A DNA stretch of 64,000 bases from an uncultured Gemmatimonadales bacterium (GTDB lineage Bacteria > Gemmatimonadota > Gemmatimonadetes > Gemmatimonadales > GWC2-71-9): assembly GCA_963717315.1 (NCBI GenBank), contig CAVQWA010000009.1, positions 720-64,719 on the forward strand, written 5' to 3'. The notes under the pieces were generated by a model. It had not been told where the DNA came from. It ran no database searches and saw nothing but the letters and a program-made list of their open reading frames with translations. Below are positions 1 through 64,000 of this stretch, piece by piece. Positions within the stretch are counted from its first letter, which is position 1; each line of letters starts with the position of its first letter. Both the position numbers and the translations under genes were made by a program.

Positions 1-132
1 GGCGAGCCCCTGAAAAATCGGGTCGGTCATGATGAAGGCGGCGCTGATAATGGCTGCACCTGCCGTCAGCACGATCGGTTTGAAGCCTGAAGCGCCCGCC
101 TCAAGCAACGCCTCCCGCAACGGCCCGCCTTC
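1..132 (-). pseudogene. 5'-truncated fragment of an RND (AcrB/CzcA-type) efflux permease; C-terminal region, runs off the left edge
   Basis: Minus-strand frame ending at nt 1 reads ...EGGPLREALLEAGASGFKPIVLTAGAAIISAAFIMTDPIFQGLA. This aligns position by position with the AcrB segment [25 protein letters not shown] plus the following TM helix. The ~950 aa that should lie upstream (to the right) are absent; that space holds plus-strand genes. Confidence 0.45.
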
Positions 133-158
133 AGCGCGTCCTGCAGGCGCTGGCCGCG

Positions 159-1580
159 GTGCCGCTGCTCGTGGCATCCGACCTCGAGGGGGGCACCGCC
201 ATCCGCCTCATCGGGGGCACGCCGTTCCCGACGAATATGGGCGTGGGCGCCACCCGCCGGGAGCAGGACGCGTGGGAGATGGGCCGGATCACGGCGCTCG
301 AGGGCCGCGCCGTCGGTGTGCACCTCACCTTCTCGCCGGTGGCCGACGTCAACAACAACCCGGCGAACCCGATCATCAACACCCGCTCCTTCGGCGAGGA
401 CCCGGCGGCGGTGGGCCGGCTGGTCGCGGCGGCGGTCCGCGGCACGCAGGAGCACGGGATGCTCGCCACCGCGAAGCACTTTCCCGGCCACGGGGACACC
501 GGCACCGACAGCCACATCGCGCTGCCGGTCATCGCCGCCGACTGGGCCCGCCTCGATTCGGTGGAGCTGATGCCGTTCCGCGCCGCGATCGCGGCCGGCG
601 TGACGGCGATCATGTCGGCCCACGTGGCGATGCCCGCCATCACCGGCGGCGACGCCCGCGCCGCCACGCTGAGCCCCGCCATCCTCGGGGGCATCCTGCG
701 CGACTCGCTCGGTTTCAAGGGCCTCGCGGTGACCGACGCCCTCGACATGGGCGCGCTGGTCTCCGCCTACGGCCCGGGGGAGGCGGCGGTGCTGGCGCTC
801 GAGGCGGGCGCCGACCTGCTGCTCCAGCCGTCCGATCCGGTGGCCGCGGTGGAGGCCGTGGTGCGGGCGGTGGAGTCGGGACGGGTGAGCGAGGAGCGCC
901 TGGACCGCTCGGTCCGCAAGCTCCTCGAGATCAAGGAGCGCCTGGGGCTCTTCGGCCGCCGGCTCGTGCCGCTCGACAGCATCCCGGCCGCGGTCGGGCT
1001 GCGCGCGAACCTGGCCGTGGCCGCCGACGTGGCCCAGCGTGCGATCGTGCTGGTGCGCGACAGCCTGGGCGCGGTGGACAGCCTTCGGGCCCGGGCGCAG
1101 CCGGTCTCGCTCGTGCTCTACGGCGACGACGCCAGTCCCGCGGCCGGGCGGACCTTCGCGGCCGAGCTCCGGCGGCTGGGTCGCGAGCCGATCGTGGTGC
1201 GCCTCACCCCGACCAGCGGCCCGGCCAGCTACGACTCGGCGCGCGGGCTCCTCGCCGCCGAGCGCCCGGTGGTGGTGGCCGCCGCCGTCCGGGTGAGCGC
1301 CTGGCGCGGCACCCTCGGCCTGCCCGATTCGCTCGCCGCATTCATCGAGGCAGCCAGCCGCGCCCGACCGACAACGCTGGTGTCGCTCGGCTCGCCTTAC
1401 CTCATCCTCCAGGCGCCGGGGGTCCAGGGATACCTGCTGGCCTGGGGTGCCGGGCCGCTCACCGAGACGGCGGCCGCCGCCGCGCTCGCCGGCCGCTCGC
1501 CGATCACCGGCACGCTCCCGATCCGGCTTCCCCCGCTCTACCCGCTCGGCCACGGCCTGCGCCGGGGGGCGGCGGATTGA
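159..1580 (+). CDS. Glycoside hydrolase family 3 beta-N-acetylhexosaminidase (NagZ-like), apparently N-terminally truncated
   Basis: GH3 motifs PLLVASDLEGG and KHFPGHGDTGTDSHIALPV. The frame is closed by TGA at 81-83, leaving at most ~25 codons before the DxEGG block where GH3 enzymes normally have 60 or more. GTG 159 is the first listed start. Confidence 0.8.
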   Translation: MPLLVASDLEGGTAIRLIGGTPFPTNMGVGATRREQDAWEMGRITALEGRAVGVHLTFSPVADVNNNPANPIINTRSFGEDPAAVGRLVAAAVRGTQEHGMLATAKHFPGHGDTGTDSHIALPVIAADWARLDSVELMPFRAAIAAGVTAIMSAHVAMPAITGGDARAATLSPAILGGILRDSLGFKGLAVTDALDMGALVSAYGPGEAAVLALEAGADLLLQPSDPVAAVEAVVRAVESGRVSEERLDRSVRKLLEIKERLGLFGRRLVPLDSIPAAVGLRANLAVAADVAQRAIVLVRDSLGAVDSLRARAQPVSLVLYGDDASPAAGRTFAAELRRLGREPIVVRLTPTSGPASYDSARGLLAAERPVVVAAAVRVSAWRGTLGLPDSLAAFIEAASRARPTTLVSLGSPYLILQAPGVQGYLLAWGAGPLTETAAAAALAGRSPITGTLPIRLPPLYPLGHGLRRGAAD

Positions 1581-2746
1581 GGGCGCACCTCGCGGCTGGC
1601 GCCCTCACCGCCCTCCTCGCCGGATGCGCCTCCGCGACGGCCGGCCCCGTGGCACCCGACGCCGGCTGGCGCGGACTCGCGGCGCTGCTGGACAGCGCGG
1701 TGGCCGCCGGCGCGGCGCCGGGCGCCGTCCTGGCCATCTCGATCGGGGGCCGGCGCTGGACTCACGCCACCGGCCGGCTCGGGCTCGACGACGCGTCGCC
1801 CCCGGACGAGCGGACAGTCTACGACCTCGCCTCCCTCACCAAGGTCGTGGCGCTCACGCCGCTCGTCCTGGACGCGGTCACCTCGGGGCGGCTCGACCTC
1901 GACGAGCCGGTGGCCCGCCGGGTGCCCGAGTTCGCCGGGCCCGGCAAGGACGCCGTGACGCTCCGTCACCTCCTGACCCACTCGAGCGGCTTGCCCGCGT
2001 GGCGCCCGCTCTACCGGGAGGCGCCCGACCGGGACTCCGCCCTCGCCCTCGTCTTCGCGACCCCGCTCGACACCGCCCCGGGCGCGCGCGAGCGGTACTC
2101 CGACCTCGGGCTCATCCTGGCCGGGGTCGTGATCGAGCGGCTCGAGGGCGCACCGCTCGACGTCCTCGCCGCGCGGCGCCTGGCGGCGCTCGGGCTGCAC
2201 GAGACGCGCTTCCGTCCGCCGGCGGCCTGGACCCGCCGCATCCCCCCCACCGAGCTCGACCCCTGGCGAGGCCACGTGCTCCGCGGCGAGGTGCACGACG
2301 AGAACGCCGCCCGGCTCGACGGGGTCGCCGGTCACGCCGGCCTCTTCGGCAGCGCCCGCGACCTGCTGCGCTACGGCGAATGGTGGCTGGCGCGGGTCGG
2401 CCACGGCGGGCCCGGGGGAGTCGCGGCATGGAGGCCGGCGGGGACGCGGCTCGATTCGGTGGCGCGGGCCTTCACCGCCCGGCAGGACCTGGTACCCGGG
2501 AGCTCCCGGGCGCTCGGCTGGGACACGCCGTCGGAAGGGAGCAGCGCCGGCCCACTCCTCGCCAACTGGAGCTTCGGGCATACCGGGTTCACCGGCACCT
2601 CGGTCTGGGTGGATCCCTCGCGGGCGCTGGTGGTGGTGCTGCTGACCAACCGGGTGCATCCGACGCGCGACAACCCGCGGGTCGGGCCGCTCCGCCGGGC
2701 GGTGGCCGCCCGGGCGGCGGAACTCGCCGACCGGGCCACGCGTTGA
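1577..2746 (+). CDS. Beta-lactamase-family serine hydrolase (class C / PBP4*-like), probable lipoprotein
   Basis: TTG 1577 overlaps the upstream TGA (TTGA). Signal peptide LRAHLAAGALTALLAGC. Motifs S-x-x-K (ASLTK), Y-S-D and H-T-G (FGHTGFTGT). The N-terminal part of ORF 29..2746 is Arg/Pro/Gly junk. Confidence 0.8.
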   Translation: MRAHLAAGALTALLAGCASATAGPVAPDAGWRGLAALLDSAVAAGAAPGAVLAISIGGRRWTHATGRLGLDDASPPDERTVYDLASLTKVVALTPLVLDAVTSGRLDLDEPVARRVPEFAGPGKDAVTLRHLLTHSSGLPAWRPLYREAPDRDSALALVFATPLDTAPGARERYSDLGLILAGVVIERLEGAPLDVLAARRLAALGLHETRFRPPAAWTRRIPPTELDPWRGHVLRGEVHDENAARLDGVAGHAGLFGSARDLLRYGEWWLARVGHGGPGGVAAWRPAGTRLDSVARAFTARQDLVPGSSRALGWDTPSEGSSAGPLLANWSFGHTGFTGTSVWVDPSRALVVVLLTNRVHPTRDNPRVGPLRRAVAARAAELADRATR

Positions 2747-2817
2747 CCCCCGGCAGCAGCGTTCCTACGTTTCAGGTGACGGGGTGGCTTACCACCCCTG
2801 CCACGGAAGGAGTGCAC

Positions 2818-3189
2818 ATGGGCAGCAGCACCGAACCCCAGGCCGCGGCCGGCGGGCTCCAGATCGTCATCACCGACAAGGCGGCCGAGGAAGTCCAGCG
2901 GTTCATGGGCGACGAACAGGTGGCGCCGGAGGTTGGCGGCCTGCGCGTGAGCGTCCTGCCCGGGGGCTGCTCGGGATTCAAGTACAGCCTGAACATCGAG
3001 GACCAGACGCTGGACGACGACCTCGTCGTCGAGGTCAACGGCATCCGGGTCATCGTGGACGGCTTCAGCGCCCCGTACCTGCACGGGGTGACCATCGACT
3101 ACGTCTCCTCCATGCAGGGCTCCGGCTTCAGCTTCACCAACCCGAACGCCACCGGCGGATGCGGCTGCGGCAGCAGCTTCACGGCCTGA
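2818..3189 (+). CDS. HesB/IscA/ErpA-family Fe-S cluster insertion protein
   Basis: ATG 2818 preceded by GGAAGGAG. Family motifs GGCSGFKY and the C-terminal CGCGSSF. Confidence 0.9.
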   Translation: MGSSTEPQAAAGGLQIVITDKAAEEVQRFMGDEQVAPEVGGLRVSVLPGGCSGFKYSLNIEDQTLDDDLVVEVNGIRVIVDGFSAPYLHGVTIDYVSSMQGSGFSFTNPNATGGCGCGSSFTA

Positions 3190-3215
3190 GCGTCAGGGAA
3201 CGGGGAACGGGGAGC

Positions 3216-3248
3216 GGGGAGCGGGGACACTCGCTCCCCGCTTTCTTG
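3216..3248 (+). terminator. Rho-independent terminator-like hairpin after the IscA-type gene
   Basis: Perfect 9-bp stem CGGGGAGCG (3216-3224) / CGCTCCCCG (3232-3240), 7-nt loop, followed by CTTTCTTG. Confidence 0.6.
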
Positions 3249-3300
3249 CCTGGAGCACGCCTGCGTCCGCCGTCCGTCCCGCCGCTCCCGTTCCCCGCGC

Positions 3301-4785
3301 GTGAGCGCGCTCGACCTCACGGTCATCGCCACCTACGCCGCGGTGGTGGTGGCCATCGGGATCTGGGCCAGCCGGCGACAGCGCTCCGCCGGTGACTACT
3401 TCCTCGGCGCGCGTGACCTGCCGGCGTTCGCGGTGCTGCTCTCCATCGTGGCGACGGAGACCAGCGCCCTCACGGTCATCTCGGTCCCCGGCATCGGCGC
3501 GCGGGGCGACCTGACCTTCCTGCAGCTCACCTTCGGCTACCTGCTGGGTCGGATCGCCGTCGCGCGCTGGCTCCTGCCGGGGTACTTCGCCGGCGAGCAG
3601 GAGACCGCCTACGCCCGGCTGGAGACGCGCTTCGGCCGGCCGACCCGCCGACTGGTCTCCGCGCTCTTCCTGGTCACCCGCTTCCTGGGCGACGGGGTCC
3701 GGGTCTTCGCCGGGGCGATTCCGCTCGCCCTCGTGACCGGCTGGGACATCCGCGCCGCGATCGTCGTGATGGGGCTCGTGACCCTGCTGTACACCTGGTT
3801 CGGAGGGCTCCGCGCGGTGGTCTGGACCGACGTGCTCCAGCTGGTGGTCTACGTGGCCGGCGGCGTCGCGGCCCTCGTGATCGCGAGCGAGATGGCGGGC
3901 GGCCTGCCCGCGGTGCTCGCGCGGGCCGGGGAGGCGGGGAAGCTCCGGGTCATCGACCCCACGCCTTCGCTCACGCTGCCGTACACCCTCCTGGCCGGCG
4001 TCGTGGGTGGCGCGCTCCTCTCGGCCGCGTCCCACGGCACCGACCACCTCATCGTGCAGCGGCTCCTCGCCACCCACTCGCTCCGGGACGCGCGGACCGC
4101 GCTCGTCGGCTCGGGGGTGGCGGTGATCCTCCAGTTCGCCCTCTTCCTCCTGGTGGGCACCGCGCTCTGGGCCGCCGGACAGGCCCCCGAGGGCGTGCCG
4201 GGGGACGAGGTCTTCCCGCGCTTCATCGTCGCGCACCTGCCCGCCGGCCTCGCCGGACTGGTGGTGGCGGGCATCCTCGCGGCCGCGATGAGCACGCTCA
4301 GCTCGTCGATCAACGCGCTGGGCAGCTCGGTGACCCACGACTGGTACGCGACCACGCCCGAACGCCGGGACCCGGCCCGGCTTCTGCGGGTCGGGCGGCT
4401 CATCTCGGCGGCGTGGGGGGGGCTGCTCATCCTCGCGGCGCTCGGGTTCCACGCCTGGGGCGCGCGGGACACGCCGGTGGTGGTGCTGGCGCTCTCCATC
4501 GCCTCGGTGACCTACGGGGCGCTGCTCGGCGCCTACGTGCTCGCGGCCCGCTTCCCCAGGGTGGAGGGGCCGGACGTCACGGCCGCGACGGCGATCACGC
4601 TCGCCGTGATGCTCGTGGTGGTGCTCGCCGGACGGCTGGCCGAGTGGCCCGGCCTGGGCTGGCTCGCGGCGGCGGGCCGGCTCGCCTGGCCGTGGTACGT
4701 GCCGCTGGGCACCTTCCTCACGGTCGCAGTCGGCGCCGGTCTCGGCGCCCGCCGCCGCCCACACCGGGCAGGAGGAGACCGATGA
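3301..4785 (+). CDS. Sodium:solute symporter (SSS) family transporter
   Basis: About 13 hydrophobic segments. N-terminal SSS signature ...GDYFLGARDLPAFAVLLSIVATETSALTVISVPG. Confidence 0.85.
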   Translation: MSALDLTVIATYAAVVVAIGIWASRRQRSAGDYFLGARDLPAFAVLLSIVATETSALTVISVPGIGARGDLTFLQLTFGYLLGRIAVARWLLPGYFAGEQETAYARLETRFGRPTRRLVSALFLVTRFLGDGVRVFAGAIPLALVTGWDIRAAIVVMGLVTLLYTWFGGLRAVVWTDVLQLVVYVAGGVAALVIASEMAGGLPAVLARAGEAGKLRVIDPTPSLTLPYTLLAGVVGGALLSAASHGTDHLIVQRLLATHSLRDARTALVGSGVAVILQFALFLLVGTALWAAGQAPEGVPGDEVFPRFIVAHLPAGLAGLVVAGILAAAMSTLSSSINALGSSVTHDWYATTPERRDPARLLRVGRLISAAWGGLLILAALGFHAWGARDTPVVVLALSIASVTYGALLGAYVLAARFPRVEGPDVTAATAITLAVMLVVVLAGRLAEWPGLGWLAAAGRLAWPWYVPLGTFLTVAVGAGLGARRRPHRAGGDR

Positions 4786-5675
4786 GCGTCTGGGCGGGCG
4801 CGGACGCGGGCGGGACCGGCACGCGCGCCGCCATCGGCGACGGGAGCACGGTGCGGTCGGTGGCGCAGGGCCCCGGCGGCGCGGTGCGGCCGGGCCGCGT
4901 GCTCCCGGCCGCCGGCTCGATCGCGGGCGTGGTGCGGCAGGCGCTGATGGCGGCGGGGGAAGCGGAGGCGGACGCGCTGGTGGTGGGGGCGGCGGGCGCA
5001 GGGCGCGAACCGGAACGCGGCGAGCTCGAGCACGCCCTGCGCAACGAGCGGATCGCCCGGCGGGTGCGCGTCACCACCGACGTGGCGCTCGCGCTCGAGG
5101 CGGCGTTCGGGGAGGGCCCCGGCATCGTGGTGAGCGCGGGCACCGGGAGCATCGCGGTGGCGCGGCTCCCCACCGGCGAGACCCGGCGCACCGGCGGCTA
5201 CGGCTGGCAGATGGGGGACGAGGGGAGCGGCTACGCCATCGGGCGCGCCGCGCTGGCCGCGGTGAGCCGGGCGCTCGACGGCCGCGGGGCGCCCACGCCG
5301 CTCCTCGACCTCGTGCTGCAGCGGGCGCGGTGCCGTGACGCGGAGGGGCTGGTGCGATGGGCGGGGTCGGCGGGCCCGGCGGAGGTGGCCGGGCTGGCGC
5401 CGGTGGTGTTCCGCGCCGCCGACCACGGCGACCCCACCGCGCAGGGAATCGCCGACTTCGCGGCGCGGGAGCTGGCCCAGATGGTCGTCGCGCTGCGGCA
5501 GCACTTCCCCGGGGAGCCGCCGGTGCCCCTCGCGCTCGCCGGCGGGCTGCTGGCGAGCGGCGGCGCGCTCCGCGAGCGGCTCGCGAACCGGCTGGAGGGC
5601 ACCGGCGTGCAGGTGGCGCCGGAGGCACCAGACCCGCTGCTCGGCGCGCTGGCCCTGGCCGCGCGGCTCGGCTAG
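4782..5675 (+). CDS. BadF/BadG/BcrA/BcrD-type ATPase, N-acetylglucosamine-kinase-like
   Basis: ATG 4782 overlaps the symporter stop (ATGA). ASKHA phosphate motifs GADAGGTGTR and GTGSIA, then GGYGWQMGDEGSGYAIG. Confidence 0.8.
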   Translation: MSVWAGADAGGTGTRAAIGDGSTVRSVAQGPGGAVRPGRVLPAAGSIAGVVRQALMAAGEAEADALVVGAAGAGREPERGELEHALRNERIARRVRVTTDVALALEAAFGEGPGIVVSAGTGSIAVARLPTGETRRTGGYGWQMGDEGSGYAIGRAALAAVSRALDGRGAPTPLLDLVLQRARCRDAEGLVRWAGSAGPAEVAGLAPVVFRAADHGDPTAQGIADFAARELAQMVVALRQHFPGEPPVPLALAGGLLASGGALRERLANRLEGTGVQVAPEAPDPLLGALALAARLG

Positions 5676-7183
5676 GCGCCGGCCGCCGGGCCGCCATCGA
5701 CCCCGGCCTTCATCCGGCTGTGCCGGAAGCCGTAGAAGAAGTAGATCGCCATCCCGACCACCAGCCAGATCGCGAACCGCTCCCAGGCGTGGATCGGCAG
5801 GCCGAACATCGTGTAGAGGCACGCCCCCGCCCCGGCCAGCGACACCCCCCAGATGAACGGCACGCGGAACGGCCGTGGGCGGCCGGGTTCGCGCACCCGC
5901 AACACCAGCACGCCGATGCAGACGATGGCGAACGCGGCCAGGGTGCCGATGTTCGTCAGGTCGTAGATCTCGTTTTCGTCCATCACCAGCGCGCCCACCG
6001 CCACGACGGCGCCGGTCACCACGGTGCTCACGTGCGGGGTGCGGAACCGGGGGTGGATCCTCGACGCCCACCGGGGCAGCAGGCCATCCCGCGCCATCGC
6101 CAGGAAGATCCGCGGCTGGCCGTACTGGAACACCAGCAGCACCGCGGTGAGCGACACCACCGCCCCCGCCGCCACGATCCAGCTCGCGGTGGGGAGCCCG
6201 GCCACCTGGAGCGCCTGGGCGAGCGGGTCGGCGGCGCGGAGCTTCTCGTAGGGCACGAGCCCGGTGGCCGCGATGCCCACGATGACGTAGATCACCGTGC
6301 AGATCGCCAGGCCGCCGAGGATCCCTCGCGGCATGTTCCGCTGGGGGTTTCGCGTCTCCTCCGCCGCGGTGGAGATCGCGTCGAAGCCGATGTAGGCGAA
6401 GAAGACGATCGCCGCCCCCTGGTGGATGCCGCGCCAGCCGTTGGGGGCGAAGGGGACGAAGTTGTCGGGATCGAAGTGCTGCAGGGCGACGAAGACGAAC
6501 AGGCCGAGGACCAGCAGCTTCACCACCACCATGATGTTGTTGGCCCGCACGCTCTCCCGCACCCCGAGGTACAGCAGGGCCGTGATCAGGCCGACGATCA
6601 CGAAGGCCGGAATGTTGAGCAGGATCGGGATGCCGAGGAACCGCGGCGCCGTCTGCAGCAGCGCGTGGATGGTGGGGTCGCTGCTCAGGAGCGCGGTGCG
6701 GTACCCGTGGGTGAGGAAGTCGGGGAGGTGCACGCCGAAGCCGGACAGGAGCGAGTCGAAGTAGCCGCTCCAGGCGATGGCCACCGCGATGTTCCCCACC
6801 GCGTACTCGAGGATCAGGTCCCAGCCGATGACCCAGGCGATGAACTCGCCCAGCGTGGCGAAGGCGTAGGAGTAGGCGCTTCCCGCCTGCGGGATCATCG
6901 ACGCGAGCTCGGCGTAGCAGAGCGCGGCGAGGCCGCAGACGACGCCGAGGAGCAGGAACGAGACGACCAGGGCGGGCCCCGCGCCGTAGCGGACCACCTC
7001 GCCGCTGGGCAGCACCTCGCCCGCCGCCGCGGTGCCGATGGAGGAGAAGATGCCGGCGCCGATGACCGCGCCGATCGAGAGGAGGATGAGGTCGCCGGCG
7101 CCGAGCGCGCGGCGCAGCGTGTCGGGCGCGTCGGTGTCGGGCTGGAGGTCCTGGATGGGCTTCCGCCGGAAGAGCTGTCGCAT
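5672..7183 (-). CDS. APC-superfamily amino acid permease
   Basis: LGAGDLILLSIGAVIGAGIFSSIG signature and ~12 TM segments. Its stop overlaps the convergent kinase stop within CTAG. Confidence 0.85.
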   Translation of the reverse strand: MRQLFRRKPIQDLQPDTDAPDTLRRALGAGDLILLSIGAVIGAGIFSSIGTAAAGEVLPSGEVVRYGAGPALVVSFLLLGVVCGLAALCYAELASMIPQAGSAYSYAFATLGEFIAWVIGWDLILEYAVGNIAVAIAWSGYFDSLLSGFGVHLPDFLTHGYRTALLSSDPTIHALLQTAPRFLGIPILLNIPAFVIVGLITALLYLGVRESVRANNIMVVVKLLVLGLFVFVALQHFDPDNFVPFAPNGWRGIHQGAAIVFFAYIGFDAISTAAEETRNPQRNMPRGILGGLAICTVIYVIVGIAATGLVPYEKLRAADPLAQALQVAGLPTASWIVAAGAVVSLTAVLLVFQYGQPRIFLAMARDGLLPRWASRIHPRFRTPHVSTVVTGAVVAVGALVMDENEIYDLTNIGTLAAFAIVCIGVLVLRVREPGRPRPFRVPFIWGVSLAGAGACLYTMFGLPIHAWERFAIWLVVGMAIYFFYGFRHSRMKAGVDGGPAAGA

Positions 7184-7291
7184 CGGTCCTCGAACGGGAT
7201 GGTGCGGCAGGGCCCGAGCGGGCCCGGGGGCAGAACCCGCGCAAGATAACGTCTTCCGGAAGGAGGGCCAGCGGGCGGGCGCCCGCCCGGC

Positions 7292-8140
7292 TCAGCGGGT
7301 CGGCAGGTCGAAGATGATGGTGACGCGGCCGGCGGTGGGGACGCCCGCCTCGTCGAGGGCGGGCCGGAACCGGTAGCTCTCCAGGCGCTCCTCCACCTTG
7401 CGGGCGTACCCGCGGTCCTCGAGCGGCGGCACCACCTCGATCTCGCGCACCGCGCCGTCGGGGCCGACGAAGAAGGTGACCCGCACGGTGCGGCCCTTGA
7501 GCGCGTCGGGCGCCCCCTCGGGGAGGATGGCGAGATGCCGGAGCTGCGGCGGCCGCGCGCGCCCACCCTCGCCACCGCCGGTGCCACCGCCCGCGCCGGG
7601 CCCCGTGCCGGTTCCCCTGCCCGTCCCCACGCCGCCGCCCGTGCCGCCGCCCGTGCCGCCGCCGGAGCCGGGGCCGACGCCGGCCCCCGCGGTGGGCTGG
7701 CTGTCACGCGGTGCGACGACCACGGCGATGGCCTCCGGCTCCGCCGCGACGACCGGCTCCGGCACCACCTCGGTCTGGTCCACCGGCTCCGGCGGCGGCG
7801 GTGCGGGCGCCAGGTACGGCGGCAGCTCGACCTCCCGCACCCCCCGCCCGCCCCCGCCCCCGCCACCGCCAAGCCCGTCCCCGACCGGGCCGAACGCGCG
7901 CTCGAACCGTTCGAGGTCGCGGGCCCACGGCAGGACCACGAAGGCGAGCACCAGCGCATGCGCCAGGACGGCCAGGAGGAAGCCGGCGGGACTGCCCCGG
8001 CGGCGGGGAAGCTTGAGCGAGGGGACGTCGGCAGGCGCGCGCACGCATTCAACCTGAAAGGGACGACGCCGGGGCCGCCCGCGAGGGAGCCCCGGCGCCT
8101 TCCGGGAGACGACACTCCGCGGCGGCCGCGCACCAGGCAC
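7292..8140 (-). CDS. tonB: TonB-family energy transducer
   Basis: N-terminal anchor FLLAVLAHALVLAFVVL, a Pro/Gly-rich spacer, and a C-terminal TonB fold (VRVTFFVGPDGAVREIEVV...GVPTAGRVTIIFDL). Exact start uncertain. Confidence 0.75.
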   Translation of the reverse strand: MPGARPPRSVVSRKAPGLPRGRPRRRPFQVECVRAPADVPSLKLPRRRGSPAGFLLAVLAHALVLAFVVLPWARDLERFERAFGPVGDGLGGGGGGGGRGVREVELPPYLAPAPPPPEPVDQTEVVPEPVVAAEPEAIAVVVAPRDSQPTAGAGVGPGSGGGTGGGTGGGVGTGRGTGTGPGAGGGTGGGEGGRARPPQLRHLAILPEGAPDALKGRTVRVTFFVGPDGAVREIEVVPPLEDRGYARKVEERLESYRFRPALDEAGVPTAGRVTIIFDLPTR

Positions 8141-8158
8141 GGCCGCCGCGGCCTGGCG

Positions 8159-8575
8159 TCAGGACCCGCCGGTGGGTGCCGGCGTGAATCCGATGATCAG
8201 GACTCCGGCCCCGCGGGCGATGTCCATCGCCTCGATCACGTCCTGGTACAGGCGGTCCGGCGAGGCCTTCACGAAGAGGAGCTTCGTGGGCCGGCCGTCG
8301 TAGATCGCGTGGAACTGCGCGTCCAGCTGGTCCTTGGGGACCGGCTGGGAGTTGATCGCGTAGCCCCCATCCGCCGTGAGCTCGAGCACGATCTGGGTGG
8401 AGACCGCGCTCGTCGCCGCCGCCCGTTCCTGCGGCGGGACCTGCACCGACATCGCCATCCGGCTGAGCGGCTGCGAGATCATGAAGATGATCAGCAGCAC
8501 CAGGAGGATGTCGATCATCGGGATCACGTTGGGCTCCGCGCTCATCGTCTCGGAGCCGCTGACGCTCATCCCCAT
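8159..8575 (-). CDS. exbD: ExbD/TolR biopolymer transport protein
   Basis: PNVIPMIDILLVLLIIFM anchor motif and an ExbD periplasmic domain. Confidence 0.9.
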   Translation of the reverse strand: MGMSVSGSETMSAEPNVIPMIDILLVLLIIFMISQPLSRMAMSVQVPPQERAAATSAVSTQIVLELTADGGYAINSQPVPKDQLDAQFHAIYDGRPTKLLFVKASPDRLYQDVIEAMDIARGAGVLIIGFTPAPTGGS

Positions 8576-9022
8576 TCAGTCCTCCCCGCTCAGCGGATTC
8601 ACGGTGGTCACCGGCTCGGTGATGGCCGCGAGCACGCGCACTCCCGCGCGCCGCGCGATCTCCACCGCCTCCTGCACCTTCACGTACTTGAGCTGGTTGT
8701 CGGCCTTGAAGTAGAGGATCTTGTCCGTGGTCCGGGCCGCGAACCGTGCGCGCAGCTGGTCTTCCAGCGCGTCGGCCGCGATCGGGCGCCCGTCCAGGAA
8801 GTAGCTCCCTGCCACGTCGATGCCGAGGATCACCTCGCCCTCCTGCTCGGGCGCCTTGTCCAGGTTGGCGCCGCGGGGCAGGGTGGCCTTGAAGCCAGAC
8901 GCGATCAGCGGCGTCACGATCATGAAGATGATCAGGAGCACCAGCATGATGTCGATCATCGGAATCACGTTCGGTTCCGACTTGACCGCCGTCTGGCCCG
9001 CGAGGTCAACTGATGTGGCCAC
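8576..9022 (-). CDS. exbD: ExbD/TolR biopolymer transport protein (second copy)
   Basis: PNVIPMIDIMLVLLIIFM motif. Directly abuts the downstream exbD. Confidence 0.9.
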   Translation of the reverse strand: MATSVDLAGQTAVKSEPNVIPMIDIMLVLLIIFMIVTPLIASGFKATLPRGANLDKAPEQEGEVILGIDVAGSYFLDGRPIAADALEDQLRARFAARTTDKILYFKADNQLKYVKVQEAVEIARRAGVRVLAAITEPVTTVNPLSGED

Positions 9023-9752
9023 TGCCGCTCACCGCCTTCTGCGCCTGGAACTCCTTCGTGAAGATCGAGCGCCCGAACTCGCTCCCCACGTTCTTGATGA
9101 GGTAGTCGATCAGTTCCTTCGACGTGTACGTCATCTCGACCGTGAGGTACTCGATCTTGGTCGTGAAGTAGTTGTAGAACCACACCGCCGGGATGGCCAC
9201 CAGGAGGCCGAACGCCGTGGTGATCAGCGCCTCGGCGATGCCGGCCGAGATCGCCGCCAGGCCGCCCGACGCCCCCGCCTGCGACATGCCCTGGAACGAC
9301 GTCACGATGCCCATCGTCGTGCCGAGGAGGCCGACGAACGGCGCCGTCGAGGCGACCGTCGCCAGCACCGGCAGGCCGCGCTTGAACTCCGACAGCTTGA
9401 TCAGCATCTGCCGCTCGACCGCGCGCTCCGCGCTGTTGATGTCGGCGGAGGTGATCGTCGCCCGGTCACGGATGAGCGGCTTCACCTCGGAGAGGGCCCC
9501 GCCCAGCACCGCCGCCACGTGGCTCGACTTGTTCTTCTCCGCCAGCGTGATGGCCTGCTCCAGCTGCTCCTCCTGGATCGCGCGGGAGAACTGCGGCGCG
9601 AACTTCCGGGTCGCCGAATTGCTCTTCGAGATCTGGATGAACTTCGTCAGCGCCACCGTCAGCGAGAAGAGCGACATCAGCGCGAGGACGACGACGACGC
9701 CCCTCGCGAACGGACCCGCCTGGGCCCAGAGATGGCCGATATCTACACCCAT
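9006..9752 (-). CDS. exbB: MotA/TolQ/ExbB proton channel protein
   Basis: Three TM segments and the conserved LATVASTAPFVGLLGTTMGI / GIAEALITTAFGLLVAIPA blocks. Confidence 0.9.
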   Translation of the reverse strand: MGVDIGHLWAQAGPFARGVVVVLALMSLFSLTVALTKFIQISKSNSATRKFAPQFSRAIQEEQLEQAITLAEKNKSSHVAAVLGGALSEVKPLIRDRATITSADINSAERAVERQMLIKLSEFKRGLPVLATVASTAPFVGLLGTTMGIVTSFQGMSQAGASGGLAAISAGIAEALITTAFGLLVAIPAVWFYNYFTTKIEYLTVEMTYTSKELIDYLIKNVGSEFGRSIFTKEFQAQKAVSGSGHIS

Positions 9753-9764
9753 TGCGCGGACTCC

Positions 9765-10481
9765 TTACTGGTTCGGGTTGGTGAAGCTGACATTCTGCTG
9801 CACGAGCACGCGCACGGCCTGGCCGCGTACCCGCCCGGGCTTGAACAGGCTCTTGGCCACCAGGTCCTTGGCCGGCTCCGCGAAGGCCGGGTGCGACGTC
9901 TCGAGCACCTTGATGGACGGGCGCTCGGCGTGACCTGTGGTGTCCACGATGAACTCCAGGCGCACCCGCCCGGTGATCCCCGCGCTTTCCAGCACCGGCG
10001 GGTAGCGCATCGGCCCCGGCTGCAGCAGCTGCGGCGGGTCGTCCACCTGGGCCTCGAGGAAGGTCTGGCCCGAGACGTCCACCGGGCCGGTCCCGCCGAC
10101 GACGCCGGCGGCGATGCCGCCCTCGACCCCCTTGCCGGTGAAATCCTTCGGGTTGAACCGCTCGTTCAGGTTGATCGGCGGGATCTCCTTCGGGATCGCA
10201 TCGGGCGGCATCAGCGTCTGGAAGCCCTGGGGGGGCGGATTGGCCGAGACGATGGCGTCCGGCGGAGGCGTTTCCGGCTCCGGCTCGGGCTCCGGCTCGG
10301 GCGGCTTGAGCAGCACCATGCTCGTGTCCGCAATGATCTCCCGGATCTTCACCTCGGCTGCCGACGTGGCCTTGACGGCCGCCACGATCAGCACGACGTG
10401 AATCACCACCGAGAACATCGTCTCGCCCACCGACTTCCGGCGCTTCGGCTTGGACGCGATCAGCGTATCGAACACGCGCAC
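9765..10481 (-). CDS. tonB: TonB-family energy transducer (second copy)
   Basis: N-terminal anchor, PEPEPEPEPE spacer, and C-terminal domain RYPPVLESAGITGRVRLEFIVDTTGH...GQAVRVLVQQNVSF. Confidence 0.85.
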   Translation of the reverse strand: MRVFDTLIASKPKRRKSVGETMFSVVIHVVLIVAAVKATSAAEVKIREIIADTSMVLLKPPEPEPEPEPETPPPDAIVSANPPPQGFQTLMPPDAIPKEIPPINLNERFNPKDFTGKGVEGGIAAGVVGGTGPVDVSGQTFLEAQVDDPPQLLQPGPMRYPPVLESAGITGRVRLEFIVDTTGHAERPSIKVLETSHPAFAEPAKDLVAKSLFKPGRVRGQAVRVLVQQNVSFTNPNQ

Positions 10482-10697
10482 CTCCGAAGACGTGAGGGTG
10501 AATCGGGGCGCCGGGAGCTTATCCCCCGCCGGGTTACCGCGATCTCGCCGCCGGATGACAATTCGATGACAACCGGATGACGAGCGCCGGCCTCCGATCG
10601 GCGGCTCCCGACACCGGACTCATCCTAACGCCCACGGATGGCGTCCCGCCGTCCGGCCGATGACGAATCGGTTGCGGGCGGGTGAGGAGTCGGGGCG

Positions 10698-12212
10698 TCA
10701 CCCCGGGCGCGGTACGGACCCCGGTCCCGCGGCGACGGCCCGTCCACGGGGGAGCTGGACGGTGAAGGTGGTGCCGCGATTCGGGCGGCTCTGCACCGTG
10801 ATGGTCCCGCCGTGGGCCTCCGCGATCCACTTCGTGATCGCGAGCCCGAGGCCGGCGCCGGCCCGGTCCCCGGTGCGCGACCGGGCCACGTCAGCGCGCC
10901 AGAACCGGTCGAAGATGTGGGGGAGGTCGCCGGCGGCGACGCCGACGCCGGTGTCGGCCACGGTGATCGCCACATCCCACCCGCGGTCCTCGAGCCCGAG
11001 CCGGACACGGCCGCCCGCGGGGGTGTACTTGATGGCGTTGGTCACGAGGTTGAGCAGGAGCTGCCGGATCCGGCTCGCGTCCACCTCCAGGACCACCGGG
11101 CCGGTCGGCCGCTCCACCGACACCGCGATTTCGGACTCGGCGCCGAGGATCTCCGCCGTCTCCGCCGCCTCGGTGACCAGCGCCGCCACGTCGTGCGGCT
11201 CGACCGCCAGGGGAGCGCGGCCCTCGTCGGCCCGGGCGAGCGTGAGCAGCCCGTCGACCAGCTCACTCATCTGGTTGATCTGGTCGAGCGTCTCGTCCAG
11301 CGCCTCGAGGCTCTCGGGCGGGGTGCCGGGGTGGGTGAGCGCGCGCTCCACCCCGGCGCGGAAGACCATCAGCGGGGTCTTGAGCTCGTGGCTCGCGTCG
11401 GCCGTGAATCGCCGGAGGCTGGCGAAACTCTGCTCCAGCCGCGCGAGCATCCCGTTCACGGTCGCCGCGAGCCGGGAGACCTCATCGCGGGCCTGGCCGG
11501 CGACGGCAAGGCGCCGGTGCAGGCTCCGCCCATCGGTGATCGCCTCAAGTTCCTCGGTCATCTGCTGCAGTGGCCGGAGCCCCCGCCCCGCCTGCCAGTA
11601 GCCCAGGGCGAGGGAGCTGAGCAGCACGACCGGGGAAACCAGCGCGATCGACCGGAGCAGCTCGGCAGGGCCGAACGGCACGGCGCTGGTCGGGGCGGCG
11701 GCGAGCACCGCGCCGATCCCGGAGCCGTCCGGGGGGAGCCGGCGCACGTGCCAGCGGATCGGGCCCTGGGACCCACCCGCGTCCAGGGTGCCCGCGGTGC
11801 CCCCCCCGCCGGGCGCCGCGAGGGCCAGCAGCCGCACGATCACCGGGTAGCTGAGGGTGCGGGTCGTCTCGGTGAGGTAGAGCTCCCGCCCGGCGGTGTC
11901 GGCGACCAGGAGGAAATCCCGGACGCCCTCGAGCTGGGCCGCCAGGTCCGGCTCGAGGACGAGGCGCGCGACCGGGACGGTGTCGCGGGTGGATTCGATG
12001 GCGGGCACCGACCGTCGCACCACGCGCCCGAGGAGGGTGTAGGACTGGCCCAGGAACTGGACCGCGAGGTCCGCCTCGAGCGCGAGCCGCCGGTCGAGCT
12101 CGCGGAGCGCCGAGCCGCGCCGCTCGAAGTAGAGGGCGCCCGCCAGCGCGGCCACGGTCGCCGCGAGGGTGACCGCGAACCCGAAGGTGAGGCGCCCGCG
12201 AATGGTGGCCAC
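10698..12212 (-). CDS. Sensor histidine kinase (periplasmic sensor, HAMP, HisKA, HATPase_c)
   Basis: GTG start at 12212. H-box SHELKTPL; G-boxes DTGVGV and GAGLGLAI. Confidence 0.9.
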   Translation of the reverse strand: MATIRGRLTFGFAVTLAATVAALAGALYFERRGSALRELDRRLALEADLAVQFLGQSYTLLGRVVRRSVPAIESTRDTVPVARLVLEPDLAAQLEGVRDFLLVADTAGRELYLTETTRTLSYPVIVRLLALAAPGGGGTAGTLDAGGSQGPIRWHVRRLPPDGSGIGAVLAAAPTSAVPFGPAELLRSIALVSPVVLLSSLALGYWQAGRGLRPLQQMTEELEAITDGRSLHRRLAVAGQARDEVSRLAATVNGMLARLEQSFASLRRFTADASHELKTPLMVFRAGVERALTHPGTPPESLEALDETLDQINQMSELVDGLLTLARADEGRAPLAVEPHDVAALVTEAAETAEILGAESEIAVSVERPTGPVVLEVDASRIRQLLLNLVTNAIKYTPAGGRVRLGLEDRGWDVAITVADTGVGVAAGDLPHIFDRFWRADVARSRTGDRAGAGLGLAITKWIAEAHGGTITVQSRPNRGTTFTVQLPRGRAVAAGPGSVPRPG

Positions 12213-12213
12213 G

Positions 12214-12878
<665 letters not shown>

Positions 12879-12882
<4 letters not shown>

Positions 12883-14387
12883 CCGGCCTCCCCGATGGCG
12901 GGCAGGAACACCTGGAACGTCGAGCCCCGCCCGACCTGGCTGTCGGCCTCGATGCGGCCCCGGTGGTCCTCGATGATCCCGTAGCAGATCGAGAGCCCCA
13001 GCCCCGTGCCGCGCCCCTGGGGCTTCGTGGTGTAGAACGGCTCGAAGATCTTCGACAGCTCGGCCGGCGGGATCCCGGGCCCGGTGTCCTCGACCGCCAC
13101 GACCACCTCGTCGGGGCGCGGGGCGAGCCCGGTCCGCACCGTGAGGGCCCCGCCGTGCTCCACCGCGTCCGCGGCGTTGAGCAGCAGGGCCATCAGGACC
13201 TGGATCAGCTGCTCGGCGTTGCCCCGCACCGGCGGGAGGCCCGGCGCCAGCGAGCGGGCGACCGCGACCCGGCGGAACCGCTTGTGGTGCTTGAGCAGGA
13301 ACAGGGTGTCCTCCACCAGCGCGTTCACCTCCACCGGCACCTTGGCCGACCCCTTCGGGCGGCTGAAGTCGAGGAGCTGGTCGACGATCCGGGTACAGCG
13401 CTGCACCTCCTTCTCGACGATCTCCAGGTACTCCCGGAGCGCCGGCTGCAGCGCGGGACCGGCCTCCTCGATGCGTCCCTCCAGCGCCGCCACGCAGGCG
13501 GAGATCGTGGCCAGCGGGTTGTTGATTTCGTGCATCACGCCGGCGGCCAGCTGGCCGATGGCCGCGAGCTTCTCGCTCTGGAGGATGGATTCCTGCGCCG
13601 TCCGCCACTCGGTCACGTCCTCCCCGATCGTGATCACGTGGGTGATCGCCCCGCCCCCCAGCCGCATCGGGATCTTGCTCAGCCGGTAGGTGCGGGCCCC
13701 GCCCTCGCCCGGCACGGCAAGCTCCACCTGGTGGGTGCGCCCGGTCCGGAAGACTTCGTCGAACTCGGCCCGGAGCCCTGCCGGGTCCTGCCGGGTGAGG
13801 ACGTCGAAGACCTCGCGGCCGACCACGTCGGCGCGGAGGAGGCCCTGGGTCCCCGTCTCCCGCTTCCGGTTCCAGACCTGGATCCGGTAGTCACGGTCCA
13901 CCACGTAGAGCCCAATGGGGAGGCTGTCGATCACCAGGCTCGTGAAGCGCCGCTGGTGCTCCACCTCGCGGGCGCGCACCGCCACCTCGTACGCCAGGTC
14001 CTCGGAGAGCTCGTCCGCGGCGAGGAATCGTGCCAGCAGGTCGGCCACCACCGCGAGCGCCTCACCGGCGGACGCCGGATCGCCCTCCGGTTCCACGTCG
14101 AGCGCACCGAGCAGCTCACCGGCGCTCTCGATCGGGAACCGGAGCGCCCCGCCGGCGGGGAGGTCGGGGAGTGCCGCCGCCGCGAGCGGCTCCGCGGGCG
14201 GCGGCTCGACCGACCGGAATCCCGCCCCCGCAGGCTCGCGCCGCCAGAGCCGGGCCGAGGCGGCGGGAAGGTCGGCCCGAAGCGTGGTCAGCACCCGGAC
14301 CAGCGTCATCCCGGAGTCGTACCCGGCCCCGAGCAGCCGGGCGACCGTCCCGACGAGCGCGAGCGGAGTCGGACGTGCGTTGCTCAC
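12879..14387 (-). CDS. PAS-domain sensor histidine kinase (cytoplasmic)
   Basis: PAS core (LPIGLYVVDRDYRIQVWN...ITIGEDVTEW), H-box GVMHEINNPL, and HATPase motifs DTGPGI and GTGLGLSI. Start set at GTG 14387, which overlaps the upstream stop (GTGA). The upstream part of the 635-aa ORF overlaps the lipoprotein gene. Confidence 0.8.
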
Positions 14388-14842
14388 GACACCCCGGGCC
14401 GCTCCGCCGGCGCGACCTGCGTGATCCTCCAGACACCGGCGACCCGGTGGAGGGTGAGCAGTTCGGTGCCGTCGCGCTCCCTCGGCGTGCCCGGGTCGAG
14501 GCGCAGCTCGAGCCAGACCGTGGCGAGGTCGCCCTCGATCCGGACCTCGCTCCCGAGCGGCTGGACATTGGCGCCCTGGTAGAGCCAGGGGATTGCCGAT
14601 TCCGAGGGCCGCAGCCAGCCGGTTCCGGAGCCCGGCGATGCCAGCACCGTCGCGCCGCCCCAGCAGAGGCTCCGGGCCGCGTCGAGGTTGCCGGCGGCGA
14701 GCGCATCGTGGAACCGGGTCACCACGGCACGGACCGCCTCGAGTTCGCGGGAGGACTCGCGCGGCGGCCGGGTCTCCAGCCGGCACGACGGCAGGAGCAC
14801 CGCGATCAGGGCCAGCGCGAGGAGGTGGCGGCGGTCAGGCAT
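14384..14842 (-). CDS. NTF2-like (SnoaL/DUF4440-type) lipoprotein
   Basis: Signal plus lipobox LLALALIAVLLPSC, then an NTF2-like pattern (AVVTRFHDALAAGNLDAAR...LHRVAGVWRITQV). Confidence 0.55.
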   Translation of the reverse strand: MPDRRHLLALALIAVLLPSCRLETRPPRESSRELEAVRAVVTRFHDALAAGNLDAARSLCWGGATVLASPGSGTGWLRPSESAIPWLYQGANVQPLGSEVRIEGDLATVWLELRLDPGTPRERDGTELLTLHRVAGVWRITQVAPAERPGVS

Positions 14843-17639
14843 CGTGGAAGATCACCTCGTGCTCGCCCTCGGCCTCGAAGTGCGCGACCGTGCCGCCCAG
14901 CGGGATGTCGTCCACGCTCAGCGCCGCCGGGGCCGCACCCATCCGTCCCAGCGCCAGGTGAATGCGCGGCCCGTAGGTGCGGCGCACGCGGACGACCAGC
15001 CCGCCCGGGCGCCGGCGGGCCTCCAGCGTGAGGGACGTGCGGCCCACGCGCAGCCGATCGAGGGTCATGCCGTCCCACGCCGGCGGCACCCACGGCGTCA
15101 CCCCCACCGCGCCGGCCAGCGCGTCGGGCACGACCCCCCAGAGTCCCTCGACCAGCGGCCGGGCGGTGAGCGCCGCGGCGGCAGCGTGATCGGGACAGGT
15201 CCCCGCCCCCTGGCGCGTGACGCCGTCGAGCGCCTCGTCGAAGGCCCCGCGGGTGCGCTCGAACGGCAGCGCGGCGTTCTGCGCGGCGTGCATGAGCGCC
15301 GACTCGGGCCGGCCGGCCCGCCATTCCGCCAGGCTCACCCAGCCGGTCAGCACCGGGCTCACCGCGCCCGCGTGGACGTCGGCGGCGTCGAAGCGCGGGT
15401 CGGTGCGATCGAGCAGCCGCACCCCCCACGGCGTCGTGAACGCGTCACTCCCCACCAGGTCGAGCCAGGGGCCGGCCTCCGCCGGGGGCACGAGACCGAG
15501 CAGGACCGGGATGGCCACCAGCGCCGTGACCGTCGGGTCCACGGCCCCGGCCAGGTCGATGGCCGTCCCCCACCCCGCCCCGGACCGGAAGCGGCGGGTC
15601 GCCACCTCCCGAGCGACCAGGGCGCGGTCACCCAGTTCCGACGCAAGGTCGCTGAAGCCCAGGGCCTCCGCCACCGGCTCGAGCCCCTCGAGGGCCGCCA
15701 CCCACGCAGCGGCGAGGTGGAAGCTGACACCACGGGCCGCCAGTGGTCCGCGGCGCAGCCAGTCGTGCCCCTGGCGGTGGTTCTCGAGCAGCCCGTCGCC
15801 GTCCCGGTCGCAGGTCAGGCAGTGGCGGTATGCGCGCAGCAGCGAGGGCCAGTACCGCCGGAGGGACTCGAGGTCCCCGGACCACGCGGCGTACCGCCCC
15901 GCCAGGTAGAGGAAGAGTGGCGTCGCGTCCGCGGCGCCGAAGTCGGCGAAGCCGCTGGTCGAGACCCGATGGGGCACGCGTCCCGTGACCTCCTGGGCCT
16001 GCGCCAGGAACTTGAGCAGGTCGCGCGGGCCGTCCCGCTCGCCGGTGGCAAGCTGGCCGAGCGCCGTCCAGCACGCGTCCGGGCCGTGGTACCAGGTACG
16101 CCCCGGTCGCACCGGGTCCGCCGCCGCGTATCCCGCGAGGATCGAACGGCCCACCCCCGGCGTGCCCGCGCGGTGCGCGTCCATCCGCACCTTCGCCCAC
16201 TCGAGCGCGGAGACCAGCCGGTCATCCGGGCAGCGCAGGGCCGTGCCGTGACGGCGCAGCAGCTCGGCGTGCTGCCGCCGCTGGGCGGTGAGGCCGGCCA
16301 GCCCGCGACGCTCCAGTGCCGCGAGACTCCGGGCAAGGTCCGCCTCGTCCACTCCGCCCAGCGCCACGATCCGGGTGGCCCCGCCGGGCTCCACCGTCAC
16401 CTCGACCGCGGGGCCGGCACCGGCGCGGGCCGCGAGCTGCCCGCCCTCGACGGCCACCACCGCACGGGCGCCGGAGGCGTCGCCAACCCACACTGCACCG
16501 CCATCGGGCCGGACCGCGAACCGGAGATCCCCTCCGGCCCCTGACGGCGCCGGCCAGGCGCGTCGGAGGTCCACCGTGAACGCCAGCGACCGTCCCGCCC
16601 CGCCCTCGATGTCCCAGACCACCGCCGGCAGCTCGATGGGCACGAGCCACCGCTCGGTCACCCGGGCGCCGCCCACCCGCGCCTCGCGGCGAATCTCCTC
16701 CGGCGCGATCACGAACGAGCCGGGGAGAACGTCGGCGGCCCAGCGGATGCCCGCCAGGAGGCGTACCGGATGGGCCCACGCCTCGACCAGGCCCGCATCC
16801 TCCCGGCCAAGCGCCACCAGCCGGCGGCCGGCGAGCGTCCACGCCGCGTCGGTTGCCACCCCTCCCAGCCCGAGCGGGGAAGGCGTCGCGGGCGGGAAGG
16901 TCCCGAGCGCGGGAACGGTCGGGACGGGCGCCGCGGGATCCTCGACCGCGCGAAGGCCTGGCGCCGGCCACGTGGTGGCCACCGCGCCGCGGCCCTCGTG
17001 CGGGATCGCGTCGCCGAGGACGGCGTTGGCGAGTACGGCCTCGAGCTGTGGGCGGCAGAGCGCGTCGGCGGCGTCGGGCACGACGAACGCGCCGATGCAG
17101 AGCACCCCGCCCGCTCCCACATCCTGCTCCCACGCCACGGCGTGAGCCGGGTCGGGCACGGTGCCGGCTCGCTCGATCGCGACGACCCGCGAGGCGCGGG
17201 GGCGCGCCGCGTGATACCCGGTGCGGCGCACCCGCTCGCCCGGACGGGGCGCCCAGATGAAGGCGCTCCGGCCGAGGCCGTCGAGCAGCGGGTGCGGGCC
17301 GAAGGACGCGAGGCCGAGCCGGGGGGGGAGCGGACCGTCGGGGATCGTGGGGGGCCAGGGCGCGTCGGAACCCTCGTCGGGCGCGACCCCCTCGAGGCCG
17401 AGTGCGGCGGGGAGGAGCGCCGCCTCGAGCGTGCACAGCATGCGGCCCCCACCCCGCAACCACTCGACCACGCCGTCCGCTGGCGCGGCGGCGCCGTGCA
17501 CCCACGCCCCGTCGGCGTGCTCCAGCTCGGCCTCCGCCAGCGAGTCCACGCGGCGGGCCTCGACGTCGGGCAGCGACTCGAGCCACGCGAACGCGGCATC
17601 GCCGTCCGGTCCCGACGCGACCAGGACCCAGCGTCTCAC
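14835..17639 (-). CDS. (alpha/alpha)6-barrel glycosidase of the glycogen-debranching (GDE_C / amylo-alpha-1,6-glucosidase) type, with a large N-terminal extension
   Basis: GDE_C-like blocks AADATPLFLYLAGRYAAWSGD and DGDGLLENHRQGHDWL, plus ...TTPWGVRLL. 934 aa. Confidence 0.6.
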   Translation of the reverse strand: MRRWVLVASGPDGDAAFAWLESLPDVEARRVDSLAEAELEHADGAWVHGAAAPADGVVEWLRGGGRMLCTLEAALLPAALGLEGVAPDEGSDAPWPPTIPDGPLPPRLGLASFGPHPLLDGLGRSAFIWAPRPGERVRRTGYHAARPRASRVVAIERAGTVPDPAHAVAWEQDVGAGGVLCIGAFVVPDAADALCRPQLEAVLANAVLGDAIPHEGRGAVATTWPAPGLRAVEDPAAPVPTVPALGTFPPATPSPLGLGGVATDAAWTLAGRRLVALGREDAGLVEAWAHPVRLLAGIRWAADVLPGSFVIAPEEIRREARVGGARVTERWLVPIELPAVVWDIEGGAGRSLAFTVDLRRAWPAPSGAGGDLRFAVRPDGGAVWVGDASGARAVVAVEGGQLAARAGAGPAVEVTVEPGGATRIVALGGVDEADLARSLAALERRGLAGLTAQRRQHAELLRRHGTALRCPDDRLVSALEWAKVRMDAHRAGTPGVGRSILAGYAAADPVRPGRTWYHGPDACWTALGQLATGERDGPRDLLKFLAQAQEVTGRVPHRVSTSGFADFGAADATPLFLYLAGRYAAWSGDLESLRRYWPSLLRAYRHCLTCDRDGDGLLENHRQGHDWLRRGPLAARGVSFHLAAAWVAALEGLEPVAEALGFSDLASELGDRALVAREVATRRFRSGAGWGTAIDLAGAVDPTVTALVAIPVLLGLVPPAEAGPWLDLVGSDAFTTPWGVRLLDRTDPRFDAADVHAGAVSPVLTGWVSLAEWRAGRPESALMHAAQNAALPFERTRGAFDEALDGVTRQGAGTCPDHAAAAALTARPLVEGLWGVVPDALAGAVGVTPWVPPAWDGMTLDRLRVGRTSLTLEARRRPGGLVVRVRRTYGPRIHLALGRMGAAPAALSVDDIPLGGTVAHFEAEGEHEVIFHDA

Positions 17640-17699
17640 GGAATGGCTCCCGCGCGCGGGAGGCGCGGGCCGTCGCTCAGGCGCCGGCCCGGGCGAGGG

Positions 17700-18308
17700 T
17701 CATCGCGCCGCCTCGTAACGCCGGCCGACGACCGTCCAGTTCACCACGTTCCACCAGGCCGCGACGTAGTCGGGTCGGCGGTTCTGGTACTTGAGGTAGT
17801 AGGCGTGCTCCCAGACGTCGCACCCGAGCAGGACGTGCTTCCCCTCCATCACCGGCGTGTCCTGGTTCGGGGTGCTGGTGACCGCCAGCTTCCCGCCGTC
17901 CAGCACGAGCCAGGCCCACCCGCTGCCGAAGCGCGTCGCAGCGGCCTTGGCGAAGGCCTCGCGGAACTTCTCGAACCCGCCCAGCTCGGCATCCATCGCG
18001 CCGGCCAGCGCTCCCCCCGGGGCCTTCGCGCCGCCCGGCGCCATCAGCTCCCAGAAGAGGGTGTGGTTCCAGTGTCCGCCGCCGTTGTTGCGCACCGCGG
18101 TGCGGATGGCTTCCGGCACGCTGTCGAGCCCGCGGAGCACGTCCTCGACCGGCTTTCCCTGGAGCGCCGCCTGGCCTTCCAGGGCGGCGTTGAGGTTGTT
18201 CACGTAGGCCGCGTGGTGCTTGTCGTGATGGATCCGCATCGTCTGCTCGTCGATGTGCGGCTCCAGGGCGTCGTACCCGTACGGCAGTTGAGGCAGTGTG
18301 TATGGCAT
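17700..18308 (-). CDS. sodA: Fe/Mn superoxide dismutase (Mn-type features)
   Basis: [42 protein letters not shown] and [15 protein letters not shown]. Confidence 0.95.
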
Positions 18309-18395
18309 ATGGCGGCGCTCCGGCGAAGGAGTCGGGTGAGGCCGGCGGACAATGTCGGCCGGGAGGCGAAGTATGCCCCCCGGCCGGGGGAGGGG

Positions 18396-19655
18396 TCAAC
18401 CGCGCGGCGGCCACGCGCCGGCGACGGCACCGGCCACCAGCATGACGCTGTACGACACCTCATTGGCGAGCGTGCCGGTCAGGGCCTCGCCGGCGGCCCA
18501 GGCGAGCGTCACCACCAGCGCCAGGCGGAGGCCGAGGACATGCCCGGCCACCCGCGAGCCCGGCCTCGCGAGCGTCGCCGAGACGAGGAGCACCGGCCCG
18601 CCCAGTCGCCCCGGCTCGCCGCCGACGAGGAGCGCCCCGAGGCCCACGGCGGCCAGGAGCAGGTCGCCCCGCCGGGCTGCGCCGGCCAGGATCGCGGCGA
18701 GTGCCGCCGCCGCGAGCACGCCCGCCGACCACGCCGGGAGCGCGCCCGGCAGCAGGGGGAGCACGACGCGCCAGGCCAGCAGCACCGCGACCACCGCGAG
18801 CCCGGCGCCCGTCGCTCCGTCCAGTGGCGGCACGCCCGCGAATCGGAACAGCACCGCGCCGAGGAGCGGCACGAGCAGGTATTCCGCCGCCGGGCTCAAC
18901 GGGACCTGCTCGATGTCCCGCATCCATCCGCCCTCGACGCCGGCGATCGTGCCGAGCAGCCACCACGCGCCGAGGAGCGCGGGCAGGGCCACCGCATCCG
19001 GGGCGGCGGCGCGCACCGCTCGGGCCCGCAGGTCCTCCCGGGCCGCCAGCACGAGGAGCATCGCGCCGCCCGCAAGGACGAGGTGCAGGTGCGGGCCGAT
19101 CGCGATCAGCAGCAGGCCGATCCCCCACGGTGCAACGGCCGCGAGGCTGGCCGGGGGCCTTGCGGGAGAGAGCCGGCAGGGGACCCGGGCGAGGAGTGCC
19201 CGAAGCCGGACGGCGCCACCGGCCCAGGCGAGGAGCGCGAGTGCGGCCGCGAGACCCACGCCCGCCGTGACGGCCCGGAGCGGGCCGGCGTCCGAGAGTA
19301 CGGGCCACGCCGGGACCAGCCCGCCGGCGGCGAGGGCCAACGCAAGCGCAGGCCGGGACAGTGGGCGATCCGGCGCGCCACGCAGGGCAGCGAGGCCGAT
19401 GGACCCCGCCGCCCCCCACGCGAGGGCAGTCGCGGCCACGAGTCCGGCCGTCGCGACCAGGAACGTCGTCGCCCCCTGGGGCGACGGCGGGGCGAGGAAG
19501 GGTGAGGCGGTCCAACCGTCCAGCCGGAGCGCCGCGAGGGGGAGCAGGTACGCCACCGTCCCCAGGGTGCCGAGCGCGCGCGCTCGGCTCTCGCGCAGGA
19601 GCAACGCGGCCGCGGCAAGGGGGAGAACGAGGATGGTCGGGGGGAGGGCGGCCAT
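18396..19655 (-). CDS. Polytopic integral membrane protein of unknown function
   Basis: 419 aa, Ala/Leu/Gly-rich, with ~10-12 hydrophobic segments separated by Arg/Pro loops. No recognised motif. The competing ORFs are Arg/Pro/Ser junk. Confidence 0.5.
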   Translation of the reverse strand: MAALPPTILVLPLAAAALLLRESRARALGTLGTVAYLLPLAALRLDGWTASPFLAPPSPQGATTFLVATAGLVAATALAWGAAGSIGLAALRGAPDRPLSRPALALALAAGGLVPAWPVLSDAGPLRAVTAGVGLAAALALLAWAGGAVRLRALLARVPCRLSPARPPASLAAVAPWGIGLLLIAIGPHLHLVLAGGAMLLVLAAREDLRARAVRAAAPDAVALPALLGAWWLLGTIAGVEGGWMRDIEQVPLSPAAEYLLVPLLGAVLFRFAGVPPLDGATGAGLAVVAVLLAWRVVLPLLPGALPAWSAGVLAAAALAAILAGAARRGDLLLAAVGLGALLVGGEPGRLGGPVLLVSATLARPGSRVAGHVLGLRLALVVTLAWAAGEALTGTLANEVSYSVMLVAGAVAGAWPPRG

Positions 19656-19671
19656 CGGGGGAAGCTAGCCC

Positions 19672-19713
19672 GGCAGAAAACGAAGCGCCCCCCGCAGGGC
19701 GGGGGGCGCTTCG
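19672..19713 (-). terminator. Rho-independent terminator of the PEP-CTERM gene
   Basis: 13-bp GC stem 19681-19693 / 19701-19713 with a 7-nt loop. On the minus strand it is followed by TTTTCTG (plus-strand AAAA at 19677-19680). Confidence 0.7.
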
Positions 19714-19730
19714 CTCGGGGGCGATCGGTG

Positions 19731-20315
19731 TCAGCCGATGTCGGACGGCTTCCGGCGGCGGCGCAACTGCGCCCCGCCGAGACCGGCGAGACCGGTAGCC
19801 AGGAGGGTCATGGTCACCGGCTCCGGCGTCGTGGTCTCGGGAGTCGGCGAGGCCGGCCCCGGCGAGGAGGACGGCCCGCCGGTCGGATTCGTGGTGCCGG
19901 TCGGGTTGGTCGGGCCGGTGGGGTCACCCGAGGTGGCGGGCGAATTCGGGTCGCCGACGGCGCCCGGATTGTCACCGCCGATCAGCTCGCTCGCCAGGTA
20001 GGCGCCGCCGCCGACGCCGGCCAGGACGATCACGTAGGCCGAGGAAAGGAACCCGCCCATCTCGTCCTCGTCATTCTCGTCCTCGCCCCTGGACGGGGTG
20101 ACGACGGACGGAGCGCCCACCAGCGACGCGAGCGTGGACCCGGACTGCAGCAGCATGGCCGGCTGGCCCATGAGCCGTCCATACTCCGCACCGAGCGCGC
20201 TCACGTACTGCCAGCGGCCCGAGGCGTTGGTCCGCAGGTCGGCCGCTGCTTCGCCGGGGACGACGCCCAGGAGGGCCGCTCCGGCGAGAAGGCCGAACAG
20301 GGGGTTTACTCGCAT
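19731..20315 (-). CDS. PEP-CTERM sorting-domain secreted protein
   Basis: N-terminal signal peptide and a Pro/Thr/Gly-rich linker. C-terminal tripartite tag TPEPVTMTLLATGLAGLGGAQLRRRRK: PEP motif, TM helix, Arg cluster. Confidence 0.8.
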   Translation of the reverse strand: MRVNPLFGLLAGAALLGVVPGEAAADLRTNASGRWQYVSALGAEYGRLMGQPAMLLQSGSTLASLVGAPSVVTPSRGEDENDEDEMGGFLSSAYVIVLAGVGGGAYLASELIGGDNPGAVGDPNSPATSGDPTGPTNPTGTTNPTGGPSSSPGPASPTPETTTPEPVTMTLLATGLAGLGGAQLRRRRKPSDIG

Positions 20316-20662
20316 CGGTCACCTCATCCAAGGGAGACTGCTCAGCAACCCGCCGCTACGGGCGGTGCCGCTCGGTTTTGCAAGAGACAAGCCAATCCCA
20401 TCGGATAGAGATGGTCGCGGCCCCAATCTGGTAAGTCATTGCCACTAAATGCATTGACACGTGCCATGCGCCCAATTGCACCCGGTTCGCCCGGCGAGCC
20501 AAGCCCATCCGGCGACCGTTCCGCTCCACGCTGTGGCAACGGCGCACCAACAGTTGTCCGGCGGGGATCGCCGCCCCATTATGTGGCGGCGGCGCCGGTC
20601 CGGAAGGACCGGGGTTGGTGTCGCACTGCTGTCGCCGCCAATCACCCTCTGCCGGAGGCCCG

Positions 20663-21151
20663 ATGCCCGCGAACCCCGTGATGCCGACCCGGACCGACTC
20701 GTCCACGCCGCGCTCCGACGCCCGCGGCGCGATCGCGGGTCTGTTGACCGGGCTCGGGATCGCCCTGCTCCTGGCGGCACTGATCGACATCTCCGTGCTC
20801 TGGGCGATCCAGCGGGAACCGAATGCCCAGTCCGACTTCGCGGCGCTGACCACGACGCTCGACAACTTCTCGCTGGTCGTGATCGCGCTGGCCGCGCTCG
20901 GCGGAGCCATCCTGCTGCGGGATGGGGGTGTCGGCACCCTCCGGGTGCTCGGCGCGCTGTGCCTGATCGCCGGCGCCGTGGCCGGCTTCGTCGGGGTCCT
21001 CCTGTTGCTCGACTTCTTCCAGGTCCGCGGACTGATGCAGGGGCCGGCCCGCGCGCTCTTTCTCGCCACCGCGGCCAAGGGGCTGGCCCTGGCAGGGATC
21101 TACACCGTCTTCCTGGTGGCGGGGGGCGTCCGCGCGTTGCGCGGGCGTTGA
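20663..21151 (+). CDS. Small integral membrane protein (4 predicted TM), unknown function
   Basis: ATG 20663 preceded by GGAGG (20655-20659). Four hydrophobic segments. Confidence 0.55.
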   Translation: MPANPVMPTRTDSSTPRSDARGAIAGLLTGLGIALLLAALIDISVLWAIQREPNAQSDFAALTTTLDNFSLVVIALAALGGAILLRDGGVGTLRVLGALCLIAGAVAGFVGVLLLLDFFQVRGLMQGPARALFLATAAKGLALAGIYTVFLVAGGVRALRGR

Positions 21152-21158
21152 CCCGCCC

Positions 21159-22208
21159 TCAATGCCCCATCTCCGCGTGGTGCGGCGCGCCCCGCCGCAC
21201 CGTGGGGCGCGGGAGGGCCGGGTCGAAGTCCACCGCGCGCCCGCCCTGGTTGTTCGCCCCCATCCGCTCCCCCATCGCCCGCCATTCCGCGTGCGGCACG
21301 GTGTCGGTCGCGCCATCCCGGTAGCGCGCGGCCATCCGCAGGAGCTCGGCCCGCTTGCCCGAGGCCGGCACCCGGCCGGACGCGAGAATGTCCGAGACCA
21401 CGTCGTGCATCGCGTGGAGGTTGTCGAAGATCGCGGCTGCCCCGGGATAGCGGGCCGCGAAGCGGGGCGCCACCACCGAGGTCATCGGCATGAGGTACGG
21501 GAGCCCGTCGAGGCCGGCGTCCACCATCTGCCAGAACCGGCCCACCGCCTGCGCCACGCGCCGCTGCCGACCCGCCGGGTCGGCGTCCGCCATCAGGGCG
21601 TCGTAGAGCCCGACCTGTATCCAGTGGTAGGCCCAGATCAGGCCGTTGAACTTCGGGTACCGCTCGCGGAAGGCGAGCGAGTAGTCGTGACCCTCCATCA
21701 GCTCCAGCGACTTGGGCGTCGCGGCGAAGGCGAGGTCGGGCCGGGACCGATAGTGGCGGACCAGCTCCGCCACGGCGGCATCCTTGGCCCCCTCGCCCAG
21801 CCGTTCGTCCGCCCAGACGTCGTAGATCTGGCGGTGGAGGAGGTGGGCCCAGTCGAACATCAGCTTCACCTCCGGCACCAGCCGGGCGTACTCCACCTCG
21901 ATCGCCGACTCCTCGAGCGGGAGAGCGGGCGGGTTCCGGAGCACCGTGCCGACCAGGTGCCGGAACTCGCGCTCCTCCAGGAGCGATGGGTCGGCATCGG
22001 GGCGGGTCAGCAGGGTCTCGTAGAGGATCGCGTGCCCGTAATCGAAGCCGTTGAAGAGCCGGTCGGCCCCCGGGTACGCCCGGCGGAACGCCCAGTTGTG
22101 CCCCGCCTGCAGGTAGGCCTGCTCGTCGGTGGTGACCCACTGCGCCCGTGCCTCGCCGGCGCCGAGCGTGACGGCAAGGAGGACGAGCGCGAAGACGCGC
22201 GACCTCAT
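21159..22208 (-). CDS. Secreted alpha-helical His/Trp/Tyr-rich protein of unknown function (last gene of the copper operon)
   Basis: Start at MRSRVFALVLLAVTLGAGEARA (ATG 22208), which overlaps the upstream stop (ATGA). Repeated His motifs WAHLLHRQIY, YHWIQ, NLHAMHDV and a C-terminal HHAEMGH. No family recognised. Confidence 0.6.
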   Translation of the reverse strand: MRSRVFALVLLAVTLGAGEARAQWVTTDEQAYLQAGHNWAFRRAYPGADRLFNGFDYGHAILYETLLTRPDADPSLLEEREFRHLVGTVLRNPPALPLEESAIEVEYARLVPEVKLMFDWAHLLHRQIYDVWADERLGEGAKDAAVAELVRHYRSRPDLAFAATPKSLELMEGHDYSLAFRERYPKFNGLIWAYHWIQVGLYDALMADADPAGRQRRVAQAVGRFWQMVDAGLDGLPYLMPMTSVVAPRFAARYPGAAAIFDNLHAMHDVVSDILASGRVPASGKRAELLRMAARYRDGATDTVPHAEWRAMGERMGANNQGGRAVDFDPALPRPTVRRGAPHHAEMGH

Positions 22209-22990
22209 CGGGCACCCGCCCGGCTGCGCGCCAGCGCGGTCATCCAGCCGAGGCCCATCCGCAGGCCCCAACCCCGCGAGTCACCGCCCACCCGGTAGCG
22301 GACGCCCGCGTCCGCCACGAGGCGCGGGGTGAGCTGGCGCCGGCCACCGACGCCCACGTCCCAATCGAGCGCCGCGCCGTCCGCGAAGGCTTCGCCCACC
22401 AGGAGCTCGGCCCCGAGGAGGGTGGCTGCGAGCGGAAGCGCCCGGTCCACCGCCAGGCCAGCCCGCCACCGGTGCTGGTCGGCGTGGGCGGCGGCGGAGG
22501 GCCCGAAGGTCCCCGAGGCATTCAGGTGCACGCGGCTCCGGCCGAAGGTGCGGGTGAGGATGGCCCCCAGGGCCGTGAAGGCGGCGTCGGGCGCCTCCGA
22601 GCCGACGGGGAGGAGCACTTCGGCCTCGAGCGCGAGCGCCGGGATGCCGCGGGTCTCGACGTTGAGGGCGTGCATCACGCCCAGTTCGACGCCGGCCAGG
22701 CCGCCGCGCGAGTCGGGACCGTCCGACCAGGTCCAGGGGAGCCCGAGCTCGAATTCGGTCCGGGGCAGGAGCCCCGCCGTCACTGACGGCGCCAGGGTCC
22801 AGCCGTAGGCCCCACCCTCCCGCCGGGTCACGTCGAGCGGCGAGAACTGGAACTCCAGCGCCTTCCGCTCGAGCGCGCGGGCGTCGGTGACGTCGAACGG
22901 GTGCCCCCGGTCGAGGTTGTACCAGTCCTTCTGCGCGGCGGCGGGCACGGCCGTGGCCGCGAGGAGCACCACCGGGAGCAGCGCCCTCAT
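22205..22990 (-). CDS. Outer-membrane beta-barrel-like protein (MetA-pathway / transporter-type OMP)
   Basis: Signal peptide [20 protein letters not shown], alternating amphipathic beta-strand pattern, Gly/aromatic-rich. Start overlaps the csoR stop (ATGA). Confidence 0.55.
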   Translation of the reverse strand: MRALLPVVLLAATAVPAAAQKDWYNLDRGHPFDVTDARALERKALEFQFSPLDVTRREGGAYGWTLAPSVTAGLLPRTEFELGLPWTWSDGPDSRGGLAGVELGVMHALNVETRGIPALALEAEVLLPVGSEAPDAAFTALGAILTRTFGRSRVHLNASGTFGPSAAAHADQHRWRAGLAVDRALPLAATLLGAELLVGEAFADGAALDWDVGVGGRRQLTPRLVADAGVRYRVGGDSRGWGLRMGLGWMTALARSRAGAR

Positions 22991-23334
22991 CGCACGTGCT
23001 TGAACATCAGGTCCACCACCTCGTCGTACATCTGCCTCGCCTCGTCCCCGCCCTGCCGGATGGCGTGGCTGGCGCAGTGCTCGAGGTGGTTCTTCATCAG
23101 CGAGCGGGAGACGCCGCGCAGCGCCTCCTGCACCGAGGTGAGCTGCACCAGGATGTCGGCGCAGTAACGCTCCTCCTCGACCATCTTCTGGAGCCCGCGC
23201 ACCTGGCCCTCGATCCGGCGGAGCCGGTGCAGGTTCTTCTGCTTGAGCTCGGGGTCCACGCCGACCGCCTTCCGCCCGTCCGGCCCCACTTCGTGCGAGG
23301 CGCCGCAGCCGCAGGTGATCGTCTCGTCGCTCAT
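22987..23334 (-). CDS. csoR: CsoR/RcnR-family metal-sensing transcriptional repressor
   Basis: DUF156 core [38 protein letters not shown]...HLEHC, which carries the C-H-C ligand pattern. Has a Cys-rich N-terminal extension CGCGASH. Confidence 0.9.
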
Positions 23335-25653
23335 CGCGTCCCTCCCTCGAAGCCCCGGAGCCTGAGGCTGTTGCTGACCACGCTGACCGAGCTGAACGCC
23401 ATCGCGGCGGAGGCGAGAATGGGGCTCAGCAGCAGGCCGAACGCCGGGTAGAGCACCCCCGCCGCCACGGGGATGCCGATCATGTTGTAGATGAGGGCCC
23501 AGAACAGGTTCTGGCGCATCGTCCCCATCGTGCGGCGTGAGAGCCCGAGCGCATCGGCGAGCGCGTGCAGGTCGTCGCGGAGCAGGGTGATGTCGGCGGC
23601 ATCCGCCGCCACGTCAGCGCCGGCGCCCATCGCCACGCCCACGTCGGCCTGGGCGAGCGCCGGCGCGTCGTTCACGCCGTCGCCCACCATCGCCACCACG
23701 CGGCCCTCGGCCTGGGCCCGCTTCACGTAGTCCACCTTGCCCTTCGGGCAGTACCTCGGACTCGACCGCGTCGATCCCCGCCTCGCGGGCGATCGCCGCG
23801 GCCGCGCCCCGGCGGTCGCCGGTGAGCATCGCCACCCGGAGGCCGAGCCGGTGGAGCCGCTCCACCGCAGCTCGGCTGGTCGGCTTGAGCCGGTCGGCGA
23901 GTGCGATGGCCCCGCGGGCCTTCCCGTCCACCGCCACCAGCACCGGCGTGGCGCCCGCCGCGGCAAACCGCTCGGCGGCCTCGAGCGCGCCGCCCGGCGC
24001 CACGCCCTCCGATTCGAGCAGCTTCGCGGTGCCCACCAGCACCCGCCGGCCGGCCACATCCCCCACCGCCCCGAAGCCGGCCCGCGCCTCGAAGCGCTCC
24101 GGTTCCGGCAGGTCCAGTCCGCGCTCCCCGGCCCAGGCGACGATGGCTCGGGCGAGCGGATGCTCCGAGCCGCGCTCGAGCCCCGCGGCAAGCCGTGCGG
24201 CCTCGTCATCGAGCTCGGCACCCGTCACCCGCGGCTTCCCCTCGGTGAGGGTGCCGGTCTTGTCGAGCACCACCGTATCCACGTCGGCCGCGCGCTGCAG
24301 CGGCTCGCCGCCCTTGATCAGGACCCCCAGCTCCGCGCCCCGGCCGGTGGCGACCATCACCGCCGTCGGCACCGCCAGGCCCATCGCACAGGGACAGGCG
24401 ATGATGAGCACCGCCACCGCGGCCGTGAGGGCGCGCACCGGGTCGTCGCCGATGATGGTCCAGGCCACGAAGGTGGCGACCGCGATCGAAACCACGGCCG
24501 GGACGAACACCGCCGAGATCCGGTCGGCCAGCCCCTGGATCGGCGCGCGCGATCCCTGCGCCTCGCGCATAAGCGCCACGATCCGGCCCAGCGCGCTGTC
24601 GGCGCCGAGGGCCGTGGCGCGGATCCGGATCGCGCCAGACTGATTGAGCGTGCCCGTGCTCACCCGGCTTCCCGGCGCCTTGTCCACCGGGATGCTCTCG
24701 CCGGTGAGCACCGACTCGTCCACCGCGCTCGTGCCCGAGAGCACCTCGCCGTCCACCGGCATCCGCTCGCCGGGCCGGACGAGGATCGTGTCGCCCCGCC
24801 GGACCTGGGGGAGCGGCACGGCCACCTCGCGGCCGTCGCGCACCACGGTGGCCTCGAGCGGCTGCAGCGCCGCCAGCCCGCGGAGCGCCTCGGCGGTGCG
24901 CCGCTTGGCCCGTGCCTCGAAGGCGTTCCCGAGGAGCACCAGCGCCACGATGATGATCACCGCCTCGTAATACACGTCCGGCGCCACGCCCCGGGCCGCG
25001 AACCACCCCGGCGCCAGCGTCACGGCGGCGGAGAAGAGGAACGCGGCGCCGGTGCCCACCGCCACGAGCGTGTCCATCGTGGCGGAGTGGTGCCGGAATG
25101 CGGCCCAGGCGTTGACGTAGAAATGGCGGCCGGCCCAGACCATTACCACCAGCGTGAGGGCGAGCAGCGTCCAGCGGAGGGCGCCGTGGGGAACGGCGTA
25201 GAGCCAGGGGATGGCGCCCCGGAGCGAGGGCTCGAGCGTCTGCATCACCCAGTTCATCACCGGGTCGGTGGAGCCGTGCGGCCCCGCGCCCATCAGGGGC
25301 ATCGAGAGCAGCATCGCCACCGCGCCGATGGCGAGGCTCACCAGGGAGCGGAACCGGAGCCGGTGGTACTCCTCCTCGCGCGAGCGATCCTGCGCCTCCT
25401 GCTCGTCGAAGGCGCTGCGCTCGGCGGAGGGGAGCTCGGCCTCGTACCCGGCGCTCCGGACCGTCTCCACCAGGGCCTCGGGGGAGACGGCCGCGGGGTC
25501 GAAGGCGACCGTCGCCTGCTCGGTCATCAGGTTCACGTTGGCGTCGCGGACGCCGGGGGCCTGCTGGAGCGCCTGCTGGACCCGGGCCTGGCAGGAGGCG
25601 CAGTGCATCCCGGTGACGGGGAAGGTGATCCGCTCCTCGGTGTGCGTGGTCAT
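23331..25653 (-). pseudogene. copA: Copper-translocating P1B-type ATPase CopA, reading frame broken by a single-base insertion
   Basis: HMA domain [11 protein letters not shown] motif ([11 protein letters not shown]) and DKTGTLT lie in the frame of ORF 23614..25653. [16 protein letters not shown] and the last TM helices lie in the frame of ORF 23331..24221. The switch is at ...EVLPEG|KVDYVK, where the coding strand reads GAAGGGCAAG instead of GAAGGCAAG (plus-strand CCC 23740-23742). Confidence 0.75.
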
Positions 25654-25659
25654 CGTGGG

Positions 25660-26040
25660 CTACTCGGCGATGAGCCGCCCGCGGAGCATGTTCATGCCGC
25701 AGGTGAACTCGTAGGTGCCGGGCGCGGCCGGCGTGATCTCGATGGGGGTGCGCGCGAACGGCTCGAGGAACTTCCGCACGCCGAAGTCGGGGAACACCAC
25801 TTCCTCCGAGCAGCTCGCGTCCTCCTGGCGGTCGAAGACCAGCCGGACCGGCTGGCCGGCGCGGACCCGGATGGAGCCGGGGTCGTACCCGCCGCGGACG
25901 GCGACGACGATCTCCTGGAGGCCGCCCGCCGGGGCGGCCGCGGCCGCCACCGGGGTGCGCCCGGCGCGGAAGAACCACCAGTAGACGAAGGTGATGGCGG
26001 TGAACCCGCCGAAGAGGACCAGCCAGTCGGTGCCGTTCAT
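25660..26040 (-). CDS. Membrane-anchored cupredoxin-like domain protein (Cupredoxin_1 type), first gene of the copper operon
   Basis: N-terminal TM helix WLVLFGGFTAITFVYWWFF, then a cupredoxin-like fold ending EFTCGMNMLRG. Confidence 0.7.
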   Translation of the reverse strand: MNGTDWLVLFGGFTAITFVYWWFFRAGRTPVAAAAAPAGGLQEIVVAVRGGYDPGSIRVRAGQPVRLVFDRQEDASCSEEVVFPDFGVRKFLEPFARTPIEITPAAPGTYEFTCGMNMLRGRLIAE

Positions 26041-26090
26041 ACGACCCCCAGGGATGCCTGAGGGCCGAATCTATATACCCCCTCCCCCTA

Positions 26091-26124
26091 TGTCAAGCTC
26101 CGGGATCGAACGCGAGACCTCCTG
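26091..26124 (-). other. Decayed tRNA 3'-half-like fragment (anticodon-stem 3' strand, variable loop, T-arm)
   Basis: The minus strand reads CAGGAGGTCTCGCGTTCGATCCCGGAGCTTGACA. It matches 25 of 34 positions of the same part of tRNA-Ala at 35100-35133, including CAGGAGGTC and TTCGATCCCGG. The T-stem no longer pairs and no 5' half is present. Confidence 0.55.
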
Positions 26125-29008
26125 CTACGGGCTTCGAGCGGCGATGTCCCGCACCTCGGACGCCTGCCACAGCCCGTTGGGAGTCGGGACAGGAGGTAGC
26201 GGGCCAGTACTTGGTCTCGGCGACGGTACCCAAGGCGGTTGCCGGCCGCAGGTGAATCGTGCACTGCCCAGAGGGCTCCTCGATCACCGATGTCGCGACA
26301 ATCCTCCCTTCATCGCCGTGGAACGGGCCACCGAGCCGGACGCCCGGGACCAGGACATCCTGGTGCGGCCCGGTGATGGTCAGGGTGGAGTCCGCGTTCA
26401 CCGCCACCCGAAACTCGAGCAGGCGAGAACTCCACGGTCCGTTCGGAGCCCCGAGCCGCTCGAGCGCGACCAGCCGCGACCCGTCGGGGGAGAGGTCCCA
26501 CGCCGGCGTGGAGATCGGGGTGAACCGGGTGGACGCACCGGTCCGCAGGTCGAAGAGCAGCCCGTGGTAGAAGAGGTACCGCCCCTGGGGATGCAGGTGG
26601 ACGTCATCCGGCCAGACGTACGCCGCCCCGCCGGTCGAATCGGTCAGCAACACGGAGGAGAGCAGGCCCCCGGTGGCCTGGGAGTAGAGGTCAATGAAGT
26701 AGGCCGTGAGGGTCGGGCGCTGCAGGACGAAGACGTCGTCTCCGTCGAACCGCGCGGACTGGTTGTTCCAGGTCCGGAGCCGGGCCCCGAGCGGGTCAAA
26801 CGTCGCAACGGAATGATCGCGACCATTCAGTGAATCCTCGTTCAGGTGGACCGAAAGCTGCCGCCCCCCAGGCGCCACGGAGATCCTGGCCGGGTACCAC
26901 TGGGCGTGGGCAATAGGGGTGGTCCGCACGATCTCGAAATCCCGCAGCACGGAGAACGACACCGGGGGATTGGCGAGCACCTGCTGCCCGCAGAGGGGGT
27001 TGTCGCCCCGGTCCTGGGAAAGGAGCTGGAGGGCGCCGTAGGCATCAAGCTGGTACACCGGTTCCGGGAAACCCTGCACCGGCGTGCGGGGCACGAGCAG
27101 CCCCGTCACCGAGTCCCGGATCGCGACCCGGCTCCCGCGCTCCAGGTAGTCCACCAGCTGGGCCGGTGAGAGTGACGGGTCCCGCGCCAGGAGCAGGGCC
27201 GCGGTCCCGGCGACCAACGGCGCTGCGAACGATGTGCCATTCCCAAAGGCGAGCGTCCCTGTGGTCGTGGCGGCCCATACCCCCTTGGCAGGAGCCGCAA
27301 GGCCCGTATGGCCCAGGTAGAATCCCGAACCCACATTGCCATCGTCCCAGGCCACGTTGCCGGGCGACGTGCCCGCAACAAACAGGATGCGGTCGGCGTA
27401 TCCCGCGGCGCGAAGCTCCAGCAGAGCGCGATCCATGGCCGCACTGCGGATCGGCTGCGCCCGCAGGTTCGCCAGGCTCCGATTGAGCCGCTCATTGCCA
27501 GTTGTCTGAACCCAAAGCAAACCCGGGACGCTATCGAACAGTCTTGCGAGGCCCGCACGGAGGTATTCCACCGCGACCGTATCGTTGCTAAGACCGATCC
27601 CGATCGTGCTTACGACCACCCGGGGGGACTCGCCGGCCAATCGCGGGAGAATCCCGTTCACCAGTGCCGTCCCTGCCGTCCCGGTCTCGACATAGTTGCG
27701 GGCGCCGATGCCGAGTGCGCGCAACCGACCTCCCCAAACCATGCCGGCAATGCCCAGCATATTGTCTGCCCGGGAGCCCGCCAACGAAGCCACGGCCGCG
27801 GCATGGCCCACCCAGAAGAGTGAGTCGGCAGAGAGGCCGATCGTCCGTTGCTGGCTCGATACTTCCTGCCCCCCAGGCGGGAAGGGGACCCTTGCCGCAG
27901 AGTAATCCACCAGGTCCGGCGGGACGGCACTCGTGGGCACCTCGGCTTCGAGCAAGTGGATCGCGGGCGGAGCAGAACCTGGATACTGGCCGTTCTCGCA
28001 CGCCCAAGCCTGCGGCGCACGGATCGCAGAGGGCGCCCAGAGTTCGGCGACGCCGTCGATCCAGGCCTGCCTCGTGAAGCCACCATCAGAGGGGAATCTC
28101 CCGTCCACCCTTCCCACCCCACCGCGACGCGTCATCGGACCTGCGACCCGCACAATGGGTTCACCATGGAGTGAATCGAGGAGGGCTTTGACGTCCGTCC
28201 AAGTGGGCCCCGGATCGGGGAACCTGAGGATGAAGAGGCGGGCGAACGAACTCCCACCGGCGAGGCTCGCACCGTACTTCTCCAGCAGTGCGCGGAAGGC
28301 AGTTCCGTCCGCCTCCGGCCGGAGCCAGATGCCGATCATCCGCCGGTAGTAGTCGTAACCCGGCGCAAGCGAGTCCTCGATCACAAACAGGGATTCCGCG
28401 GCGAACGTCATCTGGTCGTGGATGATGGGCAGCGCCGAATCAGGCAGCTCCGCCCGGATCTCGAACGAGATCCTGGCCGCGGTGGTCTTGTTGGGCACGA
28501 TGAGTTGCAGCGTCCGGATCGGGGTCGAGTCGCCGGGGATCGTGCCCCCATTCTCGAGGAGAGTCCAGAATGCCGCACCGGCGTCCGCCCCACCGGCTCC
28601 CCCGACGCTGTCCGCGTTCGCTTCCACCACCCGTGCCGTGACGGTGCTCGGCGCCGTGACCACCCCCGAGTCCCTCGGCAGCACCACGAGGATCGGCGCG
28701 TCCCGCCCGCCCGGCCCCCGGTTCACCACCCGCACGGGGATGCTCACCTTCCGCTGGTTCTTGACGTACCCCACGGCCCCCGCGCCGACCAGCGCGAGCC
28801 CGGTGGCGCAGCCCGAGTCCGCGGCGAAACTGGCCTGGGCCGTGGTCCCCCCGACGATCTGCACGTGCACCCGGGTGCACGGGCCCGCCGAGCCGACGGC
28901 GAGCATCGGCGCGGGCCGCAGGGTGTCCTGCCGCGGGCCGATGGGATCGGGCCCGGTGCAGCTCAACGACCCCAGCAGCGAAATGAATCCGACGAGGCAG
29001 GTGGTCAT
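26093..29008 (-). CDS. Subtilase (peptidase S8)-like lipoprotein, tandem copy 1: signal peptide, Ig-like region, I9-like propeptide, S8 domain, beta-propeller-like C-terminus
   Basis: GGAGGG RBS 5 nt before ATG 29008. Signal MTTCLVGFISLLGSLSC. S8 blocks VGHAAAVASLAG (His), VQTTGNER (Asn) and GTSFAAPLVAGTAALLLARDP (Ser). The C-terminal tail is one base out of frame relative to copies 2 and 3 (extra base near 26181-26185). Confidence 0.85.
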   Translation of the reverse strand: MTTCLVGFISLLGSLSCTGPDPIGPRQDTLRPAPMLAVGSAGPCTRVHVQIVGGTTAQASFAADSGCATGLALVGAGAVGYVKNQRKVSIPVRVVNRGPGGRDAPILVVLPRDSGVVTAPSTVTARVVEANADSVGGAGGADAGAAFWTLLENGGTIPGDSTPIRTLQLIVPNKTTAARISFEIRAELPDSALPIIHDQMTFAAESLFVIEDSLAPGYDYYRRMIGIWLRPEADGTAFRALLEKYGASLAGGSSFARLFILRFPDPGPTWTDVKALLDSLHGEPIVRVAGPMTRRGGVGRVDGRFPSDGGFTRQAWIDGVAELWAPSAIRAPQAWACENGQYPGSAPPAIHLLEAEVPTSAVPPDLVDYSAARVPFPPGGQEVSSQQRTIGLSADSLFWVGHAAAVASLAGSRADNMLGIAGMVWGGRLRALGIGARNYVETGTAGTALVNGILPRLAGESPRVVVSTIGIGLSNDTVAVEYLRAGLARLFDSVPGLLWVQTTGNERLNRSLANLRAQPIRSAAMDRALLELRAAGYADRILFVAGTSPGNVAWDDGNVGSGFYLGHTGLAAPAKGVWAATTTGTLAFGNGTSFAAPLVAGTAALLLARDPSLSPAQLVDYLERGSRVAIRDSVTGLLVPRTPVQGFPEPVYQLDAYGALQLLSQDRGDNPLCGQQVLANPPVSFSVLRDFEIVRTTPIAHAQWYPARISVAPGGRQLSVHLNEDSLNGRDHSVATFDPLGARLRTWNNQSARFDGDDVFVLQRPTLTAYFIDLYSQATGGLLSSVLLTDSTGGAAYVWPDDVHLHPQGRYLFYHGLLFDLRTGASTRFTPISTPAWDLSPDGSRLVALERLGAPNGPWSSRLLEFRVAVNADSTLTITGPHQDVLVPGVRLGGPFHGDEGRIVATSVIEEPSGQCTIHLRPATALGTVAETKYWPATSCPDSQRAVAGVRGAGHRRSKPVAGGLAFDPGA

Positions 29009-29047
29009 CAGCCCTCCAGTGGGGAGACGACGAGGGTGCCCGGCGTC

Positions 29048-31942
29048 CTACATGCAAGAACTCGCAGCGGCGATGTCCCGCACCTCGGACGCCTGCCACA
29101 GCCCGTTGGGACCCGGGCAGGACGTGGCGGGCCAGAACCTGGTCTCGGCCACGGTACCCAAGGCGGTTGCCGGCCGCAGGTGAATCGTGCACTGCCCAGA
29201 GGGCTCCTCGATCACCGATGTCGCGACAATCCTCCCTTCATCGCCGTGGAACGGGCCACCGAGCCGGACGCCCGGGACCAGGACATCCTGGTGCGGCCCG
29301 GTGATGGTCAGGGTGGAGTCCGCGTTCACCGCCACCCGAAACTCGAGCAGGCGAGAACTCCACGGTCCGTTCGGAGCCCCGAGCCGCTCGAGCGCGACCA
29401 GCCGCGACCCGTCGGGGGAGAGGTCCCACGCCGGCGTGGAGATCGGGGTGAACCGGGAAGACGCACCGCTCCGGAGGTCGAAGATCAAGCCGCGGTAGAA
29501 GAGGTACCGCCCCTGGGGATGCAGGTGGACCTCATCCGGCCAGACGTACGCCGCCCCGCCGGTCGAGTCGGTCAGCAGCACGGAGGAGAGCAGGCCTCCG
29601 GTGGCCTGGGAGTACAGGTCGACGAAGTAGGCCGTGAGGGTCGGGCGCTGGAGGACGAAGACGTCGTCTCCGTCGAACCGCGCGGACTGGTTGTTCCAGG
29701 TCCGGAGCCGGGCCCCGAGCGGGTCAAACGTCGCAACGGAATGATCGCGACCATTCAGTGAATCCTCGTTCAGGTGGACCGAAAGCTGCCGCCCCCCAGG
29801 CGCCACGGAGATCCTGGCCGGGTACCACTGGGCGTGGGCAATAGGGGTGGTCCGCACGATCTCGAAATCCCGCAGCACGGAGAACGACACCGGGGGATTG
29901 GCGAGCACCTGCTGGCCGCAGAGGGGGCTGTCGCCCTGGTCCTGGGAAAGGAGCTGGAGGGCGCCGTAGGCATCAAGCTGGTACACCGGTTCCGGGAAAC
30001 CCTGCACCGGCGTGCGGGGCACGAGCAGCCCCGTCACCGAGTCCCGGATCGCGACCCGGCTCCCGCGCTCCAGGTAGTCCACCAGCTGGGCCGGTGAGAG
30101 TGACGGGTCCCGCGCCAGGAGCAGGGCCGCGGTCCCGGCGACCAGGGGCACCGCGAACGAGGTGCCGTTGCCGAATGCGAGCGTACCGTTGGTGGTTGCC
30201 GCCCAAACGTCCTCAGCAGGCGCCGCGATTGTGGTGTTACCGAGGTAGAAGCCAGAGCCTAAGCTAGGGCTTGTTCCCAGCCAGGCTGTGTTCCCAGGCT
30301 CGGTCCCGGCGACGAACAGGATGCGGTCGGCGAATCCCTGCGAACGAAGCTCCAGCAGCACCCGATCCATGGCAGCACTGCGGATCGGCTGCGTCTGGAG
30401 GTCCGCCAAGCTGCGATCTTGCCGCTCGTTGCCCGTGGTCTGGATCCACAGGAGGTCTGGAGTAGCCTCGAATAGCCGGCGGAGCCCAGTGCGGAGGTAA
30501 TCCACAACCGCGCTGTCGTTGCTCCACCCGATTCCGATCGTGCTCACCAGGACCCGCGGACCCTCGGCTGCGAGCAACGGGACGATGTAATTCACCAATG
30601 CGGTTCCGGCAGTTCCCGTCTCGACATAATTCCGAGCACCGAGCCCTACTGCGCGTACTCCGCCTCCCCAGACCATGCCGGCAATCCCAACTCCGTTATC
30701 AGCCCGCGAGCCCAGCAGCGAGCTGACCGCCGCAGCGTGACCGGCCCACGCCACGGAGTCCGCCGCGATATCGATCGTTCGCTGTGCACCCGACACTTCC
30801 TGCCCGGATGGAGGGAACGGGACTCTTGCGGCGGAGTAGCTGGCGAGGTCAGCCGGGACCGATCCCGAGGCCACCTCTGCTTCAAGCTGATAGACCAGGG
30901 GAGGGGTGGACCCGGAGTACCGGCCGTTCTCGCACCCCCAAGCCAGTGGGGCGCGAATCGCGAGCGCAGCCCACAAGCCAGGCGCTCGCTGAATCCACGA
31001 CTGCCTCGTGAACCCGCCGTCCGTGGGGTAACGCCCGTCCACTCTCCCCGGTCCTCCCCGGCGCGTCATAGGATATGCGACCTTCACGATTGGCTCGGCG
31101 TGAAGCGAATCCAGGAGGGCTTTCACATCGTTCCAAGTGGGGCCGGGGTCGGGGAACCGGAGGATGTAGAGTCCCACGAAATTGCTGCCTCCTGCAAGGC
31201 TGGCGTTGTACTTCTGTGCCAGCGCACGGAAGGCATCGCCGTCAGCCCCGGGATTCAAGCGCAGGCCGATCATCCGCCGGTAGTAGTCGTAACCCGGCGC
31301 AAGCGAATCCTCGATCACAAACAGGGATTCCGCGGCGAATGTCATCTGGTCGTGGATGATGGGCAGCGCCGAATCAGGCAGCTCCGCCCGGATCTCGAAC
31401 GAGATCCTGGCCGCGGTGGTCTTGTTGGGCACGATGAGTTGCAGCGTCCGGATCGGGGTCGAGTCGCCGGGGATCGTGCCCCCATTCTCGAGGAGGGTCC
31501 AGAATGCCGCACCGGCGTCCGCCCCACCGGCTCCCCCGACGCTGTCCGCGTTCGCTTCCACCACCCGTGCCGTGACGGTGCTCGGCGCCGTGACCACCCC
31601 CGAGTCCCTCGGCAGCACCACGAGGATCGGCGCGTCCCGCCCGCCCGGCCCCCGGTTCACCACCCGCACGGGGATGCTCACCTTCCGCTGGTTCTTGACG
31701 TACCCCACGGCCCCCGCGCCGACCAGCGCGAGCCCGGTGGCGCAGCCCGAGTCCGCGGCGAAACCGGCCGTGGCCGTGGTCCCCCCGACGATCTGCACGT
31801 GCACCCGGGTGCACGGGCCCGCCGAGCCGACGGCGAGCATCGGCGCGGGCCGCAGGGTGTCCTGCCGCGGGCCGATGGGATCGGGGCCGCTGCAGCTCAA
31901 CGACCCCAGCAGCGAAATGAAGCCGACGAGACAGGTGGTCAT
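29048..31942 (-). CDS. Subtilase (peptidase S8)-like lipoprotein, tandem copy 2 (divergent propeptide and protease core)
   Basis: Same architecture as copy 1. N-terminal ~226 aa and C-terminal ~370 aa are near-identical to copy 1. The central region is clearly diverged (AGHAAAVSSLLG, IQTTGNER, GTSFAVPLVAG). Confidence 0.9.
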   Translation of the reverse strand: MTTCLVGFISLLGSLSCSGPDPIGPRQDTLRPAPMLAVGSAGPCTRVHVQIVGGTTATAGFAADSGCATGLALVGAGAVGYVKNQRKVSIPVRVVNRGPGGRDAPILVVLPRDSGVVTAPSTVTARVVEANADSVGGAGGADAGAAFWTLLENGGTIPGDSTPIRTLQLIVPNKTTAARISFEIRAELPDSALPIIHDQMTFAAESLFVIEDSLAPGYDYYRRMIGLRLNPGADGDAFRALAQKYNASLAGGSNFVGLYILRFPDPGPTWNDVKALLDSLHAEPIVKVAYPMTRRGGPGRVDGRYPTDGGFTRQSWIQRAPGLWAALAIRAPLAWGCENGRYSGSTPPLVYQLEAEVASGSVPADLASYSAARVPFPPSGQEVSGAQRTIDIAADSVAWAGHAAAVSSLLGSRADNGVGIAGMVWGGGVRAVGLGARNYVETGTAGTALVNYIVPLLAAEGPRVLVSTIGIGWSNDSAVVDYLRTGLRRLFEATPDLLWIQTTGNERQDRSLADLQTQPIRSAAMDRVLLELRSQGFADRILFVAGTEPGNTAWLGTSPSLGSGFYLGNTTIAAPAEDVWAATTNGTLAFGNGTSFAVPLVAGTAALLLARDPSLSPAQLVDYLERGSRVAIRDSVTGLLVPRTPVQGFPEPVYQLDAYGALQLLSQDQGDSPLCGQQVLANPPVSFSVLRDFEIVRTTPIAHAQWYPARISVAPGGRQLSVHLNEDSLNGRDHSVATFDPLGARLRTWNNQSARFDGDDVFVLQRPTLTAYFVDLYSQATGGLLSSVLLTDSTGGAAYVWPDEVHLHPQGRYLFYRGLIFDLRSGASSRFTPISTPAWDLSPDGSRLVALERLGAPNGPWSSRLLEFRVAVNADSTLTITGPHQDVLVPGVRLGGPFHGDEGRIVATSVIEEPSGQCTIHLRPATALGTVAETRFWPATSCPGPNGLWQASEVRDIAAASSCM

Positions 31943-31981
31943 CAGCCCTCCAGTGGGGAGACGACGAGGGTGCCCGGCGTC

Positions 31982-34872
31982 CTACATGCAAGAACTCGCA
32001 GCTGCGATGTCCCGCACCTCGGACGCCTGCCACAGCCCGTTGGGCTCGGGACACGACGCAGCGGGCCAGAACCTGGTCTCGGCCGACGGTACCCAAGGCG
32101 GTTGCCGGCCGCAGGTGAATCGTGCACTGCCCAGAGGGCTCCTCGATCACCGATGTCGCGACAATCCTCCCTTCATCGCCGTGGAACGGGCCACCGAGCC
32201 GGACGCCCGGGACCAGGACATCCTGGTGCGGCCCGGTGATGGTCAGGGTGGAGTCCGCGTTCACCGCCACCCGAAACTCGAGCAGGCGAGAACTCCACGG
32301 TCCGTTCGGAGCCCCGAGCCGCTCGAGCGCGACCAGCCGCGACCCGTCGGGGGAGAGGTCCCACGCCGGCGTGGAGATCGGGGTGAACCGGGTGGACGCA
32401 CCGGTCCGCAGGTCGAAGAGCAGCCCGTGGTAGAAGAGGTACCGCCCCTGGGGATGCAGGTGGACGTCATCCGGCCAGACGTACGCCGCCCCGCCGGTCG
32501 AATCGGTCAGCAACACGGAGGAGAGCAGGCCCCCGGTGGCCTGGGAGTAGAGGTCAATGAAGTAGGCCGTGAGGGTCGGGCGCTGCAGGACGAAGACGTC
32601 GTCTCCGTCGAACCGCGCGGACTGGTTGTTCCAGGTCCGGAGCCGGGCCCCGAGCGGGTCAAACGTCGCAACGGAATGATCGCGACCATTCAGTGAATCC
32701 TCGTTCAGGTGGACCGAAAGCTGCCGCCCCCCAGGCGCCACGGAGATCCTGGCCGGGTACCACTGGGCGTGGGCAATAGGGGTGGTCCGCACGATCTCGA
32801 AATCCCGCAGCACGGAGAACGACACCGGGGGATTGGCGAGCACCTGCTGGCCGCAGAGGGGGCTGTCGCCCTGGTCCTGGGAAAGGAGCTGGAGGGCGCC
32901 GTAGGCATCAAGCTGGTACACCGGTTCCGGGAAACCCTGCACCGGCGTGCGGGGCACGAGCAGCCCCGTCACCGAGTCCCGGATCGCGACCCGGCTCCCG
33001 CGCTCCAGGTAGTCCACCAGCTGGGCCGGTGAGAGTGACGGGTCCCGCGGCCAGGAGCAGGGCCGCGGTCCCGGCGACCAACGGCGCTGCGAACGATGTG
33101 CCATTCCCAAAGGCGAGCGTCCCTGTGGTCGTGGCGGCCCATACCCCCTTGGCAGGAGCCGCAAGGCCCGTATGGCCCAGGTAGAATCCCGAACCCACAT
33201 TGCCATCGTCCCAGGCCACGTTGCCGGGCGACGTGCCCGCAACAAACAGGATGCGGTCGGCGTATCCCGCGGCGCGAAGCTCCAGCAGAGCGCGATCCAT
33301 GGCCGCACTGCGGATCGGCTGCGCCCGCAGGTTCGCCAGGCTCCGATTGAGCCGCTCATTGCCAGTTGTCTGAACCCAAAGCAAACCCGGGACGCTATCG
33401 AACAGTCTTGCGAGGCCCGCACGGAGGTATTCCACCGCGACCGTATCGTTGCTAAGACCGATCCCGATCGTGCTTACGACCACCCGGGGGGACTCGCCGG
33501 CCAATCGCGGGAGAATCCCGTTCACCAGTGCCGTCCCTGCCGTCCCGGTCTCGACATAGTTGCGGGCGCCGATGCCGAGTGCGCGCAACCGACCTCCCCA
33601 AACCATGCCGGCAATGCCCAGCATATTGTCTGCCCGGGAGCCCGCCAACGAAGCCACGGCCGCGGCATGGCCCACCCAGAAGAGTGAGTCGGCAGAGAGG
33701 CCGATCGTCCGTTGCTGGCTCGATACTTCCTGCCCCCCAGGCGGGAAGGGGACCCTTGCCGCAGAGTAATCCACCAGGTCCGGCGGGACGGCACTCGTGG
33801 GCACCTCGGCTTCGAGCAAGTGGATCGCGGGCGGAGCAGAACCTGGATACTGGCCGTTCTCGCACGCCCAAGCCTGCGGCGCACGGATCGCAGAGGGCGC
33901 CCAGAGTTCGGCGACGCCGTCGATCCAGGCCTGCCTCGTGAAGCCACCATCAGAGGGGAATCTCCCGTCCACCCTTCCCACCCCACCGCGACGCGTCATC
34001 GGACCTGCGACCCGCACAATGGGTTCACCATGGAGTGAATCGAGGAGGGCTTTGACGTCCGTCCAAGTGGGCCCCGGATCGGGGAACCTGAGGATGAAGA
34101 GGCGGGCGAACGAACTCCCACCGGCGAGGCTCGCACCGTACTTCTCCAGCAGTGCGCGGAAGGCAGTTCCGTCCGCCTCCGGCCGGAGCCAGATGCCGAT
34201 CATCCGCCGGTAGTAGTCGTAACCCGGCGCAAGCGAATCCTCGATCACAAACAGGGATTCCGCGGCGAATGTCATCTGGTCGTGGATGATGGGCAGCGCC
34301 GAATCAGGCAGCTCCGCCCGGATCTCGAACGAGATCCTTGCCGCGGTGGTCTTGTTGGGCACGATGAGTTGCAGCGTCCGGATCGGGGTCGAGTCGCCGG
34401 GGATCGTGCCCCCATTCTCGAGGAGAGTCCAGAATGCCGCACCGGCGTCCGCCCCACCGGCTCCCCCGACGCTGTCCGCATTCGATTCCACGACGCGTGC
34501 CGTGACGGTGCTCGGCGCCGTGACGACGCCCGAGTCCCTCGGCAGCACCACGAGGATCGGCGCGTCCCGCCCACCCGGCCCCCGGTTTGCTACTCGCACG
34601 GGGATGCTCACCTTCCGCTGGTTCTTGACGTACCCCACGGCCCCCGCGCCGACCAGCGCGAGCCCGGTGGCGCAGCCCGAGTCCGCCGCGAAACTGGCCT
34701 GGGCCGTGGTCCCCCCGACGATCTGCACGTGCACCCGGGTGCACGGGCCCGCCGAGCCGACGGCGAGCATCGGCGCGGGCCGCAGGGTGTCCTGCCGCGG
34801 GCCGATGGGATCGGGGCCGCTGCAGCTCAACGACCCCAGCAGCGACATGAAGCCGACGAGGCAGGTGGTCAT
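31982..34872 (-). pseudogene. Subtilase (peptidase S8)-like lipoprotein, tandem copy 3, interrupted by two single-base insertions
   Basis: The N-terminal 2/3 is in ORF 32908..34917 and the C-terminal 1/3 in the frame of ORF 31374..33422. There is an extra G at 33049/33050 (GGTCCCGCGGCCAGG against GGTCCCGCGCCAGG in copies 1 and 2). There is an extra base at ~32085 (GGCCGACGG against GGCCACGG or GGCGACGG). With both removed, the ORF ends ...ASSCM* at 31982. Confidence 0.75.
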
Positions 34873-35099
34873 CAGCCCTCCGGTCGGGAGACGGCGAGGG
34901 TGCCCGGCGTCCGACATGCAAGAACTCGCAGTCGTGGGTGGAAGGGAGGCGCAAACTGGCTCCCGGCCACGATAGCGGATTCAGGGGGGGCACAACCCAT
35001 CAAGCGTGACAGGGTCCGAATGGCGCCCGAAGCCGTCGCGGGTGGAGGCCTTCCCCGCCGCGAGTGGCAGGGGGAGCGGTCGGAGGGGGAAATGCGGCA

Positions 35100-35172
35100 T
35101 GGAGCGTACCGGGATCGAACCGGTGACCTCCTGGTTGCAAACCAGGCGCTCTCCCAGCTGAGCTAACGCCCC
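35100..35172 (-). tRNA. tRNA-Ala (anticodon TGC)
   Basis: Minus strand GGGGCGTTAGCTCAGCTGGGAGAGCGCCTGGTTTGCAACCAGGAGGTCACCGGTTCGATCCCGGTACGCTCCA. It folds as a cloverleaf with a 7-bp acceptor stem carrying the G3:U70 Ala identity pair, anticodon loop TTTGCAA and T-loop TTCGATC. CCA is not encoded. Confidence 0.95.
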
Positions 35173-35262
35173 GCAGTCCCGAATACTCGGCCCTCCCCGC
35201 CCCCGGAGTCAACCAATCGGCGCCCGGTGGCGCCTGCACGGCGAAGCAATGACCGCGCAGGG

Positions 35263-35446
35263 TTCACCGCAGGGGCGCAGAGGACGCAGGGGACCGCCGA
35301 CTTCGTCGGCCGTGTCCGATCGGGGTTGGCGTTTGCCTCCTCTACCTCCACGAGGCAGTCGGGGTGGGGTGGAGCTCAAGAAGTTGCCAAAGTGGCGTCC
35401 GGCGGATCCGGGTAGTTCCCTGCGCCCCCGGCGCCTCTGCGGTGAA
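35263..35446. repeat. ~184-bp intergenic segment bounded by 16-nt imperfect inverted repeats
   Basis: TTCACCGCAGGGGCGC (35263-35278) against the reverse complement of GCGCCTCTGCGGTGAA (35431-35446): 15 of 16 match. Further copies of the motif are at 35475-35494 and 58660-58678. Confidence 0.45.
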
Positions 35447-35681
35447 AGCAGTTCTCCGCGGCCCTCCGCGCCCCCTCCGCGCCTCCGCGGTGAACCGCCC
35501 GGCCGGCCTAACCGGAAGACCCGCTGTTGGTTGCCCGGTCATCCCCGATCGGCTGGCTCCCCATCCCCGTTGCCCAAAACCTTGTCCGGAAGGTACCAAC
35601 CCGGTACTTTTTGCACGCTTGTGCCGCGCACCCGCCACAGGGGGGTGCGCGCCTTCGTACCCCCCGTGCAGCCGAGGTCCC

Positions 35682-36884
35682 GTGGACGCCCAGACCCTCC
35701 AGCACATCGCCCTCTTCCAGAAGTGCCGCCAGTTCACGAGGGCGCGCGAGGCCCGCGCCGCGGGCCTGTATGCCTACTTCAAGCCCATCTCCGAGTCGGA
35801 GGACACGGTCGTCACGATCGAGGGCAAGAAGCGGATCATGCTGGGGTCGAACAACTACCTCGGGCTGACCCACCACCCGAAGGTGCTCGAGGCCGCCCAG
35901 CGCGCGCTGCTGCGCTACGGCTCCGGCTGCACCGGCAGTCGCTTCCTCAACGGCACCCTCGACCTCCACCTCCAGCTGGAGAACGACCTCGCCACCTTCC
36001 TCGGGAAGGAATCGTGCCTGGTCTTCTCCACCGGATACAATGCCAACCTCGGCCTGGTCTCCGGCCTCGTCGGCCGGAACGACCTGGTGCTGCTCGACAA
36101 GCTCGACCACGCCTCGATCGTGGACGGCGCGAAGCTCTCCTACGGCGAGACCGAGCGCTTCACCCACGGCGACCTCGCCGGCCTCGAGCGGAAGCTCCAG
36201 AAGGCCCAGGGCCGCGGCGTCCTGATCATCGTCGACGGCGTCTACTCGATGGAGGGCGACATCGCCGACGTGCCCGGGCTCACCCGGCTCGCGAAGCAGT
36301 ACGGCGCCGCCTTCGCCGTGGACGACGCCCACGCCCTCGGCGTCCTCGGCCCGAACGGCGACGGGACGGCCGCGCACTTCGGGATGACCGACGAGGTGGA
36401 CATCATCGCCGGCACCTTCTCCAAGTCGCTCGCCTCGATCGGCGGATTCGTCGCGGGCACCGAGAACGTCATCGACTTCCTCAAGCACCATGCTCGGCCC
36501 CTCATCTTCACCGCCTCGCTCCCGCCGGCCAACACCGCCGGCGTCCTCGCCACGCTGCAGGTGCTGCAGGACGAGCCGGAGCGCCGCGCCCGGCTGTGGG
36601 AGAATACCCGCCAGCTGGTGGAGGGCATCCGCGCCCTCGGTTACGACACCGGCCCGACCGAGACGCCGATCGTCCCGGTCATCATCGGGCCGCTCGAGCT
36701 GACGCTGGTATTCTGGCGCAAGCTCTTCGAGGCGGGCGTCTTCACCAATCCCGTGGTGCCCCCGGCGGTGCCGGCGGTGCAGTGCCGCCTCCGCACCAGC
36801 CTGATGGCCACCCACACGGCGGAGCAGATCGACTTCTGCCTCGAGGCGTTCGGCCGGATCGGCCGCGAACTGGGCGTCATCTGA
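35682..36884 (+). CDS. spt: PLP-dependent alpha-oxoamine synthase, serine palmitoyltransferase-like
   Basis: GTG 35682 preceded by GAGG. Blocks SNNYLGLTHHPKV, DDAHALGVLG and the PLP-lysine motif GTFSKSLASIGG. About 400 aa. Its gene neighbours favour Spt over BioF or Kbl. Confidence 0.75.
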   Translation: MDAQTLQHIALFQKCRQFTRAREARAAGLYAYFKPISESEDTVVTIEGKKRIMLGSNNYLGLTHHPKVLEAAQRALLRYGSGCTGSRFLNGTLDLHLQLENDLATFLGKESCLVFSTGYNANLGLVSGLVGRNDLVLLDKLDHASIVDGAKLSYGETERFTHGDLAGLERKLQKAQGRGVLIIVDGVYSMEGDIADVPGLTRLAKQYGAAFAVDDAHALGVLGPNGDGTAAHFGMTDEVDIIAGTFSKSLASIGGFVAGTENVIDFLKHHARPLIFTASLPPANTAGVLATLQVLQDEPERRARLWENTRQLVEGIRALGYDTGPTETPIVPVIIGPLELTLVFWRKLFEAGVFTNPVVPPAVPAVQCRLRTSLMATHTAEQIDFCLEAFGRIGRELGVI

Positions 36885-38023
36885 CTCCCGCCGTCACGGT
36901 CCGGGCGGTCCGGGCCGCCGCGGACCTCTCCCGCTTCATCGCGCTTCCCTACCGTCTGCACGCGGCGGCGCCCAACTGGGTGCCGCCGCTCCGGCTGGAC
37001 ATGCGGGTCCAGCTCTCCCGCACGAAGAACCCGTTCTTCCAGCACGCGGAGGCCGAGTACTTCCTCGCCGAGCGTGAGGGGAAGGTCGTCGGGCGTGTCG
37101 CCGCGATCGACAACCGGCTGCACTACGAGACCCATCCGGACGACCGGGTGGGCTTCTTCGGCTTCTTCGAGTGCGGGGACGACCAGGCGGTGGCCGACGC
37201 GCTGCTCGGTGCCGCCGGCGACTGGGTGAGGGCGCGCGGGCTCCCGGTCCTCCGGGGGCCGGCCTCCTTCTCGGTGAACGATGACTGCGGCCTCCTGGTG
37301 GACGGCTTCGAGACCCCGAACGTCCTCATGACGCCCTGGCACCCGCCCTACTACGGGCGGCTCATCGAGCGCGCCGGGTTCGCCAAGGTGAAGGACCTCA
37401 TCCTCTACGAGGCCGGCAGCTTCGACCACTATGTCACGCCGGCGGCGCGGCTGGGGCGGGCGGAGGAGATCCTCGCGAAGCGCTACGGGGTCCGGTTCCG
37501 CCTGGTGGACCTGAAGCGCTTCAAGGAGGAAATCGACCTCATCAAGCGGCTGTACAACGCCTGCTGGGAGAAGAACTGGGGCTTCATCCCGATGACCGAC
37601 GCGGAAATCGACCATCTCGCGAAGCAGTTCCGCCCGGTGGTGATCCGCGAGATGGTGGTGATCGCCGAGACCGCCGACGGCACGCCGGTCGGCTTCGGAC
37701 TCGGCCTGCCGGACCTGAACCAGGTGCTGCGCCCGAACCGGAACGGCCGGCTCCTCCCGGGGGTCGCCCGGATCCTCTGGGGCCTCAAGCGCCGCACCAT
37801 CCGTCGTGCGCGGGTCGCGCTCCTCGGCGTGATCCCGAAGTTCCGCGGCACCGGGCTCGACGCGGTGCTCTACCACCGGGTGTGGACCGGCGCCGGCTCG
37901 CGCGGGATCTACTGGGGCGAAGGGGGCTGGACCCTGGAGGACAACGTCGGCATCCGTCACGGCCTGGAGAAGATCGGCTTCGTCGGCTACAAGACGCTCC
38001 GGATGTACGACAAGCCGCTATGA
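36881..38023 (+). CDS. GNAT-fold acyltransferase, candidate bacterial ceramide synthase (bCerS-like)
   Basis: C-terminal part of ORF 35249..38023 with conserved-looking blocks FIALPYRLHAAAPNWVPPL, FFGFFECGDD and VIPKFRGTGLD. No ATG or GTG lies near the 5' end. CTG 36881 overlaps the spt stop; the first ATG is 37001. Start uncertain. Confidence 0.6.
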   Translation: MTPAVTVRAVRAAADLSRFIALPYRLHAAAPNWVPPLRLDMRVQLSRTKNPFFQHAEAEYFLAEREGKVVGRVAAIDNRLHYETHPDDRVGFFGFFECGDDQAVADALLGAAGDWVRARGLPVLRGPASFSVNDDCGLLVDGFETPNVLMTPWHPPYYGRLIERAGFAKVKDLILYEAGSFDHYVTPAARLGRAEEILAKRYGVRFRLVDLKRFKEEIDLIKRLYNACWEKNWGFIPMTDAEIDHLAKQFRPVVIREMVVIAETADGTPVGFGLGLPDLNQVLRPNRNGRLLPGVARILWGLKRRTIRRARVALLGVIPKFRGTGLDAVLYHRVWTGAGSRGIYWGEGGWTLEDNVGIRHGLEKIGFVGYKTLRMYDKPL

Positions 38024-38991
38024 GGGCGCTGGTCACCGGGGCCACCGGGTTCGTCGGCGGCCACCTGGTCGAGGCCCTGCGGAAGGCGGGGCACGAGGTC
38101 ACGGCCCTGGTCCGTGATCCGGCGAAGGGCGCGGCGCTCTCCGAGCAGGGCATCCGGCTCGTGGCCGGCGACCTGCACGCCACCCGCGCCATCGCCGAGG
38201 CGGCCGAGGGGCAGGACCTGGTGTTCCATGTGGCCGGTGCGACCAGCGCCCTGGATGCCGCCGGGTTCCACCGGGCGAACGTCGAGGGCACCCGCCACGT
38301 GGTGGACGCGGCGGCGGCCGCTCGCGTCGGCCGCCTGGTGCACGTCTCCTCGCTGGCCGCCGCGGGCCCCTCCGAGCGCGGCCGTCCCCTCCGCGGGGAC
38401 GAGGCGCCCCGACCCGTCACCGCCTACGGCCGGTCCAAGCTGGCGGCGGAGGAGGTCGTCCGGGCGGGCCGCGGCGAATGGGCCATCGTCCGGCCGCCGA
38501 TGGTGTACGGCCCCGGCGACCGGGAGTTCCTCCGGGCCTTTCGCGCGGCGCACCGTTTCGGCCTGTCACCCGTGTTCGGCTCCGGGGCGCAGGAGCTCGT
38601 GGCGGTCTTCGCGCCCGACCTCGCCGAGGCGCTCCTGGCGGTGGCGGTGGCGGGTTCCACCGCGGGGCGTACCTATGCCGCCTGCCACGCCGAGCGATTC
38701 ACCCAGCTCGAGCTCGCGCGCAAGCTGGGCGAGGCGGTCGGGCGCGGGGTCGCCATTCCGCGGCTTCCCGGCGCGATTGCCCGCCCCGTCCTCTTCCTGA
38801 CGGAGGCGGCGGCGCGGCTCACCGGCCAGCCCACGCTCCTCACCACAGACAAGGCGAACGAGTTCTTCGCCCCCGCGTGGACCGCGGACCCCTCGCCCAT
38901 CGCGCGCGACGCGAACTGGGAAGCGGAGCATGACCTCGGCGCCGGCCTCCGACGCACCGCCGCCTGGTACCGGGAGCGCGGGTGGCTCTGA
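38020..38991 (+). CDS. NAD(P)-dependent epimerase/dehydratase-family SDR, candidate ceramide reductase (CerR-like)
   Basis: ATG 38020 overlaps the upstream stop (ATGA). Rossmann motif VTGATGFVGGHLV and catalytic YGRSK. Confidence 0.8.
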   Translation: MRALVTGATGFVGGHLVEALRKAGHEVTALVRDPAKGAALSEQGIRLVAGDLHATRAIAEAAEGQDLVFHVAGATSALDAAGFHRANVEGTRHVVDAAAAARVGRLVHVSSLAAAGPSERGRPLRGDEAPRPVTAYGRSKLAAEEVVRAGRGEWAIVRPPMVYGPGDREFLRAFRAAHRFGLSPVFGSGAQELVAVFAPDLAEALLAVAVAGSTAGRTYAACHAERFTQLELARKLGEAVGRGVAIPRLPGAIARPVLFLTEAAARLTGQPTLLTTDKANEFFAPAWTADPSPIARDANWEAEHDLGAGLRRTAAWYRERGWL

Positions 38992-39899
38992 GCCGGTTCC
39001 GCCCGATCGACTGGCTGATGTCCGGCTACGGGCTCGTCGTGGCGGTGACGGCGCTCGTGCGGCTGCCGGGCTTTCCCCCGCTCGCCTGGATCGCGGCCGC
39101 CCACCTCCTGATCCCGGCACTCGCGCTCCTCTGCGCCAGCGAACGGGTGGGTCGGGTCGGCGGCCTCCTGCGCGAGGTCTACCCCATCATCCTGCTCGTC
39201 GGACTCTACGGTGCGCTCGACGCGCTGGCCGGCGGGGGAGCGGTGACGGCCCACGACGGCACGGTCCAGCGGTGGGAGATGGCCCTCTTCGGGACACAGG
39301 TGAGCCGGGCCTGGTGGCAGGCGAAGCCCAGCGCGTTCTGGTCCTCGCTGCTCCACGCGTCGTACTTCGCCTACTACGTGATCGTCCCCGCACCGGCCGC
39401 CTGGTTCGCGTGGAAGGGTCGGACTGACGACCTCCGCTGGTACGTCTTCGCGGTGATGGCGACATTCGTGGCCTGCTACCTCTGGTTCATCTTCTTCCCC
39501 GTGGCAGGGCCCTACTACGAGTTCCCCCGCCCCGCCGCCTGGTTCACGGACAACGGCCCCGCCCGGCTGGTCTACGCCACCCTCGCGCGCGGCAGCTCCT
39601 ACGGGGCGGCCTTCCCTTCGTCCCACGTGGCTGCCACCGTCGTCGCCGCCGCCGCGGCGTGGCGCGGGAACCGGACGCTCGGCGTGCTGCTGGCGTTGCC
39701 GACGGTGATGCTCTCGGTGGCCGTCGTCTACTGCCAGATGCACTACGCGGTGGACGCGCTGGCGGGGGTGGGGATCGCGGGAGTGGCCCTCGCGCTGACG
39801 GCGAACGTGATGACCAGGCAGCTCCGCATGCCGGCACCAGCAAGAGAAAACCGCCCGCCGGACGAGGCCGGCGGGCGGTTCGGACTCCCGGGGGAATGA
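38982..39899 (+). CDS. PAP2-superfamily membrane protein (lipid phosphatase / phosphotransferase type)
   Basis: GTG 38982 overlaps the SDR gene by 10 nt. Polytopic. PAP2 C2/C3 motifs FPSSHVAAT and MHYAVDALAG. Confidence 0.8.
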   Translation: MALSRFRPIDWLMSGYGLVVAVTALVRLPGFPPLAWIAAAHLLIPALALLCASERVGRVGGLLREVYPIILLVGLYGALDALAGGGAVTAHDGTVQRWEMALFGTQVSRAWWQAKPSAFWSSLLHASYFAYYVIVPAPAAWFAWKGRTDDLRWYVFAVMATFVACYLWFIFFPVAGPYYEFPRPAAWFTDNGPARLVYATLARGSSYGAAFPSSHVAATVVAAAAAWRGNRTLGVLLALPTVMLSVAVVYCQMHYAVDALAGVGIAGVALALTANVMTRQLRMPAPARENRPPDEAGGRFGLPGE

Positions 39900-40364
39900 T
39901 TACTCGGTGATTTCCAGCTCCCCGGTCATGCCCATCGCCAGGTGCGGCAGGCAGAAGAACTTGTACTCACCCGCCGGCGCGCCGGCGAACGAGATCGTGT
40001 AGACCGCGTTGGCCTCCACGAGGAGCGGGCCGCTCAGCTCGCCCATCCGGTCGGGCATCGCGGCGTTGAGCACCGCGACCGCGCCGGCCGGGATGCTGTC
40101 CGCCCAGAAGTCGACGTTGTGCGGGCCGCCGCTCACGTTGTGGAAGCGGATGACGTCGCCGGTCTTGATGGTCAGTTCGTCCGGGACGTACTTGTAGGTC
40201 GTTCCCTCGAGCACCATGTTCACGTCGTGGGTGGCACCGGTCGTCGCCGGGGCCGCGGCCGCCGGCTGTTCCGGGGCCATCGCCGCCGGCTCCTCGGCCT
40301 TCTTCTCACCGCCACACGCCGCGGCGAGCACCACGAGCCCGGCCGCCAGGAAGGTCTTCCGCAT
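39900..40364 (-). CDS. Plastocyanin/azurin-family type-1 blue copper lipoprotein
   Basis: ATG 40364 preceded by GGAGG. Lipobox VVLAAACGG and an Ala/Pro/Glu linker. Ligand pattern HNV...FFCLPHLAMGM (H, then C-x2-H-x4-M). Confidence 0.85.
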   Translation of the reverse strand: MRKTFLAAGLVVLAAACGGEKKAEEPAAMAPEQPAAAAPATTGATHDVNMVLEGTTYKYVPDELTIKTGDVIRFHNVSGGPHNVDFWADSIPAGAVAVLNAAMPDRMGELSGPLLVEANAVYTISFAGAPAGEYKFFCLPHLAMGMTGELEITE

Positions 40365-40585
40365 TGCTCCACTGCCTCCAGAAAGTCGAATAGAGTCCGC
40401 TGCCACCGCGCTCCCAGCCGCGACCCGGATGCTCCGGCCCCGCCGGTGAAGAGCGGCCCAAGTATAAGGGCGGAGGAGTCGAAAGGCGAGTCGGCCGTGG
40501 GTGGTCGCGCCGCGGGCACCCACCTATTTTCCGTCCGCAGCCGGAGCCGTGGCTCCGCGAGTTCTCCCCTCCCCGGAGCCGTGTC

Positions 40586-41359
40586 GTGAGCATTCCCCCG
40601 CCCTGTCGGGCCCTCGGGACCCAGTGCCGCCAGCTCCGGGTCACGATCCACATCGGGACGCTCGAGGGGGGGAAGGATCCGCTCGACCACGAGGCCACCT
40701 GGCTTCTCGGGCACACCGAACGGGTCTCCTGGGGAGAGCTCACCGTCCGGGACGATCAGCTCTACGTCGACGCCACCATCCACGTGCCCTGCCGGTGGCT
40801 CGAGGACCGGGGCGAGGGGGCGCGGTGCCGTGCCCACGGGTTCCGGGGGGCGATGCCCCGTGATCCCCGGCTGGCCAGCCAGCCGCGCCGGCTCGGCGGC
40901 GACCGCTTCCGGGTGGCCGAACACCAGCGCATGCGCGACCTGGAGCTCTCCCATCCCAGGCGCCCGCTCCCGGTGGTCGGCGTGGGGAGCAACCCCTGCG
41001 TGGGTGCCCCCTGCCGCACCGGCGACAACGCCCGGGGGGCCGCCTGTTGCCGCGACTTCCAGGTGGACATCGTGGCGCCGCCGGCAGACACCGGGCTCGA
41101 GGCGCTGGTGCGGTCCCGGCGGGCACCCTATCTATGCAAGGTGAACCGGACGGCGGACGGGTATCTCGAGGCCGAGATCATCTCCGCCTGCGACTACCTC
41201 GACCCGGCGGACGGAGTGCACTGCACCCTGCACGGGCGGGCCCGCCCCGACGGCCGGACCGCCAAGCCGGCACTCTGTTTCGACTGGCCCCCGAAGCGCG
41301 CGGTGATCCACCGCGGCTGCGCGCTGGCGACGCGCTGGCAGCGGGCCCAGCACCGCTGA
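40586..41359 (+). CDS. Cysteine-rich protein with a YkgJ/UPF0153-like CxxCxxCC-type metal cluster motif
   Basis: NPCVGAPCRTGDNARGAACCRDF, plus further Cys at ...ISACDYL...VHCTLH...ALCFDWP...HRGC. Start uncertain. Confidence 0.5.
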   Translation: MSIPPPCRALGTQCRQLRVTIHIGTLEGGKDPLDHEATWLLGHTERVSWGELTVRDDQLYVDATIHVPCRWLEDRGEGARCRAHGFRGAMPRDPRLASQPRRLGGDRFRVAEHQRMRDLELSHPRRPLPVVGVGSNPCVGAPCRTGDNARGAACCRDFQVDIVAPPADTGLEALVRSRRAPYLCKVNRTADGYLEAEIISACDYLDPADGVHCTLHGRARPDGRTAKPALCFDWPPKRAVIHRGCALATRWQRAQHR

Positions 41360-41410
41360 CCCCGGCGGCGCCCCTGTGCAAGGACCGGCACCGACGGGCG
41401 TCTCCCACGC

Positions 41411-41959
41411 GTGGCCGCCCCCGGGTACCCGGAGCCCCGATTGAACGACGAGCTCGAGCGTCTCTACCAGACGACCTACCAGGCGGTGGTGCGCTTCCTC
41501 TACCGCAAGGTGTGGGACGCCGACCGCGCGGAAGACCTGGCGCAGGAAGTCTTCCTCCGCGCGATGTCGCACCGGCCGGAGAAGCCGCGCGCCTGGGTCT
41601 TCGCGGTGGCGGCCAACCTGGCGCGGGACGAAGCCCGGGCCGCCGTCCGGCGCAGGAAGCACCTGACGCTCCTCACCAACGACCCCGGCACCCACCCGGC
41701 GCCGATGCGCTCGGTGGAAGAGACGATCGAGCACGACGAGCAGGTGAGCCGGGTCCACGACGCCCTGGCGCTGCTCACGCCCCGGGATCGCGAGATCCTG
41801 CTGCTGTGGGACGCGGGACTGAGCTACCCCGAGATCGCCGCCCAGACCGGGCTGGCGGTCGGGGCGGTGGGCACGACCCTGGCGCGCGCCCGGCGGCGCC
41901 TGATCGAGGCCCACGATCGCCGTGTGGCGGAACGGATGGACGATGCGGCACATTCCTGA
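41411..41959 (+). CDS. ECF-type RNA polymerase sigma-70 factor
   Basis: Region 2 (DRAEDLAQEVFLRA...AWVFAVAANLARDE) and region 4 (LTPRDREILLLWDAGLSYPEIAAQTGLAVGAVGTTLARARRRL). Confidence 0.9.
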   Translation: MAAPGYPEPRLNDELERLYQTTYQAVVRFLYRKVWDADRAEDLAQEVFLRAMSHRPEKPRAWVFAVAANLARDEARAAVRRRKHLTLLTNDPGTHPAPMRSVEETIEHDEQVSRVHDALALLTPRDREILLLWDAGLSYPEIAAQTGLAVGAVGTTLARARRRLIEAHDRRVAERMDDAAHS

Positions 41960-42881
41960 GGACGAACTCCACGCCTACCTCGACCAGTCCCTCAGCCGGT
42001 CGCAGTGCGTGGAAATCGAGAGCCACCTCGCGCGCTGCCCCGCCTGCCAGGCGGAGCGGGACGCCATTGCCGCCCTCCGTGACCGCACCACCGGGCTCCT
42101 GGCGCTCCTGTCCCCCCGTCCCCGGCAAGCGCCTTCCTGGGCGGCCCTCGAGGCGAGGGCCACCGCCGCCCGTGCCCGGGCCCGTCGGCGGCTCTGGTAC
42201 GGTGGCTGGGCGGCGAGCGTGGCGGCGGCCGTGGCGATGGGCTGGCTGGCCCGGGACTTCGCCCCGCCGGCCGCGGGAAATGTCGCCGCCGGCGAGCCGC
42301 CCGCCGCCGCCGCCCCGGCCACAGCCCTCGCCGGATCCCCCTCCGACGTGGTGCCGGCCGACGACTCCGCCCGTGATTCCGCCCCGGCTCCGCGACCGGC
42401 GGCCCGACGGGCTTCGGCGGAACCCGCGCCCACCGCCCCTTCCGGTCTCGACGCCGCCGCGCCCCCGAATGGCCCGGTGGCCGCGGGAATGGCGCTCCGG
42501 GGAGCGGACGGCGTGTTCTCGGACTTCCCCCTCGCGGGGGTGTGGCGCACCGTCACGTTCGACCGGCTGCAGGGCGACTCGAGCGAGTGGGTACCGCGGG
42601 TGGACGGGCTCCCGGTCAAGGAGATCCGGGTGAGCCAGCGCACCAGCGGCGGGCTCAGCGTGGTCTCCCAGCAGCTCGCGAGCGGGCAGACGATCCGGAC
42701 CGTCGCCGGTCCGGCCTCCGACGTCCGGAGCCTGATCTCCAACCGGACCGGCCAGTCGGCCTCCGCCCAGCTCCAGGTGGATCCGTCGCTGGCCAGCCCG
42801 GCGGACGGGGAGCGCATGCTCGTGATCCTGGGCGACATCCCCACCGACTCGCTCCGGGCGCTGCTGCTGCGGGTGAAGTAG
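41943..42881 (+). CDS. Anti-sigma factor (zf-HC2 type) with one TM helix and an extracytoplasmic domain
   Basis: MRHIPEDELHAYLDQSL...HLARCPACQAE (H-x3-C-x2-C), then TM helix WYGGWAASVAAAVAMGWLA. Overlaps the sigma gene by 17 nt. Confidence 0.8.
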   Translation: MRHIPEDELHAYLDQSLSRSQCVEIESHLARCPACQAERDAIAALRDRTTGLLALLSPRPRQAPSWAALEARATAARARARRRLWYGGWAASVAAAVAMGWLARDFAPPAAGNVAAGEPPAAAAPATALAGSPSDVVPADDSARDSAPAPRPAARRASAEPAPTAPSGLDAAAPPNGPVAAGMALRGADGVFSDFPLAGVWRTVTFDRLQGDSSEWVPRVDGLPVKEIRVSQRTSGGLSVVSQQLASGQTIRTVAGPASDVRSLISNRTGQSASAQLQVDPSLASPADGERMLVILGDIPTDSLRALLLRVK

Positions 42882-42981
42882 CGCGAGACGCGAGCCGCGA
42901 GTGACGCCAGCGTGAAACGGCCCCCCGTGCGTGGAGGGCCGTTCCCTTTTCCCCGCGGTTCGACCCGCGACTCGCGACTGC

Positions 42982-44346
42982 CTAGTGCCGCTTCTCCTCC
43001 TCGATCGCCGTCTCGCTCACGTAGTCCCGGTCGGCTTCCTCGTGCAGGAACTCCGTGGGCTCCTCCACGTGGTGGCTCTCCCGCCGGAGCGTCACCTCGC
43101 CCAGCCGCGGTGAGATCATGGGGAAGCGCCGCGCCGCCAGCCCGTAGGCCAGCAGGAAGAGGCCGAGGAACAGGAGCGTCGGGGCCAGCTCGGGAAGCCC
43201 GAACACCGGGCCGGCCTCCGCCGTGATGGAGGGCATCACCATCAGGTAGCGCTCGAGCCAGAGGGCCACGAGGATGACGCCGCTGAAGAGTCCGAGGGTC
43301 ACCGGCCACTTCTTCGGCGTCACGCCGAGGAGGCCGACGAAGGGGATGAGGAACATCCCGCAGAGGACCAACCACGCCACCGGCCGCCACGGGCCCCAGA
43401 GCCGGGCGAAGACGAAGCCGGTCTCCTCCGGCAGGTTCCCGTACCAGATCACCAGGAACTGGGCCCACATCAGGTAGGTCCAGAACACGGAGAAGCCGAA
43501 GATCATCTTCCCGAGGTCGTGGCGCTGCTTCGCACTGATGAGCTGCGTGGTGCCGGTCTCGCGGCCGCCGAGGAGCGCCAGGAGGGCCAGCAGCGCGTTG
43601 CCGCCGAGGAACGATCCCATGAAGTACCAGCCGCCCAGCAGGTTCGAGAACCAGTGGGGCTGGAGGGCCATGACCCCGTCGAAGGCCACCAGGGTGAGCA
43701 CCAGCGCGTAGAGCACGACATACACCGGCGCCAGCCGGGCCACCCGGCGTTCGGTGGCCTCGAGCGCGGCGGCCGAGCCGTCGAAGCCGCGCGCGAGTCC
43801 CTCGAGCGCCCCGCGCCGCGCGCCGGCGGCCTCCCGCGCCGCCTCCCACGCGTCGGGCGCGAGGTCGCGGCGGACCATGGCCCAGCCGACCAGCGCGAGC
43901 GCCGCCAGGCCGACCCCGAGCCGGGCGAACATCCAGGGCCTGGAGAGCCAGACGGCCTTGCCGTGGGGAAGGGCGTGCAGCTCCTCCTGCATGGGGCCGT
44001 AGACGTGCTCGTAGCCCAGTGTGAAGACCAGCACGAAGCCGAGCAGGACCACCGGCAGGAACGCCACCGTGGCCGAGGCGAACCGGGCGAGCAGGCCGGA
44101 CCACTTGGCGTTGGCGACCTTGTAGACCGCGACCAGCGCCAGGGTGCCCGCCGTGAGGCCGGTGAAGTAGAGCCAGTTCACGTGGAAGAGCTGCCAGGCC
44201 CGCCCGGCCCGGCCCCCGGTCACCGCGAGGGTGAAGAGCCCGGCGCCGGCCAGGCTGAGGGCGGCACCGAGCCCGACGAAGAGGCTCCAGCGGCCCTGGC
44301 CCGCGTGCTGCGCCAGCCGGCGGCGGAGGGCGGTGTCGGGCCTCAC
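42982..44346 (-). CDS. actF: Alternative complex III subunit ActF (NrfD-like membrane subunit)
   Basis: GTG 44346 overlaps the actE stop (GTGA). About 10 TM segments. NrfD/ActC paralogue in the expected operon position. Confidence 0.8.
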   Translation of the reverse strand: MRPDTALRRRLAQHAGQGRWSLFVGLGAALSLAGAGLFTLAVTGGRAGRAWQLFHVNWLYFTGLTAGTLALVAVYKVANAKWSGLLARFASATVAFLPVVLLGFVLVFTLGYEHVYGPMQEELHALPHGKAVWLSRPWMFARLGVGLAALALVGWAMVRRDLAPDAWEAAREAAGARRGALEGLARGFDGSAAALEATERRVARLAPVYVVLYALVLTLVAFDGVMALQPHWFSNLLGGWYFMGSFLGGNALLALLALLGGRETGTTQLISAKQRHDLGKMIFGFSVFWTYLMWAQFLVIWYGNLPEETGFVFARLWGPWRPVAWLVLCGMFLIPFVGLLGVTPKKWPVTLGLFSGVILVALWLERYLMVMPSITAEAGPVFGLPELAPTLLFLGLFLLAYGLAARRFPMISPRLGEVTLRRESHHVEEPTEFLHEEADRDYVSETAIEEEKRH

Positions 44347-44921
44347 TGGACGACTCCGGCGGCCTGGCGGGAGCGCGACTGCAGCTCCCGCACGTAGTTC
44401 ACGACGGCCCAGCGGTCGGCCGGCACCCAGATCTTGTCGCCGTAGCGGCCCATCACGCCGCGGCCGTAGCGGATGATCGAGTAGAGGTATCCGTCCGAGT
44501 AGGCGATCGCGCGGTCCGAGGTGAGCGGGAGCGCTCCCAGGCGGCGCCCGACCAGGCCGTCCCCGGCGCCCGCCTGCCCGTGGCAGGTGGCGCAGAACCA
44601 CCCGTAGAGGGTGTCGCCCCGGGCGAGCATCGCCCCCCGCGAGTACGGGTTGGTGAACGCCTCGGCGGCGGCGAAATTGCCCGTGGTCCACGCGGCGCCG
44701 ATGTCGGGTTCGGTGTCGCCCACCGGCACCGTCCCGGGCGGCGTGGTGCGCGGCACGCCCGCCGTCCCGTACGGGTGCACCGCGGGCGACGTGACCATGT
44801 GGTCGAACCAGGGGACGGCCTTCATCAGGTCGTCCGGCGAGGGGACGTCGTTGTACCACCAGTTGCAGCCGCCGGCGGCGAGGGCGCCGGCCAGCGCGAG
44901 GGCGAGCCGCGCGCTACGCAT
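44343..44921 (-). CDS. actE: Alternative complex III subunit ActE (monohaem cytochrome c lipoprotein)
   Basis: Lipobox LAGALAAGGC and a single CATCH haem motif. Confidence 0.85.
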   Translation of the reverse strand: MRSARLALALAGALAAGGCNWWYNDVPSPDDLMKAVPWFDHMVTSPAVHPYGTAGVPRTTPPGTVPVGDTEPDIGAAWTTGNFAAAEAFTNPYSRGAMLARGDTLYGWFCATCHGQAGAGDGLVGRRLGALPLTSDRAIAYSDGYLYSIIRYGRGVMGRYGDKIWVPADRWAVVNYVRELQSRSRQAAGVVQ

Positions 44922-45423
44922 GGCGGACCTCCTCCGCGCCCGCGTCGCGCAGGAGCCCGCCGGCGGCCTCGTACTGGTCGGGGGCGCAGGGCACGAAGAT
45001 GCCGATCCGGTCGTCGGTGAACTTCGGGTCGAAGGGGAGCCCCTTCGTGGGCTTGAGCGCGAGCGAGAGGATCACGATGCCCGCGACCGACGCGAGCGCG
45101 CCGAGCAGGATGGTCAGCTCGAACCCGATGATCACCATCGGCGGGAAGGCGTCGATCGGCTTGCCGCCGACCAGCACCGGCCAGTCGCGCTGCATCCAGT
45201 ACTGCATCCCGAACCCGGCGGCGCAGCCGGTGAGCCCGCCGAAGAGGGTGAAGAGGCGGACCGGGCTGACCTTCTGCTCCAGCGCCTCCTCGATCTCGTG
45301 CTGCGGCGCGGCCGAATAGACAGTGAGGTCCCGGTGCCCCCCGCGGCGCAGGGCGCGGATGGCGTCGGTGGCGGCGTCCACGTGGACGAACGAGCCCAGG
45401 ACCCCGGTGCGGACGGCGGCCAT
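44914..45423 (-). CDS. actD: Alternative complex III subunit ActD (DUF3341)
   Basis: ATG 45423 shares its A with the actC stop (TGATG). Soluble N-terminal domain plus two TM helices. Confidence 0.8.
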   Translation of the reverse strand: MAAVRTGVLGSFVHVDAATDAIRALRRGGHRDLTVYSAAPQHEIEEALEQKVSPVRLFTLFGGLTGCAAGFGMQYWMQRDWPVLVGGKPIDAFPPMVIIGFELTILLGALASVAGIVILSLALKPTKGLPFDPKFTDDRIGIFVPCAPDQYEAAGGLLRDAGAEEVRHA

Positions 45424-46772
45424 CAGTGGTGCCCTCCCGCGCGCTTCCGCGGCATCGGAATGGTCTCCTTGATCTCCTGGATCGCCACGATCGGGAAGGC
45501 CCGCGCGAACAGGAGGAAGTACATCAGGAACCAGCCGAACGACCCGATCAGGATCCCCCAGTCGGCCCAGGTCGGGTTCGGCACCGCCCAGTTCCAGGGG
45601 AGGAAGTCGTTCGAGAGCGAGGACGCGATGATCACGTAGCGCTCGAACCACATCCCGATGTTGATGAAGATCGAGATGACGAAGAGCGCCGTCAGGTTGC
45701 CCCGGATCTTCCGGAACCAGAGCAGCTGGGAGACGAACGCGTTGCAGATGATCATCGCCCAGCCCGCCCACCACTGCGGGCCGAACGCGCGCAGGTAGAA
45801 GGTCGTCTGCTCCCACTGCACCCCGCTGTACCACGCCACGAAGTACTCCATGGCGTAGGCGTAGGCCAGGATCGAGCCGGTGAAGAGGGTGAGCTTGGCG
45901 AGGTTGTCGAAGTGGTACTCGTGGATCAGGTGCTCGACCTTGAGGATCCGCCGGAGCGGGATCAGCAGGGTGAGCACCATCCCGATCCCGGAGTAGATGG
46001 CGCCGGCCACGAAGTAGGGCGCGAAGATCGTCCCGTGCCATCCCGGGATGATGGACATCGCGAAGTCCCAGGACACCACGCTGTGCACCGAGAGCACCAG
46101 CGGGGTGGCCAGCGCGGCCAGGTAGAGGTACGCCCGGGTGTAGTGCCGCCACTGGTTGTCGCTGCCGGTCCAGCCCAGCGAGCAGGCGGCGTACAGCTTC
46201 TTCCGCCAGCCCGACACCTGGTCCCGCACCGCCGCGATGTCCGGCACCAGGCCGACCACGAGGAAAGTGGTGGACACCGTCAGGTAGGTGGAGATCGCGA
46301 ACACGTCCCAGAGCAGCGGCGACTTGAAGTTGGGCCAGAGGTACCGCTGGTTCGGGTAGGGCAGCAGCCAGTAGAAGATCCACTGGCGCCCGATGTGGAT
46401 GATCGGGAACAGGGCCGCCGTCATGATCGCGAACACCGTCATCGCCTCCGTGGCCCGGTACACGGCGGTGCGCCAGGGCGAGCGGAAGAGGAAGAGGATG
46501 GCCGAGATGAGCGTGCCGGCGTGGCCGATGCCGACCCAGAACACGAAGGTCGTGATGTAGACCAGCCACATGACCGGCGGGGTGTAGCCCGCCAGCCCGA
46601 GGCCGTCCTTGAGCAGCAGCACGAAAGTGACGGCGCCCACGCCGAACATCGCGACGGCGCCGAGCAGCATCAGGACGTAGGCGCGGCTCGGCTTCCCGAG
46701 CGTCGCGACGACGTCCCGGGTGACCTGGGCGTGGGTGATCGCGGGAACCGCCTCGTGGGCGACGGTGGCCAT
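45423..46772 (-). CDS. actC: Alternative complex III subunit ActC (NrfD/polysulfide-reductase-like quinol-interacting membrane subunit)
   Basis: 449 aa, 10 TM, NrfD-family pattern. Confidence 0.9.
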   Translation of the reverse strand: MATVAHEAVPAITHAQVTRDVVATLGKPSRAYVLMLLGAVAMFGVGAVTFVLLLKDGLGLAGYTPPVMWLVYITTFVFWVGIGHAGTLISAILFLFRSPWRTAVYRATEAMTVFAIMTAALFPIIHIGRQWIFYWLLPYPNQRYLWPNFKSPLLWDVFAISTYLTVSTTFLVVGLVPDIAAVRDQVSGWRKKLYAACSLGWTGSDNQWRHYTRAYLYLAALATPLVLSVHSVVSWDFAMSIIPGWHGTIFAPYFVAGAIYSGIGMVLTLLIPLRRILKVEHLIHEYHFDNLAKLTLFTGSILAYAYAMEYFVAWYSGVQWEQTTFYLRAFGPQWWAGWAMIICNAFVSQLLWFRKIRGNLTALFVISIFINIGMWFERYVIIASSLSNDFLPWNWAVPNPTWADWGILIGSFGWFLMYFLLFARAFPIVAIQEIKETIPMPRKRAGGHH

Positions 46773-46775
46773 CGG

Positions 46776-49700
46776 TCAGTGCTCCCCGCCGTTCGAGGCG
46801 GCCGCCGGCCCGGCCTCGCGATGCTGCACCTCCGCGAGGTAGGTGACCGAGGGCCGCACGTTGAGATCCTCGAGGATGTGGTACCCGCGCCGGTCAGCCG
46901 CCGCCCGGGTCACCGCGCTCTCCGGGTCGTGCAGGTCGCCGAACACCAGCGCCCCGCTGGGGCAGGCCTGGGCGCAGGCGGTCACGACGTCCCCGTCGCG
47001 GAGCGGCCGGTCCGCCAGCCGCGCCCGGTGCTGCGCCCCACGGATCCGCTGGATGCAGAAGGTGCACTTCTCCATGACGCCCCGCGCGCGCACCGTCACC
47101 TCCGGATTGAGCTGGAGGTTGAGCGGCTCGGGGAACGCCATCTTCGCGTACGCCAGCCAGTTGTAGTACCGCACCTTGTACGGGCAGTTGTTGCTGCAGT
47201 ACCGGGTCCCCACGCAGCGGTTGTACACCTGCGCGTTGAGCCCGTCGGGCGTGTGGTAGGCTGCATACACCGGGCAGACCGGCTCGCACGGGGCGTTGGC
47301 GCAGTGCTGGCACATCACCGGGACGAACCGCGCCTCCGGGGACACGCCGTCCGCGGCCGTCTCCCAGTAGCGCTCGATCCGCATCCAGCTCATCTCGCGG
47401 CCGCGGAGCACCTCCGCCTCACCCACGAACGGGATGTTGTTCTCCGCGTAGCAGGCGGTGACGCAGGCGGAACAGCCGGTGCACTTCGCCAGGTCGACGG
47501 CGAGGCCCCACTGCGGGAGTCCCGGCTGGTAGTTGCCGAGCAGGGTCCGCTGGTGCTGGGCCGCGCCGAATCCGGCGACCGCCTCCTTCTCCCGCGGGGT
47601 GTTGACCTCGTGCCCTCCGCCGCCGCGGGCCCGGTGCGCCTCCGCCACCGTCATTCCCCGGGCCGCGTACGCCAGCGGCATCGCCTCGGCCACCCCCCGC
47701 CCGAGCTGGCGCGGGTTGCCCTCCGTCTTGGCGAGCTTCTGGTAGCGGTTGGCCTTGACGACCCGGACCCGGGTGGAGACGTAGGGCACGTACGCCGCGT
47801 CTCCCGGGGCACCGAGAAGGGCGAGGGCGTTCACCCCGCGTCCCTTGGCGTACCGGCCGCATTCGGTGTGGCCGAGGCCGAGCGGCATCGCCACCGCGTC
47901 CGGCCGGATCCCGGCATAGAGGTACGCCGGCGCCTCGACCGCGCCGTGCGGCGACTCCAGCCGCAGGATCTCGCCCTCCCGGACGTCGAGCGCCTTCGCG
48001 GTGTCCGGGTGGAGCTCCACCCAGCTCTGCCAGGTGATCTTGGTGACCGGGTCGGGGTTCTCCAGCAGCCACGGCCGGTTGGCGCCGCGGCCGTCGTGGT
48101 ACATCGAGGAGGGGTACGCCAGGAAGGTGAAGTCGCCGTCGCCGTCGAGCCCGGGCGGGTCGGCCGCCACCTGCACCGCGGTCGGCGCCAGCCCCACCGC
48201 CTCCGCGGGGACGTCGGCCCAGGTCCCGCCCCGGGCGAGCGCCTCGCGCCACGCCTGGTCGGGATCGGCCGCGCCGGCGGTCCAGGCCGCCTTGAGGTGC
48301 GCCGCCCAGTCGGCCGCCGGGAAGGCCGCCGCCACCTCGCCGCCCTGCCGCTTCGCCGCGGCCAGGAGGACGTCGCCCAGCGCGCGGGTATCGTGGAGCG
48401 GCATCATCGCCGGCTGCATCAGGCCCCGCACGCCGGCCCGCGGCCGGACGTCGTCCCACCGCTCGAGGGCGTGGGAGCCGGGCAGGATGAGGTCGCAGAG
48501 CGCGGCGGTCTCGTCCAGCACCGCCGCGGTCGAGACCTTGAATGCCGCCTTGCCGATCGCGGTCGCGAGCCCCGCGCTCCCGGGCGTGGCGTAGGCCGGG
48601 TTCGCCTCGTGGACGATCAGCACGCCCACCTGCCCCGCCTCGAGGTCCCGCGCGAGCTGCGCCAGGCCGGCCCAGCCGTCGCCGGCCGCGAGAGCGGCAC
48701 CGAACTTCACCGTCCGGCCCACGTTGCCGGCCACGTAATTGAGGATGTTCACCGCGGCACAGGCCGCGGCCGCTCCCCGGGTCCGGGCGCCGATGCCCCC
48801 GGCCACCGCGAGGCCCGGCTCGGCGGCGGCGAACTCGCGCGCCACCGCGCGAATCACCTCGGCGGCCACGCCGCTCGCCTCCGCCGCCCGCTCCGGCGTC
48901 CAGCCCGCGAGCAGGCCCGACAGCATCCCGGCGTCGGCCGGCCCACCGCGCTCCGCGGCGATGACGCCCGCCATCGCGAGGGCCACCGCCGCCTCGCTCC
49001 CCGGGCGGATCGCGTGCCACGCGTCGGCGTTGAGGCCGGTCAGGTCCATCCGCGCCGCGAAGGCGACGTGCTTCGCCATCCGGCCGTCGTGGAACCCGTG
49101 GCTCGCCGCGTATCCCCGCTGGTTCTCCAGCGGCGAGAGCCAGGTCTCGAGGAAGTCGGCGCCGAACGAGAGGATGTACCGCGCGGCGGCGAAGTCGTGC
49201 GCCGGCAGCTCGTCCCGCCCGAACACCTGGCGGTTGGCCTCCCGCATCGGCTCGTGGTCGAAGGGCTCCCACCGCACCACCCGGCCGCCCACCGCGCCGG
49301 CCCACGTGCCGAGCAGGTCATCCAGGGTGCCGCGGCCCGCGCCGCTCAGCACCGCCACCCGCCCGCGTGCGCCGCCCACCTGCTGGGCCAGGAGCGCGAT
49401 CGCGTCGTCCCACGGGATCGCCTCGAAGCCGCCGCCCGCCCTCCGCCGCATCGGGCCGCGGATCCGGTCCGGGTGGTAGAGCCCCTGGAGCCCGGCCTGC
49501 CCGCGGGCGCAGAGCTTCCCGGCGTTGACCGGGTGGTCCGGGTTCCCCTCGAGCTTGATCGGGCGCGCCTCCCGGGTGACCACGTGCAGCCCGCAGCCGG
49601 CGCTGCATTCGGCGCAGGTGCTGGCGTACACCGTCGGGATTCCGGGCACCTGGTTCTCGTCCTGCACCAGGTACGGGACGAGCTTGGCCACCTGGTCGGT

Positions 49701-49799
49701 GGAGCAGCCGGAGAGCACGGCGCTGCCGGCCCCCGTCACCCCCACCACCGACAGGAAGCGCCGGCGGTCCATGCCCTTCGATTCAGTTGCGTCGGACAT
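46776..49799 (-). CDS. actB: Alternative complex III subunit ActB (molybdopterin-oxidoreductase-like B1 fused to a 4-cluster ferredoxin B2)
   Basis: Tat signal MDRRRFLSVVG. N-terminal Cys cluster CAECSAGCG. C-terminal cluster motifs CTGCSACVTAC, CQHCANAPCEPVCP, CVGTRYCSNNCP and CTFC. Confidence 0.92.
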   Translation of the reverse strand: MSDATESKGMDRRRFLSVVGVTGAGSAVLSGCSTDQVAKLVPYLVQDENQVPGIPTVYASTCAECSAGCGLHVVTREARPIKLEGNPDHPVNAGKLCARGQAGLQGLYHPDRIRGPMRRRAGGGFEAIPWDDAIALLAQQVGGARGRVAVLSGAGRGTLDDLLGTWAGAVGGRVVRWEPFDHEPMREANRQVFGRDELPAHDFAAARYILSFGADFLETWLSPLENQRGYAASHGFHDGRMAKHVAFAARMDLTGLNADAWHAIRPGSEAAVALAMAGVIAAERGGPADAGMLSGLLAGWTPERAAEASGVAAEVIRAVAREFAAAEPGLAVAGGIGARTRGAAAACAAVNILNYVAGNVGRTVKFGAALAAGDGWAGLAQLARDLEAGQVGVLIVHEANPAYATPGSAGLATAIGKAAFKVSTAAVLDETAALCDLILPGSHALERWDDVRPRAGVRGLMQPAMMPLHDTRALGDVLLAAAKRQGGEVAAAFPAADWAAHLKAAWTAGAADPDQAWREALARGGTWADVPAEAVGLAPTAVQVAADPPGLDGDGDFTFLAYPSSMYHDGRGANRPWLLENPDPVTKITWQSWVELHPDTAKALDVREGEILRLESPHGAVEAPAYLYAGIRPDAVAMPLGLGHTECGRYAKGRGVNALALLGAPGDAAYVPYVSTRVRVVKANRYQKLAKTEGNPRQLGRGVAEAMPLAYAARGMTVAEAHRARGGGGHEVNTPREKEAVAGFGAAQHQRTLLGNYQPGLPQWGLAVDLAKCTGCSACVTACYAENNIPFVGEAEVLRGREMSWMRIERYWETAADGVSPEARFVPVMCQHCANAPCEPVCPVYAAYHTPDGLNAQVYNRCVGTRYCSNNCPYKVRYYNWLAYAKMAFPEPLNLQLNPEVTVRARGVMEKCTFCIQRIRGAQHRARLADRPLRDGDVVTACAQACPSGALVFGDLHDPESAVTRAAADRRGYHILEDLNVRPSVTYLAEVQHREAGPAAASNGGEH

Positions 49800-49829
49800 C
49801 CGTGCTCCGAGGTGGCGACCGGCGAACGG

Positions 49830-50438
49830 CTAGTAGTGGCACACCGAGCAGTCCCGCGAGACGTTGCGCTCGAGGTGACAGTTGATGCACCAGCCCATGT
49901 TGTTGATGTTGTTGACCTTGTAGACCTGCGGCATGCGGGCGATGTCCCCGTGGCACGAGGCGCAGGCGGTCGAGCCCATCGCCTTGATGTGGCGCTGGTG
50001 GGGGAACCGGACGTGGCGCGCCACGCCGTGGATCCGGAGCCACTCGATCGGCTCGCCCTTGGTGTTCGCCTCGCGCACCTTCCGGATCTCGACCTTGCTG
50101 GCGCTGTCCGTCCCGCCGAGGACCAGGTGGCAGTTCATGCACGTGCCCATCGAGGGGATGCCCGGCTCCGAGCTGGCCGCCACCGAGTAGTGACAGTACT
50201 GGCAGGCGATCTTGAACTGGCCGGCGTGAATGTCGTGGCGGAAGAAGACCGGCTGCCGGGGCCCGGCGAGCGCCGAGGTGTCCCCCGCGGCGAGCACCGG
50301 CGCGGCCACCGAATCGGGGCCGGCGGGTGCGGCCGGTTGGGCACGGCCCGCGGCGCTCGAGATCGCCACGGCCGCGAGCGCCACCGCCGCGGCGCCGCCT
50401 GCGAGGAGTGCCGCCTTGCGCATGGATCGGGTCATCAC
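49830..50438 (-). CDS. actA: Alternative complex III subunit ActA (pentahaem cytochrome c)
   Basis: Signal anchor plus five CxxCH motifs: CQYCH, CMNCH, CASCH, CINCH, CSVCH. Confidence 0.9.
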   Translation of the reverse strand: MMTRSMRKAALLAGGAAAVALAAVAISSAAGRAQPAAPAGPDSVAAPVLAAGDTSALAGPRQPVFFRHDIHAGQFKIACQYCHYSVAASSEPGIPSMGTCMNCHLVLGGTDSASKVEIRKVREANTKGEPIEWLRIHGVARHVRFPHQRHIKAMGSTACASCHGDIARMPQVYKVNNINNMGWCINCHLERNVSRDCSVCHY

Positions 50439-50507
50439 CTGTCTAGCGTGGAGTGGGCTCCGCCGGCACCAGCCGGTCGGGGGCTCGCCCCGCGGGGCGT
50501 ACGACTT

Positions 50508-50523
50508 GTGAACGGATTCACGA
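50508..50523. promoter_or_regulatory. CRP/FNR-family-type palindromic site upstream of actA
   Basis: TGTGAACGGATTCACG matches TGTGA-N6-TCACA at 9 of 10 consensus positions. Its centre lies ~77 nt upstream of the actA start codon. Confidence 0.35.
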
Positions 50524-50799
50524 AGGGGCGCAACTCGCGGAGAATCCGCGCGATCGCCGTCCGGCGCGCGAGAAAAATACCCGCACGCTCACGTCGGGCA
50601 ACCCTGCCGACCCGGATGAATCCTGACCGGGACCCTCGGGTATTGCCGGAGGGGGGGACGGTGGCCCCCGCGGCTGTGCGCGCGCGGAGCGGGACGCTCG
50701 TCACCTGTACGGAGCTCGTCGTCAGTCGCGGGCGGAGATGCGTGACTGCGCTGCGTCCCGGCGGTCGGCGAGTCTGGACGGTGGTGCGGCGGCCCCGCA

Positions 50800-51597
50800 T
50801 CACCGTTCGCCCTGCCCATCGGTCTCGACGCCGGCCGGCGCCAGCGGCGGCGGCACCGGGATGCCCCGTCGCTCCAGGTACCGGACCAGCTCGATCCCCA
50901 TCGCGCGGATGAGTGCCGCCTCGCGGGTGTCGAGGTCGGCGCGATGCAGTGCCTCCCGGAACCCCCGCATCACGTGGCCGGCGGAGCGGGTCTTGAAGAA
51001 CTCGATGGCGTGGAGCGCCCGCTCCCAGTCGGTGAACATCCGCGCCACGAGCTCGCCCGGGGCGGGCGGCGACTCGCGCCGCGGCCGCTTGCGTGGCGGC
51101 CCCTCCCCGCGGCGCGCGACCCACGATTCGTAGGCCATGATCGCCACCGCCTGCGCCAGGTTGAGCGAGCGGTAGTCGGGGCTCGTGGGCAGCGACACGA
51201 GCGCGGCGCAGCGGTCCAGCTCCTCGTTCGAGAGCCCCTTGTCCTCCCGGCCGGCGACGATCGCCACCGGCCCCTCCGCCCGCCGGGCCGTGAGTTCCGC
51301 GGCGGCCTCGCGGGGCCCGAGCACCGTCCGCTTGGCCGCGCGGCCCCGCGCCGTGAGGGCCACGCTCCAGACGCAATCGGCCAGGGCGGCCTCGAGGGTG
51401 GGGGGCTGCTCGATGCGGGCGACGAACCCCGCGGTGTTGTGCGCGATGCCCTCGATCCGCCACGGGTCGAAGACCTCGGGCTCGACCAGGCGCATGCCCT
51501 CGAGCCCGAAGTTGTGGGCGATCCGCACCGCGCTCGCGATGTTGACGATGTCCTGCGCCCCCACCAGCACCAGCAGGGGGCCGCCCGGATCCGCCAC
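50800..51597 (-). CDS. SpoU/TrmH-family RNA 2'-O-methyltransferase (TrmJ-like)
   Basis: GTG start at 51597. Blocks NIASAVRIAHNFG, VAIVAGREDKGLSNEEL and LNLAQAVAIMAYE. Confidence 0.85.
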   Translation of the reverse strand: MADPGGPLLVLVGAQDIVNIASAVRIAHNFGLEGMRLVEPEVFDPWRIEGIAHNTAGFVARIEQPPTLEAALADCVWSVALTARGRAAKRTVLGPREAAAELTARRAEGPVAIVAGREDKGLSNEELDRCAALVSLPTSPDYRSLNLAQAVAIMAYESWVARRGEGPPRKRPRRESPPAPGELVARMFTDWERALHAIEFFKTRSAGHVMRGFREALHRADLDTREAALIRAMGIELVRYLERRGIPVPPPLAPAGVETDGQGER

Positions 51598-53025
51598 TCA
51601 GCTCTCCACGGCGAACGACGTGTCGTGCCGCTTCGCCTTGAGGGCGGCCAGGATCGCGGACTTGTCGGCCGCCTTCATCCACGCTTCCTTCGGCTCGACC
51701 CGGCCCTGCTCCACCAGCTCCATCAGCGCGTCGTGGAGCGTGACCATCCCGAGCTTCCGCCCGGTCTGCATCACCGAGGGGACCTGGAACGTCTTCCCCT
51801 CCCGGATGAGGTTCTGGATCGCCGGCGTCACCAGCAGGATCTCCCGCGCCGCCACCCGGCCCCCGCCCACCTTCCGGCAGAGCACCTGGGCGATCACCCC
51901 GCGAAGCGACTCCGCGAGCATCGTCCGCACCTGGGCCTGCCGGTCGGCGGGGAACTGGTCGATGATGCGGTCGATCGTGCTCGCCGCGGTGGTGGTGTGG
52001 AGCGTGCCGAAGACCAGGTGGCCGGTCTCGGCGGTCTCGAGCGCGATCGAGACGGTCTCGAGGTCCCGCATCTCGCCCACCAGCACGATGTCCGGATCCT
52101 CCCGGAGCGCCGCCCGCAGCGCCTGCTTGAAGCCCCGGGTGTGGAGCCCGACCTGGCGCTGCGTCACCAGGCACTTCTTGCTCGGGTGCACGAACTCGAC
52201 CGGGTCCTCGATGGTGATGAGGTGCTCGTTCCGGGTCCGGTTGACCAGGTCCACCAGCGCGGCGAGCGTGGTGGACTTGCCGGACCCGGTCGGGCCGGTC
52301 ACCAGCACGAGGCCCTTGCTCAGTTGGCACAGCGCCTGGACCTCGGGGGAGATGCCCATCTCCTCCACCGTCGGGATCACGGACGGGATCACCCGGAAGA
52401 CCGCCATCGGGCCACCGCGCTCGCGGCCGGCATTGCAGCGGAAGCGCGCCACGCCCTCGATCTCGTAGGCCCAGTCGGCATCACCGGTCTCGAGGAACTC
52501 CCGCCGGGGGGCTTCCGGCATGATGGACGCGAGCATCCCGTCGAGCCGCTCGGGGGTGAGCGCCGCCTGGTCGAGCCGGGCGAGGCCGCCGGAGACACGG
52601 TGCAGGGGCGCCTGCCCCGACCGGAGGTGCAGGTCGCTCCCGCCCGCCGCCACGAGGCCCCGGAGGAGCTCGTCCATCGCGGACCGGAGCTCGGGGTCCG
52701 CCGCCGGCGCCTCCGCGGCCGCGCGCGCCCCCGGCCGCACCGTCGCCTGCGGGCCGGCCCCGCCGGGGTTCACCTCCAGCGAGACCGTGCCGGCCGGAGC
52801 GGCGTACGTCGCGGTGAACGGGCTGGTGCCGCCCAGCGCCCCGGCCTGCCCGGCGGGAAGCACCTCGCGCAGGAGGCTGGTCACCTGCGCGCCGGAGAGC
52901 GCGTCCCGGGTGACGGGGCGATCGGCGCCCCGCACCCGCAGCGCGGCGGGGGCCCCGGGCTGGAGGACGAGCGCGTCGGCGCGATGCTCGAACAGTGCCT
53001 TGATGAACGAGTCGAGCTGGGGCAC
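51598..53025 (-). CDS. PilT/PilU-family type IV pilus retraction-type ATPase with an extra N-terminal module
   Basis: Walker A GPTGSGKST, Asp box ITIEDPVEF, Walker B DIVLVGEMRD and His box GHLVFGTLHT. At 475 aa it exceeds the usual ~345-370 aa. Confidence 0.9.
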   Translation of the reverse strand: MPQLDSFIKALFEHRADALVLQPGAPAALRVRGADRPVTRDALSGAQVTSLLREVLPAGQAGALGGTSPFTATYAAPAGTVSLEVNPGGAGPQATVRPGARAAAEAPAADPELRSAMDELLRGLVAAGGSDLHLRSGQAPLHRVSGGLARLDQAALTPERLDGMLASIMPEAPRREFLETGDADWAYEIEGVARFRCNAGRERGGPMAVFRVIPSVIPTVEEMGISPEVQALCQLSKGLVLVTGPTGSGKSTTLAALVDLVNRTRNEHLITIEDPVEFVHPSKKCLVTQRQVGLHTRGFKQALRAALREDPDIVLVGEMRDLETVSIALETAETGHLVFGTLHTTTAASTIDRIIDQFPADRQAQVRTMLAESLRGVIAQVLCRKVGGGRVAAREILLVTPAIQNLIREGKTFQVPSVMQTGRKLGMVTLHDALMELVEQGRVEPKEAWMKAADKSAILAALKAKRHDTSFAVES

Positions 53026-53032
53026 GGGCGTC

Positions 53033-53497
53033 TCAGTCGAGGGGCCGGACGAGCCGGACGTGGTTTCGGTTGATCAGCAGCAGGCCCTCGGGGCCCCGGA
53101 GGGCGAGGAAGGGGTCCTGGGAGTTCACGTAGTCGAGCGCGCGGGTGCGGGTCGGGGGCAGGAAGATCCGGGCGCTGCCCCGGCGGACCGTCCCGCCCTG
53201 CATGGTGAATTCGAGCCCGACTTCGCGGCCCAGCTGCTCCTCGAGCATCTCCGCGGTGGCCGGTCCGGGCGCGATCCGCACCAGCGCGACCTGGGCCTTG
53301 GACACGAAGACCACGCCCCCCTCCGGGGTGGCGACGGGAAAGAAGTGTTCCGGGCGGTTGAGCATCTCGAGCGGCGTCTCGCCTCCGTCCCGGTGCGCCA
53401 CCCGCGGCTGGAGGTGCAGCGCGCCGTCGAGGGTGGCCCCGTCCGCGAGCAGGATTTCCGCCGGCATGCGGTCGGTGCTGAGCCATTTCGGTTCCAC
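53033..53497 (-). CDS. Hypothetical small protein with two similar beta-rich halves
   Basis: The two halves end GGVVFVSKAQVALVRI and GLLLINRNHVRLVRPL. No family recognised. Confidence 0.5.
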   Translation of the reverse strand: MEPKWLSTDRMPAEILLADGATLDGALHLQPRVAHRDGGETPLEMLNRPEHFFPVATPEGGVVFVSKAQVALVRIAPGPATAEMLEEQLGREVGLEFTMQGGTVRRGSARIFLPPTRTRALDYVNSQDPFLALRGPEGLLLINRNHVRLVRPLD

Positions 53498-53510
53498 GAT
53501 CCCTCCGGCG

Positions 53511-53996
53511 TCAGGCCCCGGCCGCGCCGAGGGCGGCGAGCGCCGCGCCGTCGAGCCGGTAGGTGGTCCACTCGGTCATCGGGCGGGCGCCGAGTCGGTC
53601 GTAGAACTCGATGGCAGGGCGGTTCCAGTCGAGCACCGACCACTCCATCCGCCCGCAGTCCCGCGCCGCCGCCTCCCGACCGAGCCGCCGGAGGAGCGCC
53701 AGGCCGATCCCGCGCCCGCGCGCCTCCGGCACGACGAAGACGTCCTCGAGCCAGAGCGTCGGCCGCGCCAGGAACGAGGAGTAGGTGAAGAAATAGAACG
53801 CGTACCCCACCGGACGGTCGTCGAGCCGGGCGAGCAGCGTGTCGAACCGGGGCGCGGGCCCGAACCCGTCGCGGAGCAGCCGGGCCCGGGCCGCTGCGTC
53901 GGGCCGGGCGAGCTTCTCGTAGTCCGCCAGCGCGTCCACCAGCTCGAGGAACGCGGCGCCGTCGCCGGCGGCCGCGGGCCGGATCTCGAGCGTCAT
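53511..53996 (-). CDS. GNAT-family N-acetyltransferase
   Basis: Acetyl-CoA motif LEDVFVVPEARGRGIGLALL, then ...AIEFYDRLGA. Confidence 0.85.
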   Translation of the reverse strand: MTLEIRPAAAGDGAAFLELVDALADYEKLARPDAAARARLLRDGFGPAPRFDTLLARLDDRPVGYAFYFFTYSSFLARPTLWLEDVFVVPEARGRGIGLALLRRLGREAAARDCGRMEWSVLDWNRPAIEFYDRLGARPMTEWTTYRLDGAALAALGAAGA

Positions 53997-54907
53997 CCCC
54001 GGATCTCCACCCCGGCCTGCCGCTCGCTGACCCGGACCGCCTCGAGGTAGTCGGCCTGCTCCCCCAGCGCCGCCCGCGCGCGGTCGAGCAGCTCCACCGC
54101 CTGGGCCAGCATGGGGTGGTCCACCCCCAGGGCCGCGGCCAGGTCGGCGGCGATCCCGGCGTCCTTGTGCAGCAACGCCAGGCGGAACGTGGGCGGGAAG
54201 CTCCCGGTGAGGACCCGCTCGGGCACCAGCACCTCGCTCACGAAGGAGCGTCCGCTGGAGACGTTGAGCACCTCGACCGCGGCGCGCGGCTCCACTCCCG
54301 CCTTCGCGAGGGCGGTGAGCGCTTCTCCCAGCGCGAGGATGTTGACGGCGAGGAGGGCATTGTTCACCGACTTCATCGCGTGCCCGGTGCCCACCGGACC
54401 CAGGTGCTCCATCCGCTGCCCGAAGGCCCGGAGGACCTCGCGCGCCTGCAGGACGTCCTGCTCCTCCCCGCCGAGCATCACGGTGAGCGTGCCGGCCTCC
54501 GCCCCGTTGGTTCCCCCGCTGACCGGGGCGTCCACGAAGCCGTGGCCCGCCGCCCGCAGCCGCGCCGCGATCCGGCGCGAGGCCTCCGGCGCCCCGGAGG
54601 TGCAGTCCACCAGGAGCGCCCCCGGCCGGAACCCCGCCAGCAGGCCGTCGGGCCCGTCGAGCAGCCCCTCGACCTCGGCCGAGGTGGGCAGGCAGGTGAG
54701 GACCACTTCCGCGGCCTCGGCGGCCTCGCGTGGCGTCGCGGCGACGTTCGCGCCCGTCGCCTCGCCGAAGCCGCGCGCCACCTCGGCGGTCCGGTTCCAG
54801 ACGGTGAGCGGGTAGAGCCGCGCCACCCGCGCCGCCATCGGCCGGCCGATGGCGCCGAGCCCGAGGAAGGCCACGCGGGGGCGGGCGTGGAGCGGCGGTT
54901 CCCTCAT
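53993..54907 (-). CDS. NAD(P)-dependent 3-hydroxyisobutyrate / 6-phosphogluconate-dehydrogenase-like oxidoreductase
   Basis: ATG 54907 overlaps the ferritin stop (ATGA). Blocks VAFLGLGAIGRPMA, DAPVSGG and GTGHAMKSVNN. Confidence 0.85.
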   Translation of the reverse strand: MREPPLHARPRVAFLGLGAIGRPMAARVARLYPLTVWNRTAEVARGFGEATGANVAATPREAAEAAEVVLTCLPTSAEVEGLLDGPDGLLAGFRPGALLVDCTSGAPEASRRIAARLRAAGHGFVDAPVSGGTNGAEAGTLTVMLGGEEQDVLQAREVLRAFGQRMEHLGPVGTGHAMKSVNNALLAVNILALGEALTALAKAGVEPRAAVEVLNVSSGRSFVSEVLVPERVLTGSFPPTFRLALLHKDAGIAADLAAALGVDHPMLAQAVELLDRARAALGEQADYLEAVRVSERQAGVEIRG

Positions 54908-55401
54908 TCGCCCGTCCGCCCTCCGAGTTCCTTGTCGTACATGAAGAGCCCCGCGCGGTTGTCGCCGATCAGCTTGAGCGTATCCACGATCTCGCGGCCG
55001 GTCTTCTCCTCCTCCACCTGCTCCACGATGAACCACTGGAGGAGCGCCTGGCTGGCGTAGTCCTTCTCCCGCACCGCGAGGTCGTAGATCTCCCGGATGC
55101 TGGCCGAGACCGCCTCCTCGTGCTTCCGGGCGGCCTCGAACGCGGCGAGCGGCGAGGCCCACTTCGCGGCCGGCTTCCCGATGGCCTCGAGGGCCACCTT
55201 CCCGTTGCGGTCGTGCAGGTAGTCGAAGAACTTGAGCGCGTGCCCCATCTCCTCCCGGCCCTGGATGCGCATCCAGTGAGCGAAGCCGTTCAGGTTCGCC
55301 TCGCTGAACCAGGAGGCCATGGCCAGGTACAGGTAGGCGGACGCGAGCTCCTTCTGGATCTGCACGTTCATCGCGTCCTGCACCGTCTTGCTGAGCTGCA
55401 T
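54904..55401 (-). CDS. ftnA: Non-haem ferritin
   Basis: Start at MQLSKT. Ferroxidase-centre pattern QIQKELASAYLY...EEMGHALKF...EQVEEE. Confidence 0.9.
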   Translation of the reverse strand: MQLSKTVQDAMNVQIQKELASAYLYLAMASWFSEANLNGFAHWMRIQGREEMGHALKFFDYLHDRNGKVALEAIGKPAAKWASPLAAFEAARKHEEAVSASIREIYDLAVREKDYASQALLQWFIVEQVEEEKTGREIVDTLKLIGDNRAGLFMYDKELGGRTGE

Positions 55402-55441
55402 GGGAGTCGTGCCTCCGACGGGGGCTGGTCTGCGGACGGGG

Positions 55442-56257
55442 ATGGACAAAACTAACGAGGCTCACGCCGTCGGGCACCGCCCCGCACGCCTCGCCGCACG
55501 GCTCCTCGTGGCGGGGCTCTCGGCGCTGCTCATCCTCTTCGTCGCCGGCCCGCTGCTCCGGCTCCTCCTCGCCGCCGAGCCGGCCAGCCTCGGGGCGGCC
55601 CTCGGCGACCCCGAGGTGCAGGCCTCGATCCTCCTCACCGTCGGCTCGGCCGGGGCCGCCACGGCGCTCGCGCTGCTCGGGGGGGTGCCGCTCGCCTGGC
55701 TCCTCGCCCGGCGGCGGTTTCCCGGGCGGCGGGCGGTGGAGGCCCTGCTCGACCTCCCCGTGGTCGTGCCCCACCCGGTGGCGGGGATCGCCCTCCTCCT
55801 CTTCCTGGGCCGCGAGTCGCCGATCGGGGGCGTGCTGGCCCGCGCCGGGCTCGAGGTGGTGAACCACGTCCCGGGCATCGTCGCCGCGATGCTCTTCGTC
55901 TCCGTGCCGCTGCTGGTGAGCGCCGCCCGCGAGGCGTTCACCGCCGTGGACCCGCGCCTCGAGCGCGTCGCCCGCACCCTGGGCGACGGCCCGGCCACCG
56001 TCTTCCGTCGCGTCACCCTCCCCCTCGCGGCGCGCCCCATCCTGGCGGGCGCCGTGCTCGCCTGGGCCCGGAGCGTGAGCGAGTTCGGTGCGGTGGTGGT
56101 GCTCACCTACAACCCGAAGGTCGGCAGCATCCTGACGTTCGACCGCTTCACCACCGGTGGGCTCGCCGCGGCGGTACCGGTGGCGGTGCTCCTCCTCGCC
56201 GTCGCGGTGGTCGTCACCGCCGTCGCCCGGCTCCTCGTCCGGGAGCGGGCCCCGTGA
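55442..56257 (+). CDS. ABC transporter permease, CysTW/ModB (molybdate/tungstate/sulfate) type
   Basis: Binding-protein-dependent permease EAA-type loop AAREAFTAVDPRLERVARTLGDGPATVFRRVTLP. Six TM. Confidence 0.8.
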   Translation: MDKTNEAHAVGHRPARLAARLLVAGLSALLILFVAGPLLRLLLAAEPASLGAALGDPEVQASILLTVGSAGAATALALLGGVPLAWLLARRRFPGRRAVEALLDLPVVVPHPVAGIALLLFLGRESPIGGVLARAGLEVVNHVPGIVAAMLFVSVPLLVSAAREAFTAVDPRLERVARTLGDGPATVFRRVTLPLAARPILAGAVLAWARSVSEFGAVVVLTYNPKVGSILTFDRFTTGGLAAAVPVAVLLLAVAVVVTAVARLLVRERAP

Positions 56258-57315
56258 TCCGGCTCGAGGGGCTCACCGTGCAGTCCGGCCCGTTCGCGCT
56301 GGCCGACGTGACCTTCGACGTGCCCCCGGGGGGGTACGGGCTGGTCATCGGCCCGACCGGCTCCGGCAAGACCACGCTGCTCGAGGCGATCGCCGGGCAC
56401 CATCGGCCGCGCACCGGGCGCGTGCTGCTGGACGGGCGGGACGCCTCCGCGCTCCCGCCCGAATCGCGGGGCGTGGGGTTCGTCTACCAGCAGTACCACC
56501 TCTTCCCGCACCTGACCGTGGCCGAGAACATCAGCTATGGCCTCCGGCGCGCCGACCCGCCGACGCGCCGCGCGCGGGTCGAGGCGCTGGCCACGATGCT
56601 CGGCATCACCGACCTGCTGGAGCGCACGATCCTCCGCCTGAGCGGCGGCGAGCAGCAGCGGGTGGCGATCGCGCGGGCGCTCGCGCCCCGCCCGCGCGTG
56701 CTCCTCCTCGACGAGCCGTTCGCGGCCCTCGACCCGGCGACCCGCCGGTCGCTCCGGCGCGAGCTCTGGGCACTTCACGAGCGCGAGGGCACCACCGTGC
56801 TGCAGGTGACCCACGACTTCGACGAGGCCCTCCGCCTCGGCGAGCGCGTGGCGGTGCTGGCGGACGGCCGGATCGCGCAGTCGGGCACGCCGGATGAGGT
56901 GTTCCGCCACCCGAATTCGGCATTCGTCGCGCGCTTCATCGGCGCCGGGAACGTGATCCCCGGAACGGTCCGCTGGATCGGCGCCGCCCCGCCCGGCGGC
57001 GAGGCGGGCGGCGCCGCGTTCGACGCCGGCCCCTTCGTCCTCGAGGTGCTGGCCGAGCAGGAGGGCTCCGCGCACGCGGTGCTCCGGCCCGAGGACCTCA
57101 CCCTGAGCCGCGGCGTCCCCGAGGGTTCGGCGCGAAACCACATCCGGGCGACGGTGGCACACCTGGAGCGCACCGGGCCGGTCACGTTCGTCCACCTCGA
57201 TGCCGGCCGGCCGCTCGTGGCCTCGCTCACCTCCGCCTCGGTCGAGGCGCTCGGGCTCGCGCCCGGCGTCTCCGTCGTGGCCACGTGCAAGGCCACCGCC
57301 GTCCTCCTGGTCTGA
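56254..57315 (+). CDS. ABC transporter ATP-binding protein with a C-terminal TOBE/Mop domain (ModC/CysA-like)
   Basis: GTG 56254 overlaps the permease stop (GTGA). Walker A GPTGSGKTT, signature LSGGEQQRVAIARAL and Walker B LLLDEP. TOBE-like tail ARNHIRATVAHLERTGPVTFVHLD. Confidence 0.9.
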   Translation: MIRLEGLTVQSGPFALADVTFDVPPGGYGLVIGPTGSGKTTLLEAIAGHHRPRTGRVLLDGRDASALPPESRGVGFVYQQYHLFPHLTVAENISYGLRRADPPTRRARVEALATMLGITDLLERTILRLSGGEQQRVAIARALAPRPRVLLLDEPFAALDPATRRSLRRELWALHEREGTTVLQVTHDFDEALRLGERVAVLADGRIAQSGTPDEVFRHPNSAFVARFIGAGNVIPGTVRWIGAAPPGGEAGGAAFDAGPFVLEVLAEQEGSAHAVLRPEDLTLSRGVPEGSARNHIRATVAHLERTGPVTFVHLDAGRPLVASLTSASVEALGLAPGVSVVATCKATAVLLV

Positions 57316-57319
57316 CCCC

Positions 57320-58516
57320 GTGCCCGCCCGGATCCTCCACGTGGACCTCGACGCCTTCTTTGTCGAGGTGTGCCGCCAGCGGCAGCCCGAGCTCAAGGAC
57401 GTCGAGCTCCTCGTGGTGGGCGGCCGGAGGGAGTCGCGCGGCGTGGTGCAGTCGGCCTCCTACGGTGCGCGGGGCTGGGGCGTCCGCGCAGGCATGCCGA
57501 TCGCCGAGGCGGCGCGGAGCTGCCCGGGGGCCACCTTCGTCAAGGGACGGTTCGCCGACTACCGGGAGGCGTCGCGACAGGTGCGCGAGGTGCTCCGGCG
57601 CCACTCGCCGGTGGTGGCGATGGCGTCGCTCGACGAGGCGTACCTCGACTATGCCGGCACCGAGCGGCTCTGGCCCGTCTCCCTCCTCCCCGAGGCGGAG
57701 GCGATCCGGGACGGGGTGAGGGCGGCCACCGGCCTCGATTGCAGCGTCGGCATCGGGCCCAACCGGATGGTGGCGAAGCTGGCCTCGGACTACGCCAAGC
57801 CGCGCGGCCTGATGGAGGTGCGCGCCGGCTGGGAGGAGGGGTTCCTGGCCGGCCTCGAGCTCCGCGCGCTGCCCGGTGTCGGCCCACGCACCGCGGCGCG
57901 CTGGGCGGAGCTCGGCCTCACCGCCGTCGCCGAGGTGCAGGCGATGCCGCTCGAGGCGCTCGAGCGGGTGGTCGGGGAGCACGCCAAGTGGCTCAAGCTC
58001 CGCGCGCACGGCCACGGGGGCACCACCCTCCGGGCCGGCCGGGCCGTGAAGTCGGTGAGCCGGGAGACCACCTTCGCACCCGACCTGCGGGATCCCGGGG
58101 AGGCGCGGCGCGTGCTCGACCTCCTGGCGGCGCGGGTCACGGCACAGCTTCGGGAGGAAGGCCTCGAGGCCCGGACCATCACCCTCAAGATACGCTGGGA
58201 CGACTTCACGACCCGGACCCGGAGCCGGACGCTCGACGGACCCACGGCGCTCGAGGGCGAGGTTCTCCCGGCCGCGCGCGCGCTGCTCGAGCCGGCCTTC
58301 GCCGAGGCGCTCCGGAGCCGCCACGGGGTGCGCCTCCTCGGGGTCGCGGCCACCAACCTGGTCCCCGTCGGGCCGGCGGACCTCTTCGAAACCCCGGCGC
58401 GCCAGCGCCAGCGGGCACTCTCGGACGTCCTCGACCGGGTCCGGGGGCGGTACGGCTACGACGCCATCGCCCCCGGGCACCTCGTGGACCGGCCCGGCCG
58501 GCGGTCCGAGGACTGA
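57320..58516 (+). CDS. dinB: DNA polymerase IV (Y-family)
   Basis: GTG 57320 lies 4 nt after the ABC ATPase stop. Blocks ILHVDLDAFFVEV, ASLDEAYLD and VGIGPNRMVAKLASDYAKP. Confidence 0.92.
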   Translation: MPARILHVDLDAFFVEVCRQRQPELKDVELLVVGGRRESRGVVQSASYGARGWGVRAGMPIAEAARSCPGATFVKGRFADYREASRQVREVLRRHSPVVAMASLDEAYLDYAGTERLWPVSLLPEAEAIRDGVRAATGLDCSVGIGPNRMVAKLASDYAKPRGLMEVRAGWEEGFLAGLELRALPGVGPRTAARWAELGLTAVAEVQAMPLEALERVVGEHAKWLKLRAHGHGGTTLRAGRAVKSVSRETTFAPDLRDPGEARRVLDLLAARVTAQLREEGLEARTITLKIRWDDFTTRTRSRTLDGPTALEGEVLPAARALLEPAFAEALRSRHGVRLLGVAATNLVPVGPADLFETPARQRQRALSDVLDRVRGRYGYDAIAPGHLVDRPGRRSED

Positions 58517-58582
58517 GGGTTCACCGGAGAGGCGCAGGGAGCGCGGAGGGAGCGGCACCCTGAGCGAGTCCGTGGCCGTCAG

Positions 58583-58624
58583 GTATGTTGTATGTTGTTC
58601 ATTTACAATATGTTGGACAGTATG
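58583..58624. promoter_or_regulatory. AT-rich island with three TATGTTG heptamers
   Basis: GTATGTTGTATGTTGTTCATTTACAATATGTTGGACAGTATG. Heptamers at 58584-58590, 58591-58597 and 58609-58615. It contains TACAAT and the dyad TTGT-N6-ACAA. This is the most AT-rich stretch I saw in the window. Confidence 0.4.
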
Positions 58625-58712
58625 CCCCCCCGCCCGGACCTCTCCAGGAGCTCGGGGTCCTCCGCGCCTCTGCGGTGATCCATCCCCTTGTGATTTGGGT
58701 CACCCGGCACTA

Positions 58713-58734
58713 ACTTGCTGAACGTCAAGCAAGT
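58713..58734. promoter_or_regulatory. Imperfect 22-bp palindrome, candidate TetR operator
   Basis: ACTTGCTGAACGTCAAGCAAGT has 7-bp perfect outer arms (ACTTGCT / AGCAAGT). It lies immediately before the RBS CAGGAG and GTG 58746. Confidence 0.5.
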
Positions 58735-58745
58735 CAGGAGCCTGC

Positions 58746-59420
58746 GTGTCCGTTCCTGTCCTCACCGCCACCGATCGCGAGCGCAATGGCGCCCGCACCC
58801 GCGAGTCTGTCCTCGACGCCGCGGAGGCGCTCTTCGCCGAGCGTGGCTACGAGGCCGCCAGCCTCGGTGACATCGGCGCGGCCGCGGGGGTCTCCCGCGG
58901 CACCCCCGGCTATTTCTTCGGCACCAAGCTCGACCTCTACCGCGCGGTCCTCGAGCGCTGCCTCGAGCAGGTCCGCTCCGCCGTGCGGAACGGCCGCGAA
59001 CGGGTCCGGGCCCGCACCCACCAGCCGGCCGACATCGTGGGCGGCGTGGTAAGCGAGTACTTCGAGTACATCACCGCCAATCCCAACTTCGTCCGGCTCA
59101 TGGAATGGGAGGCGCTGTCCGGGGGCCGCCACGTGCGCGAGGTGCCGCCCCACGTGTCCGCCGCCCAGGAGGCGGTGAGCGCCCTCGCCGAGGAGCTGGA
59201 GCTGGCCTCCGGCGACGCCGCGGAGGCGCCACAGCTCCTGCTCAGCATCATCGGCATGTCGTGGTTCCCCCTGGTCCACTCCTCCACGGTGCTCGCGGCC
59301 CTCGGCCTCGACCCGACGGATCCCGGTTTTCTCGAGCAGCGCAAGCGGCACGTCGTGTCGCTGGTGCTCCGCGGGCTCGGCTACCCCGAGCCCTTCCTTC
59401 CCCAGGATCGTGCCGTATGA
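58746..59420 (+). CDS. TetR/AcrR-family transcriptional regulator
   Basis: HTH block [47 protein letters not shown]. Confidence 0.9.
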
Positions 59421-61276
59421 CCGACGTGATGACCCCTCCGGCCATCCCCCCCGAGACCCCGCTCGCCACCGAGCAGGAGGCCCGGGAAGTCGCGGAGGCC
59501 GCGCGCGAGAAGCACTGGACCCTGCCGAGCGTGGTGCGCCAGCTCTTCGAGGGCCGGCTCCGGCTCGACCTGATCCATCCCTTCCCCGAGATGTCCGAGG
59601 CCGACCAGGCCAAGGCCCGCCCCTTCCTCGAGAAGCTCGAGCGCTTCATGCGCGAGGAGGTGGACAGCGACGCGATCGACCGTGAGGGGAAGATCCCCGA
59701 GCGGGTGATCCAGGGCCTCCGCGAGCTCGGCGCCTTCGGCATCAAGATCCCCGAGGAGTACGGCGGGCTCGGCCTGAGCCAGACGGCGTACACCCACGCC
59801 ATCGGCCTGGTCACCAGCCAGGACGGGAGCCTGACGGCGCTGCTCTCGGCGGCACAGTCCATCGGCGTGCCGCAGCCGCTCAAGCTCTTCGGCCGCTCCG
59901 ACCAGAAGAAGAAGTACCTGCCGCGGCTCGCGAAGGGCGCCATCAGCGCCTTCGCGCTGACCGAGACCGGCGTGGGCTCCGATCCCGCCGGCCTCGCCAC
60001 CACCGCGACGCTTTCGGCCGACGGCACGCACTACCTGCTGAACGGCGAGAAGCTCTGGACCACCAACGGCCCCATCGCGGAGCTGATGGTGGTGATGGCC
60101 AGCACCGGCCCGAAGCGCATCACGGCGTTCATCGTCGAGACCGCGTGGGAGGGCGTCGAGGTGGTGCACCGGCTCGACTTCATGGGCCTCAGGGCCATCG
60201 AGAACGGGGTGATCCGCTTCACCAACGTCAAGGTGCCGGTGGAGAACGTCCTCTGGGGCGAGGGCAAGGGCCTCAAGCTCGCGCTCATCACCCTCAACAC
60301 CGGGCGGCTCACCCTCCCGGCCAGTTGCGTGGCGGGCGCCAAGCGGGCGCTCGAGATCGCCCGCCGCTGGGCATCCGAGCGGGTCCAGTGGGGCCAGGCG
60401 GTGGGCAAGCACGATGCCGTGGCCCAGAAGATCGGCCGGATGGCGGCGGACACCTTCGCGATGGAAGCGGTGAGCGATCTCGCCTCGCTGATGGCCGACC
60501 ACGGCGGCTACGACATCCGCCTCGAGGCCGCGATGGCCAAGATGTGGAATACCGAGACCACCTGGCGCATCGTGGACGACCTGGTCCAGATCAAGGGCGG
60601 CCGCGGGTACGAGACCGCGGACAGCCTCCGGAAGCGCGGCGAGCGCCCCGACCCGGTGGAGCGGATGATGCGCGACATGCGCATCAACCTGATCTTCGAG
60701 GGGTCGAGCGAGATCATGCGCCTCTTCATCGCCCGGGAGGCGGTGGACACCCATTTCAGCGTCGCCGGCGACCTGGTGGACCCCAAGGCCCCCGCGGGGG
60801 TCAAGGCGAAGGCGCTGCTCCGGGCGATCGGCTTCTACGCCTGGTGGTACCCGAGCCAGTGGATCGGCTGGGGCCGCTGGCCCCGGTACGGGGAGTTCGG
60901 GACGCTGGCGAAGCACCTGCGCTTCATCGACCGGAAGGCCCGGAAGCTGGCGCGGACCGTCTTCCACTGCATGGTGCGGTTCGGGCCGAAGCTGGAGAAG
61001 CGGCAGGCAGTGCTGGGCCGGCTGGTCGAGATCGGGGCCGAGCTCTTCGCGATGGCCGCCACGGTGAGCCGGGCGCATGCGATGGTGAAGCAGAACCCCG
61101 GCGACCGCGGGCCGATCGAGCTGGCCGACCTTTTCTGCCGGCAGGCCAGCCGGCGGGTGCACGACAGGTTCGAGGACGTCTGGTTCAACGACGACACCCG
61201 CACCTACCGCGTGGCGCAGGGCGTGCTCAAGAACCAGTACGAGTGGCTGGAGGAGGGGATCGTCGGGAACCTCTGA
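59417..61276 (+). CDS. Long-form acyl-CoA dehydrogenase (ACAD9/VLCAD/FadE-like, with a C-terminal helical extension)
   Basis: ATG 59417 overlaps the TetR stop (ATGA). Blocks [23 protein letters not shown] and [10 protein letters not shown]. 619 aa. Confidence 0.88.
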
Positions 61277-61278
61277 CG

Positions 61279-61355
61279 GCAGGACGGCACGACGGCAGGT
61301 CGACGCCCGGCGAGGCAGGCTCGCGGGGCGGTTGCCTGCCGTCTTGCCGTCCTGC
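61279..61355 (+). terminator. Long inverted repeat (21-bp stem, one mismatch), possible terminator or insulator between the ACAD gene and queF
   Basis: GCAGGACGGCACGACGGCAGG (61279-61299) pairs with CCTGCCGTCTTGCCGTCCTGC (61335-61355). The loop contains a competing GGCAGG (61315-61320). A GTTTTC follows ~15 nt downstream. Confidence 0.45.
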
Positions 61356-61396
61356 GGGCCTTCCGACCAGTTTTCCCGCCGAGCCAAGGAGCCCGC

Positions 61397-61792
61397 ATGC
61401 CCATCGCCGAAGGCCGGACCCTGCCCTTCACCGGCCCCGAGACGGTGGACGCGGCGGTCCTGGAGACGTTCCCCTACGCGGGGCCGCGGCAGGAGATCGT
61501 GACGGAGACCCGCGAATTCAGCGCCGTCTGCCCCTACAGCGGGCTGCCCGACTTCGCCACCCTCACGATCCGCTACGTGCCGCGCGCGAAGTGCGTGGAA
61601 CTCAAGAGCCTCAAGTACTACGTGACGAGCTACCGCTCCGTGGGAATCTTCCAGGAGCATGCGACGGCGAAGATCGCCGAGGACCTGTACCGGGTGCTCG
61701 AGCCGCAGCAGCTCGCGGTGACGACCGTCTACAACGTGCGGGGCGGGTTCGAGACGACCTGCACGGTCAGCCTGCCGGGCGGGGAGCGGTAA
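61397..61792 (+). CDS. queF: NADPH-dependent 7-cyano-7-deazaguanine (preQ0) reductase, type I
   Basis: EFSAVCPYSGLPDF (catalytic Cys) and the QueF motif VELKSLKYYVTSYR. Confidence 0.92.
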   Translation: MPIAEGRTLPFTGPETVDAAVLETFPYAGPRQEIVTETREFSAVCPYSGLPDFATLTIRYVPRAKCVELKSLKYYVTSYRSVGIFQEHATAKIAEDLYRVLEPQQLAVTTVYNVRGGFETTCTVSLPGGER

Positions 61793-61802
61793 CCGCCGCG
61801 GT

Positions 61803-62552
61803 TCATCGGCGGTCGGGTGCCCGTTCCCTCGTCCCCGTGCCCTGGTCCCCGACCACCGCCTCCCAGAACTCCCGCTCCCGGAACGCCGCCTCGACCTGCC
61901 CCAGCAGGTCGCACCACGCCTGCCCCACCAGCCACTCGACATCGGCCCGCTCCGGCGCCCGCTCCGGCCGCTCCTCCACCTGGGACTCGAACCGGCGGCG
62001 CCAGCGCGGCACCGGGCTCTCTCCCCGGAGGTCCAGCTCGATGGCGATCCAGCCGACCTGGGCGTCCCGCTCGTGCGAGCGATTCGGCGTGTAGAAGGCC
62101 TCGAGCCGCCGGAACGCCCCGCCGAGGTCCGGCAGCCCCGGCGGCACGCTGTCCACTGTCGCGGCGTCCAGGGCGCGGAGCCCCGACCGGCGGAGCACCG
62201 CCGCGACGTCCCACCGCAGCACGCTGACCGCGCCCGGCACGGCGATGAGCGGGATCGGGTGGCGCCAGCTCTCCAGCATGTTCTGCCAGATGCGGTTCAC
62301 GACGCTCCCGAGGAAGCCCTCGTCCTCCTCCTTCCGTTCCTGCCGGGCCCAGCCCACCGTGTCGCCCCTGAACCGCAGGTCGGCGAGCCGGCCCAGGACG
62401 ACGAGGGGTGCCAAGGAATCGGGCGGCCACCCGGGCTCGAAGCCCGGGCAGCCGAGCGCGAACTGCTGCGGCTCGGGCACGAGGTCGGCCTGCTTCGCGC
62501 ACGCCGCCCCGCCGAGGGCGCAGAGGAGCAGCACCCCCCGGCGGTGCCTCAC
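61803..62552 (-). CDS. Lipoprotein of unknown function
   Basis: GTG 62552 overlaps the upstream stop (GTGA). Lipobox VLLLCALGGAAC. The rest of the 713-aa ORF upstream is Arg/Gly/Pro junk overlapping the ARH gene. Confidence 0.6.
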   Translation of the reverse strand: MRHRRGVLLLCALGGAACAKQADLVPEPQQFALGCPGFEPGWPPDSLAPLVVLGRLADLRFRGDTVGWARQERKEEDEGFLGSVVNRIWQNMLESWRHPIPLIAVPGAVSVLRWDVAAVLRRSGLRALDAATVDSVPPGLPDLGGAFRRLEAFYTPNRSHERDAQVGWIAIELDLRGESPVPRWRRRFESQVEERPERAPERADVEWLVGQAWCDLLGQVEAAFREREFWEAVVGDQGTGTRERAPDRR

Positions 62553-63481
62553 GCATCCCCCCGCTCCCCGGGCGCTCCGACCAGTCGCTCTCCCAGCTCC
62601 GCGAGATACTCCCACCGGGCCACCGCCTCCACCCAGCGTCTCGGCACCGCCCCTTCCCCGTCCCGCGCGCCCAGCAGCCCCCCCGCCACGGCGGCGTTCG
62701 TGTCCGAGTCGCCCCCGGCGCTCGCCAGCCAGAGCAGCGCGGACTCCAGCGACGGCTCGTGCCACGCCGCCCAGAGGGCCACCTCCATGCAGAGCACCGT
62801 GTAGCCCGAGGCCGAGCCGGTGAGCGCCAGGTCCTCCCGCCGCTCCCGGGGAACGCGCCGCACCGCCTCGAGCACCTCCGCCGGGGCGTCGTTCACCCGG
62901 AGCGCCTCGATCACGTCCGGCAGGAAGTCCCGCCGGTCCTGCAGCAGCTGGGCGCACGCCACGGTCACCGCCGCCGCGCTCCAGACGCAGCGCGGGTCCG
63001 GGTGGGTGAGCGCGGCGATGCCGCACGCGGCATTCAGGAGGGTCCGGGGGTGTCGGAAGGTGCGGAGCGCCACCGGGAGGGTGCGCATCACGGCCCCGTT
63101 GCCGGCGTTCCCCCGCGCGTCGGCAATCGGGGCGTCGTGGAGGGTGAAATGGCCCAGGGCGGTCCGGGTCCAGGTCCCGATGCCCCGGCCATCCCGCTCC
63201 ATCCACCGCACCCAGCGCCGCGCCATGGCCCGCGGATCGGGCTCGGGCGCGAGCAGTTCCTCCGCCACGATCACCGCCATCGCCACGTCGTCGTCCCAGG
63301 GGGACTCGGGGCGGTCCTGCCGGAGGACATCCGTGACCCCGCCGGGAAAGCGGGCGGCGACGGCCCCCGGCGTGCCGAGGAACTCCGTGGGCACCCCGAG
63401 CGCGTTGCCGGCGGCGTGGCCGAGCATCGCGCCGCGGGCGCGTTCGACGAGGGTCGGGACGGGCTTCACCATGGGCGGCAT
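62549..63481 (-). CDS. ADP-ribosylglycohydrolase-family protein (DraG/ARH-like)
   Basis: Blocks GAMLGHAAGNALGVPTEF, GNGAVMRTLPVAL and GGDSDTNAAVAGGLLGA. Start is ATG 63481, or alternatively 63472. Confidence 0.88.
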   Translation of the reverse strand: MPPMVKPVPTLVERARGAMLGHAAGNALGVPTEFLGTPGAVAARFPGGVTDVLRQDRPESPWDDDVAMAVIVAEELLAPEPDPRAMARRWVRWMERDGRGIGTWTRTALGHFTLHDAPIADARGNAGNGAVMRTLPVALRTFRHPRTLLNAACGIAALTHPDPRCVWSAAAVTVACAQLLQDRRDFLPDVIEALRVNDAPAEVLEAVRRVPRERREDLALTGSASGYTVLCMEVALWAAWHEPSLESALLWLASAGGDSDTNAAVAGGLLGARDGEGAVPRRWVEAVARWEYLAELGERLVGAPGERGDA

Positions 63482-63545
63482 TCCGGGTAGCTTCCGGCCC
63501 GCAGAATAGACTCCGACGCGACCCCCCCGGGCAAGGACCGGCCCC

Positions 63546-64000
63546 GTGACCAACAACAGCCTGACCGTCACCGACAACCGCACCGGCAAGGCCTACGAGC
63601 TGCCGATCACCGACGGCACCATCCGCGCGATGGACCTCCGGCAGATCCGGACCGACGCCGAAGACTTCGGCCTCATGGCCTACGACCCGGCGTTCATGAA
63701 CACCGCCGCGTGCCGGAGCGCCATCACCTACATCGACGGCGACCGCGGCATCCTCCGCTACCGGGGGTACCCGATCGAGCAGCTGGCCGAGCAGGCGAGC
63801 TTCCTCGAGGTGGCGTACCTGCTGGGGGAGGGGGAGCTTCCCACCCAGGAGCAGCTGGACACGTGGGTGCACGACATCACCTACCACACCTACGTCCACA
63901 AGAACATCATCAAGTTCCTCGAGGGCTACCGCTACGACGCGCATCCCATGGGGATGCTGCTCGGGGCGGTGGGCGCGCTCTCGACCTTCTACCCCGATGC
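63546..64000 (+). CDS. gltA: Citrate synthase (type II), 5' part only; runs off the right edge
   Basis: From GTG 63546 the sequence reads VTNNSLTVTDNRTGKAYELPITDGTIRAMDLRQI...ITYIDGDRGILRYRGYPIEQLAEQASFLEVAYLL. It is absent from the ORF track because no stop occurs in the window. Confidence 0.9.
   Translation, partial: MTNNSLTVTDNRTGKAYELPITDGTIRAMDLRQIRTDAEDFGLMAYDPAFMNTAACRSAITYIDGDRGILRYRGYPIEQLAEQASFLEVAYLLGEGELPTQEQLDTWVHDITYHTYVHKNIIKFLEGYRYDAHPMGMLLGAVGALSTFYPD

Follow-up and report, generated by a model that had tools for sequence, protein, structure and literature searches.

Genomic islands, prophages and ICEs can be inserted at tRNA genes by tyrosine integrases (tDNA islands). The repeats reported to bound tDNA islands vary in length from 15 to 221 bp (mode 20-25 bp) and start at the T-loop or the anticodon loop; the smallest island with an integrase and direct repeats in that study measures 3.5 kb (bioRxiv 10.1101/2020.11.02.365908). 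Integrase-less remnants flanked by att sites are a recognised class, the CIMEs, which are decayed ICEs or IMEs that have kept attL and attR and lost the genes for integration and transfer; the examples in the review are all streptococcal and not from Gemmatimonadota (PMC5704250). Gemmatimonadota is characterised as a phylum with few cultured species (PMC11271474), and our literature search surfaced no tRNA-linked island described for it.

The stretch of DNA analysed here, 64 kb in length and called the window below, carries between a tRNA-Ala(TGC) gene and the promoter of a copper-resistance (cop) operon a small islet, very probably what remains of a small integrative element inserted at the 3′ part of the tRNA gene. 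As integration scars go, it is ordinary but well documented. The features of the locus are as follows.

22987-23334 (-): CsoR-family repressor, native flanking operon (Pfam; collinear with L005 and L006)
23331-25653 (-): CopA P-type ATPase, split by an indel, native flanking operon (Pfam; collinear with L005 and L006)
25660-26040 (-): cupredoxin, native flanking operon (Pfam; collinear with L005 and L006)
26068-26097 (-): cop promoter and G-tract operator CTTGACATAGGGGGAGGGGGTATA, native chromosome, right-hand boundary of the insertion (promoter scan 10/12)
26098-26124 (-): relic of the tRNA-Ala 3′ part, a decayed attR (pattern search, alignments, folding)
26125-26127 (-): ancestral stop TAG of the cargo gene, abutting the 5′ side of the relic (sequence reading; alignment with copies 2 and 3 and L001)
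26137-29066 (-): tandem unit 1, distal, S8 peptidase copy 1
29066-32000 (-): tandem unit 2, S8 peptidase copy 2 (CDS 29048-31942, 964 aa)
32000-34930 (-): tandem unit 3, tRNA-proximal, S8 peptidase copy 3, ATG at 34872
34931-35099 (-): non-coding islet leader, from the tRNA 3′ end to the start of the tandem units (alignment of occupied and empty sites)
35100-35172 (-): tRNA-Ala(TGC), intact, functionally attL (ARAGORN; Rfam tRNA 68.2 bits)
35364-36884 (+): class I/II aminotransferase, native, other flank, divergent from the tRNA (Pfam)

Like a tDNA island, the islet has an intact tRNA gene at one end, a direct repeat of its 3′ portion at the other and an insertion point exactly at the tRNA 3′ end, and it shows variable presence and clean empty sites; its codon composition is atypical in part of the gene only. 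The size and sublocation of the repeat are also typical: in the relatives L001 and L002 it has 27 nt and begins just before the T-stem, and in the more distant L152 it covers 46 nt starting at the anticodon arm. Unlike such islands, it holds neither an integrase nor any other element gene, and its attR in the window has been shortened and has acquired mutations. Its ancestral size of approximately 3.2 kb, with one cargo gene, lies just under the 3.5 kb of the smallest island in the tDNA study cited above. With CIMEs it shares the flanking att sites at a tRNA 3′ end and the lack of integration and transfer genes, and the 27-nt repeat of the L001 type is intact; it differs in that no related ICE or IME is known for the lineage and no accretion with an incoming element was seen. 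A CIME has a functional attL and attR, and the window locus, with the acceptor strand gone and three T-stem substitutions, falls outside this definition; the window attR is almost certainly no longer recombinogenic. The L001 allele with its perfect 27-nt repeat may qualify as a CIME.

The tRNA-Ala gene, its distal relic and the sites in relatives

The original prediction had placed an intact tRNA-Ala(TGC) at 35100-35172(-) and, in direct orientation with it, a 34-nt tRNA-like fragment at the far end of the protease genes. ARAGORN and Rfam alike call the tRNA, which is the only one within the 64-kb window, and a recount by hand of the fragment at 26091-26124(-) again gave 25 of 34 matching positions. 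The stretch repeated at the distal end is the 3′ part of the tRNA (35100-35133), and gene and relic lie on the same minus strand in direct orientation. Beginning directly after the ancestral TAG of copy 1, the relic comprises the 3′ strand of the anticodon stem, the variable loop, a mutated 5′ strand of the T-stem (TCGCG), the T-loop and the 3′ strand of the T-stem (CCGGA). Two blocks are exact, CAGGAGGTC (9 nt, 26116-26124) and GTTCGATCCCGG (12 nt, 26100-26111), so CAGGAGGTC-N4-GTTCGATCCCGG at 26100-26124(-) agrees with tRNA-Ala at 21/21 specified bases, and the four bases between them deviate (TCGC vs ACCG). The T-stem, with three substitutions, is now unpaired, the acceptor strand is missing, and some 90 nt of native spacer are deleted as well.

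The fragment had also been said to border the copper operon immediately; 3 nt separate the relic from the -35 hexamer of the cop promoter. This promoter is made up of the -35 element TTGACA (26091-26096), a 17-nt spacer and the -10 element TAGATT, and its 24-mer is kept in L003-L006, L111 and 59 metagenome contigs. An exact-sequence look-up with the window cupredoxin gave no further contig. The native operon spans 22987-26040(-). On the other flank, the aminotransferase occupies the same position in L005, L006 and L111 with 82-93% amino acid identity; a 924-aa ORF at 35249-38023(+) was discarded as a GC-rich shadow ORF, the real gene being the aminotransferase.

Relatives in which tRNA-Ala sits directly beside the cop operon had been predicted and were recovered. 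In L005, L006 and L111, all Gemmatimonadales, the tRNA is followed by a hairpin spacer of 100-140 nt and the cupredoxin/copA promoter, with no subtilase gene in between. The flanking genes are collinear at 84-93% nucleotide identity (84-88% for L005 and L006, which are GTDB species representatives, and 92.8% for L111), and the tRNA-Ala genes are 100% identical to that of the window. When occupied and empty sites are aligned, homology ends one base past ACGCTCCA of tRNA-Ala and resumes distally at the relic, whose counterpart in the alignment is the 3′ part of the tRNA at the empty sites. The distal end was also found in L001 and L002, which derive from two samples and carry an orthologue with 91% amino acid identity. 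There, the TAG is followed by 10 nt, an exact copy of the 27-nt 3′ end of tRNA-Ala, including the acceptor strand ACGCTCCA, and (GGTCGAA)n; the native (GGTCGAR)n spacer family follows both this copy and the tRNA in the empty sites of L005 and L111. On sequence grounds, the 27-nt copy with its native spacer reads as a textbook attR. Because this copy is exact, includes the acceptor strand and runs into native spacer, we regard the window relic as derived from tRNA-Ala and not from a generic T-arm.

In L003 and L004, where the distance from the tRNA to the cop promoter is spanned, there is one gene and no other complete gene, and the left end of the islet is common to the window and these two relatives. 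Counting against our main reading, no relic was detected in L003 and L004 by a shuffle test against the tRNA (p 0.46-0.70), even though the same-site gene is present. An early alignment had hinted at a further-decayed relic with a shared TCGC patch, which was dropped when the shuffles returned p values of 0.70 and 0.46; against the window relic the values were 0.02 and 0.14, inflated by the shared TTGACA. In favour of the main reading, presence and absence of the islet are patchy among relatives of like divergence. A second point against it is that the window relic is perfect at CAGGAGGTC and the L001 relic at TCACCGG...CCA, which are different parts of the tRNA, and approximately 12 nt differ between the two relics. 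This fits poorly with a single event followed by random decay; it would call for separate events or for gene conversion with the tRNA as donor.

An independent parallel was found in L152, an unrelated lineage of lower GC content, in which tRNA-Ile(GAT) and an incomplete copy of that tRNA enclose a single gene, a homologue with 32% identity. The repeat is 95 nt long; its tRNA part covers the 3′ half from the anticodon arm (46 nt, 46/46 identical), and it runs approximately 49 nt past the tRNA 3′ end into a hairpin. In this copy, six bases of the acceptor strand on the 5′ side survive, and the fold is that of a pseudo-tRNA without a D-arm. A leader riboswitch was considered and rejected, the c-di-GMP-I match in L154 being below threshold (44 vs 59 bits) and Rfam giving nothing besides the tRNA at the window locus.

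The protease genes within the insert

Three subtilase genes had been claimed as the sole content of the interval, and the 9 kb indeed consist of three tandem copies of one S8-peptidase gene and a 169-nt leader. The leader, which is absent from empty sites, begins with TGCCGCATTT, common to L003 and L004 as TTCCGCAGTT; no promoter or terminator consensus was found in it. The tandem unit is 2.93 kb long, and the junctions (GCCGC/TGCGAG, with a 2-nt microhomology) all lie within the insert. Therefore, the ancestral islet would have comprised approximately 3.2 kb, with the leader, one S8 gene and no space for an integrase, and the tRNA bracket is not a by-product of the duplication.

In copy 1 the 3′ end is still the ancestral one (...DIAARSP-TAG when read in the frame of the family), and the L001 orthologue ends at the same TAG; an additional C (+1) near 26175 makes ORF 26093-29008 read through this TAG to a TGA inside the cop -35. 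The C-terminus of copy 2, ...AAASSCM before its stop codon, is a product of the duplication junction. In copy 3, two +1 indels shift the frame and break the gene up into ORFs 32908-34917 and 31374-33422, the truncated ORF being 100% identical to the deposited protein P0002. The catalytic-region alleles follow the order A-B-A along the array: the central allele A of copy 3 is identical to that of copy 1, and allele B of copy 2 shows 65-73% nucleotide identity to copies 1 and 3 and is nearest to the L001 allele.

The cargo is a large S8 serine protease of about 960 aa that is probably secreted. It matches PF00082 with 36.7 bits (gathering score 21.8), a propeptide-like beta-alpha-beta unit precedes the catalytic core, and D365, H402, N505 and S595, the triad and the oxyanion Asn, are invariant in the 11 sequences aligned. 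Alleles differ most in the catalytic region, but the catalytic triad is invariant. The protein is very divergent: known-family models match it around the Ser motif only, NCBIfam and PHROGs yielded nothing beyond generic S8 matches, which fell far short of the cut-offs, and AlphaFold2, run with the 11-sequence alignment (mean pLDDT 48), modelled only the propeptide-like unit and the S8 core. The family had seemed extremely rare, with 11 matches in a word-indexed search, but an exhaustive profile search at E≤1e-30 returned the representatives of 657 clusters formed at 50% identity. A role as defence-system cargo was rejected, as PADLOC gave only a partial match to a generic 'subtilase'; IetAS was likewise rejected, since the IetS subtilase matched at 13 bits (E 0.005) in one copy only and the islet has no ATPase gene. 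Like the large multidomain secreted subtilases of family S8, the window protein has a PF00082 match, invariant D/H/S and Asn and a propeptide-like unit; it differs from them in its strong divergence, hypervariable catalytic region, tandem arrays and tRNA brackets. The cargo raises the question why a hypervariable protease with a conserved active site should recur as the sole gene enclosed by a tRNA and a 3′-half copy of it, and why the same family is repeatedly amplified in tandem.

A test for compositional deviation across 26.1-35.1 kb had been proposed, and a deviation was borne out only in part. The GC3 of the islet genes, 0.82-0.83, is the lowest of the 44 window genes (0.929±0.032; z about -3.3), but the deviation is confined to the central and 3′ parts of the gene and concentrated in the former, the first 600 nt being native-like (GC3 0.93), and the RSCU distance is not extreme. 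Since the first 600 nt have native composition, the GC3 signal could stem from fast evolution of the central region instead of foreign origin.

Origin of the islet and competing explanations

It had been proposed that the locus is a remnant island without an integrase. Neither the islet nor the remaining low-GC parts of the window yielded an integrase, excisionase or other mobility gene; the low-GC ORFs considered as candidates encode ExbB/ExbD/TonB, NrfD, an acyl-CoA dehydrogenase and QueF; the remnant status stands with the qualification that the decay includes a deletion of roughly 90 nt. Among the relatives, no integrase-bearing version of the islet was found, and scans of genomes and metagenomes identified no partner integrase or helper element. 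A phage origin was discarded as well: the 3′ 25-mer of tRNA-Ala matched only a jumbo-phage tRNA array, that of tRNA-Ile had no match among the viral contigs, and none of these contigs carried a protease relative or a matching attP.

The predicted site-specific integration at a tRNA gene gains support from the empty sites, the exact boundaries and the attR of L001 and L002, with one gene in the original insert. A tyrosine-type integrase, later lost from the islet or supplied in trans, would have recombined an insert of approximately 3.2 kb, with a leader of roughly 220 nt and one S8 protease gene, into the 3′ part of the tRNA gene. The intact tRNA would have stayed proximal as attL, and the original tRNA 3′ segment and the downstream spacer would have been displaced distally to form attR. 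Without an integrase, the islet would now be immobile and CIME-like. In the window lineage, attR would have decayed by the three T-stem substitutions and a deletion of approximately 90 nt, in which the acceptor strand and the hairpin spacer were lost and by which the relic came to lie 3 nt away from the cop -35. The 2.93-kb unit would have been duplicated twice by illegitimate recombination, giving three copies, and gene conversion would have homogenised the copy ends while two very different catalytic-region alleles were kept. The order of attR decay, duplications and conversion in this scheme is presumptive. The insertion is placed long ago, and the host is a soil Gemmatimonadales bacterium.

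That the relic reflects chance similarity, or a generic T-arm-like motif of GC-rich DNA as had been feared, is next to impossible. GTTCGATCC is a widespread T-loop consensus, the T-stem pairing of the relic is gone and the Rfam tRNA model does not recognise it; against this, the pattern CAGGAGGTCNNNNGTTCGATCCCGG with up to three mismatches has two matches in the 64 kb, tRNA-Ala and the relic (0.01 expected), and the local (SW) alignment of the relic with the tRNA 3′ half scores 35 (null 11.6±2.2; p<0.0005). The 27/27 identity at the orthologous position in L001, acceptor strand included, and the register of the relic with the empty-site tRNA complete the refutation. The uneven decay, with perfect blocks of 9 and 12 nt around a mutated 4-nt patch, and the position between stop codon and -35 might suggest that the relic is no neutral scar but is kept for a present function, for example in processing the 3′ end of the protease mRNA or stabilising it, or as an element upstream of the cop promoter. 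We consider this extremely improbable, as the relic has no stable fold (z +0.22), L003 and L004 keep gene and promoter without a detectable relic and the empty-site relatives run the same promoter without one. Very improbable, too, is that the tRNA region was duplicated locally without a mobile element, for instance by segmental or tandem duplication and subsequent decay of one of the tRNA copies, and that the protease gene is a native, fast-evolving one which was deleted in some lineages. The native composition of the 5′ part of the window gene agrees with it, as does the L152 copy, which has the six 5′ acceptor bases and the pseudo-tRNA fold lacking a D-arm and, extending approximately 49 nt beyond the tRNA end, resembles a duplicated locus more than a minimal att core. 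The attP regions of elements, however, are known to have homology to tRNA-flanking DNA, and in L001 and the window identity begins inside the 3′ half, the 5′ half being wholly absent. Furthermore, the empty sites are clean, the tRNA running directly on into native spacer, and a deletion could not make a 27-nt duplicate exactly at the indel boundary.

A further, unlikely explanation is that the single gene forms a complete mobile unit that never had its own integrase and was inserted and excised in trans by that of another tRNA-targeting element. Its parts would be the leader, the protease gene and the tRNA 3′-half att site, which is CIME-like or, loosely, integron-cassette-like. All fully covered occupied sites (the window, L003, L004 and L152) hold this gene only, and the layout is compact: the stop codon abuts the window relic and lies 10 nt before the L001 repeat, which leaves no space for a deleted integrase. 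Compactness also fits reductive decay, though. The same family is bracketed at two tRNAs in opposite orientations, the L001 attR is still perfect over 27 nt and presence is patchy; yet the bracketed clades are 2 of roughly six sampled, and since the att repeats at the two tRNAs are not alike, two different integrases would be needed. Neither the helper looked for in the scans above nor a circular junction or a tandem accretion with another element was seen. Only in this reading does a likeness to integron cassettes arise, in one ORF per unit, a recombination site next to it and a recombinase from outside; the islet differs from them in having no attC fold, no attI/intI, its own leader and a tRNA 3′ half as att, and a test for integron cassettes found no Rfam element but the tRNA, no structured 3′ site and no integrase. 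There is a small chance that members of this large S8 family, which diverges fast, travel as such minimal, integrase-less cassettes, with a tRNA 3′-half copy as the sole part acting in cis, are inserted in trans, and then amplify in tandem and diversify their catalytic domain. If so, cassettes would explain the same architecture at tRNA-Ala(TGC) in Gemmatimonadales and tRNA-Ile(GAT) in L152.

Returning to the remnant of an integrative element, the occupied, empty, intact-attR and decayed-attR states were all recovered from public data, which makes the locus a clean example of a tRNA integration scar in Gemmatimonadota and of how such scars get remodelled. Through the deletion at attR, the -35 of a copper-resistance promoter under CsoR control would have come up against the relic and the cargo gene's end, and the strong hairpin that parts the tRNA from the cop promoter in the empty sites would have been lost.

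The tRNA-Ala gene and the partial copy of its 3' end

The tRNA-Ala(TGC) gene is the sole tRNA that ARAGORN detects in the window, and Rfam concurs with a score of 68 bits. Together with a decayed partial copy of its 3' part, here called the relic, it delimits the islet between the tRNA and the promoter of the cop operon (cupredoxin, copA and a CsoR-family repressor).

35100-35172, minus strand: intact tRNA-Ala(TGC), read as attL
26091-26124, minus strand: relic, read as attR

The relic has the sequence CAGGAGGTC-TCGC-GTTCGATCCCGG-AGCTTGACA, and the last 34 nt of tRNA-Ala are CAGGAGGTC-ACCG-GTTCGATCCCGG-TACGCTCCA. Direct comparison of the two reproduced the 25 shared positions out of 34 counted in the original prediction. 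When up to three mismatches were allowed, the pattern CAGGAGGTCNNNNGTTCGATCCCGG matched twice in the window, in tRNA-Ala and in the relic, while 0.01 matches were expected from shuffles; local alignment of the relic with tRNA-Ala gave a score of 35 against a null of 11.6 ± 2.2. The pattern count and the alignment score rule out a chance origin, and the direct-orientation likeness on the same strand is thus real.

The proposal that the islet is left over from site-specific integration at a tRNA gene is supported by the repeat, the boundaries, the empty sites and the attR of two relatives, and we consider it likely that the islet is such a remnant. All structural hallmarks of such an insertion are present except an integrase; as predicted, none was found in the islet, nor in the remaining low-GC parts of the window. 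A search for a phage source of the islet found none. The repeat starts just before the T-stem and is 27 nt long, or 34 nt when CAGGAGGTC of the window is counted, and these lengths and start points fall in the range for tDNA islands (bioRxiv 10.1101/2020.11.02.365908). The literature gives the name CIME to elements that are flanked by att sites yet carry no genes for integration (PMC5704250). The window's attR has both mutations and a truncation, so the islet can almost certainly no longer move.

Empty and occupied sites in relatives

A scan of species-representative genomes that used the cupredoxin next to the islet as query returned 80 loci, all of which lack a protease homologue. Nearest among these are L005 and L006, whose flanks show 84-88% nucleotide identity to the window and whose gene order is the same (epimerase, aminotransferase, tRNA-Ala(TGC), cupredoxin, copA and two more genes), with just 139 or 118 nt from the tRNA to the cupredoxin start. 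The site is also empty in L111, a metagenome contig and the nearest relative overall (92.8% nucleotide identity), so that the empty sites sought in related genomes were found in all three loci. When occupied and empty sites are aligned, homology ends one base past the tRNA 3' end. At the far boundary, the relic lines up in register with the tRNA's 3' part in the empty sites; approximately 90 nt (acceptor strand and spacer) are missing after the relic before homology resumes at the cop -35. Occupied and empty sites are interleaved at similar divergence: the window is occupied, L111 (93%) and L005 (87%) are empty, L004 (approximately 86%, over a short stretch only) is occupied, and L006 (85%) is empty.

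The L111 spacer is a hairpin of very high stability (-67 kcal/mol, z -10.7). In the empty sites this hairpin (L111 30-135, minus strand; L005 9824-9904) is long and near-perfect, with arms of (GGTCGAA)n and (TTCGACC)n, and its presumed role is to keep tRNA transcription from reaching the cop promoter. As it is missing from the window, read-through from copy 1 of the protease, the copy distal to the tRNA, into the cop operon is possible there.

Two sequencing runs (runs of the L001 allele, SRR14877758 and SRR14877751) gave the occupied relatives L001 and L002. Their protease is 91% identical to copy 2 and ends with the same TAG as copy 1 in the family frame, which is followed by 10 nt, then TCACCGGTTCGATCCCGGTACGCTCCA and then AGGCGGTCGAAGGTCGAAGGTCG. 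The 27-mer TCACCGGTTCGATCCCGGTACGCTCCA is the exact 3' end of tRNA-Ala, acceptor strand included, which shows the source of the relic to be tRNA-Ala and no other isoacceptor. The heptamer repeats of L001 and L002 belong to the same spacer family as those found 3' of the tRNA in L005 and L111. By its sequence, this arrangement is the form predicted for attR, with the displaced tRNA end still joined to native downstream DNA. The proteases of two further occupied loci, L003 and L004, are 55% identical to those of the window; there a single gene spans the distance from tRNA-Ala to the cop promoter, and the sequence directly 3' of the tRNA is shared with the window. No tRNA relic was statistically detectable in the 3' UTRs of L003 and L004.

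Alternative histories and distant homologues

The window relic is perfect at CAGGAGGTC, where that of L001 is imperfect, whereas over the T-stem and acceptor it is the L001 copy that matches perfectly and the window relic that does not. Such complementary patches do not fit simple decay; to explain them would take either conversion by the tRNA in patches or independent events. A different history, in which the protease is a single-gene cassette mobilised in trans, seems unlikely to us, even though the layout of a tRNA, one protease gene and a tRNA 3' half recurs at different tRNAs in two of approximately six sampled clades. The second case is L152, in DNA of 60% GC, where a complete tRNA-Ile(GAT) (3700-3774, minus strand) and a partial, identically oriented copy of it enclose one gene only, a homologue with 32% amino acid identity. 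Their direct repeat (2-96 and 3652-3746) comprises 95 nt with 87% identity, rising to 100% in its 46-nt tRNA part; the hairpin after tRNA-Ile is duplicated as well, at approximately 75% identity. Rfam scores the partial copy as a tRNA, and it folds as a pseudo-tRNA without a D-arm. The related contigs L085-L089 terminate in the same tRNA-Ile 3' end. The recurrent tRNA bracket around a hypervariable protease family slightly lifts an otherwise modest significance. As to the window locus itself, we conclude that it is an integrase-less tRNA islet remnant, a known class, and that the tandem amplification came later.

Tandem copies were also seen in other members of the family. The L153 contig begins with the 3' end of an upstream copy (1-334 versus 3622-4017), with a period of approximately 3.62 kb, and L151 has a second paralogue downstream (4037-4258). 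In L153, a segment resembling a T-arm plus acceptor, GGCGGTTCGATTCCGCCCGGCGCC (minus strand), is present in one inter-copy spacer and missing from the other. In L154, a c-di-GMP-I-GGC riboswitch match (490-564, plus strand) is sub-threshold (44.2 bits versus a gathering score of 59, E 1.6e-7) and lies approximately 180 nt upstream of a family member with 26% identity; the leader in the window gave no match to this riboswitch.

The protease array and the neighbouring chromosome

As originally described, the interval from tRNA-Ala to the relic holds just three S8 peptidase genes; it is filled by three head-to-tail units of 2930-2935 nt, each encoding a protein of approximately 960 amino acids with a weak, above-threshold Peptidase_S8 match. 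A unit starts with TGCGAGTTCTTGCATGT, which occurs once more upstream of the first copy, and ends with ...GACATCGCCGCT.

34930: extra occurrence of the unit start
32000-34930, minus strand: copy 3, proximal to the tRNA, split by two +1 indels
26093-29008, minus strand: copy 1 ORF
26125-26127, minus strand: TAG stop of copy 1 in the family frame, directly 5' of the relic
23331-25653: copA, likewise split (ORFs 23614-25653 and 23331-24221)

At the inter-copy junctions, with 2-nt microhomology, the last codons of the gene are fused to a point approximately 50 nt upstream of the start, so the C-terminus AAASSCM* of copies 3 and 2 is made by the junction; the ancestral 3' end survives in distal copy 1 alone. 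Neither tRNA-Ala nor the relic is part of the repeated unit, and the ancestral order was therefore tRNA, leader, single gene and relic. In copy 1, a +1 C near 26175 alters the last 13 codons and carries the ORF across the relic to a TGA within the cop -35. The truncated copy 3 ORF exactly matches the deposited protein P0002 (65.6-kb NCBI/ENA MAG contig). The splitting indels are single-base insertions within G/C runs, and the array copies include identical stretches of approximately 2 kb. The +1 indels in copies 1 and 3 and in copA look like residual errors of a long-read assembly, but they may instead mark real pseudogenes.

The protein begins with a stretch resembling a signal peptide or a lipoprotein N-terminus and also contains a propeptide-like unit and an S8 core. 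The Asp, His and Ser and the oxyanion Asn do not vary among 11 relatives. The gene is strongly mosaic among alleles. Identity among all of them is 90-98% over the leader and first 450 nt, while the central 1.4 kb, with the catalytic region, is hypervariable: copies 1 and 2 share 65-73% identity, and L003 and L004 43-56% nucleotide identity in the centre as against 87-95% in the 3' thirds. Copies 1 and 3 are identical over approximately 2 kb, and the allele order in the array is A-B-A with homogenised flanks, a pattern that points to gene conversion and diversifying pressure. GC3 varies along the gene in parallel with this mosaic: it is 0.93 in the first 600 nt, 0.76 in the centre and 0.86 at the 3' end, and the overall value of 0.82-0.83 ranks lowest of 44 genes (z approximately -3.3). 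The protease matched no known defence system. That the family is rare, as a word-indexed search with 11 hits had suggested, was rejected after an exhaustive profile search returned 657 representatives of 50%-identity clusters at E<=1e-30.

On the cop side of the islet lies a non-palindromic promoter/operator 24-mer, CTTGACATAGGGGGAGGGGGTATA, which is found exactly in 59 JGI metagenome contigs (L091-L149) upstream of cupredoxin/copA operons whose proteins are 33-63% identical to those of the window.

26068-26097, minus strand: CTTGACATAGGGGGAGGGGGTATA, comprising the -35, a G-tract spacer and the start of the -10
22987-23334: CsoR-family repressor at the end of the cop operon (PF02583, 97.7 bits)
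35364-36884: aminotransferase

Since the cop operon of the window ends with this repressor, CTTGACATAGGGGGAGGGGGTATA is probably a deeply conserved CsoR operator. On the other side, a 924-amino acid ORF (35249-38023, plus strand) matched no family and was rejected as a GC-rich shadow ORF; the gene actually encoded there is the aminotransferase. Between the aminotransferase and the epimerase, approximately 1 kb (36884-37882) has a lower GC content of approximately 0.70 and no confidently called gene.

Follow-up and report, generated by a model that had tools for sequence, protein, structure and literature searches.

Organization of the protease gene array

Three head-to-tail units were found on the minus strand of the window, the 64,000-nucleotide stretch of DNA from an uncultured Gemmatimonadales bacterium that was analysed, with array boundaries at exactly 26137 and 34931 (Table 1). 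Each unit consists of a leader of about 57-59 nt, which includes a GGAGGG ribosome-binding site, and one gene of ~962 aa. Self-comparison gave a start-to-start period of 2928-2935 nt, confirming the head-to-tail triplication on the minus strand proposed in the original prediction, as well as its assignment of a GGAGGG leader to each unit and its 39-nt gene-to-gene spacers (29009-47 and 31943-81).

Table 1. Features of the array and of its surroundings (positions in the window).
Feature	Position	Strand	Remarks
tRNA-Ala(UGC)	35100-35172	-	Oriented with its 3' end towards the array; presumed target of integration (attL side)
Upstream non-coding region, tRNA-Ala to c3	34873..35099	-	227 nt; presumed site of the only promoter
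Copy 3 (c3)	31982..34872	-	Gene start 34872; type-A central module, centre as in c1; frameshifted as assembled
Central module of c3	33081-34194	-	Equivalent of the c1 central module
c2 leader and c3/c2 junction	31943..32001	-	Matches the c2/c1 junction save one SNP (ATCGCAGCT joined to GCGAG)
Copy 2 (c2)	29048..31942	-	Gene start 31942; type-B central module; intact 964-aa ORF
Central module of c2	30145-31264	-	Equivalent of the c1 central module
c1 leader and c2/c1 junction	29009..29067	-	...ATCGCCGCT joined to GCGAGTTCTTGCATGTAG...
Copy 1 (c1)	26093..29008	-	Gene start 29008; type-A central module; 971-aa ORF as assembled
Hypervariable central module of c1	27217..28330	-	aa ~225-600: propeptide-like region and S8 core to the Ser motif
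Degenerate tRNA-Ala copy (tRNA positions 39-64; 22/25 nt)	26100..26124	-	Directly after the ancestral c1 stop; interpreted as an attR-like remnant at the distal islet edge
Sigma-70-like promoter TTGACA-17-TAGATT	26068..26096	-	Drives the downstream cupredoxin and copper P-type ATPase genes

Neighbouring units are connected by a novel junction in which the 3' end of a gene is joined to a leader (...GCCGCT joined to GCGAGTTC...; junction k-mer GCCGCTGCGAGTTCTTGC). It is present twice in the array and in none of the single-copy strains described below. At the c2/c1 boundary it comprises the TAG stop of c2, the 39-nt spacer, which is in frame (13 codons), and the GGAGGG ribosome-binding site. Private variants were observed in every copy, at 380 sites in c2 and at 30 and 15 sites in the other two. 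One novel junction common to the units, together with fewer copies in relatives, identifies the locus as a tandem gene amplification.

As predicted, upstream non-coding DNA is unique to c3, extending 168 nt past the repeat and 227 nt from the gene to the tRNA; every strain conserves its proximal ~130 nt, and variation is seen in the ~100 nt nearest the tRNA. A promoter and terminator scan detected none in the 39-nt spacers between copies and no sigma-70 consensus upstream of c3, the only sigma-70-like site in the scan being that of the downstream copper operon. A single operon with one promoter upstream of c3, as proposed before, is plausible from this arrangement, and the copies would probably be co-transcribed from that region. 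With all frames intact, two distinct protease isoforms would be produced on or outside the cell envelope. An Rfam search of the 25-36 kb segment returned the tRNA alone, with no known riboswitch or leader RNA.

The qualitative impression that the array contains more A/T than its flanks was borne out by the computed values, both for GC content (0.683 vs 0.733 elsewhere) and for the GC3 of its genes (0.82 vs about 0.94 in neighbouring genes). The dip is strongest in the central module, with a GC3 of 0.75, compared with 0.92 in the N module, 0.86 in the C module and 0.94 in background genes.

Divergence among the copies and integrity of the reading frames

Typing of the copies by their central-module allele gave the order A-B-A. 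The c1 and c3 copies are 100% identical across the central ~1.1 kb (propeptide and catalytic core), and this identity extends over ~1.7 kb in total, indicating that the last expansion step, at least, was very recent. The central ~1.1 kb of c2 shares only 61-78% identity with c1 and c3, so that the description of the copies as near-identical fails for this one, to which the 380 private sites belong. The synonymous divergence of the central module between c1 and c2 is about 1.5 (dS), against 0.02-0.08 between copies in the N and C modules, and conversion-like tract patterns were observed among the copies. The amplification had been attributed to either dosage or variation; an A-B-A order with two deeply diverged catalytic-module alleles fits variation better than pure dosage.

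Two of the copies are affected by indels as assembled. An extra C in c3 at about 33050 introduces a stop at 32908; another extra base, a G, is located at about 32084, and once both are removed, c3 encodes a 962-aa product. An extra base in c1 at about 26183 alters the last ~30 codons, and the shifted ORF reaches a TGA at 26093-26095 in place of the TAG expected by homology at 26125-26127. Of the three products of one layout that were expected, that of c2 is intact, c3 as assembled does not give a full one, and that of c1 is changed over its last ~30 aa. All three indels are single-base gains, both of those in c3 lengthening a base run, and the copies contain no stops other than those due to the indels.

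Since conserved housekeeping genes of the window also carry 1-nt frameshifts (in comparison with L010 and L052), the frameshifts in c3 and c1 are perhaps assembly errors. The copper ATPase, for example, is frameshifted at 23744 (679 aa in the window vs 786-815 aa elsewhere), and further frameshifted conserved genes lie near 40417 and 20650. The alternatives are damage to one or two copies and indel errors in the assembly, and the array as assembled may yield full-length protein from only one or two copies. If real, the frameshifts would weaken the idea of an amplification for function.

An error-prone assembly, the complete identity of c1 and c3 over ~1.7 kb and the finding of at most one copy in every other sampled strain would also be compatible with an assembly artefact, in which the array was over-expanded, or strain variants were chimerically concatenated, in assembling a metagenome (probably from long reads) and the true genome is single-copy. 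However, the junction is absent from the single-copy strains and its two occurrences here are distinguished by a SNP, each copy has private substitutions, c3 has a unique upstream flank and c1 a unique downstream flank, and the in-frame TAG gained at the junction points to a biological history and not to mis-joining. We consider an artefact highly improbable.

Predicted domain structure and active site of the encoded protein

The presence of an S8 protease domain, as originally predicted, was supported by Pfam PF00082 (37.5 bits in c1 and 36.7 bits in c2, cut-off 21.8) and by Foldseek. The Pfam match is weak, and the region of the catalytic Asp falls outside it. A family profile searched against the PDB retrieved subtilases at an E-value of about 1e-22 with the catalytic motifs aligned, and the AF2 model (pLDDT 75.6), which is alpha/beta at residues 313-668, matched fervidolysin, EpiP and subtilisins with a Foldseek probability of 1.0. 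His402 and Ser595 do not vary, and every allele of the locus keeps the oxyanion Asn (GN motif). The catalytic Asp position is occupied by Glu354 in all the alleles, with retention of a carboxylate. In a wider clade of homologues of ~1000 aa the His and Ser are invariant and the acid position alternates between Asp and Glu, about half of the members having Glu. According to these profile and model comparisons, the protein is predicted to be a weak but genuine S8 subtilase with the subtilisin fold, and it belongs to an uncharacterised clade of ~1000-aa putative lipoproteins. No curated NCBIfam family covers it, and a literature search on subtilisin lipoproteins of Gemmatimonadota found nothing relevant.

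A signal-peptide-like N-terminus with a Cys, another element of the original prediction, is present (MTTCLVGFISLLGSLS-C17), with no positive charge in the n-region and an atypical position -3. At least 90% of 24 clade members have Cys17, and a canonical L-x-G-C lipobox is seen in many of the 24. The I9-like, Ig-like and propeller-like domains that had been proposed obtained no match in the Pfam sequence search (I9, PF05922, not even at E<=1; no Ig-like, PD40 or WD40-like match), and they are represented only by the layout of secondary structure in the AF2 model and by the best Foldseek matches, which are pro-forms of subtilases. In that model residues 219-295 would form a beta-alpha-beta-beta-alpha-beta region, and residues 678-940 would be all-beta, with visible DxSPDG-like motifs.

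Among known proteins the closest are subtilases with an N-terminal propeptide, such as fervidolysin (1r6v), EpiP (3qfh) and pro-subtilisin E (3whi). According to the model, the protein encoded here would have their fold, preceded by a beta-alpha-beta-beta-alpha-beta pro-region, and its motifs around the His, the oxyanion Asn and the Ser (GTSxAxP) can be aligned with theirs. It differs from them in having Glu for the catalytic Asp and in its additional modules, a putative lipobox, a beta-sandwich of ~150 aa and a C-terminal all-beta domain of ~260 aa.

More specific assignments were rejected, including an anti-phage S8 peptidase of the IetS/IteS type (IteS, 10 bits vs a cut-off of 900), a type VII mycosin (35 bits vs 279, in the Ser-motif region only), a PADLOC defence assignment (a generic "subtilase" match of 30 bits), and dentilisin and PatA (generic Ser-motif matches in PADLOC/NCBIfam).

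The tRNA-Ala islet and its variants in other strains

The array occupies an islet bordered by the cupredoxin and copper ATPase genes on one side and by a MocR-like regulator on the other. With one copy, the islet measures ~3 kb, and its cargo is limited to the protease gene or genes; no integrase or recombinase was found in it. The host is styled a soil-type, uncultured Gemmatimonadales, and the locus is unusually variable.

A single copy between both flanks was found in at least four other strains (contigs of L001/L002, L003, L004 and L053); this single-copy status derives from short metagenomic contigs with both unique flanks, in which a collapse of identical copies is possible in principle. 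The single-copy relatives keep the ancestral 3' end of the gene (stop ...AARSP*/AARGP*) and have no junction sequence. On the L003 and L004 contigs the order is tRNA-Ala, gene and cupredoxin promoter, and no ORF is located between gene and promoter in any strain. These single-copy contigs, together with the identity of c1 and c3, bear out the proposal of a recent amplification.

An empty site was detected in L010, a syntenic Gemmatimonadales MAG with flanks 85-89% identical, in which the cupredoxin promoter follows the tRNA-Ala after ~80 nt; this promoter marks the start of the conserved chromosomal flank. In L001 the gene is followed by a perfect repeat of the tRNA 3' end (27/27 nt), and the sequence past it resembles the one after the tRNA of the empty-site genome. 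The repeat is found in degenerate form in L053 and in the window and is absent from L003 and L004. An insert at the 3' end of a tRNA, a direct repeat and an empty site in a relative are the marks of a tRNA-integrated island, and from the repeats and the empty site, its only basis, we infer the integration history of the islet. No viral contig of IMG/VR matched the clade profile, which gives no support for phage cargo. A diversity-generating retroelement or a shufflon-type mechanism finds no support, no reverse transcriptase or recombinase being present among the flanking ORFs listed and scanned.

What is constant across strains is the leader together with the first ~195 aa (signal peptide, putative lipobox and beta-sandwich). 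Allele classes number at least four for the protease module and two for the C-terminal all-beta module, and recombination has reassorted them. Between strains dS ranges from 0.24 to 0.42 in the N module and from 1.1 to 3.2 in the central module, the dN/dS of the latter being 0.12-0.39. At the single-copy locus of L001, segments like A and B are seen as well, as alternative or mosaic alleles. Compared with its closest relatives (L001 and L053), the B module of c2 has a dS of about 0.33, a background level that argues against a recent import from those lineages. The gene is accessory, and the locus is hypervariable and mosaic between strains.

Searches outside this set of strains added no relatives of the N-terminal module among GTDB species genomes and JGI metagenome contigs. 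The leader DNA pattern had 91 matches in metagenome contigs, all of them by chance, and none of the 91 encodes the protease. The distant clade members L050 and L051 have no informative conserved neighbours.

A degraded remnant of 457 aa without a catalytic domain was found in L054. Together with the absence of the gene from the related species L010, the two frameshifts in c3 and the one in c1 and the atypical codon usage, it is in line with neutral decay, in which the array would be a transient recombination by-product at an unstable islet, with copies turning into pseudogenes and no benefit of dosage or variation. Against this, the three indels are all single-base gains, two of them extending a base run, and similar ones occur in essential-looking genes of the assembly; no stops exist beyond them, no allele has lost the catalytic His, Asn or Ser, and dN/dS is 0.1-0.4 in every module, suggesting that the proteins encoded by the alleles are being kept functional. 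Neutral decay is judged to be quite unlikely.

The L054 remnant gene holds two different propeptide modules, which hints at a former multi-copy array elsewhere. An old array could therefore be envisaged in which A and B duplicated at the time of their divergence, conversion homogenised the N and C modules, selection kept two catalytic modules and the one-copy relatives arose by loss. The contrast between the central dS of c1 vs c2 and the low values of the outer modules, the conversion-like tracts and the background dS of the c2 B module, consistent with long residence in the lineage, agree with this history. It is opposed by four to five independent single-copy relatives with intact ancestral 3' ends and no junction, by the identity of c1 and c3 that places the last expansion very recently, and by the A- and B-like segments that serve as alternative or mosaic alleles of one copy in L001. 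An old array is regarded as unlikely.

Discussion

The data are best explained by a real, recent and strain-specific amplification, from one copy to three, of an accessory S8 lipoprotein-type protease gene in a ~3-kb tRNA-Ala islet, an interpretation that we consider likely. The anatomy of the array suggests how it may have arisen. An illegitimate join at a microhomology of 2-3 nt, connecting a site 12 nt short of the ancestral stop codon to one ~59 nt ahead of the start codon, would have generated the first duplicate. The upstream copy would then have been terminated by a TAG in the duplicated leader, at a position that reads TAT in single-copy strains and TCG in the c3 leader; if it were lacking, the 13-codon spacer would be read through in frame and the copies fused. 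A third unit may have been added by unequal homologous crossing-over, and gene conversion or allelic exchange, among the copies and with alleles of other strains, would have produced the A-B-A mosaic, in which the 5' ~720 nt and the 3' ~1 kb appear homogenised and the central module is represented by two alleles near saturation of synonymous divergence. At the population level the locus would act as an exchangeable cassette.

A comparable arrangement is the spl operon of Staphylococcus aureus, which encodes the serine proteases SplA-F on the nuSa-beta island, with a strain-variable copy number and 94.6% identity between SplD and SplF (PMC5061998). In both systems secreted serine proteases are encoded by tandem paralogues of an accessory island, some of them nearly identical, that form one operon (a plausible one in the window array); the Spl proteins, however, are small S1 enzymes (chymotrypsin fold) of an old, species-wide array (PMC5061998), whereas the window array encodes ~960-aa putative S8 lipoproteins with module mosaics and was found in one sampled genome only. 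The KLIKK proteases of Tannerella forsythia also form an array of secreted-protease genes, absent from a close relative, and they too share a nearly identical terminal module and differ in their catalytic parts (PMC4404884). Their common module is C-terminal, their catalytic domains are drawn from different peptidase clans and a small lipoprotein gene precedes each gene (PMC4404884), whereas in the window the constant module is N-terminal, all the catalytic modules are S8 and partner genes are lacking.

Islands targeted to tRNA genes resemble the islet in their position directly 3' of the tRNA, the repeat at the far boundary (27 nt and perfect in L001), the empty site in a relative and the atypical composition; they differ from it in that the islet spans only ~3 kb and has a single cargo gene, no integrase or mobility gene and a repeat that is degenerate in the window and lacking in L003 and L004. 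Polymorphic surface and toxin loci, such as CdiA-CT and the myxobacterial SitA lipoprotein toxins, combine a constant N-terminus with a variable remainder. The strain-variable locus described here likewise combines a constant N-terminal module (of a putative lipoprotein) with deeply diverged, recombining downstream modules, but it has no immunity gene or toxin domain, its variable part is a protease with catalytic residues and its dN/dS is below 1. A polymorphic toxin or CDI-like system is not supported: in no strain does an ORF separate the gene from the cupredoxin promoter, and it is the protease itself that varies.

Gaining dosage or diversity by amplifying an accessory gene for a secreted protease in tandem is well known, so that the core finding is unsurprising and fairly ordinary, and it has no bearing on any long-standing open question. 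Its interest lies in the natural series seen at one site in uncultured Gemmatimonadales (empty, single copy with alternative alleles, triple, and degraded remnant), which shows the turnover of a small tRNA-adjacent islet. Within the gene, background divergence meets saturated synonymous divergence at an unusually sharp boundary at about aa 195, indicating that the gene is a target of long-term allele maintenance or of repeated import. The clade of putative S8 lipoproteins, with hundreds of ~1000-aa representatives in which the catalytic Asp alternates with Glu, is relevant to protease biochemists.

A more speculative reading, which we put forward as an improbable one, is the cassette exchange of a surface-exposed protease from an undescribed subtilase clade with a Glu-His-Ser triad, in which the lipid-anchored N module would serve as stalk and homology arm and deeply diverged protease and propeller modules would be swapped between strains, and stacked in this genome, under frequency-dependent selection. 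If this were true, evasion of phages or predators recognising the protein, or strain-specific attack on the envelope proteins of competitors, would perhaps be the drivers, and the A-B-A array would represent two specificities expressed at once.

Organization of the tandem array

Three units lay head-to-tail on the minus strand at positions 26137-34931, and start-to-start spacings of 2928-2935 nt among the direct-repeat families bore out the arrangement put forward in the original prediction. Its two limits matched points of sequence departure: at 26137 the 3' end of copy c1 (…GACATCGCCGCT) diverges from c2 and c3, and at 34931 the leader of c3, the copy nearest tRNA-Ala, diverges from the junction preceding c1 and c2. 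Each copy followed a common leader of ~57-59 nt ending in ...CCACTGGAGGGCTG-ATG, and the stop-to-start spacers were exactly 39 nt, as had been proposed, a length of 13 in-frame codons. Unique non-coding DNA of 168 nt extended from the repeat to tRNA-Ala, in agreement with the ~170 nt expected upstream of c3. The suspected A/T enrichment of the array was reflected in its GC content (0.683, versus 0.733 in the remainder of the window) and in the GC3 of its genes (0.82, versus 0.94 on average in ten other genes).

Features of the array and its surroundings, in window positions
Feature	Position	Strand	Remarks
Copper P-type ATPase gene	23614-25653	minus	downstream of array
Cupredoxin gene			downstream of array
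Cupredoxin/copper ATPase promoter	26096-26068		TTGACA-17-TAGATT (consensus)
c1 gene start	29008	minus	by homology
c2 gene start	31942	minus	by homology
c3 gene start	34872	minus	by homology
tRNA-Ala(UGC)	35100-35172	minus	same strand as array
MocR-like aminotransferase regulator			upstream of array, divergently oriented

Within the conserved stretch of the upstream region, ~120 nt ahead of the start codon, lay a poly-C tract (34990-34998) whose length ranged from 7 to 9 C between the window and the equivalent positions in four contigs of other strains (L001, L003, L004 and L054); it is a candidate slippage site with a possible effect on expression.

Differences among the copies and origin of the array

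In a three-way alignment, identity in every pair of genes was 93-100% over the initial ~720 nt and 94-100% over the last ~1 kb, save for the ~100 nt at the very end of each gene, where it was about 91% and the indels were located. The intervening ~1.1 kb, coding for the propeptide-like region and the catalytic core as far as the Ser motif, was 100% identical between c1 and c3, whereas either of them shared only 61-78% with c2; the array is thus an A-B-A mosaic, and the earlier description of near-identical paralogues did not hold for this segment. Sites at which c2 differed from c1 and c3 numbered 380, against 30 private to c3 and 15 private to c1, and these copy-private patterns were grouped in tracts. 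For c1 versus c2, dS (Nei-Gojobori) reached 1.49 in the central module, compared with 0.02 and 0.08 in the N and C modules, respectively.

An assembly artefact in place of a true triplication was considered highly improbable, given that each copy has private substitutions, that c3 has a unique upstream flank and c1 a unique downstream one, and that the novel copy-to-copy junction is present twice with one SNP between the two. The single-copy strains lack this junction; a chimeric join of strain variants would therefore not have given rise to it.

In the array, the junction fuses ...GCCGCT, 12 nt ahead of the ancestral stop (…AARSP*), to GCGAGTTC..., which lies ~57 nt 5' of the ATG; the two sides have only CT/GCT in common. 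Because both junctions are the same, we infer a single illegitimate event, with unequal crossing-over thereafter. The stop codon of c2 and c3 (…SSCM-TAG) sits inside the duplicated leader (29048-29050 and 31982-31984), at a position occupied by TAT in single-copy strains and by TCG in the c3 leader (34912-34914). The presence of TAG in both internal leaders suggests that duplication was followed by stop acquisition and then by the third copy. Judging from the reading frame, translation without this TAG, or past it by read-through, would fuse the products of consecutive copies.

Only c2 was cleanly intact as assembled (964 aa). In c3, an additional C at about 33050, shortly after the Ser motif, led to a stop at 32908, and a second additional base (G) was found at about 32084; in c1, an additional base at about 26183 replaced the last ~30 residues, and the shifted frame continued into the -35 box of the promoter that follows. 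Deletion of the extra bases gave products of 960-962 aa, collinear with c2. Conserved genes elsewhere in the window also had single-base frameshifts relative to orthologues from a related Gemmatimonadales MAG (L010) and from L052, most clearly the copper ATPase (frameshift at 23744, with an extra A, GAAGG versus GAGG), which had 679 aa in the window against 786 aa in L052, and which in L010 lies within an open frame of 815 codons; others truncated conserved genes near 40417 and near 20650. These frameshifts suggest the kind of indel error that is characteristic of long-read assemblies and, since conserved genes are affected likewise, the protease frameshifts may be assembly errors too.

A tRNA-Ala islet

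The genes around the array were chromosomal and of housekeeping type. The copper ATPase was 89% identical to that of L010, which placed the organism, and the two sequences were collinear on both flanks at 85-87% nucleotide identity. In L010, only ~80 nt separated tRNA-Ala from the cupredoxin promoter, and no protease gene was found between them. Close homologues of the protease were only a handful among 5.8 billion proteins, and their contigs had one copy at the same site: L003 and L004 ran from tRNA-Ala through one gene to the cupredoxin promoter, and L001/L002 and L053 had a single gene between a c3-type upstream flank and a c1-type downstream flank. The triplication is therefore specific to the present genome among those sampled, in line with the recent amplification originally proposed.

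In L001 (2985-3073), the 3' end of tRNA-Ala recurred after the stop codon of the gene as a perfect copy of 27 nt, and short GGTCGAAGG-type tandem repeats came next, similar to those after the tRNA itself in the empty site of L010 (9369-9400). The 3'-end repeat was degenerate in the window (26124-26100, 22/25 nt) and in L053, and no integrase was found at the islet. The repeats and the empty site are the marks classically left by integration at the 3' end of a tRNA gene (attL/attR-like), and for this reason the protease gene is accessory cargo of a ~3-kb islet.

In L054 (Logan ERR13093741, 1-2128), tRNA-Ala was followed by a 457-aa remnant and the cupredoxin gene. In the remnant, the constant N module was followed by a type-D propeptide and then by a second ELPDSALP-propeptide module, this one of a different type; the catalytic domain was missing, the deletion reaching the cupredoxin promoter. 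The remnant looks like the wreck of an earlier multi-copy or recombinant array.

At the downstream edge of the array, the c1 stop codon as assembled overlapped the -35 hexamer of the cupredoxin/copper ATPase promoter (26093-26096), with no terminator between the two, so that array transcription could enter the copper-resistance genes by read-through.

Allele diversity between strains

An alignment of six alleles revealed an abrupt change in identity at about residue 195. Residues 1-195 were mostly 94-100% identical in all alleles, the last ~95 of them falling to 72-90% in the most divergent pairs, and at the ELPDSALP motif identity collapsed. For the central module (about 200-605), at least four classes could be distinguished, namely A (c1 and c3), B (c2 and L053), C (L003) and D (L004), with an A/B mosaic in L001 and identities of 22-48% between the more distant classes. 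Of two C-terminal classes, I was found in the window, L001 and L053, and II in L003 and L004 (88-98% identical to one another). Breakpoints could be seen in the alignment: P0004, for instance, changed from class-I-like to class-II-like near residue 650.

Between strains, dS was 0.24-0.42 in the N module, taken as the genomic background, and 1.1-3.2 in the central module (dN/dS 0.12-0.39), while GC3 was 0.92 in the N module (genome-like), 0.75 in the central and 0.86 in the C module (intermediate). From these values, the variable modules are either far older than the strains or imported from elsewhere, and are under purifying selection. The pattern fits cassette-like allelic exchange in which the constant 5' portion and the flank downstream would serve as homology arms. 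The B modules of c2 and L001 differed by a dS of 0.33, equal to background, so B was not a recent import from the L001 lineage; that the array is an older one of two alleles, homogenised by gene conversion, was judged unlikely, and recent triplication was preferred.

Predicted structure and catalytic residues

Pfam matched only Peptidase_S8, weakly and with the Asp region outside the match, and neither NCBIfam nor PADLOC gave a family-level match for the protease. An exhaustive HMMER search recovered 916 cluster representatives (134 at E<1e-30), most of them ~1000 aa long and 30-37% identical, aligning over residues 1-730; many had canonical L-x-G-C lipoboxes. An AF2 model of c2 (pLDDT 75.6, pTM 0.65) comprised a beta-sandwich (residues 40-190), a beta-alpha-beta-beta-alpha-beta unit (219-295), an alpha/beta domain (313-668) and an all-beta domain (678-940), and its top Foldseek PDB matches were the pro-subtilases fervidolysin, EpiP and pro-subtilisin E. 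The predicted domain layout was thus broadly upheld, although the I9, Ig-like and propeller labels are based on modelled structure and not on family membership.

In a 24-sequence clade alignment, His402 and Ser595 were invariant and Cys17 was at least 90% conserved. All alleles of the locus had Glu at the subtilase catalytic Asp position (c2 residue 354, window about 30881-30883); among distant clade members this position alternated between D and E, with His, Asn and Ser fixed. In a profile-versus-PDB search, the clade 'VGVlE' fell on the subtilase 'VAVLDTG', with correct alignment of the H, N and S motifs as well. The protein may represent a naturally occurring Glu-His-Ser form of subtilase.

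An extreme C-terminal motif, ...R-V-Q-V-N or V-Q-A-N, was common to many of the ~1000-aa homologues among distant clade members (including P0009, P0016, P0018, P0019, P0025 and P0073) and absent from the proteins of the locus; a role in sorting or anchoring is conceivable.

Comparison with known systems

The nearest parallels were the spl operon of S. aureus, in which serine-protease paralogues lie in tandem on an island whose content varies between strains (PMC5061998), and the KLIKK proteases of T. forsythia, whose array is missing from a close relative and in which a common terminal module is joined to differing catalytic parts (PMC4404884). The array belongs to neither; its product is an S8 protein of an uncharacterised clade. 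Two other candidates were rejected, a polymorphic toxin, for which no immunity gene was found, and a defence system, for which there was no family-level score.

The triplication is real, recent and strain-specific, and concerns an accessory gene, mosaic in structure, for a putative S8 lipoprotein at a tRNA-Ala islet. As a triplication it is ordinary in kind, and its moderate interest lies in how alleles are structured at the locus and in the Glu-for-Asp clade.

Follow-up and report, generated by a model that had tools for sequence, protein, structure and literature searches.

Two divergent core alleles between near-identical ends in a three-copy subtilase lipoprotein gene array beside tRNA-Ala of an uncultured Gemmatimonadales bacterium

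In a stretch of 64,000 nucleotides from an uncultured Gemmatimonadales bacterium (hereafter the window), a subtilase lipoprotein gene of ~965 aa forms an exact three-unit tandem array, which runs head-to-tail on the minus strand between 26137 and 34931 with direct repeat units spaced 2928-2935 nt apart (Table 1). No further copies occur in the window. The host is a soil-type or environmental organism, and the array is known from a single assembly. Each copy is made up of an N-terminal module (N module), a core and a C-terminal module (C module). All three units are full length, with their own start codon and GGAGGG ribosome-binding site, and copy 2 is the only one in which the family reading frame is unbroken from start to stop. 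The last 59 nt of the leader (34873-34931) are already repeat-unit sequence and reappear as the junctions between copies. The related loci L001, L003, L004 and L091 have sequence upstream of their genes that matches the leader with 81-93% identity, and Rfam returned nothing besides the tRNA when a regulatory RNA was sought in the leader. No terminator-like site was found between the copies on the coding strand; we infer a joint transcript of the copies from the leader.

A small variable islet, flanked by tRNA-Ala and a copper-resistance operon, houses the array. In L003, the same tRNA precedes the single-copy homologue. The pattern AGGAGGTC-N5-TTCGATCCCGG (19 specified bases) occurs twice in the window, at 26100-26123 and inside the tRNA, where 0 occurrences were expected; L001 has a perfect 27-nt tRNA repeat at the same place as the former, and L003 and L004, which carry type II C modules, are without the remnant. 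The unique flank that follows (flank D) is common to L003, L004, L090 and L091. The G+C content is 0.683 in the islet and 0.72-0.74 in the flanks, and the neighbouring genes encode an aminotransferase, a cupredoxin, CopA and an epimerase. Neither an integrase nor another mobility gene was found among the neighbouring ORFs scanned. Like tRNA-associated islands, the islet occupies a site 3′ of a tRNA, has a partial distal repeat and a lower G+C content, and varies in content among relatives; unlike them, it has no mobility gene, and its cargo is a single gene family.

Table 1. Features of the array and its flanks, in window coordinates
Feature	Position	Strand	Remarks
Promoter-like site	26068..26096	-	TTGACA, 17 nt, TAGATT; for the downstream cupredoxin/copA operon; unique flank D begins
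Copy 1	26093..29008	-	971 aa; last in array; core allele A
Degenerate direct repeat of tRNA-Ala T-arm and 3′ part	26100..26123	-	directly after array; distal islet boundary
Core allele A in copy 1 (propeptide and S8 catalytic domain)	27217-28330	-	three-way alignment
Junction of copies 2 and 1	29009..29047	-	39 nt; GGAGGG five nt before ATG (alignment)
Copy 2	29048..31942	-	964 aa; core allele B
Copy 2-specific C-module patch	29458..29651	-	16 differences from copies 1 and 3 in ~200 nt
Core allele B in copy 2	30145..31264	-	three-way alignment and 50-nt identity windows
Junction of copies 3 and 2	31943-31981	-	counterpart of the copy 2/copy 1 junction
Copy 3	31982..34872	-	first in transcription order; N module, core allele A, C module
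Three-site patch	32850-32872	-	copy 3 equals copy 2, copy 1 different; inside otherwise copy 1-like 2.1-2.2 kb of copy 3
Core allele A in copy 3	33081..34194	-	identical to copy 1 core
Copy 3-divergent N-module stretch	34480..34594	-	unlike both other copies
Leader U	34873..35099	-	between tRNA-Ala and first start codon
tRNA-Ala(TGC)	35100..35172	-	ARAGORN; Rfam tRNA 68 bits; directly upstream of array, proximal islet boundary

The protein is predicted to consist of a signal peptide with a lipobox, a beta-rich N domain, a fervidolysin-like prodomain, an S8 domain (Glu-His-Ser) and, probably, a beta-propeller, in that order. The lipobox-like signal peptide was read by eye from the sequence of the N end. 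The profile PF00082 was matched with 37.5 bits by copy 1 and 36.7 bits by copy 2 (cut-off 21.8), and by 30/30 aligned family members. The His (GHAAAV), the Asn of the oxyanion hole (TTGNE) and the Ser (GTSFA.P) are kept in both core alleles, His and Ser being invariant in the family. The position of the catalytic Asp is occupied by Glu (L-E-A-E-V) in all three copies and by D or E across relatives; the Pfam alignment opens past the Asp motif, at profile position 31-39. A Fervidolysin_NPro-like domain was found in 6 of 30 family members. For the C module, profile matches were weak (S9-peptidase, TolB-like and WD40 propellers, E 1e-4 to 1e-2), and PD40 was matched in 2 of 30 relatives. An AlphaFold2 model from a 12-sequence alignment had a mean pLDDT of 51 and was confident only for residues ~190-670, which comprise the prodomain and catalytic domain. 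The "anchoring" N end and "propeller" C module of a preliminary description of this DNA are plausible. Overall, the protein resembles the subtilases (MEROPS S8, PF00082) in its profile match, its His, Asn and Ser motifs and its fervidolysin-type prodomain, and it differs from them in the Glu at the Asp position, the added lipoprotein N domain and the C-terminal probable beta-propeller. About 130 cluster representatives of such S8 lipoprotein-like proteins of ~1000 aa were counted, and no specific name for this family was found in the sources. Its distant members P0164 and P0159 each occur as a lone gene, in unrelated contexts that have no tRNA close by, and therefore the tandem organisation is not a family trait.

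The identity of copies 1 and 2 is 98% in the initial 678 nt and in the final ~1 kb (N module, 98.5%; C module, 97.8%) but only ~69% in the sharply bounded 1.1-kb core block, which holds the propeptide and the catalytic core. This contrast had been reported in the preliminary description, whose coordinates for the block agree with ours in copy 1 but start at 30175 rather than 30145 in copy 2. In 50-nt windows, the left edge is marked by a drop in the identity of the two copies from 98% to 66% and the right edge by a rise from 84% to 100%. The cores of copies 1 and 3 have 0 differences in 1114 nt, the longest exact match between these copies being 1187 nt, and the shadow ORFs at 27308-27823 and 33172-33687 are identical, as described before. 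Across the core, the three-way alignment contains 354 consecutive sites at which copies 1 and 3 agree and copy 2 differs. Synonymous divergence (dS) between copies 1 and 2 is 0.033 in the N module, 1.81 (saturated) in the core and 0.048 in the C module. We therefore attribute the pattern of conserved ends and variable core to recombination and not to mere selective constraint. Both core alleles are under purifying selection: dN between A and B is 0.20 with a dN/dS of 0.11, and dN/dS of the cores is 0.11-0.4.

Related metagenome contigs share the locus order tRNA-Ala, gene and copper operon with one copy, and L001, L003, L004 and L091 have the layout leader U, gene, flank D. The samples that contain L001, L002, L091 and L090 are SRR14877758, SRR14877751, JGI 3300037484 and JGI 3300037424. 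Because the relatives are single-copy, the amplification is recent. Copy 2 is orthologous to the single genes of L001 and L091; its dS to L001 is 0.33 in the N module, 0.33 in the core and 0.29 in the C module, and over 2936 nt its identity to L091 is 91.2%. The ends of copies 1 and 2 are 90-92% identical to those of L001 and L091 (dS about 0.3). Paralogous ends are thus closer within the genome than to orthologues, whereas the cores show the reverse, with a dS of 0.33 between copy 2 and L001 against 1.81 between copies 1 and 2. Since the relatives are single-copy and the closest of them are orthologues of copy 2, the ends were recently duplicated or homogenised, and both core lineages are much older. 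As far as the three sequences go, gene conversion and recent duplication with allele import would account for the near-identical ends equally well.

The locus is hypervariable among relatives, which join the same N module to at least four very different cores and to two C-module types; allele types C and D (about 55% aa identity) fill this position in other populations. A-type tracts lie within the B-type core of L001 (longest A run 16 sites, P<5e-5), the tract being 81% identical to copy 1 and 62% identical to copy 2, and the core of L091 is almost purely B. Therefore, both core lineages predate the separation of these populations and recombine with each other. Among copy 2, L001 and L091, a 269-nt B tract is 98.5-100% identical against a background of 91%, which points to exchange between populations. 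In sequence searches, core allele A did not occur outside the present contig: scans of genome and metagenome contigs with the copy 1 protein gave no relative, and neither did a scan of metagenome contigs with a conserved 44-nt DNA pattern.

The differences among the three copies lie in blocks and are not spread evenly, as judged from the three-way alignment and window identity. Discordant sites sit in contiguous, sharp-ended tracts beyond chance (runs, permutations and 50-nt identity steps); site-order permutation gave P=0.008 for runs and P=0.004 for the longest run in the N module, and P=0.0009 and P=5e-5, respectively, in the C module. Copy 3 had been said to match copy 1 in its core and N-terminus, which is true of the core; in the N-terminal 678 nt, it differs by 19 nt from copy 1 and by 19 nt from copy 2, the latter two differing by 10. 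Its divergent N-module stretch has 4 copy 3-specific changes packed in 7 nt (34588-34594) and 7 further sites at which copy 3 has the outgroup state and copies 1 and 2 share a derived state. Downstream of the core, the segments singled out earlier behave as described: 32709-33032 has 0 differences from 29774-30097 and 3 from 26846-27169, and 32122-32433 has 0 differences from 26259-26570 and 8 from 29187-29498. In all, 17 sites at copy 3 positions 32085-32586 unite copies 1 and 3 against copy 2. The three-site patch is bordered by 209 and 264 nt of three-way identity, and at two of its three sites, the state shared by copies 2 and 3 is derived relative to L001. The alternating donor tracts had been taken as the mark of gene conversion; inter-copy recombination is upheld, but the alternation of copy 3 downstream of the core is not, since it depends on three sites. 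The likeness of the copy 3 tail to copy 2 is trivial because both copies run into the next repeat unit, whereas copy 1 runs into the unique flank.

The flanks of the copy 2-specific patch are 100% identical among the copies. Overall, the groupings of the modules conflict, with copies 1 and 2 together in part of the N module, copies 1 and 3 throughout the core and over most of the C module, and copies 2 and 3 in a small patch, and shared derived states underlie each of the three. Derived states that are confined to this genome and common to two copies would favour donors within the array. Three distinct haplotypes can be told apart over no more than 80 nt at the 5′ end, ~76 nt spanning the N/core junction and 40 nt close to the 3′ end, so that at least three unit ends and the N/core junction of copy 3 are resolved at the scale of a read.

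After weighing these data, we propose, with a probability of roughly 60%, that the locus is a real three-copy array in which two ancient cores, A and B, stand between near-identical modules, and that RecA-type homologous recombination has acted with crossovers in the conserved modules. The data support homologous recombination between copies and alleles well. In the putative history, the unit would have been amplified in this lineage only, its relatives having one copy. The A core would have been set beside a resident B gene, either as an old paralogue with homogenised ends or as an imported divergent allele. A non-reciprocal transfer of about 2.1-2.2 kb, comprising the core and most of the C module, would have made copies 1 and 3, which lie 5.86 kb apart, identical there, and shorter exchanges may have left the derived states shared by copies 1 and 2 in the N module and the C-module patch shared by copies 2 and 3. 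The direction and order of these events are as we infer them. A single unequal crossover in a two-copy array was rejected as the origin of the third copy, as it puts the hybrid in the middle and cannot yield the order A-B-A with a hybrid last copy; given that order, the most economical course is a non-reciprocal event involving two copies that are not adjacent.

Part of the pattern could have arisen during assembly. Copy 3 carries +1 insertions at 33050 and 32084/32085 and reads as two overlapping ORFs (32908-34917 and 31374-33422), with the GC3 phase switching at ~33100 and ~32100; removal of the two inserted bases restores a 962-aa frame. In copy 1, about 30 out-of-frame residues take the place of the family C-terminal tail owing to a +1 insertion at 26183. 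Copy 3 as sequenced is frameshifted and may be a pseudogene. If part of the pattern arose in assembly, the array and the two core types would be real, and the fine mosaic (the copy 3 patch, the 3′ switch, perhaps the identity of copies 1 and 3, and the frameshifts) would be an assembly or polishing artefact from mixed reads of the copies. In agreement with this, the four frameshifts within 12 kb are all +1 insertions with no deletions, and one of them lies at ~23741 in the single-copy copA, whose orthologue in L090 encodes an intact 786-aa protein; a GC3-phase survey of the window was too crude to yield a general frameshift rate. Moreover, one copy 3 insertion falls inside the 209-nt interval that holds the first switch and the other exactly at the second switch, where copy 3 reads CG, copy 1 C and copy 2 G, so that both alleles stand side by side in a pattern typical of mis-polished repeats. 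The copy 1 insertion also falls on a site that varies among the copies, and related short-read contigs (3.0-3.9 kb) end within a few hundred bases of the gene. Because the frameshifts of copy 3 coincide with inferred breakpoints, the fine mosaic could be partly a consensus artefact. However, the three haplotypes found in 40-80 nt at both unit ends and at the copy 3 N/core junction would be covered by single reads, and the dS contrast, the sharp core edges and the orthologue comparison are independent of the small patches. Independent assemblies are mosaic as well (L001/L002 compared with L091). We therefore consider an artefactual fine mosaic unlikely, though a real contender.

Exchange within the array might also be dispensed with if a very recent tandem amplification had been followed by replacement of the core of one or two units from another strain, the patches being clustered point mutations. 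The single copy in relatives, the very different alleles C and D at the same locus and the 269-nt B tract are in line with such a course. Yet tree-like duplication with one core replacement cannot reconcile the grouping of copies 1 and 2 in the N module with that of copies 1 and 3 in the core and C module; independent mutation would not give identical shared bases at 3 and 7 sites; and the identical 2.2 kb in non-adjacent copies of an A-B-A array still requires an inter-copy event. Homologous recombination at the same boundaries would be needed in any case, only the donor differing from our preferred explanation, and we judge this course to be rather improbable. Far less credible is a programmed variation system resembling cassette antigenic variation, in which the frameshifted copy 3 would act as a silent donor and mosaics would be frequent within a clone. 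Such a system would suit a predicted surface lipoprotein with one disrupted copy in its array, mosaics that differ between populations and a hypervariable locus. However, every copy is full length with its own translation signals, the disrupted copy is the promoter-proximal one beside the leader, both cores evolve under purifying selection, no more than two core types and a few tracts exist, and the window shows neither inverted repeats nor a specialised element, nor a recombinase among the neighbouring ORFs scanned. Accordingly, of the earlier suggestion that the array shuffles core alleles, past recombination stands, but ongoing or programmed shuffling does not, there being no inverted repeats, no silent-cassette layout and, in the neighbouring ORFs scanned, no recombinase. 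A diversity-generating retroelement was ruled out by the substitution spectrum of the core, which involves all base types (151 transitions and 189 transversions) with 204 of 340 substitutions (60%) at third codon positions; no reverse transcriptase was matched among the neighbouring ORFs scanned, which are part of those in the window. An invertible or site-specific shufflon was likewise rejected, since neither meaningful inverted repeats nor, in the neighbouring ORFs scanned, a recombinase turned up.

The reading that we prefer, recombination between copies and alleles through conserved modules, makes the array a clear but ordinary example of repeated bacterial gene evolution, with no new mechanism. 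In the lpl cluster of Staphylococcus aureus, an example of concerted evolution among bacterial tandem paralogues through interlocus gene conversion or unequal crossing-over, tandem lipoprotein paralogues lie in an islet, where conserved segments recombine and variable ones are shuffled, and the cohesive unit spans two genes, consisting of the 3′ part of one ORF, the spacer and the 5′ part of the next (Tsuru & Kobayashi 2008, PMC2568036). The present array has a similar cohesive unit across two genes, formed by the C module, the junction and the N module. In contrast, lpl genes have a central conserved recombination site and variable ends, whereas here the ends are conserved and the centre is variable; moreover, the present array comprises three copies in a single assembly and encodes a protease rather than an lpl-type lipoprotein. 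In the gingipains, adhesin modules are exchanged while the catalytic domains are stable. The gingipain and adhesin genes of Porphyromonas gingivalis (rgpA, kgp and hagA) resemble the array in being surface protease genes with near-identical non-catalytic modules among paralogues and with strain mosaics formed by recombination or allelic exchange (PMC5266723). They differ in encoding cysteine proteases that are host-associated virulence factors and in being dispersed, whereas the genes here are in tandem in an environmental Gemmatimonadales bacterium.

The array provides a clean and quantifiable case of module-level recombination in a hardly described protein family, in which conserved ends and a variable middle can be dated against orthologues and are thereby attributable to recombination rather than to constraint. 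It also cautions that repeat arrays from metagenomes may hold consensus artefacts exactly at inferred recombination breakpoints. In addition, it draws attention to a locus next to a tRNA at which related populations differ sharply in allele content. As a speculation that we think improbable but worth stating, the tRNA-Ala site might be a population-level allele-cassette locus, with a fixed leader and N module, at least four deeply divergent cores (A, B, C and D, with an overall aa identity of about 55% and less than that in the core itself) and propellers of two types, at which alleles are stacked and disrupted copies serve as donors. If this were true, it would represent recombination-driven diversification of a surface protease under balancing or frequency-dependent selection in a free-living bacterium.

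The gene for a ~965-aa subtilase (S8) lipoprotein forms a perfect tandem array of three units on the minus strand (26137-34931), with a spacing of 2928-2935 nt and each unit starting 59 nt before its ATG. When one unit and its protein were compared with the entire window by BLAST, exactly three copies were recovered and no further ones. Each copy (c1 to c3) consists of an N module, a core (propeptide and S8 catalytic domain) and a C module, and the core is of allele A in c1 and c3 and of allele B in c2. The inter-copy junctions are 39 nt long and carry GGAGGG 5 nt upstream of the start codon, and no terminator-like site was found between the copies on the coding strand; co-transcription from leader U, which lies between tRNA-Ala and the gene, is plausible.

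Features of the subtilase array and its borders (positions within the window)
Feature	Position	Strand	Remark
c3	34872 down to 31982	minus	first in transcription order
c2	31942-29048	minus	964 aa, second in transcription order
c1	29008-26093	minus	971 aa, last in transcription order
tRNA-Ala(TGC)	35100-35172	minus	one side of array
Degenerate direct repeat of tRNA-Ala T-arm and 3' part	26100-26123	minus	other side of array
354-site run (c1=c3, not c2)	c1 27217-28330; c2 30145-31264; c3 33081-34194	minus	MAFFT alignment
269-nt shared B tract	c2 ~30145-30413 (= c1 27217-27479)	minus	just before Ser motif
Hypervariable segment near C-terminus	26140-26222, 29069-29150, 32003-32085	minus	C module identical around it
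Acid position (Glu)	c1 aa ~353 LLEAEV, ~27950; c2 aa ~355 QLEAEV, ~30880	minus	alignment

The preliminary description held that c1 and c2 share conserved ends around a variable core and that c3 is a mosaic made by gene conversion. The three-way alignment with windowed identity that it proposed, made with MAFFT, showed differences in blocks, and the block edges between c1 and c2 are sharp: in 50-nt windows, identity drops from 98% to 66% at the left core edge, ranges from 48 to 84% within the core and, at the right edge, recovers from 84% to 100%. Across the core, c3 agrees with c1 and not with c2 in an unbroken run of 354 sites, and the longest identity between c1 and c3 extends over 1187 consecutive bases. 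Downstream, c3 sides with c2 against c1 at 3 sites (c3 32850-32872) and with c1 against c2 at 17 (c3 32085-32586). Permutation of the non-core sites showed their types to be clustered in both the N module (runs, P=0.008; longest run, P=0.004) and the C module (runs, P=0.0009; longest run, P=5e-5). The exact identities reported earlier were all correct on re-comparison, and the divergent block of c2 starts at 30145 instead of 30175. The N-terminus of c3 does not match copy 1 as had been proposed; over the first 678 nt, c3 differs from c1 and from c2 at 19 positions each, and c1 differs from c2 at 10. The resemblance of the c3 3' tail to c2 exists, but it is trivial, because both copies run into the next unit and c1 runs into unique flank. 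The gene-conversion reading has partial support, strong at the module scale and weak for the small alternating tracts, and a shuffling function is hypothetical.

The cores and the ends differ greatly in age. By the Nei-Gojobori method, dS between c1 and c2 is 0.033 in the N module (226 codons) and 0.048 in the C module (338 codons), compared with a saturated 1.81 in the core (371 codons), where dN/dS is 0.11. Core substitutions involve all base types and 60% of them hit the third codon position; A and B alike retain the catalytic His, Asn and Ser. This pattern argues that A and B are old core lineages, predicted to be functional, and that the ends are young.

The array protein is rare: a search of 5.8 billion sequences gave only four clusters at 90% identity, together with a few members of clusters. 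The flanks are common to related metagenome contigs from Logan (L001/L002, L003 and L004) and JGI (L091 and L090): leader U lies upstream, including the whole tRNA-Ala in L003, and a promoter-like site followed by cupredoxin and copA lies downstream. The gene is single-copy in every related contig holding both flanks, and therefore the triplication is confined to the lineage of the window. Orthologues of c2 are L001 and L091, with dS between c2 and L001 of 0.33 (N module), 0.33 (core) and 0.29 (C module) and 91% identity between c2 and L091 over 2936 nt. The ends of c1 are ~91% identical to L001/L091, yet 98% identical to c2. Ends that evolved in concert or were duplicated very recently, together with a much older split of the cores, classically leave this contrast.

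L003 and L004 share the N module of the array, with a dS of 0.4-0.5 that is similar to the non-coding flank (81-85% identity), and they carry very different cores (types C and D; dS saturated, dN 0.55-0.63) and a second type of C module. A-type tracts occur inside the B-type core of L001 (longest A run 16 sites, P<5e-5), one 155-nt tract of this core being 81% identical to c1 and 62% to c2, and the core of L091 is almost purely B. Therefore, A and B predate the population split and recombine. Among c2, L001 and L091, identity within one 269-nt B tract reaches 98.5-100%, compared with ~91% over the rest of the gene, which shows exchange between populations too and points to recent sharing. An odd relative in the representative library, P0011 (457 aa), combines an N module and propeptide of L004 type with a second, different copy of the propeptide that begins anew at 'ELPDSALP'; either the gene is recombinant or truncated, or the assembly is chimeric.

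Polarising the non-core sites against outgroups gave three incompatible groupings along 2.9 kb, namely c1 with c2, c2 with c3, and c1 with c3 (core and most of the C module). In the N module (c1 28616-28709), c1 and c2 have seven derived states in common where c3 is in the outgroup state; derived states in a 23-nt patch are common to c2 and c3; and four c3-specific changes cluster within 7 nt (34588-34594). One unequal crossover between two tandem copies would leave the hybrid as the middle copy and make A-B-A impossible. Non-reciprocal copying is the simplest account. A tract of ~2.1-2.2 kb would have been copied between the non-adjacent c1 and c3, with shorter exchanges in addition. Just outside both tract ends (34237-34270 and 32070-32073), and in the 23-nt patch inside it, c3 is c2-like, and a c2-like backbone of c3 overwritten by a patchy c1-derived tract fits these sites; we infer the direction and order of the events.

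Frame disruptions bear on how far this detail can be taken. All four in this 12-kb stretch are +1 insertions (33050, 32084-32085, 26183 and ~23741). Two of them, C at 33050 and one base at 32084/32085, split c3 into ORFs 32908-34917 and 31374-33422, and deleting both restores a 962-aa frame. The insertion at 26183 puts the last ~30 residues of c1 out of the family frame. The fourth splits copA (23331-25653, minus strand), a neighbouring, non-repeated gene for a P-type copper ATPase, at ~23738-23745, its Hydrolase domain continuing in another frame; the L090 orthologue is intact (786 aa) and lacks the extra base. Three of the four lie at sites of inter-copy difference or c3 donor switch: one c3 insertion is inside the interval holding the first switch, and the other is exactly at the second, where c3 reads 'CG', c1 has C and c2 has G. 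This suggests either that repair of the tract ends was mutagenic and error-prone or, the more prosaic option, that consensus calling or polishing erred in the repeat. The uniform +1 type, including the case in copA, casts doubt on the fine detail, and so does the c2-like patch in c3, which consists of three sites with 209 and 264 nt on either side in which all three copies are identical. Therefore, the pseudogene status of c3 and its fine mosaic downstream of the core are uncertain. Over short distances, the copies present three different haplotypes: within 80 nt at the 5' ends of the units, within ~76 nt spanning the c3 N/core junction and within 40 nt near the unit 3' ends; therefore, the three units and the c3 N/core join are resolved at read-length scale, which supports a real three-unit array. 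The large-scale conclusions are robust to the doubt over fine detail.

The protein scores above threshold for PF00082 (Peptidase_S8), but the match covers the profile only from position ~31. Glu occupies the catalytic Asp position of subtilases in c1, c2 and c3; an alignment of 30 family representatives has either D or E at this position, with His and Ser fixed throughout and Asn mostly conserved. The array protein may be a Glu-His-Ser subtilase variant. A library-wide HMMER search gave 916 cluster representatives at E<=1e-3 and 134 at E<=1e-30, and family representatives among the matches listed are mostly 900-1100 aa and 30-37% identical. Pfam domains in the family include Fervidolysin_NPro-like (6/30), PD40 (2/30) and an N-terminal CBM96 (8/30). 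By eye, the N-terminus MTTCLVGFISLLGSLSC reads as a lipoprotein signal. AlphaFold2 is confident for residues ~190-670 only, and the C-module profile has weak matches (E 1e-4 to 1e-2) to the beta-propeller domains of S9 peptidases, of WD40 proteins and of a TolB-like protein. Near the C-terminus, a hypervariable segment (ETK/RYW/FWPATSCP...) has ~14 differences in ~80 nt, with all three copies distinct.

The tRNA-Ala gene and the direct repeat bracketing the array look like the att-type scar of an integrated islet. The pattern of the repeated tRNA part is present twice in the window, where none would be expected. L001 carries the tRNA end as a perfect 27-nt copy, and L003 and L004 have none. 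The lower G+C of the array (0.683 versus 0.72-0.74 in the flanks) is consistent with islet status, and no integrase was found among the neighbouring ORFs scanned. Downstream, synteny between the window (22000-26070) and L090 (1135-4266) covers a copper module of cupredoxin, copA and a CsoR-type metal-sensing repressor, conserved at ~91% identity. The organism is a Gemmatimonadales: a molybdopterin oxidoreductase encoded by a neighbouring gene shares 60-69% identity with Gemmatimonadales MAGs, against 38-48% for nearly all matches from other phyla.

Cassette-type programmed variation was judged very unlikely, as every copy is full length and has a start codon of its own; neither a recombinase, among the neighbouring ORFs scanned, nor a special element was found. 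The spread of core substitutions over base types and codon positions excludes a DGR, and an invertible element was excluded as well, no meaningful inverted repeats having been found. The array behaves as tandem paralogues do under interlocus gene conversion or unequal crossing-over. Among described bacterial systems, the nearest analogue we found is the S. aureus lpl lipoprotein cluster, where a conserved segment is the site of the recombination that shuffles variable segments, and the unit inherited together extends over two neighbouring ORFs (PMC2568036). The geometry of our array is inverted, with the ends conserved and the centre variable. The gingipain and adhesin genes of P. gingivalis, which exchange domains and alleles (PMC5266723), offer a second analogue. 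The array site looks like an old tRNA-targeted islet turned variable locus.
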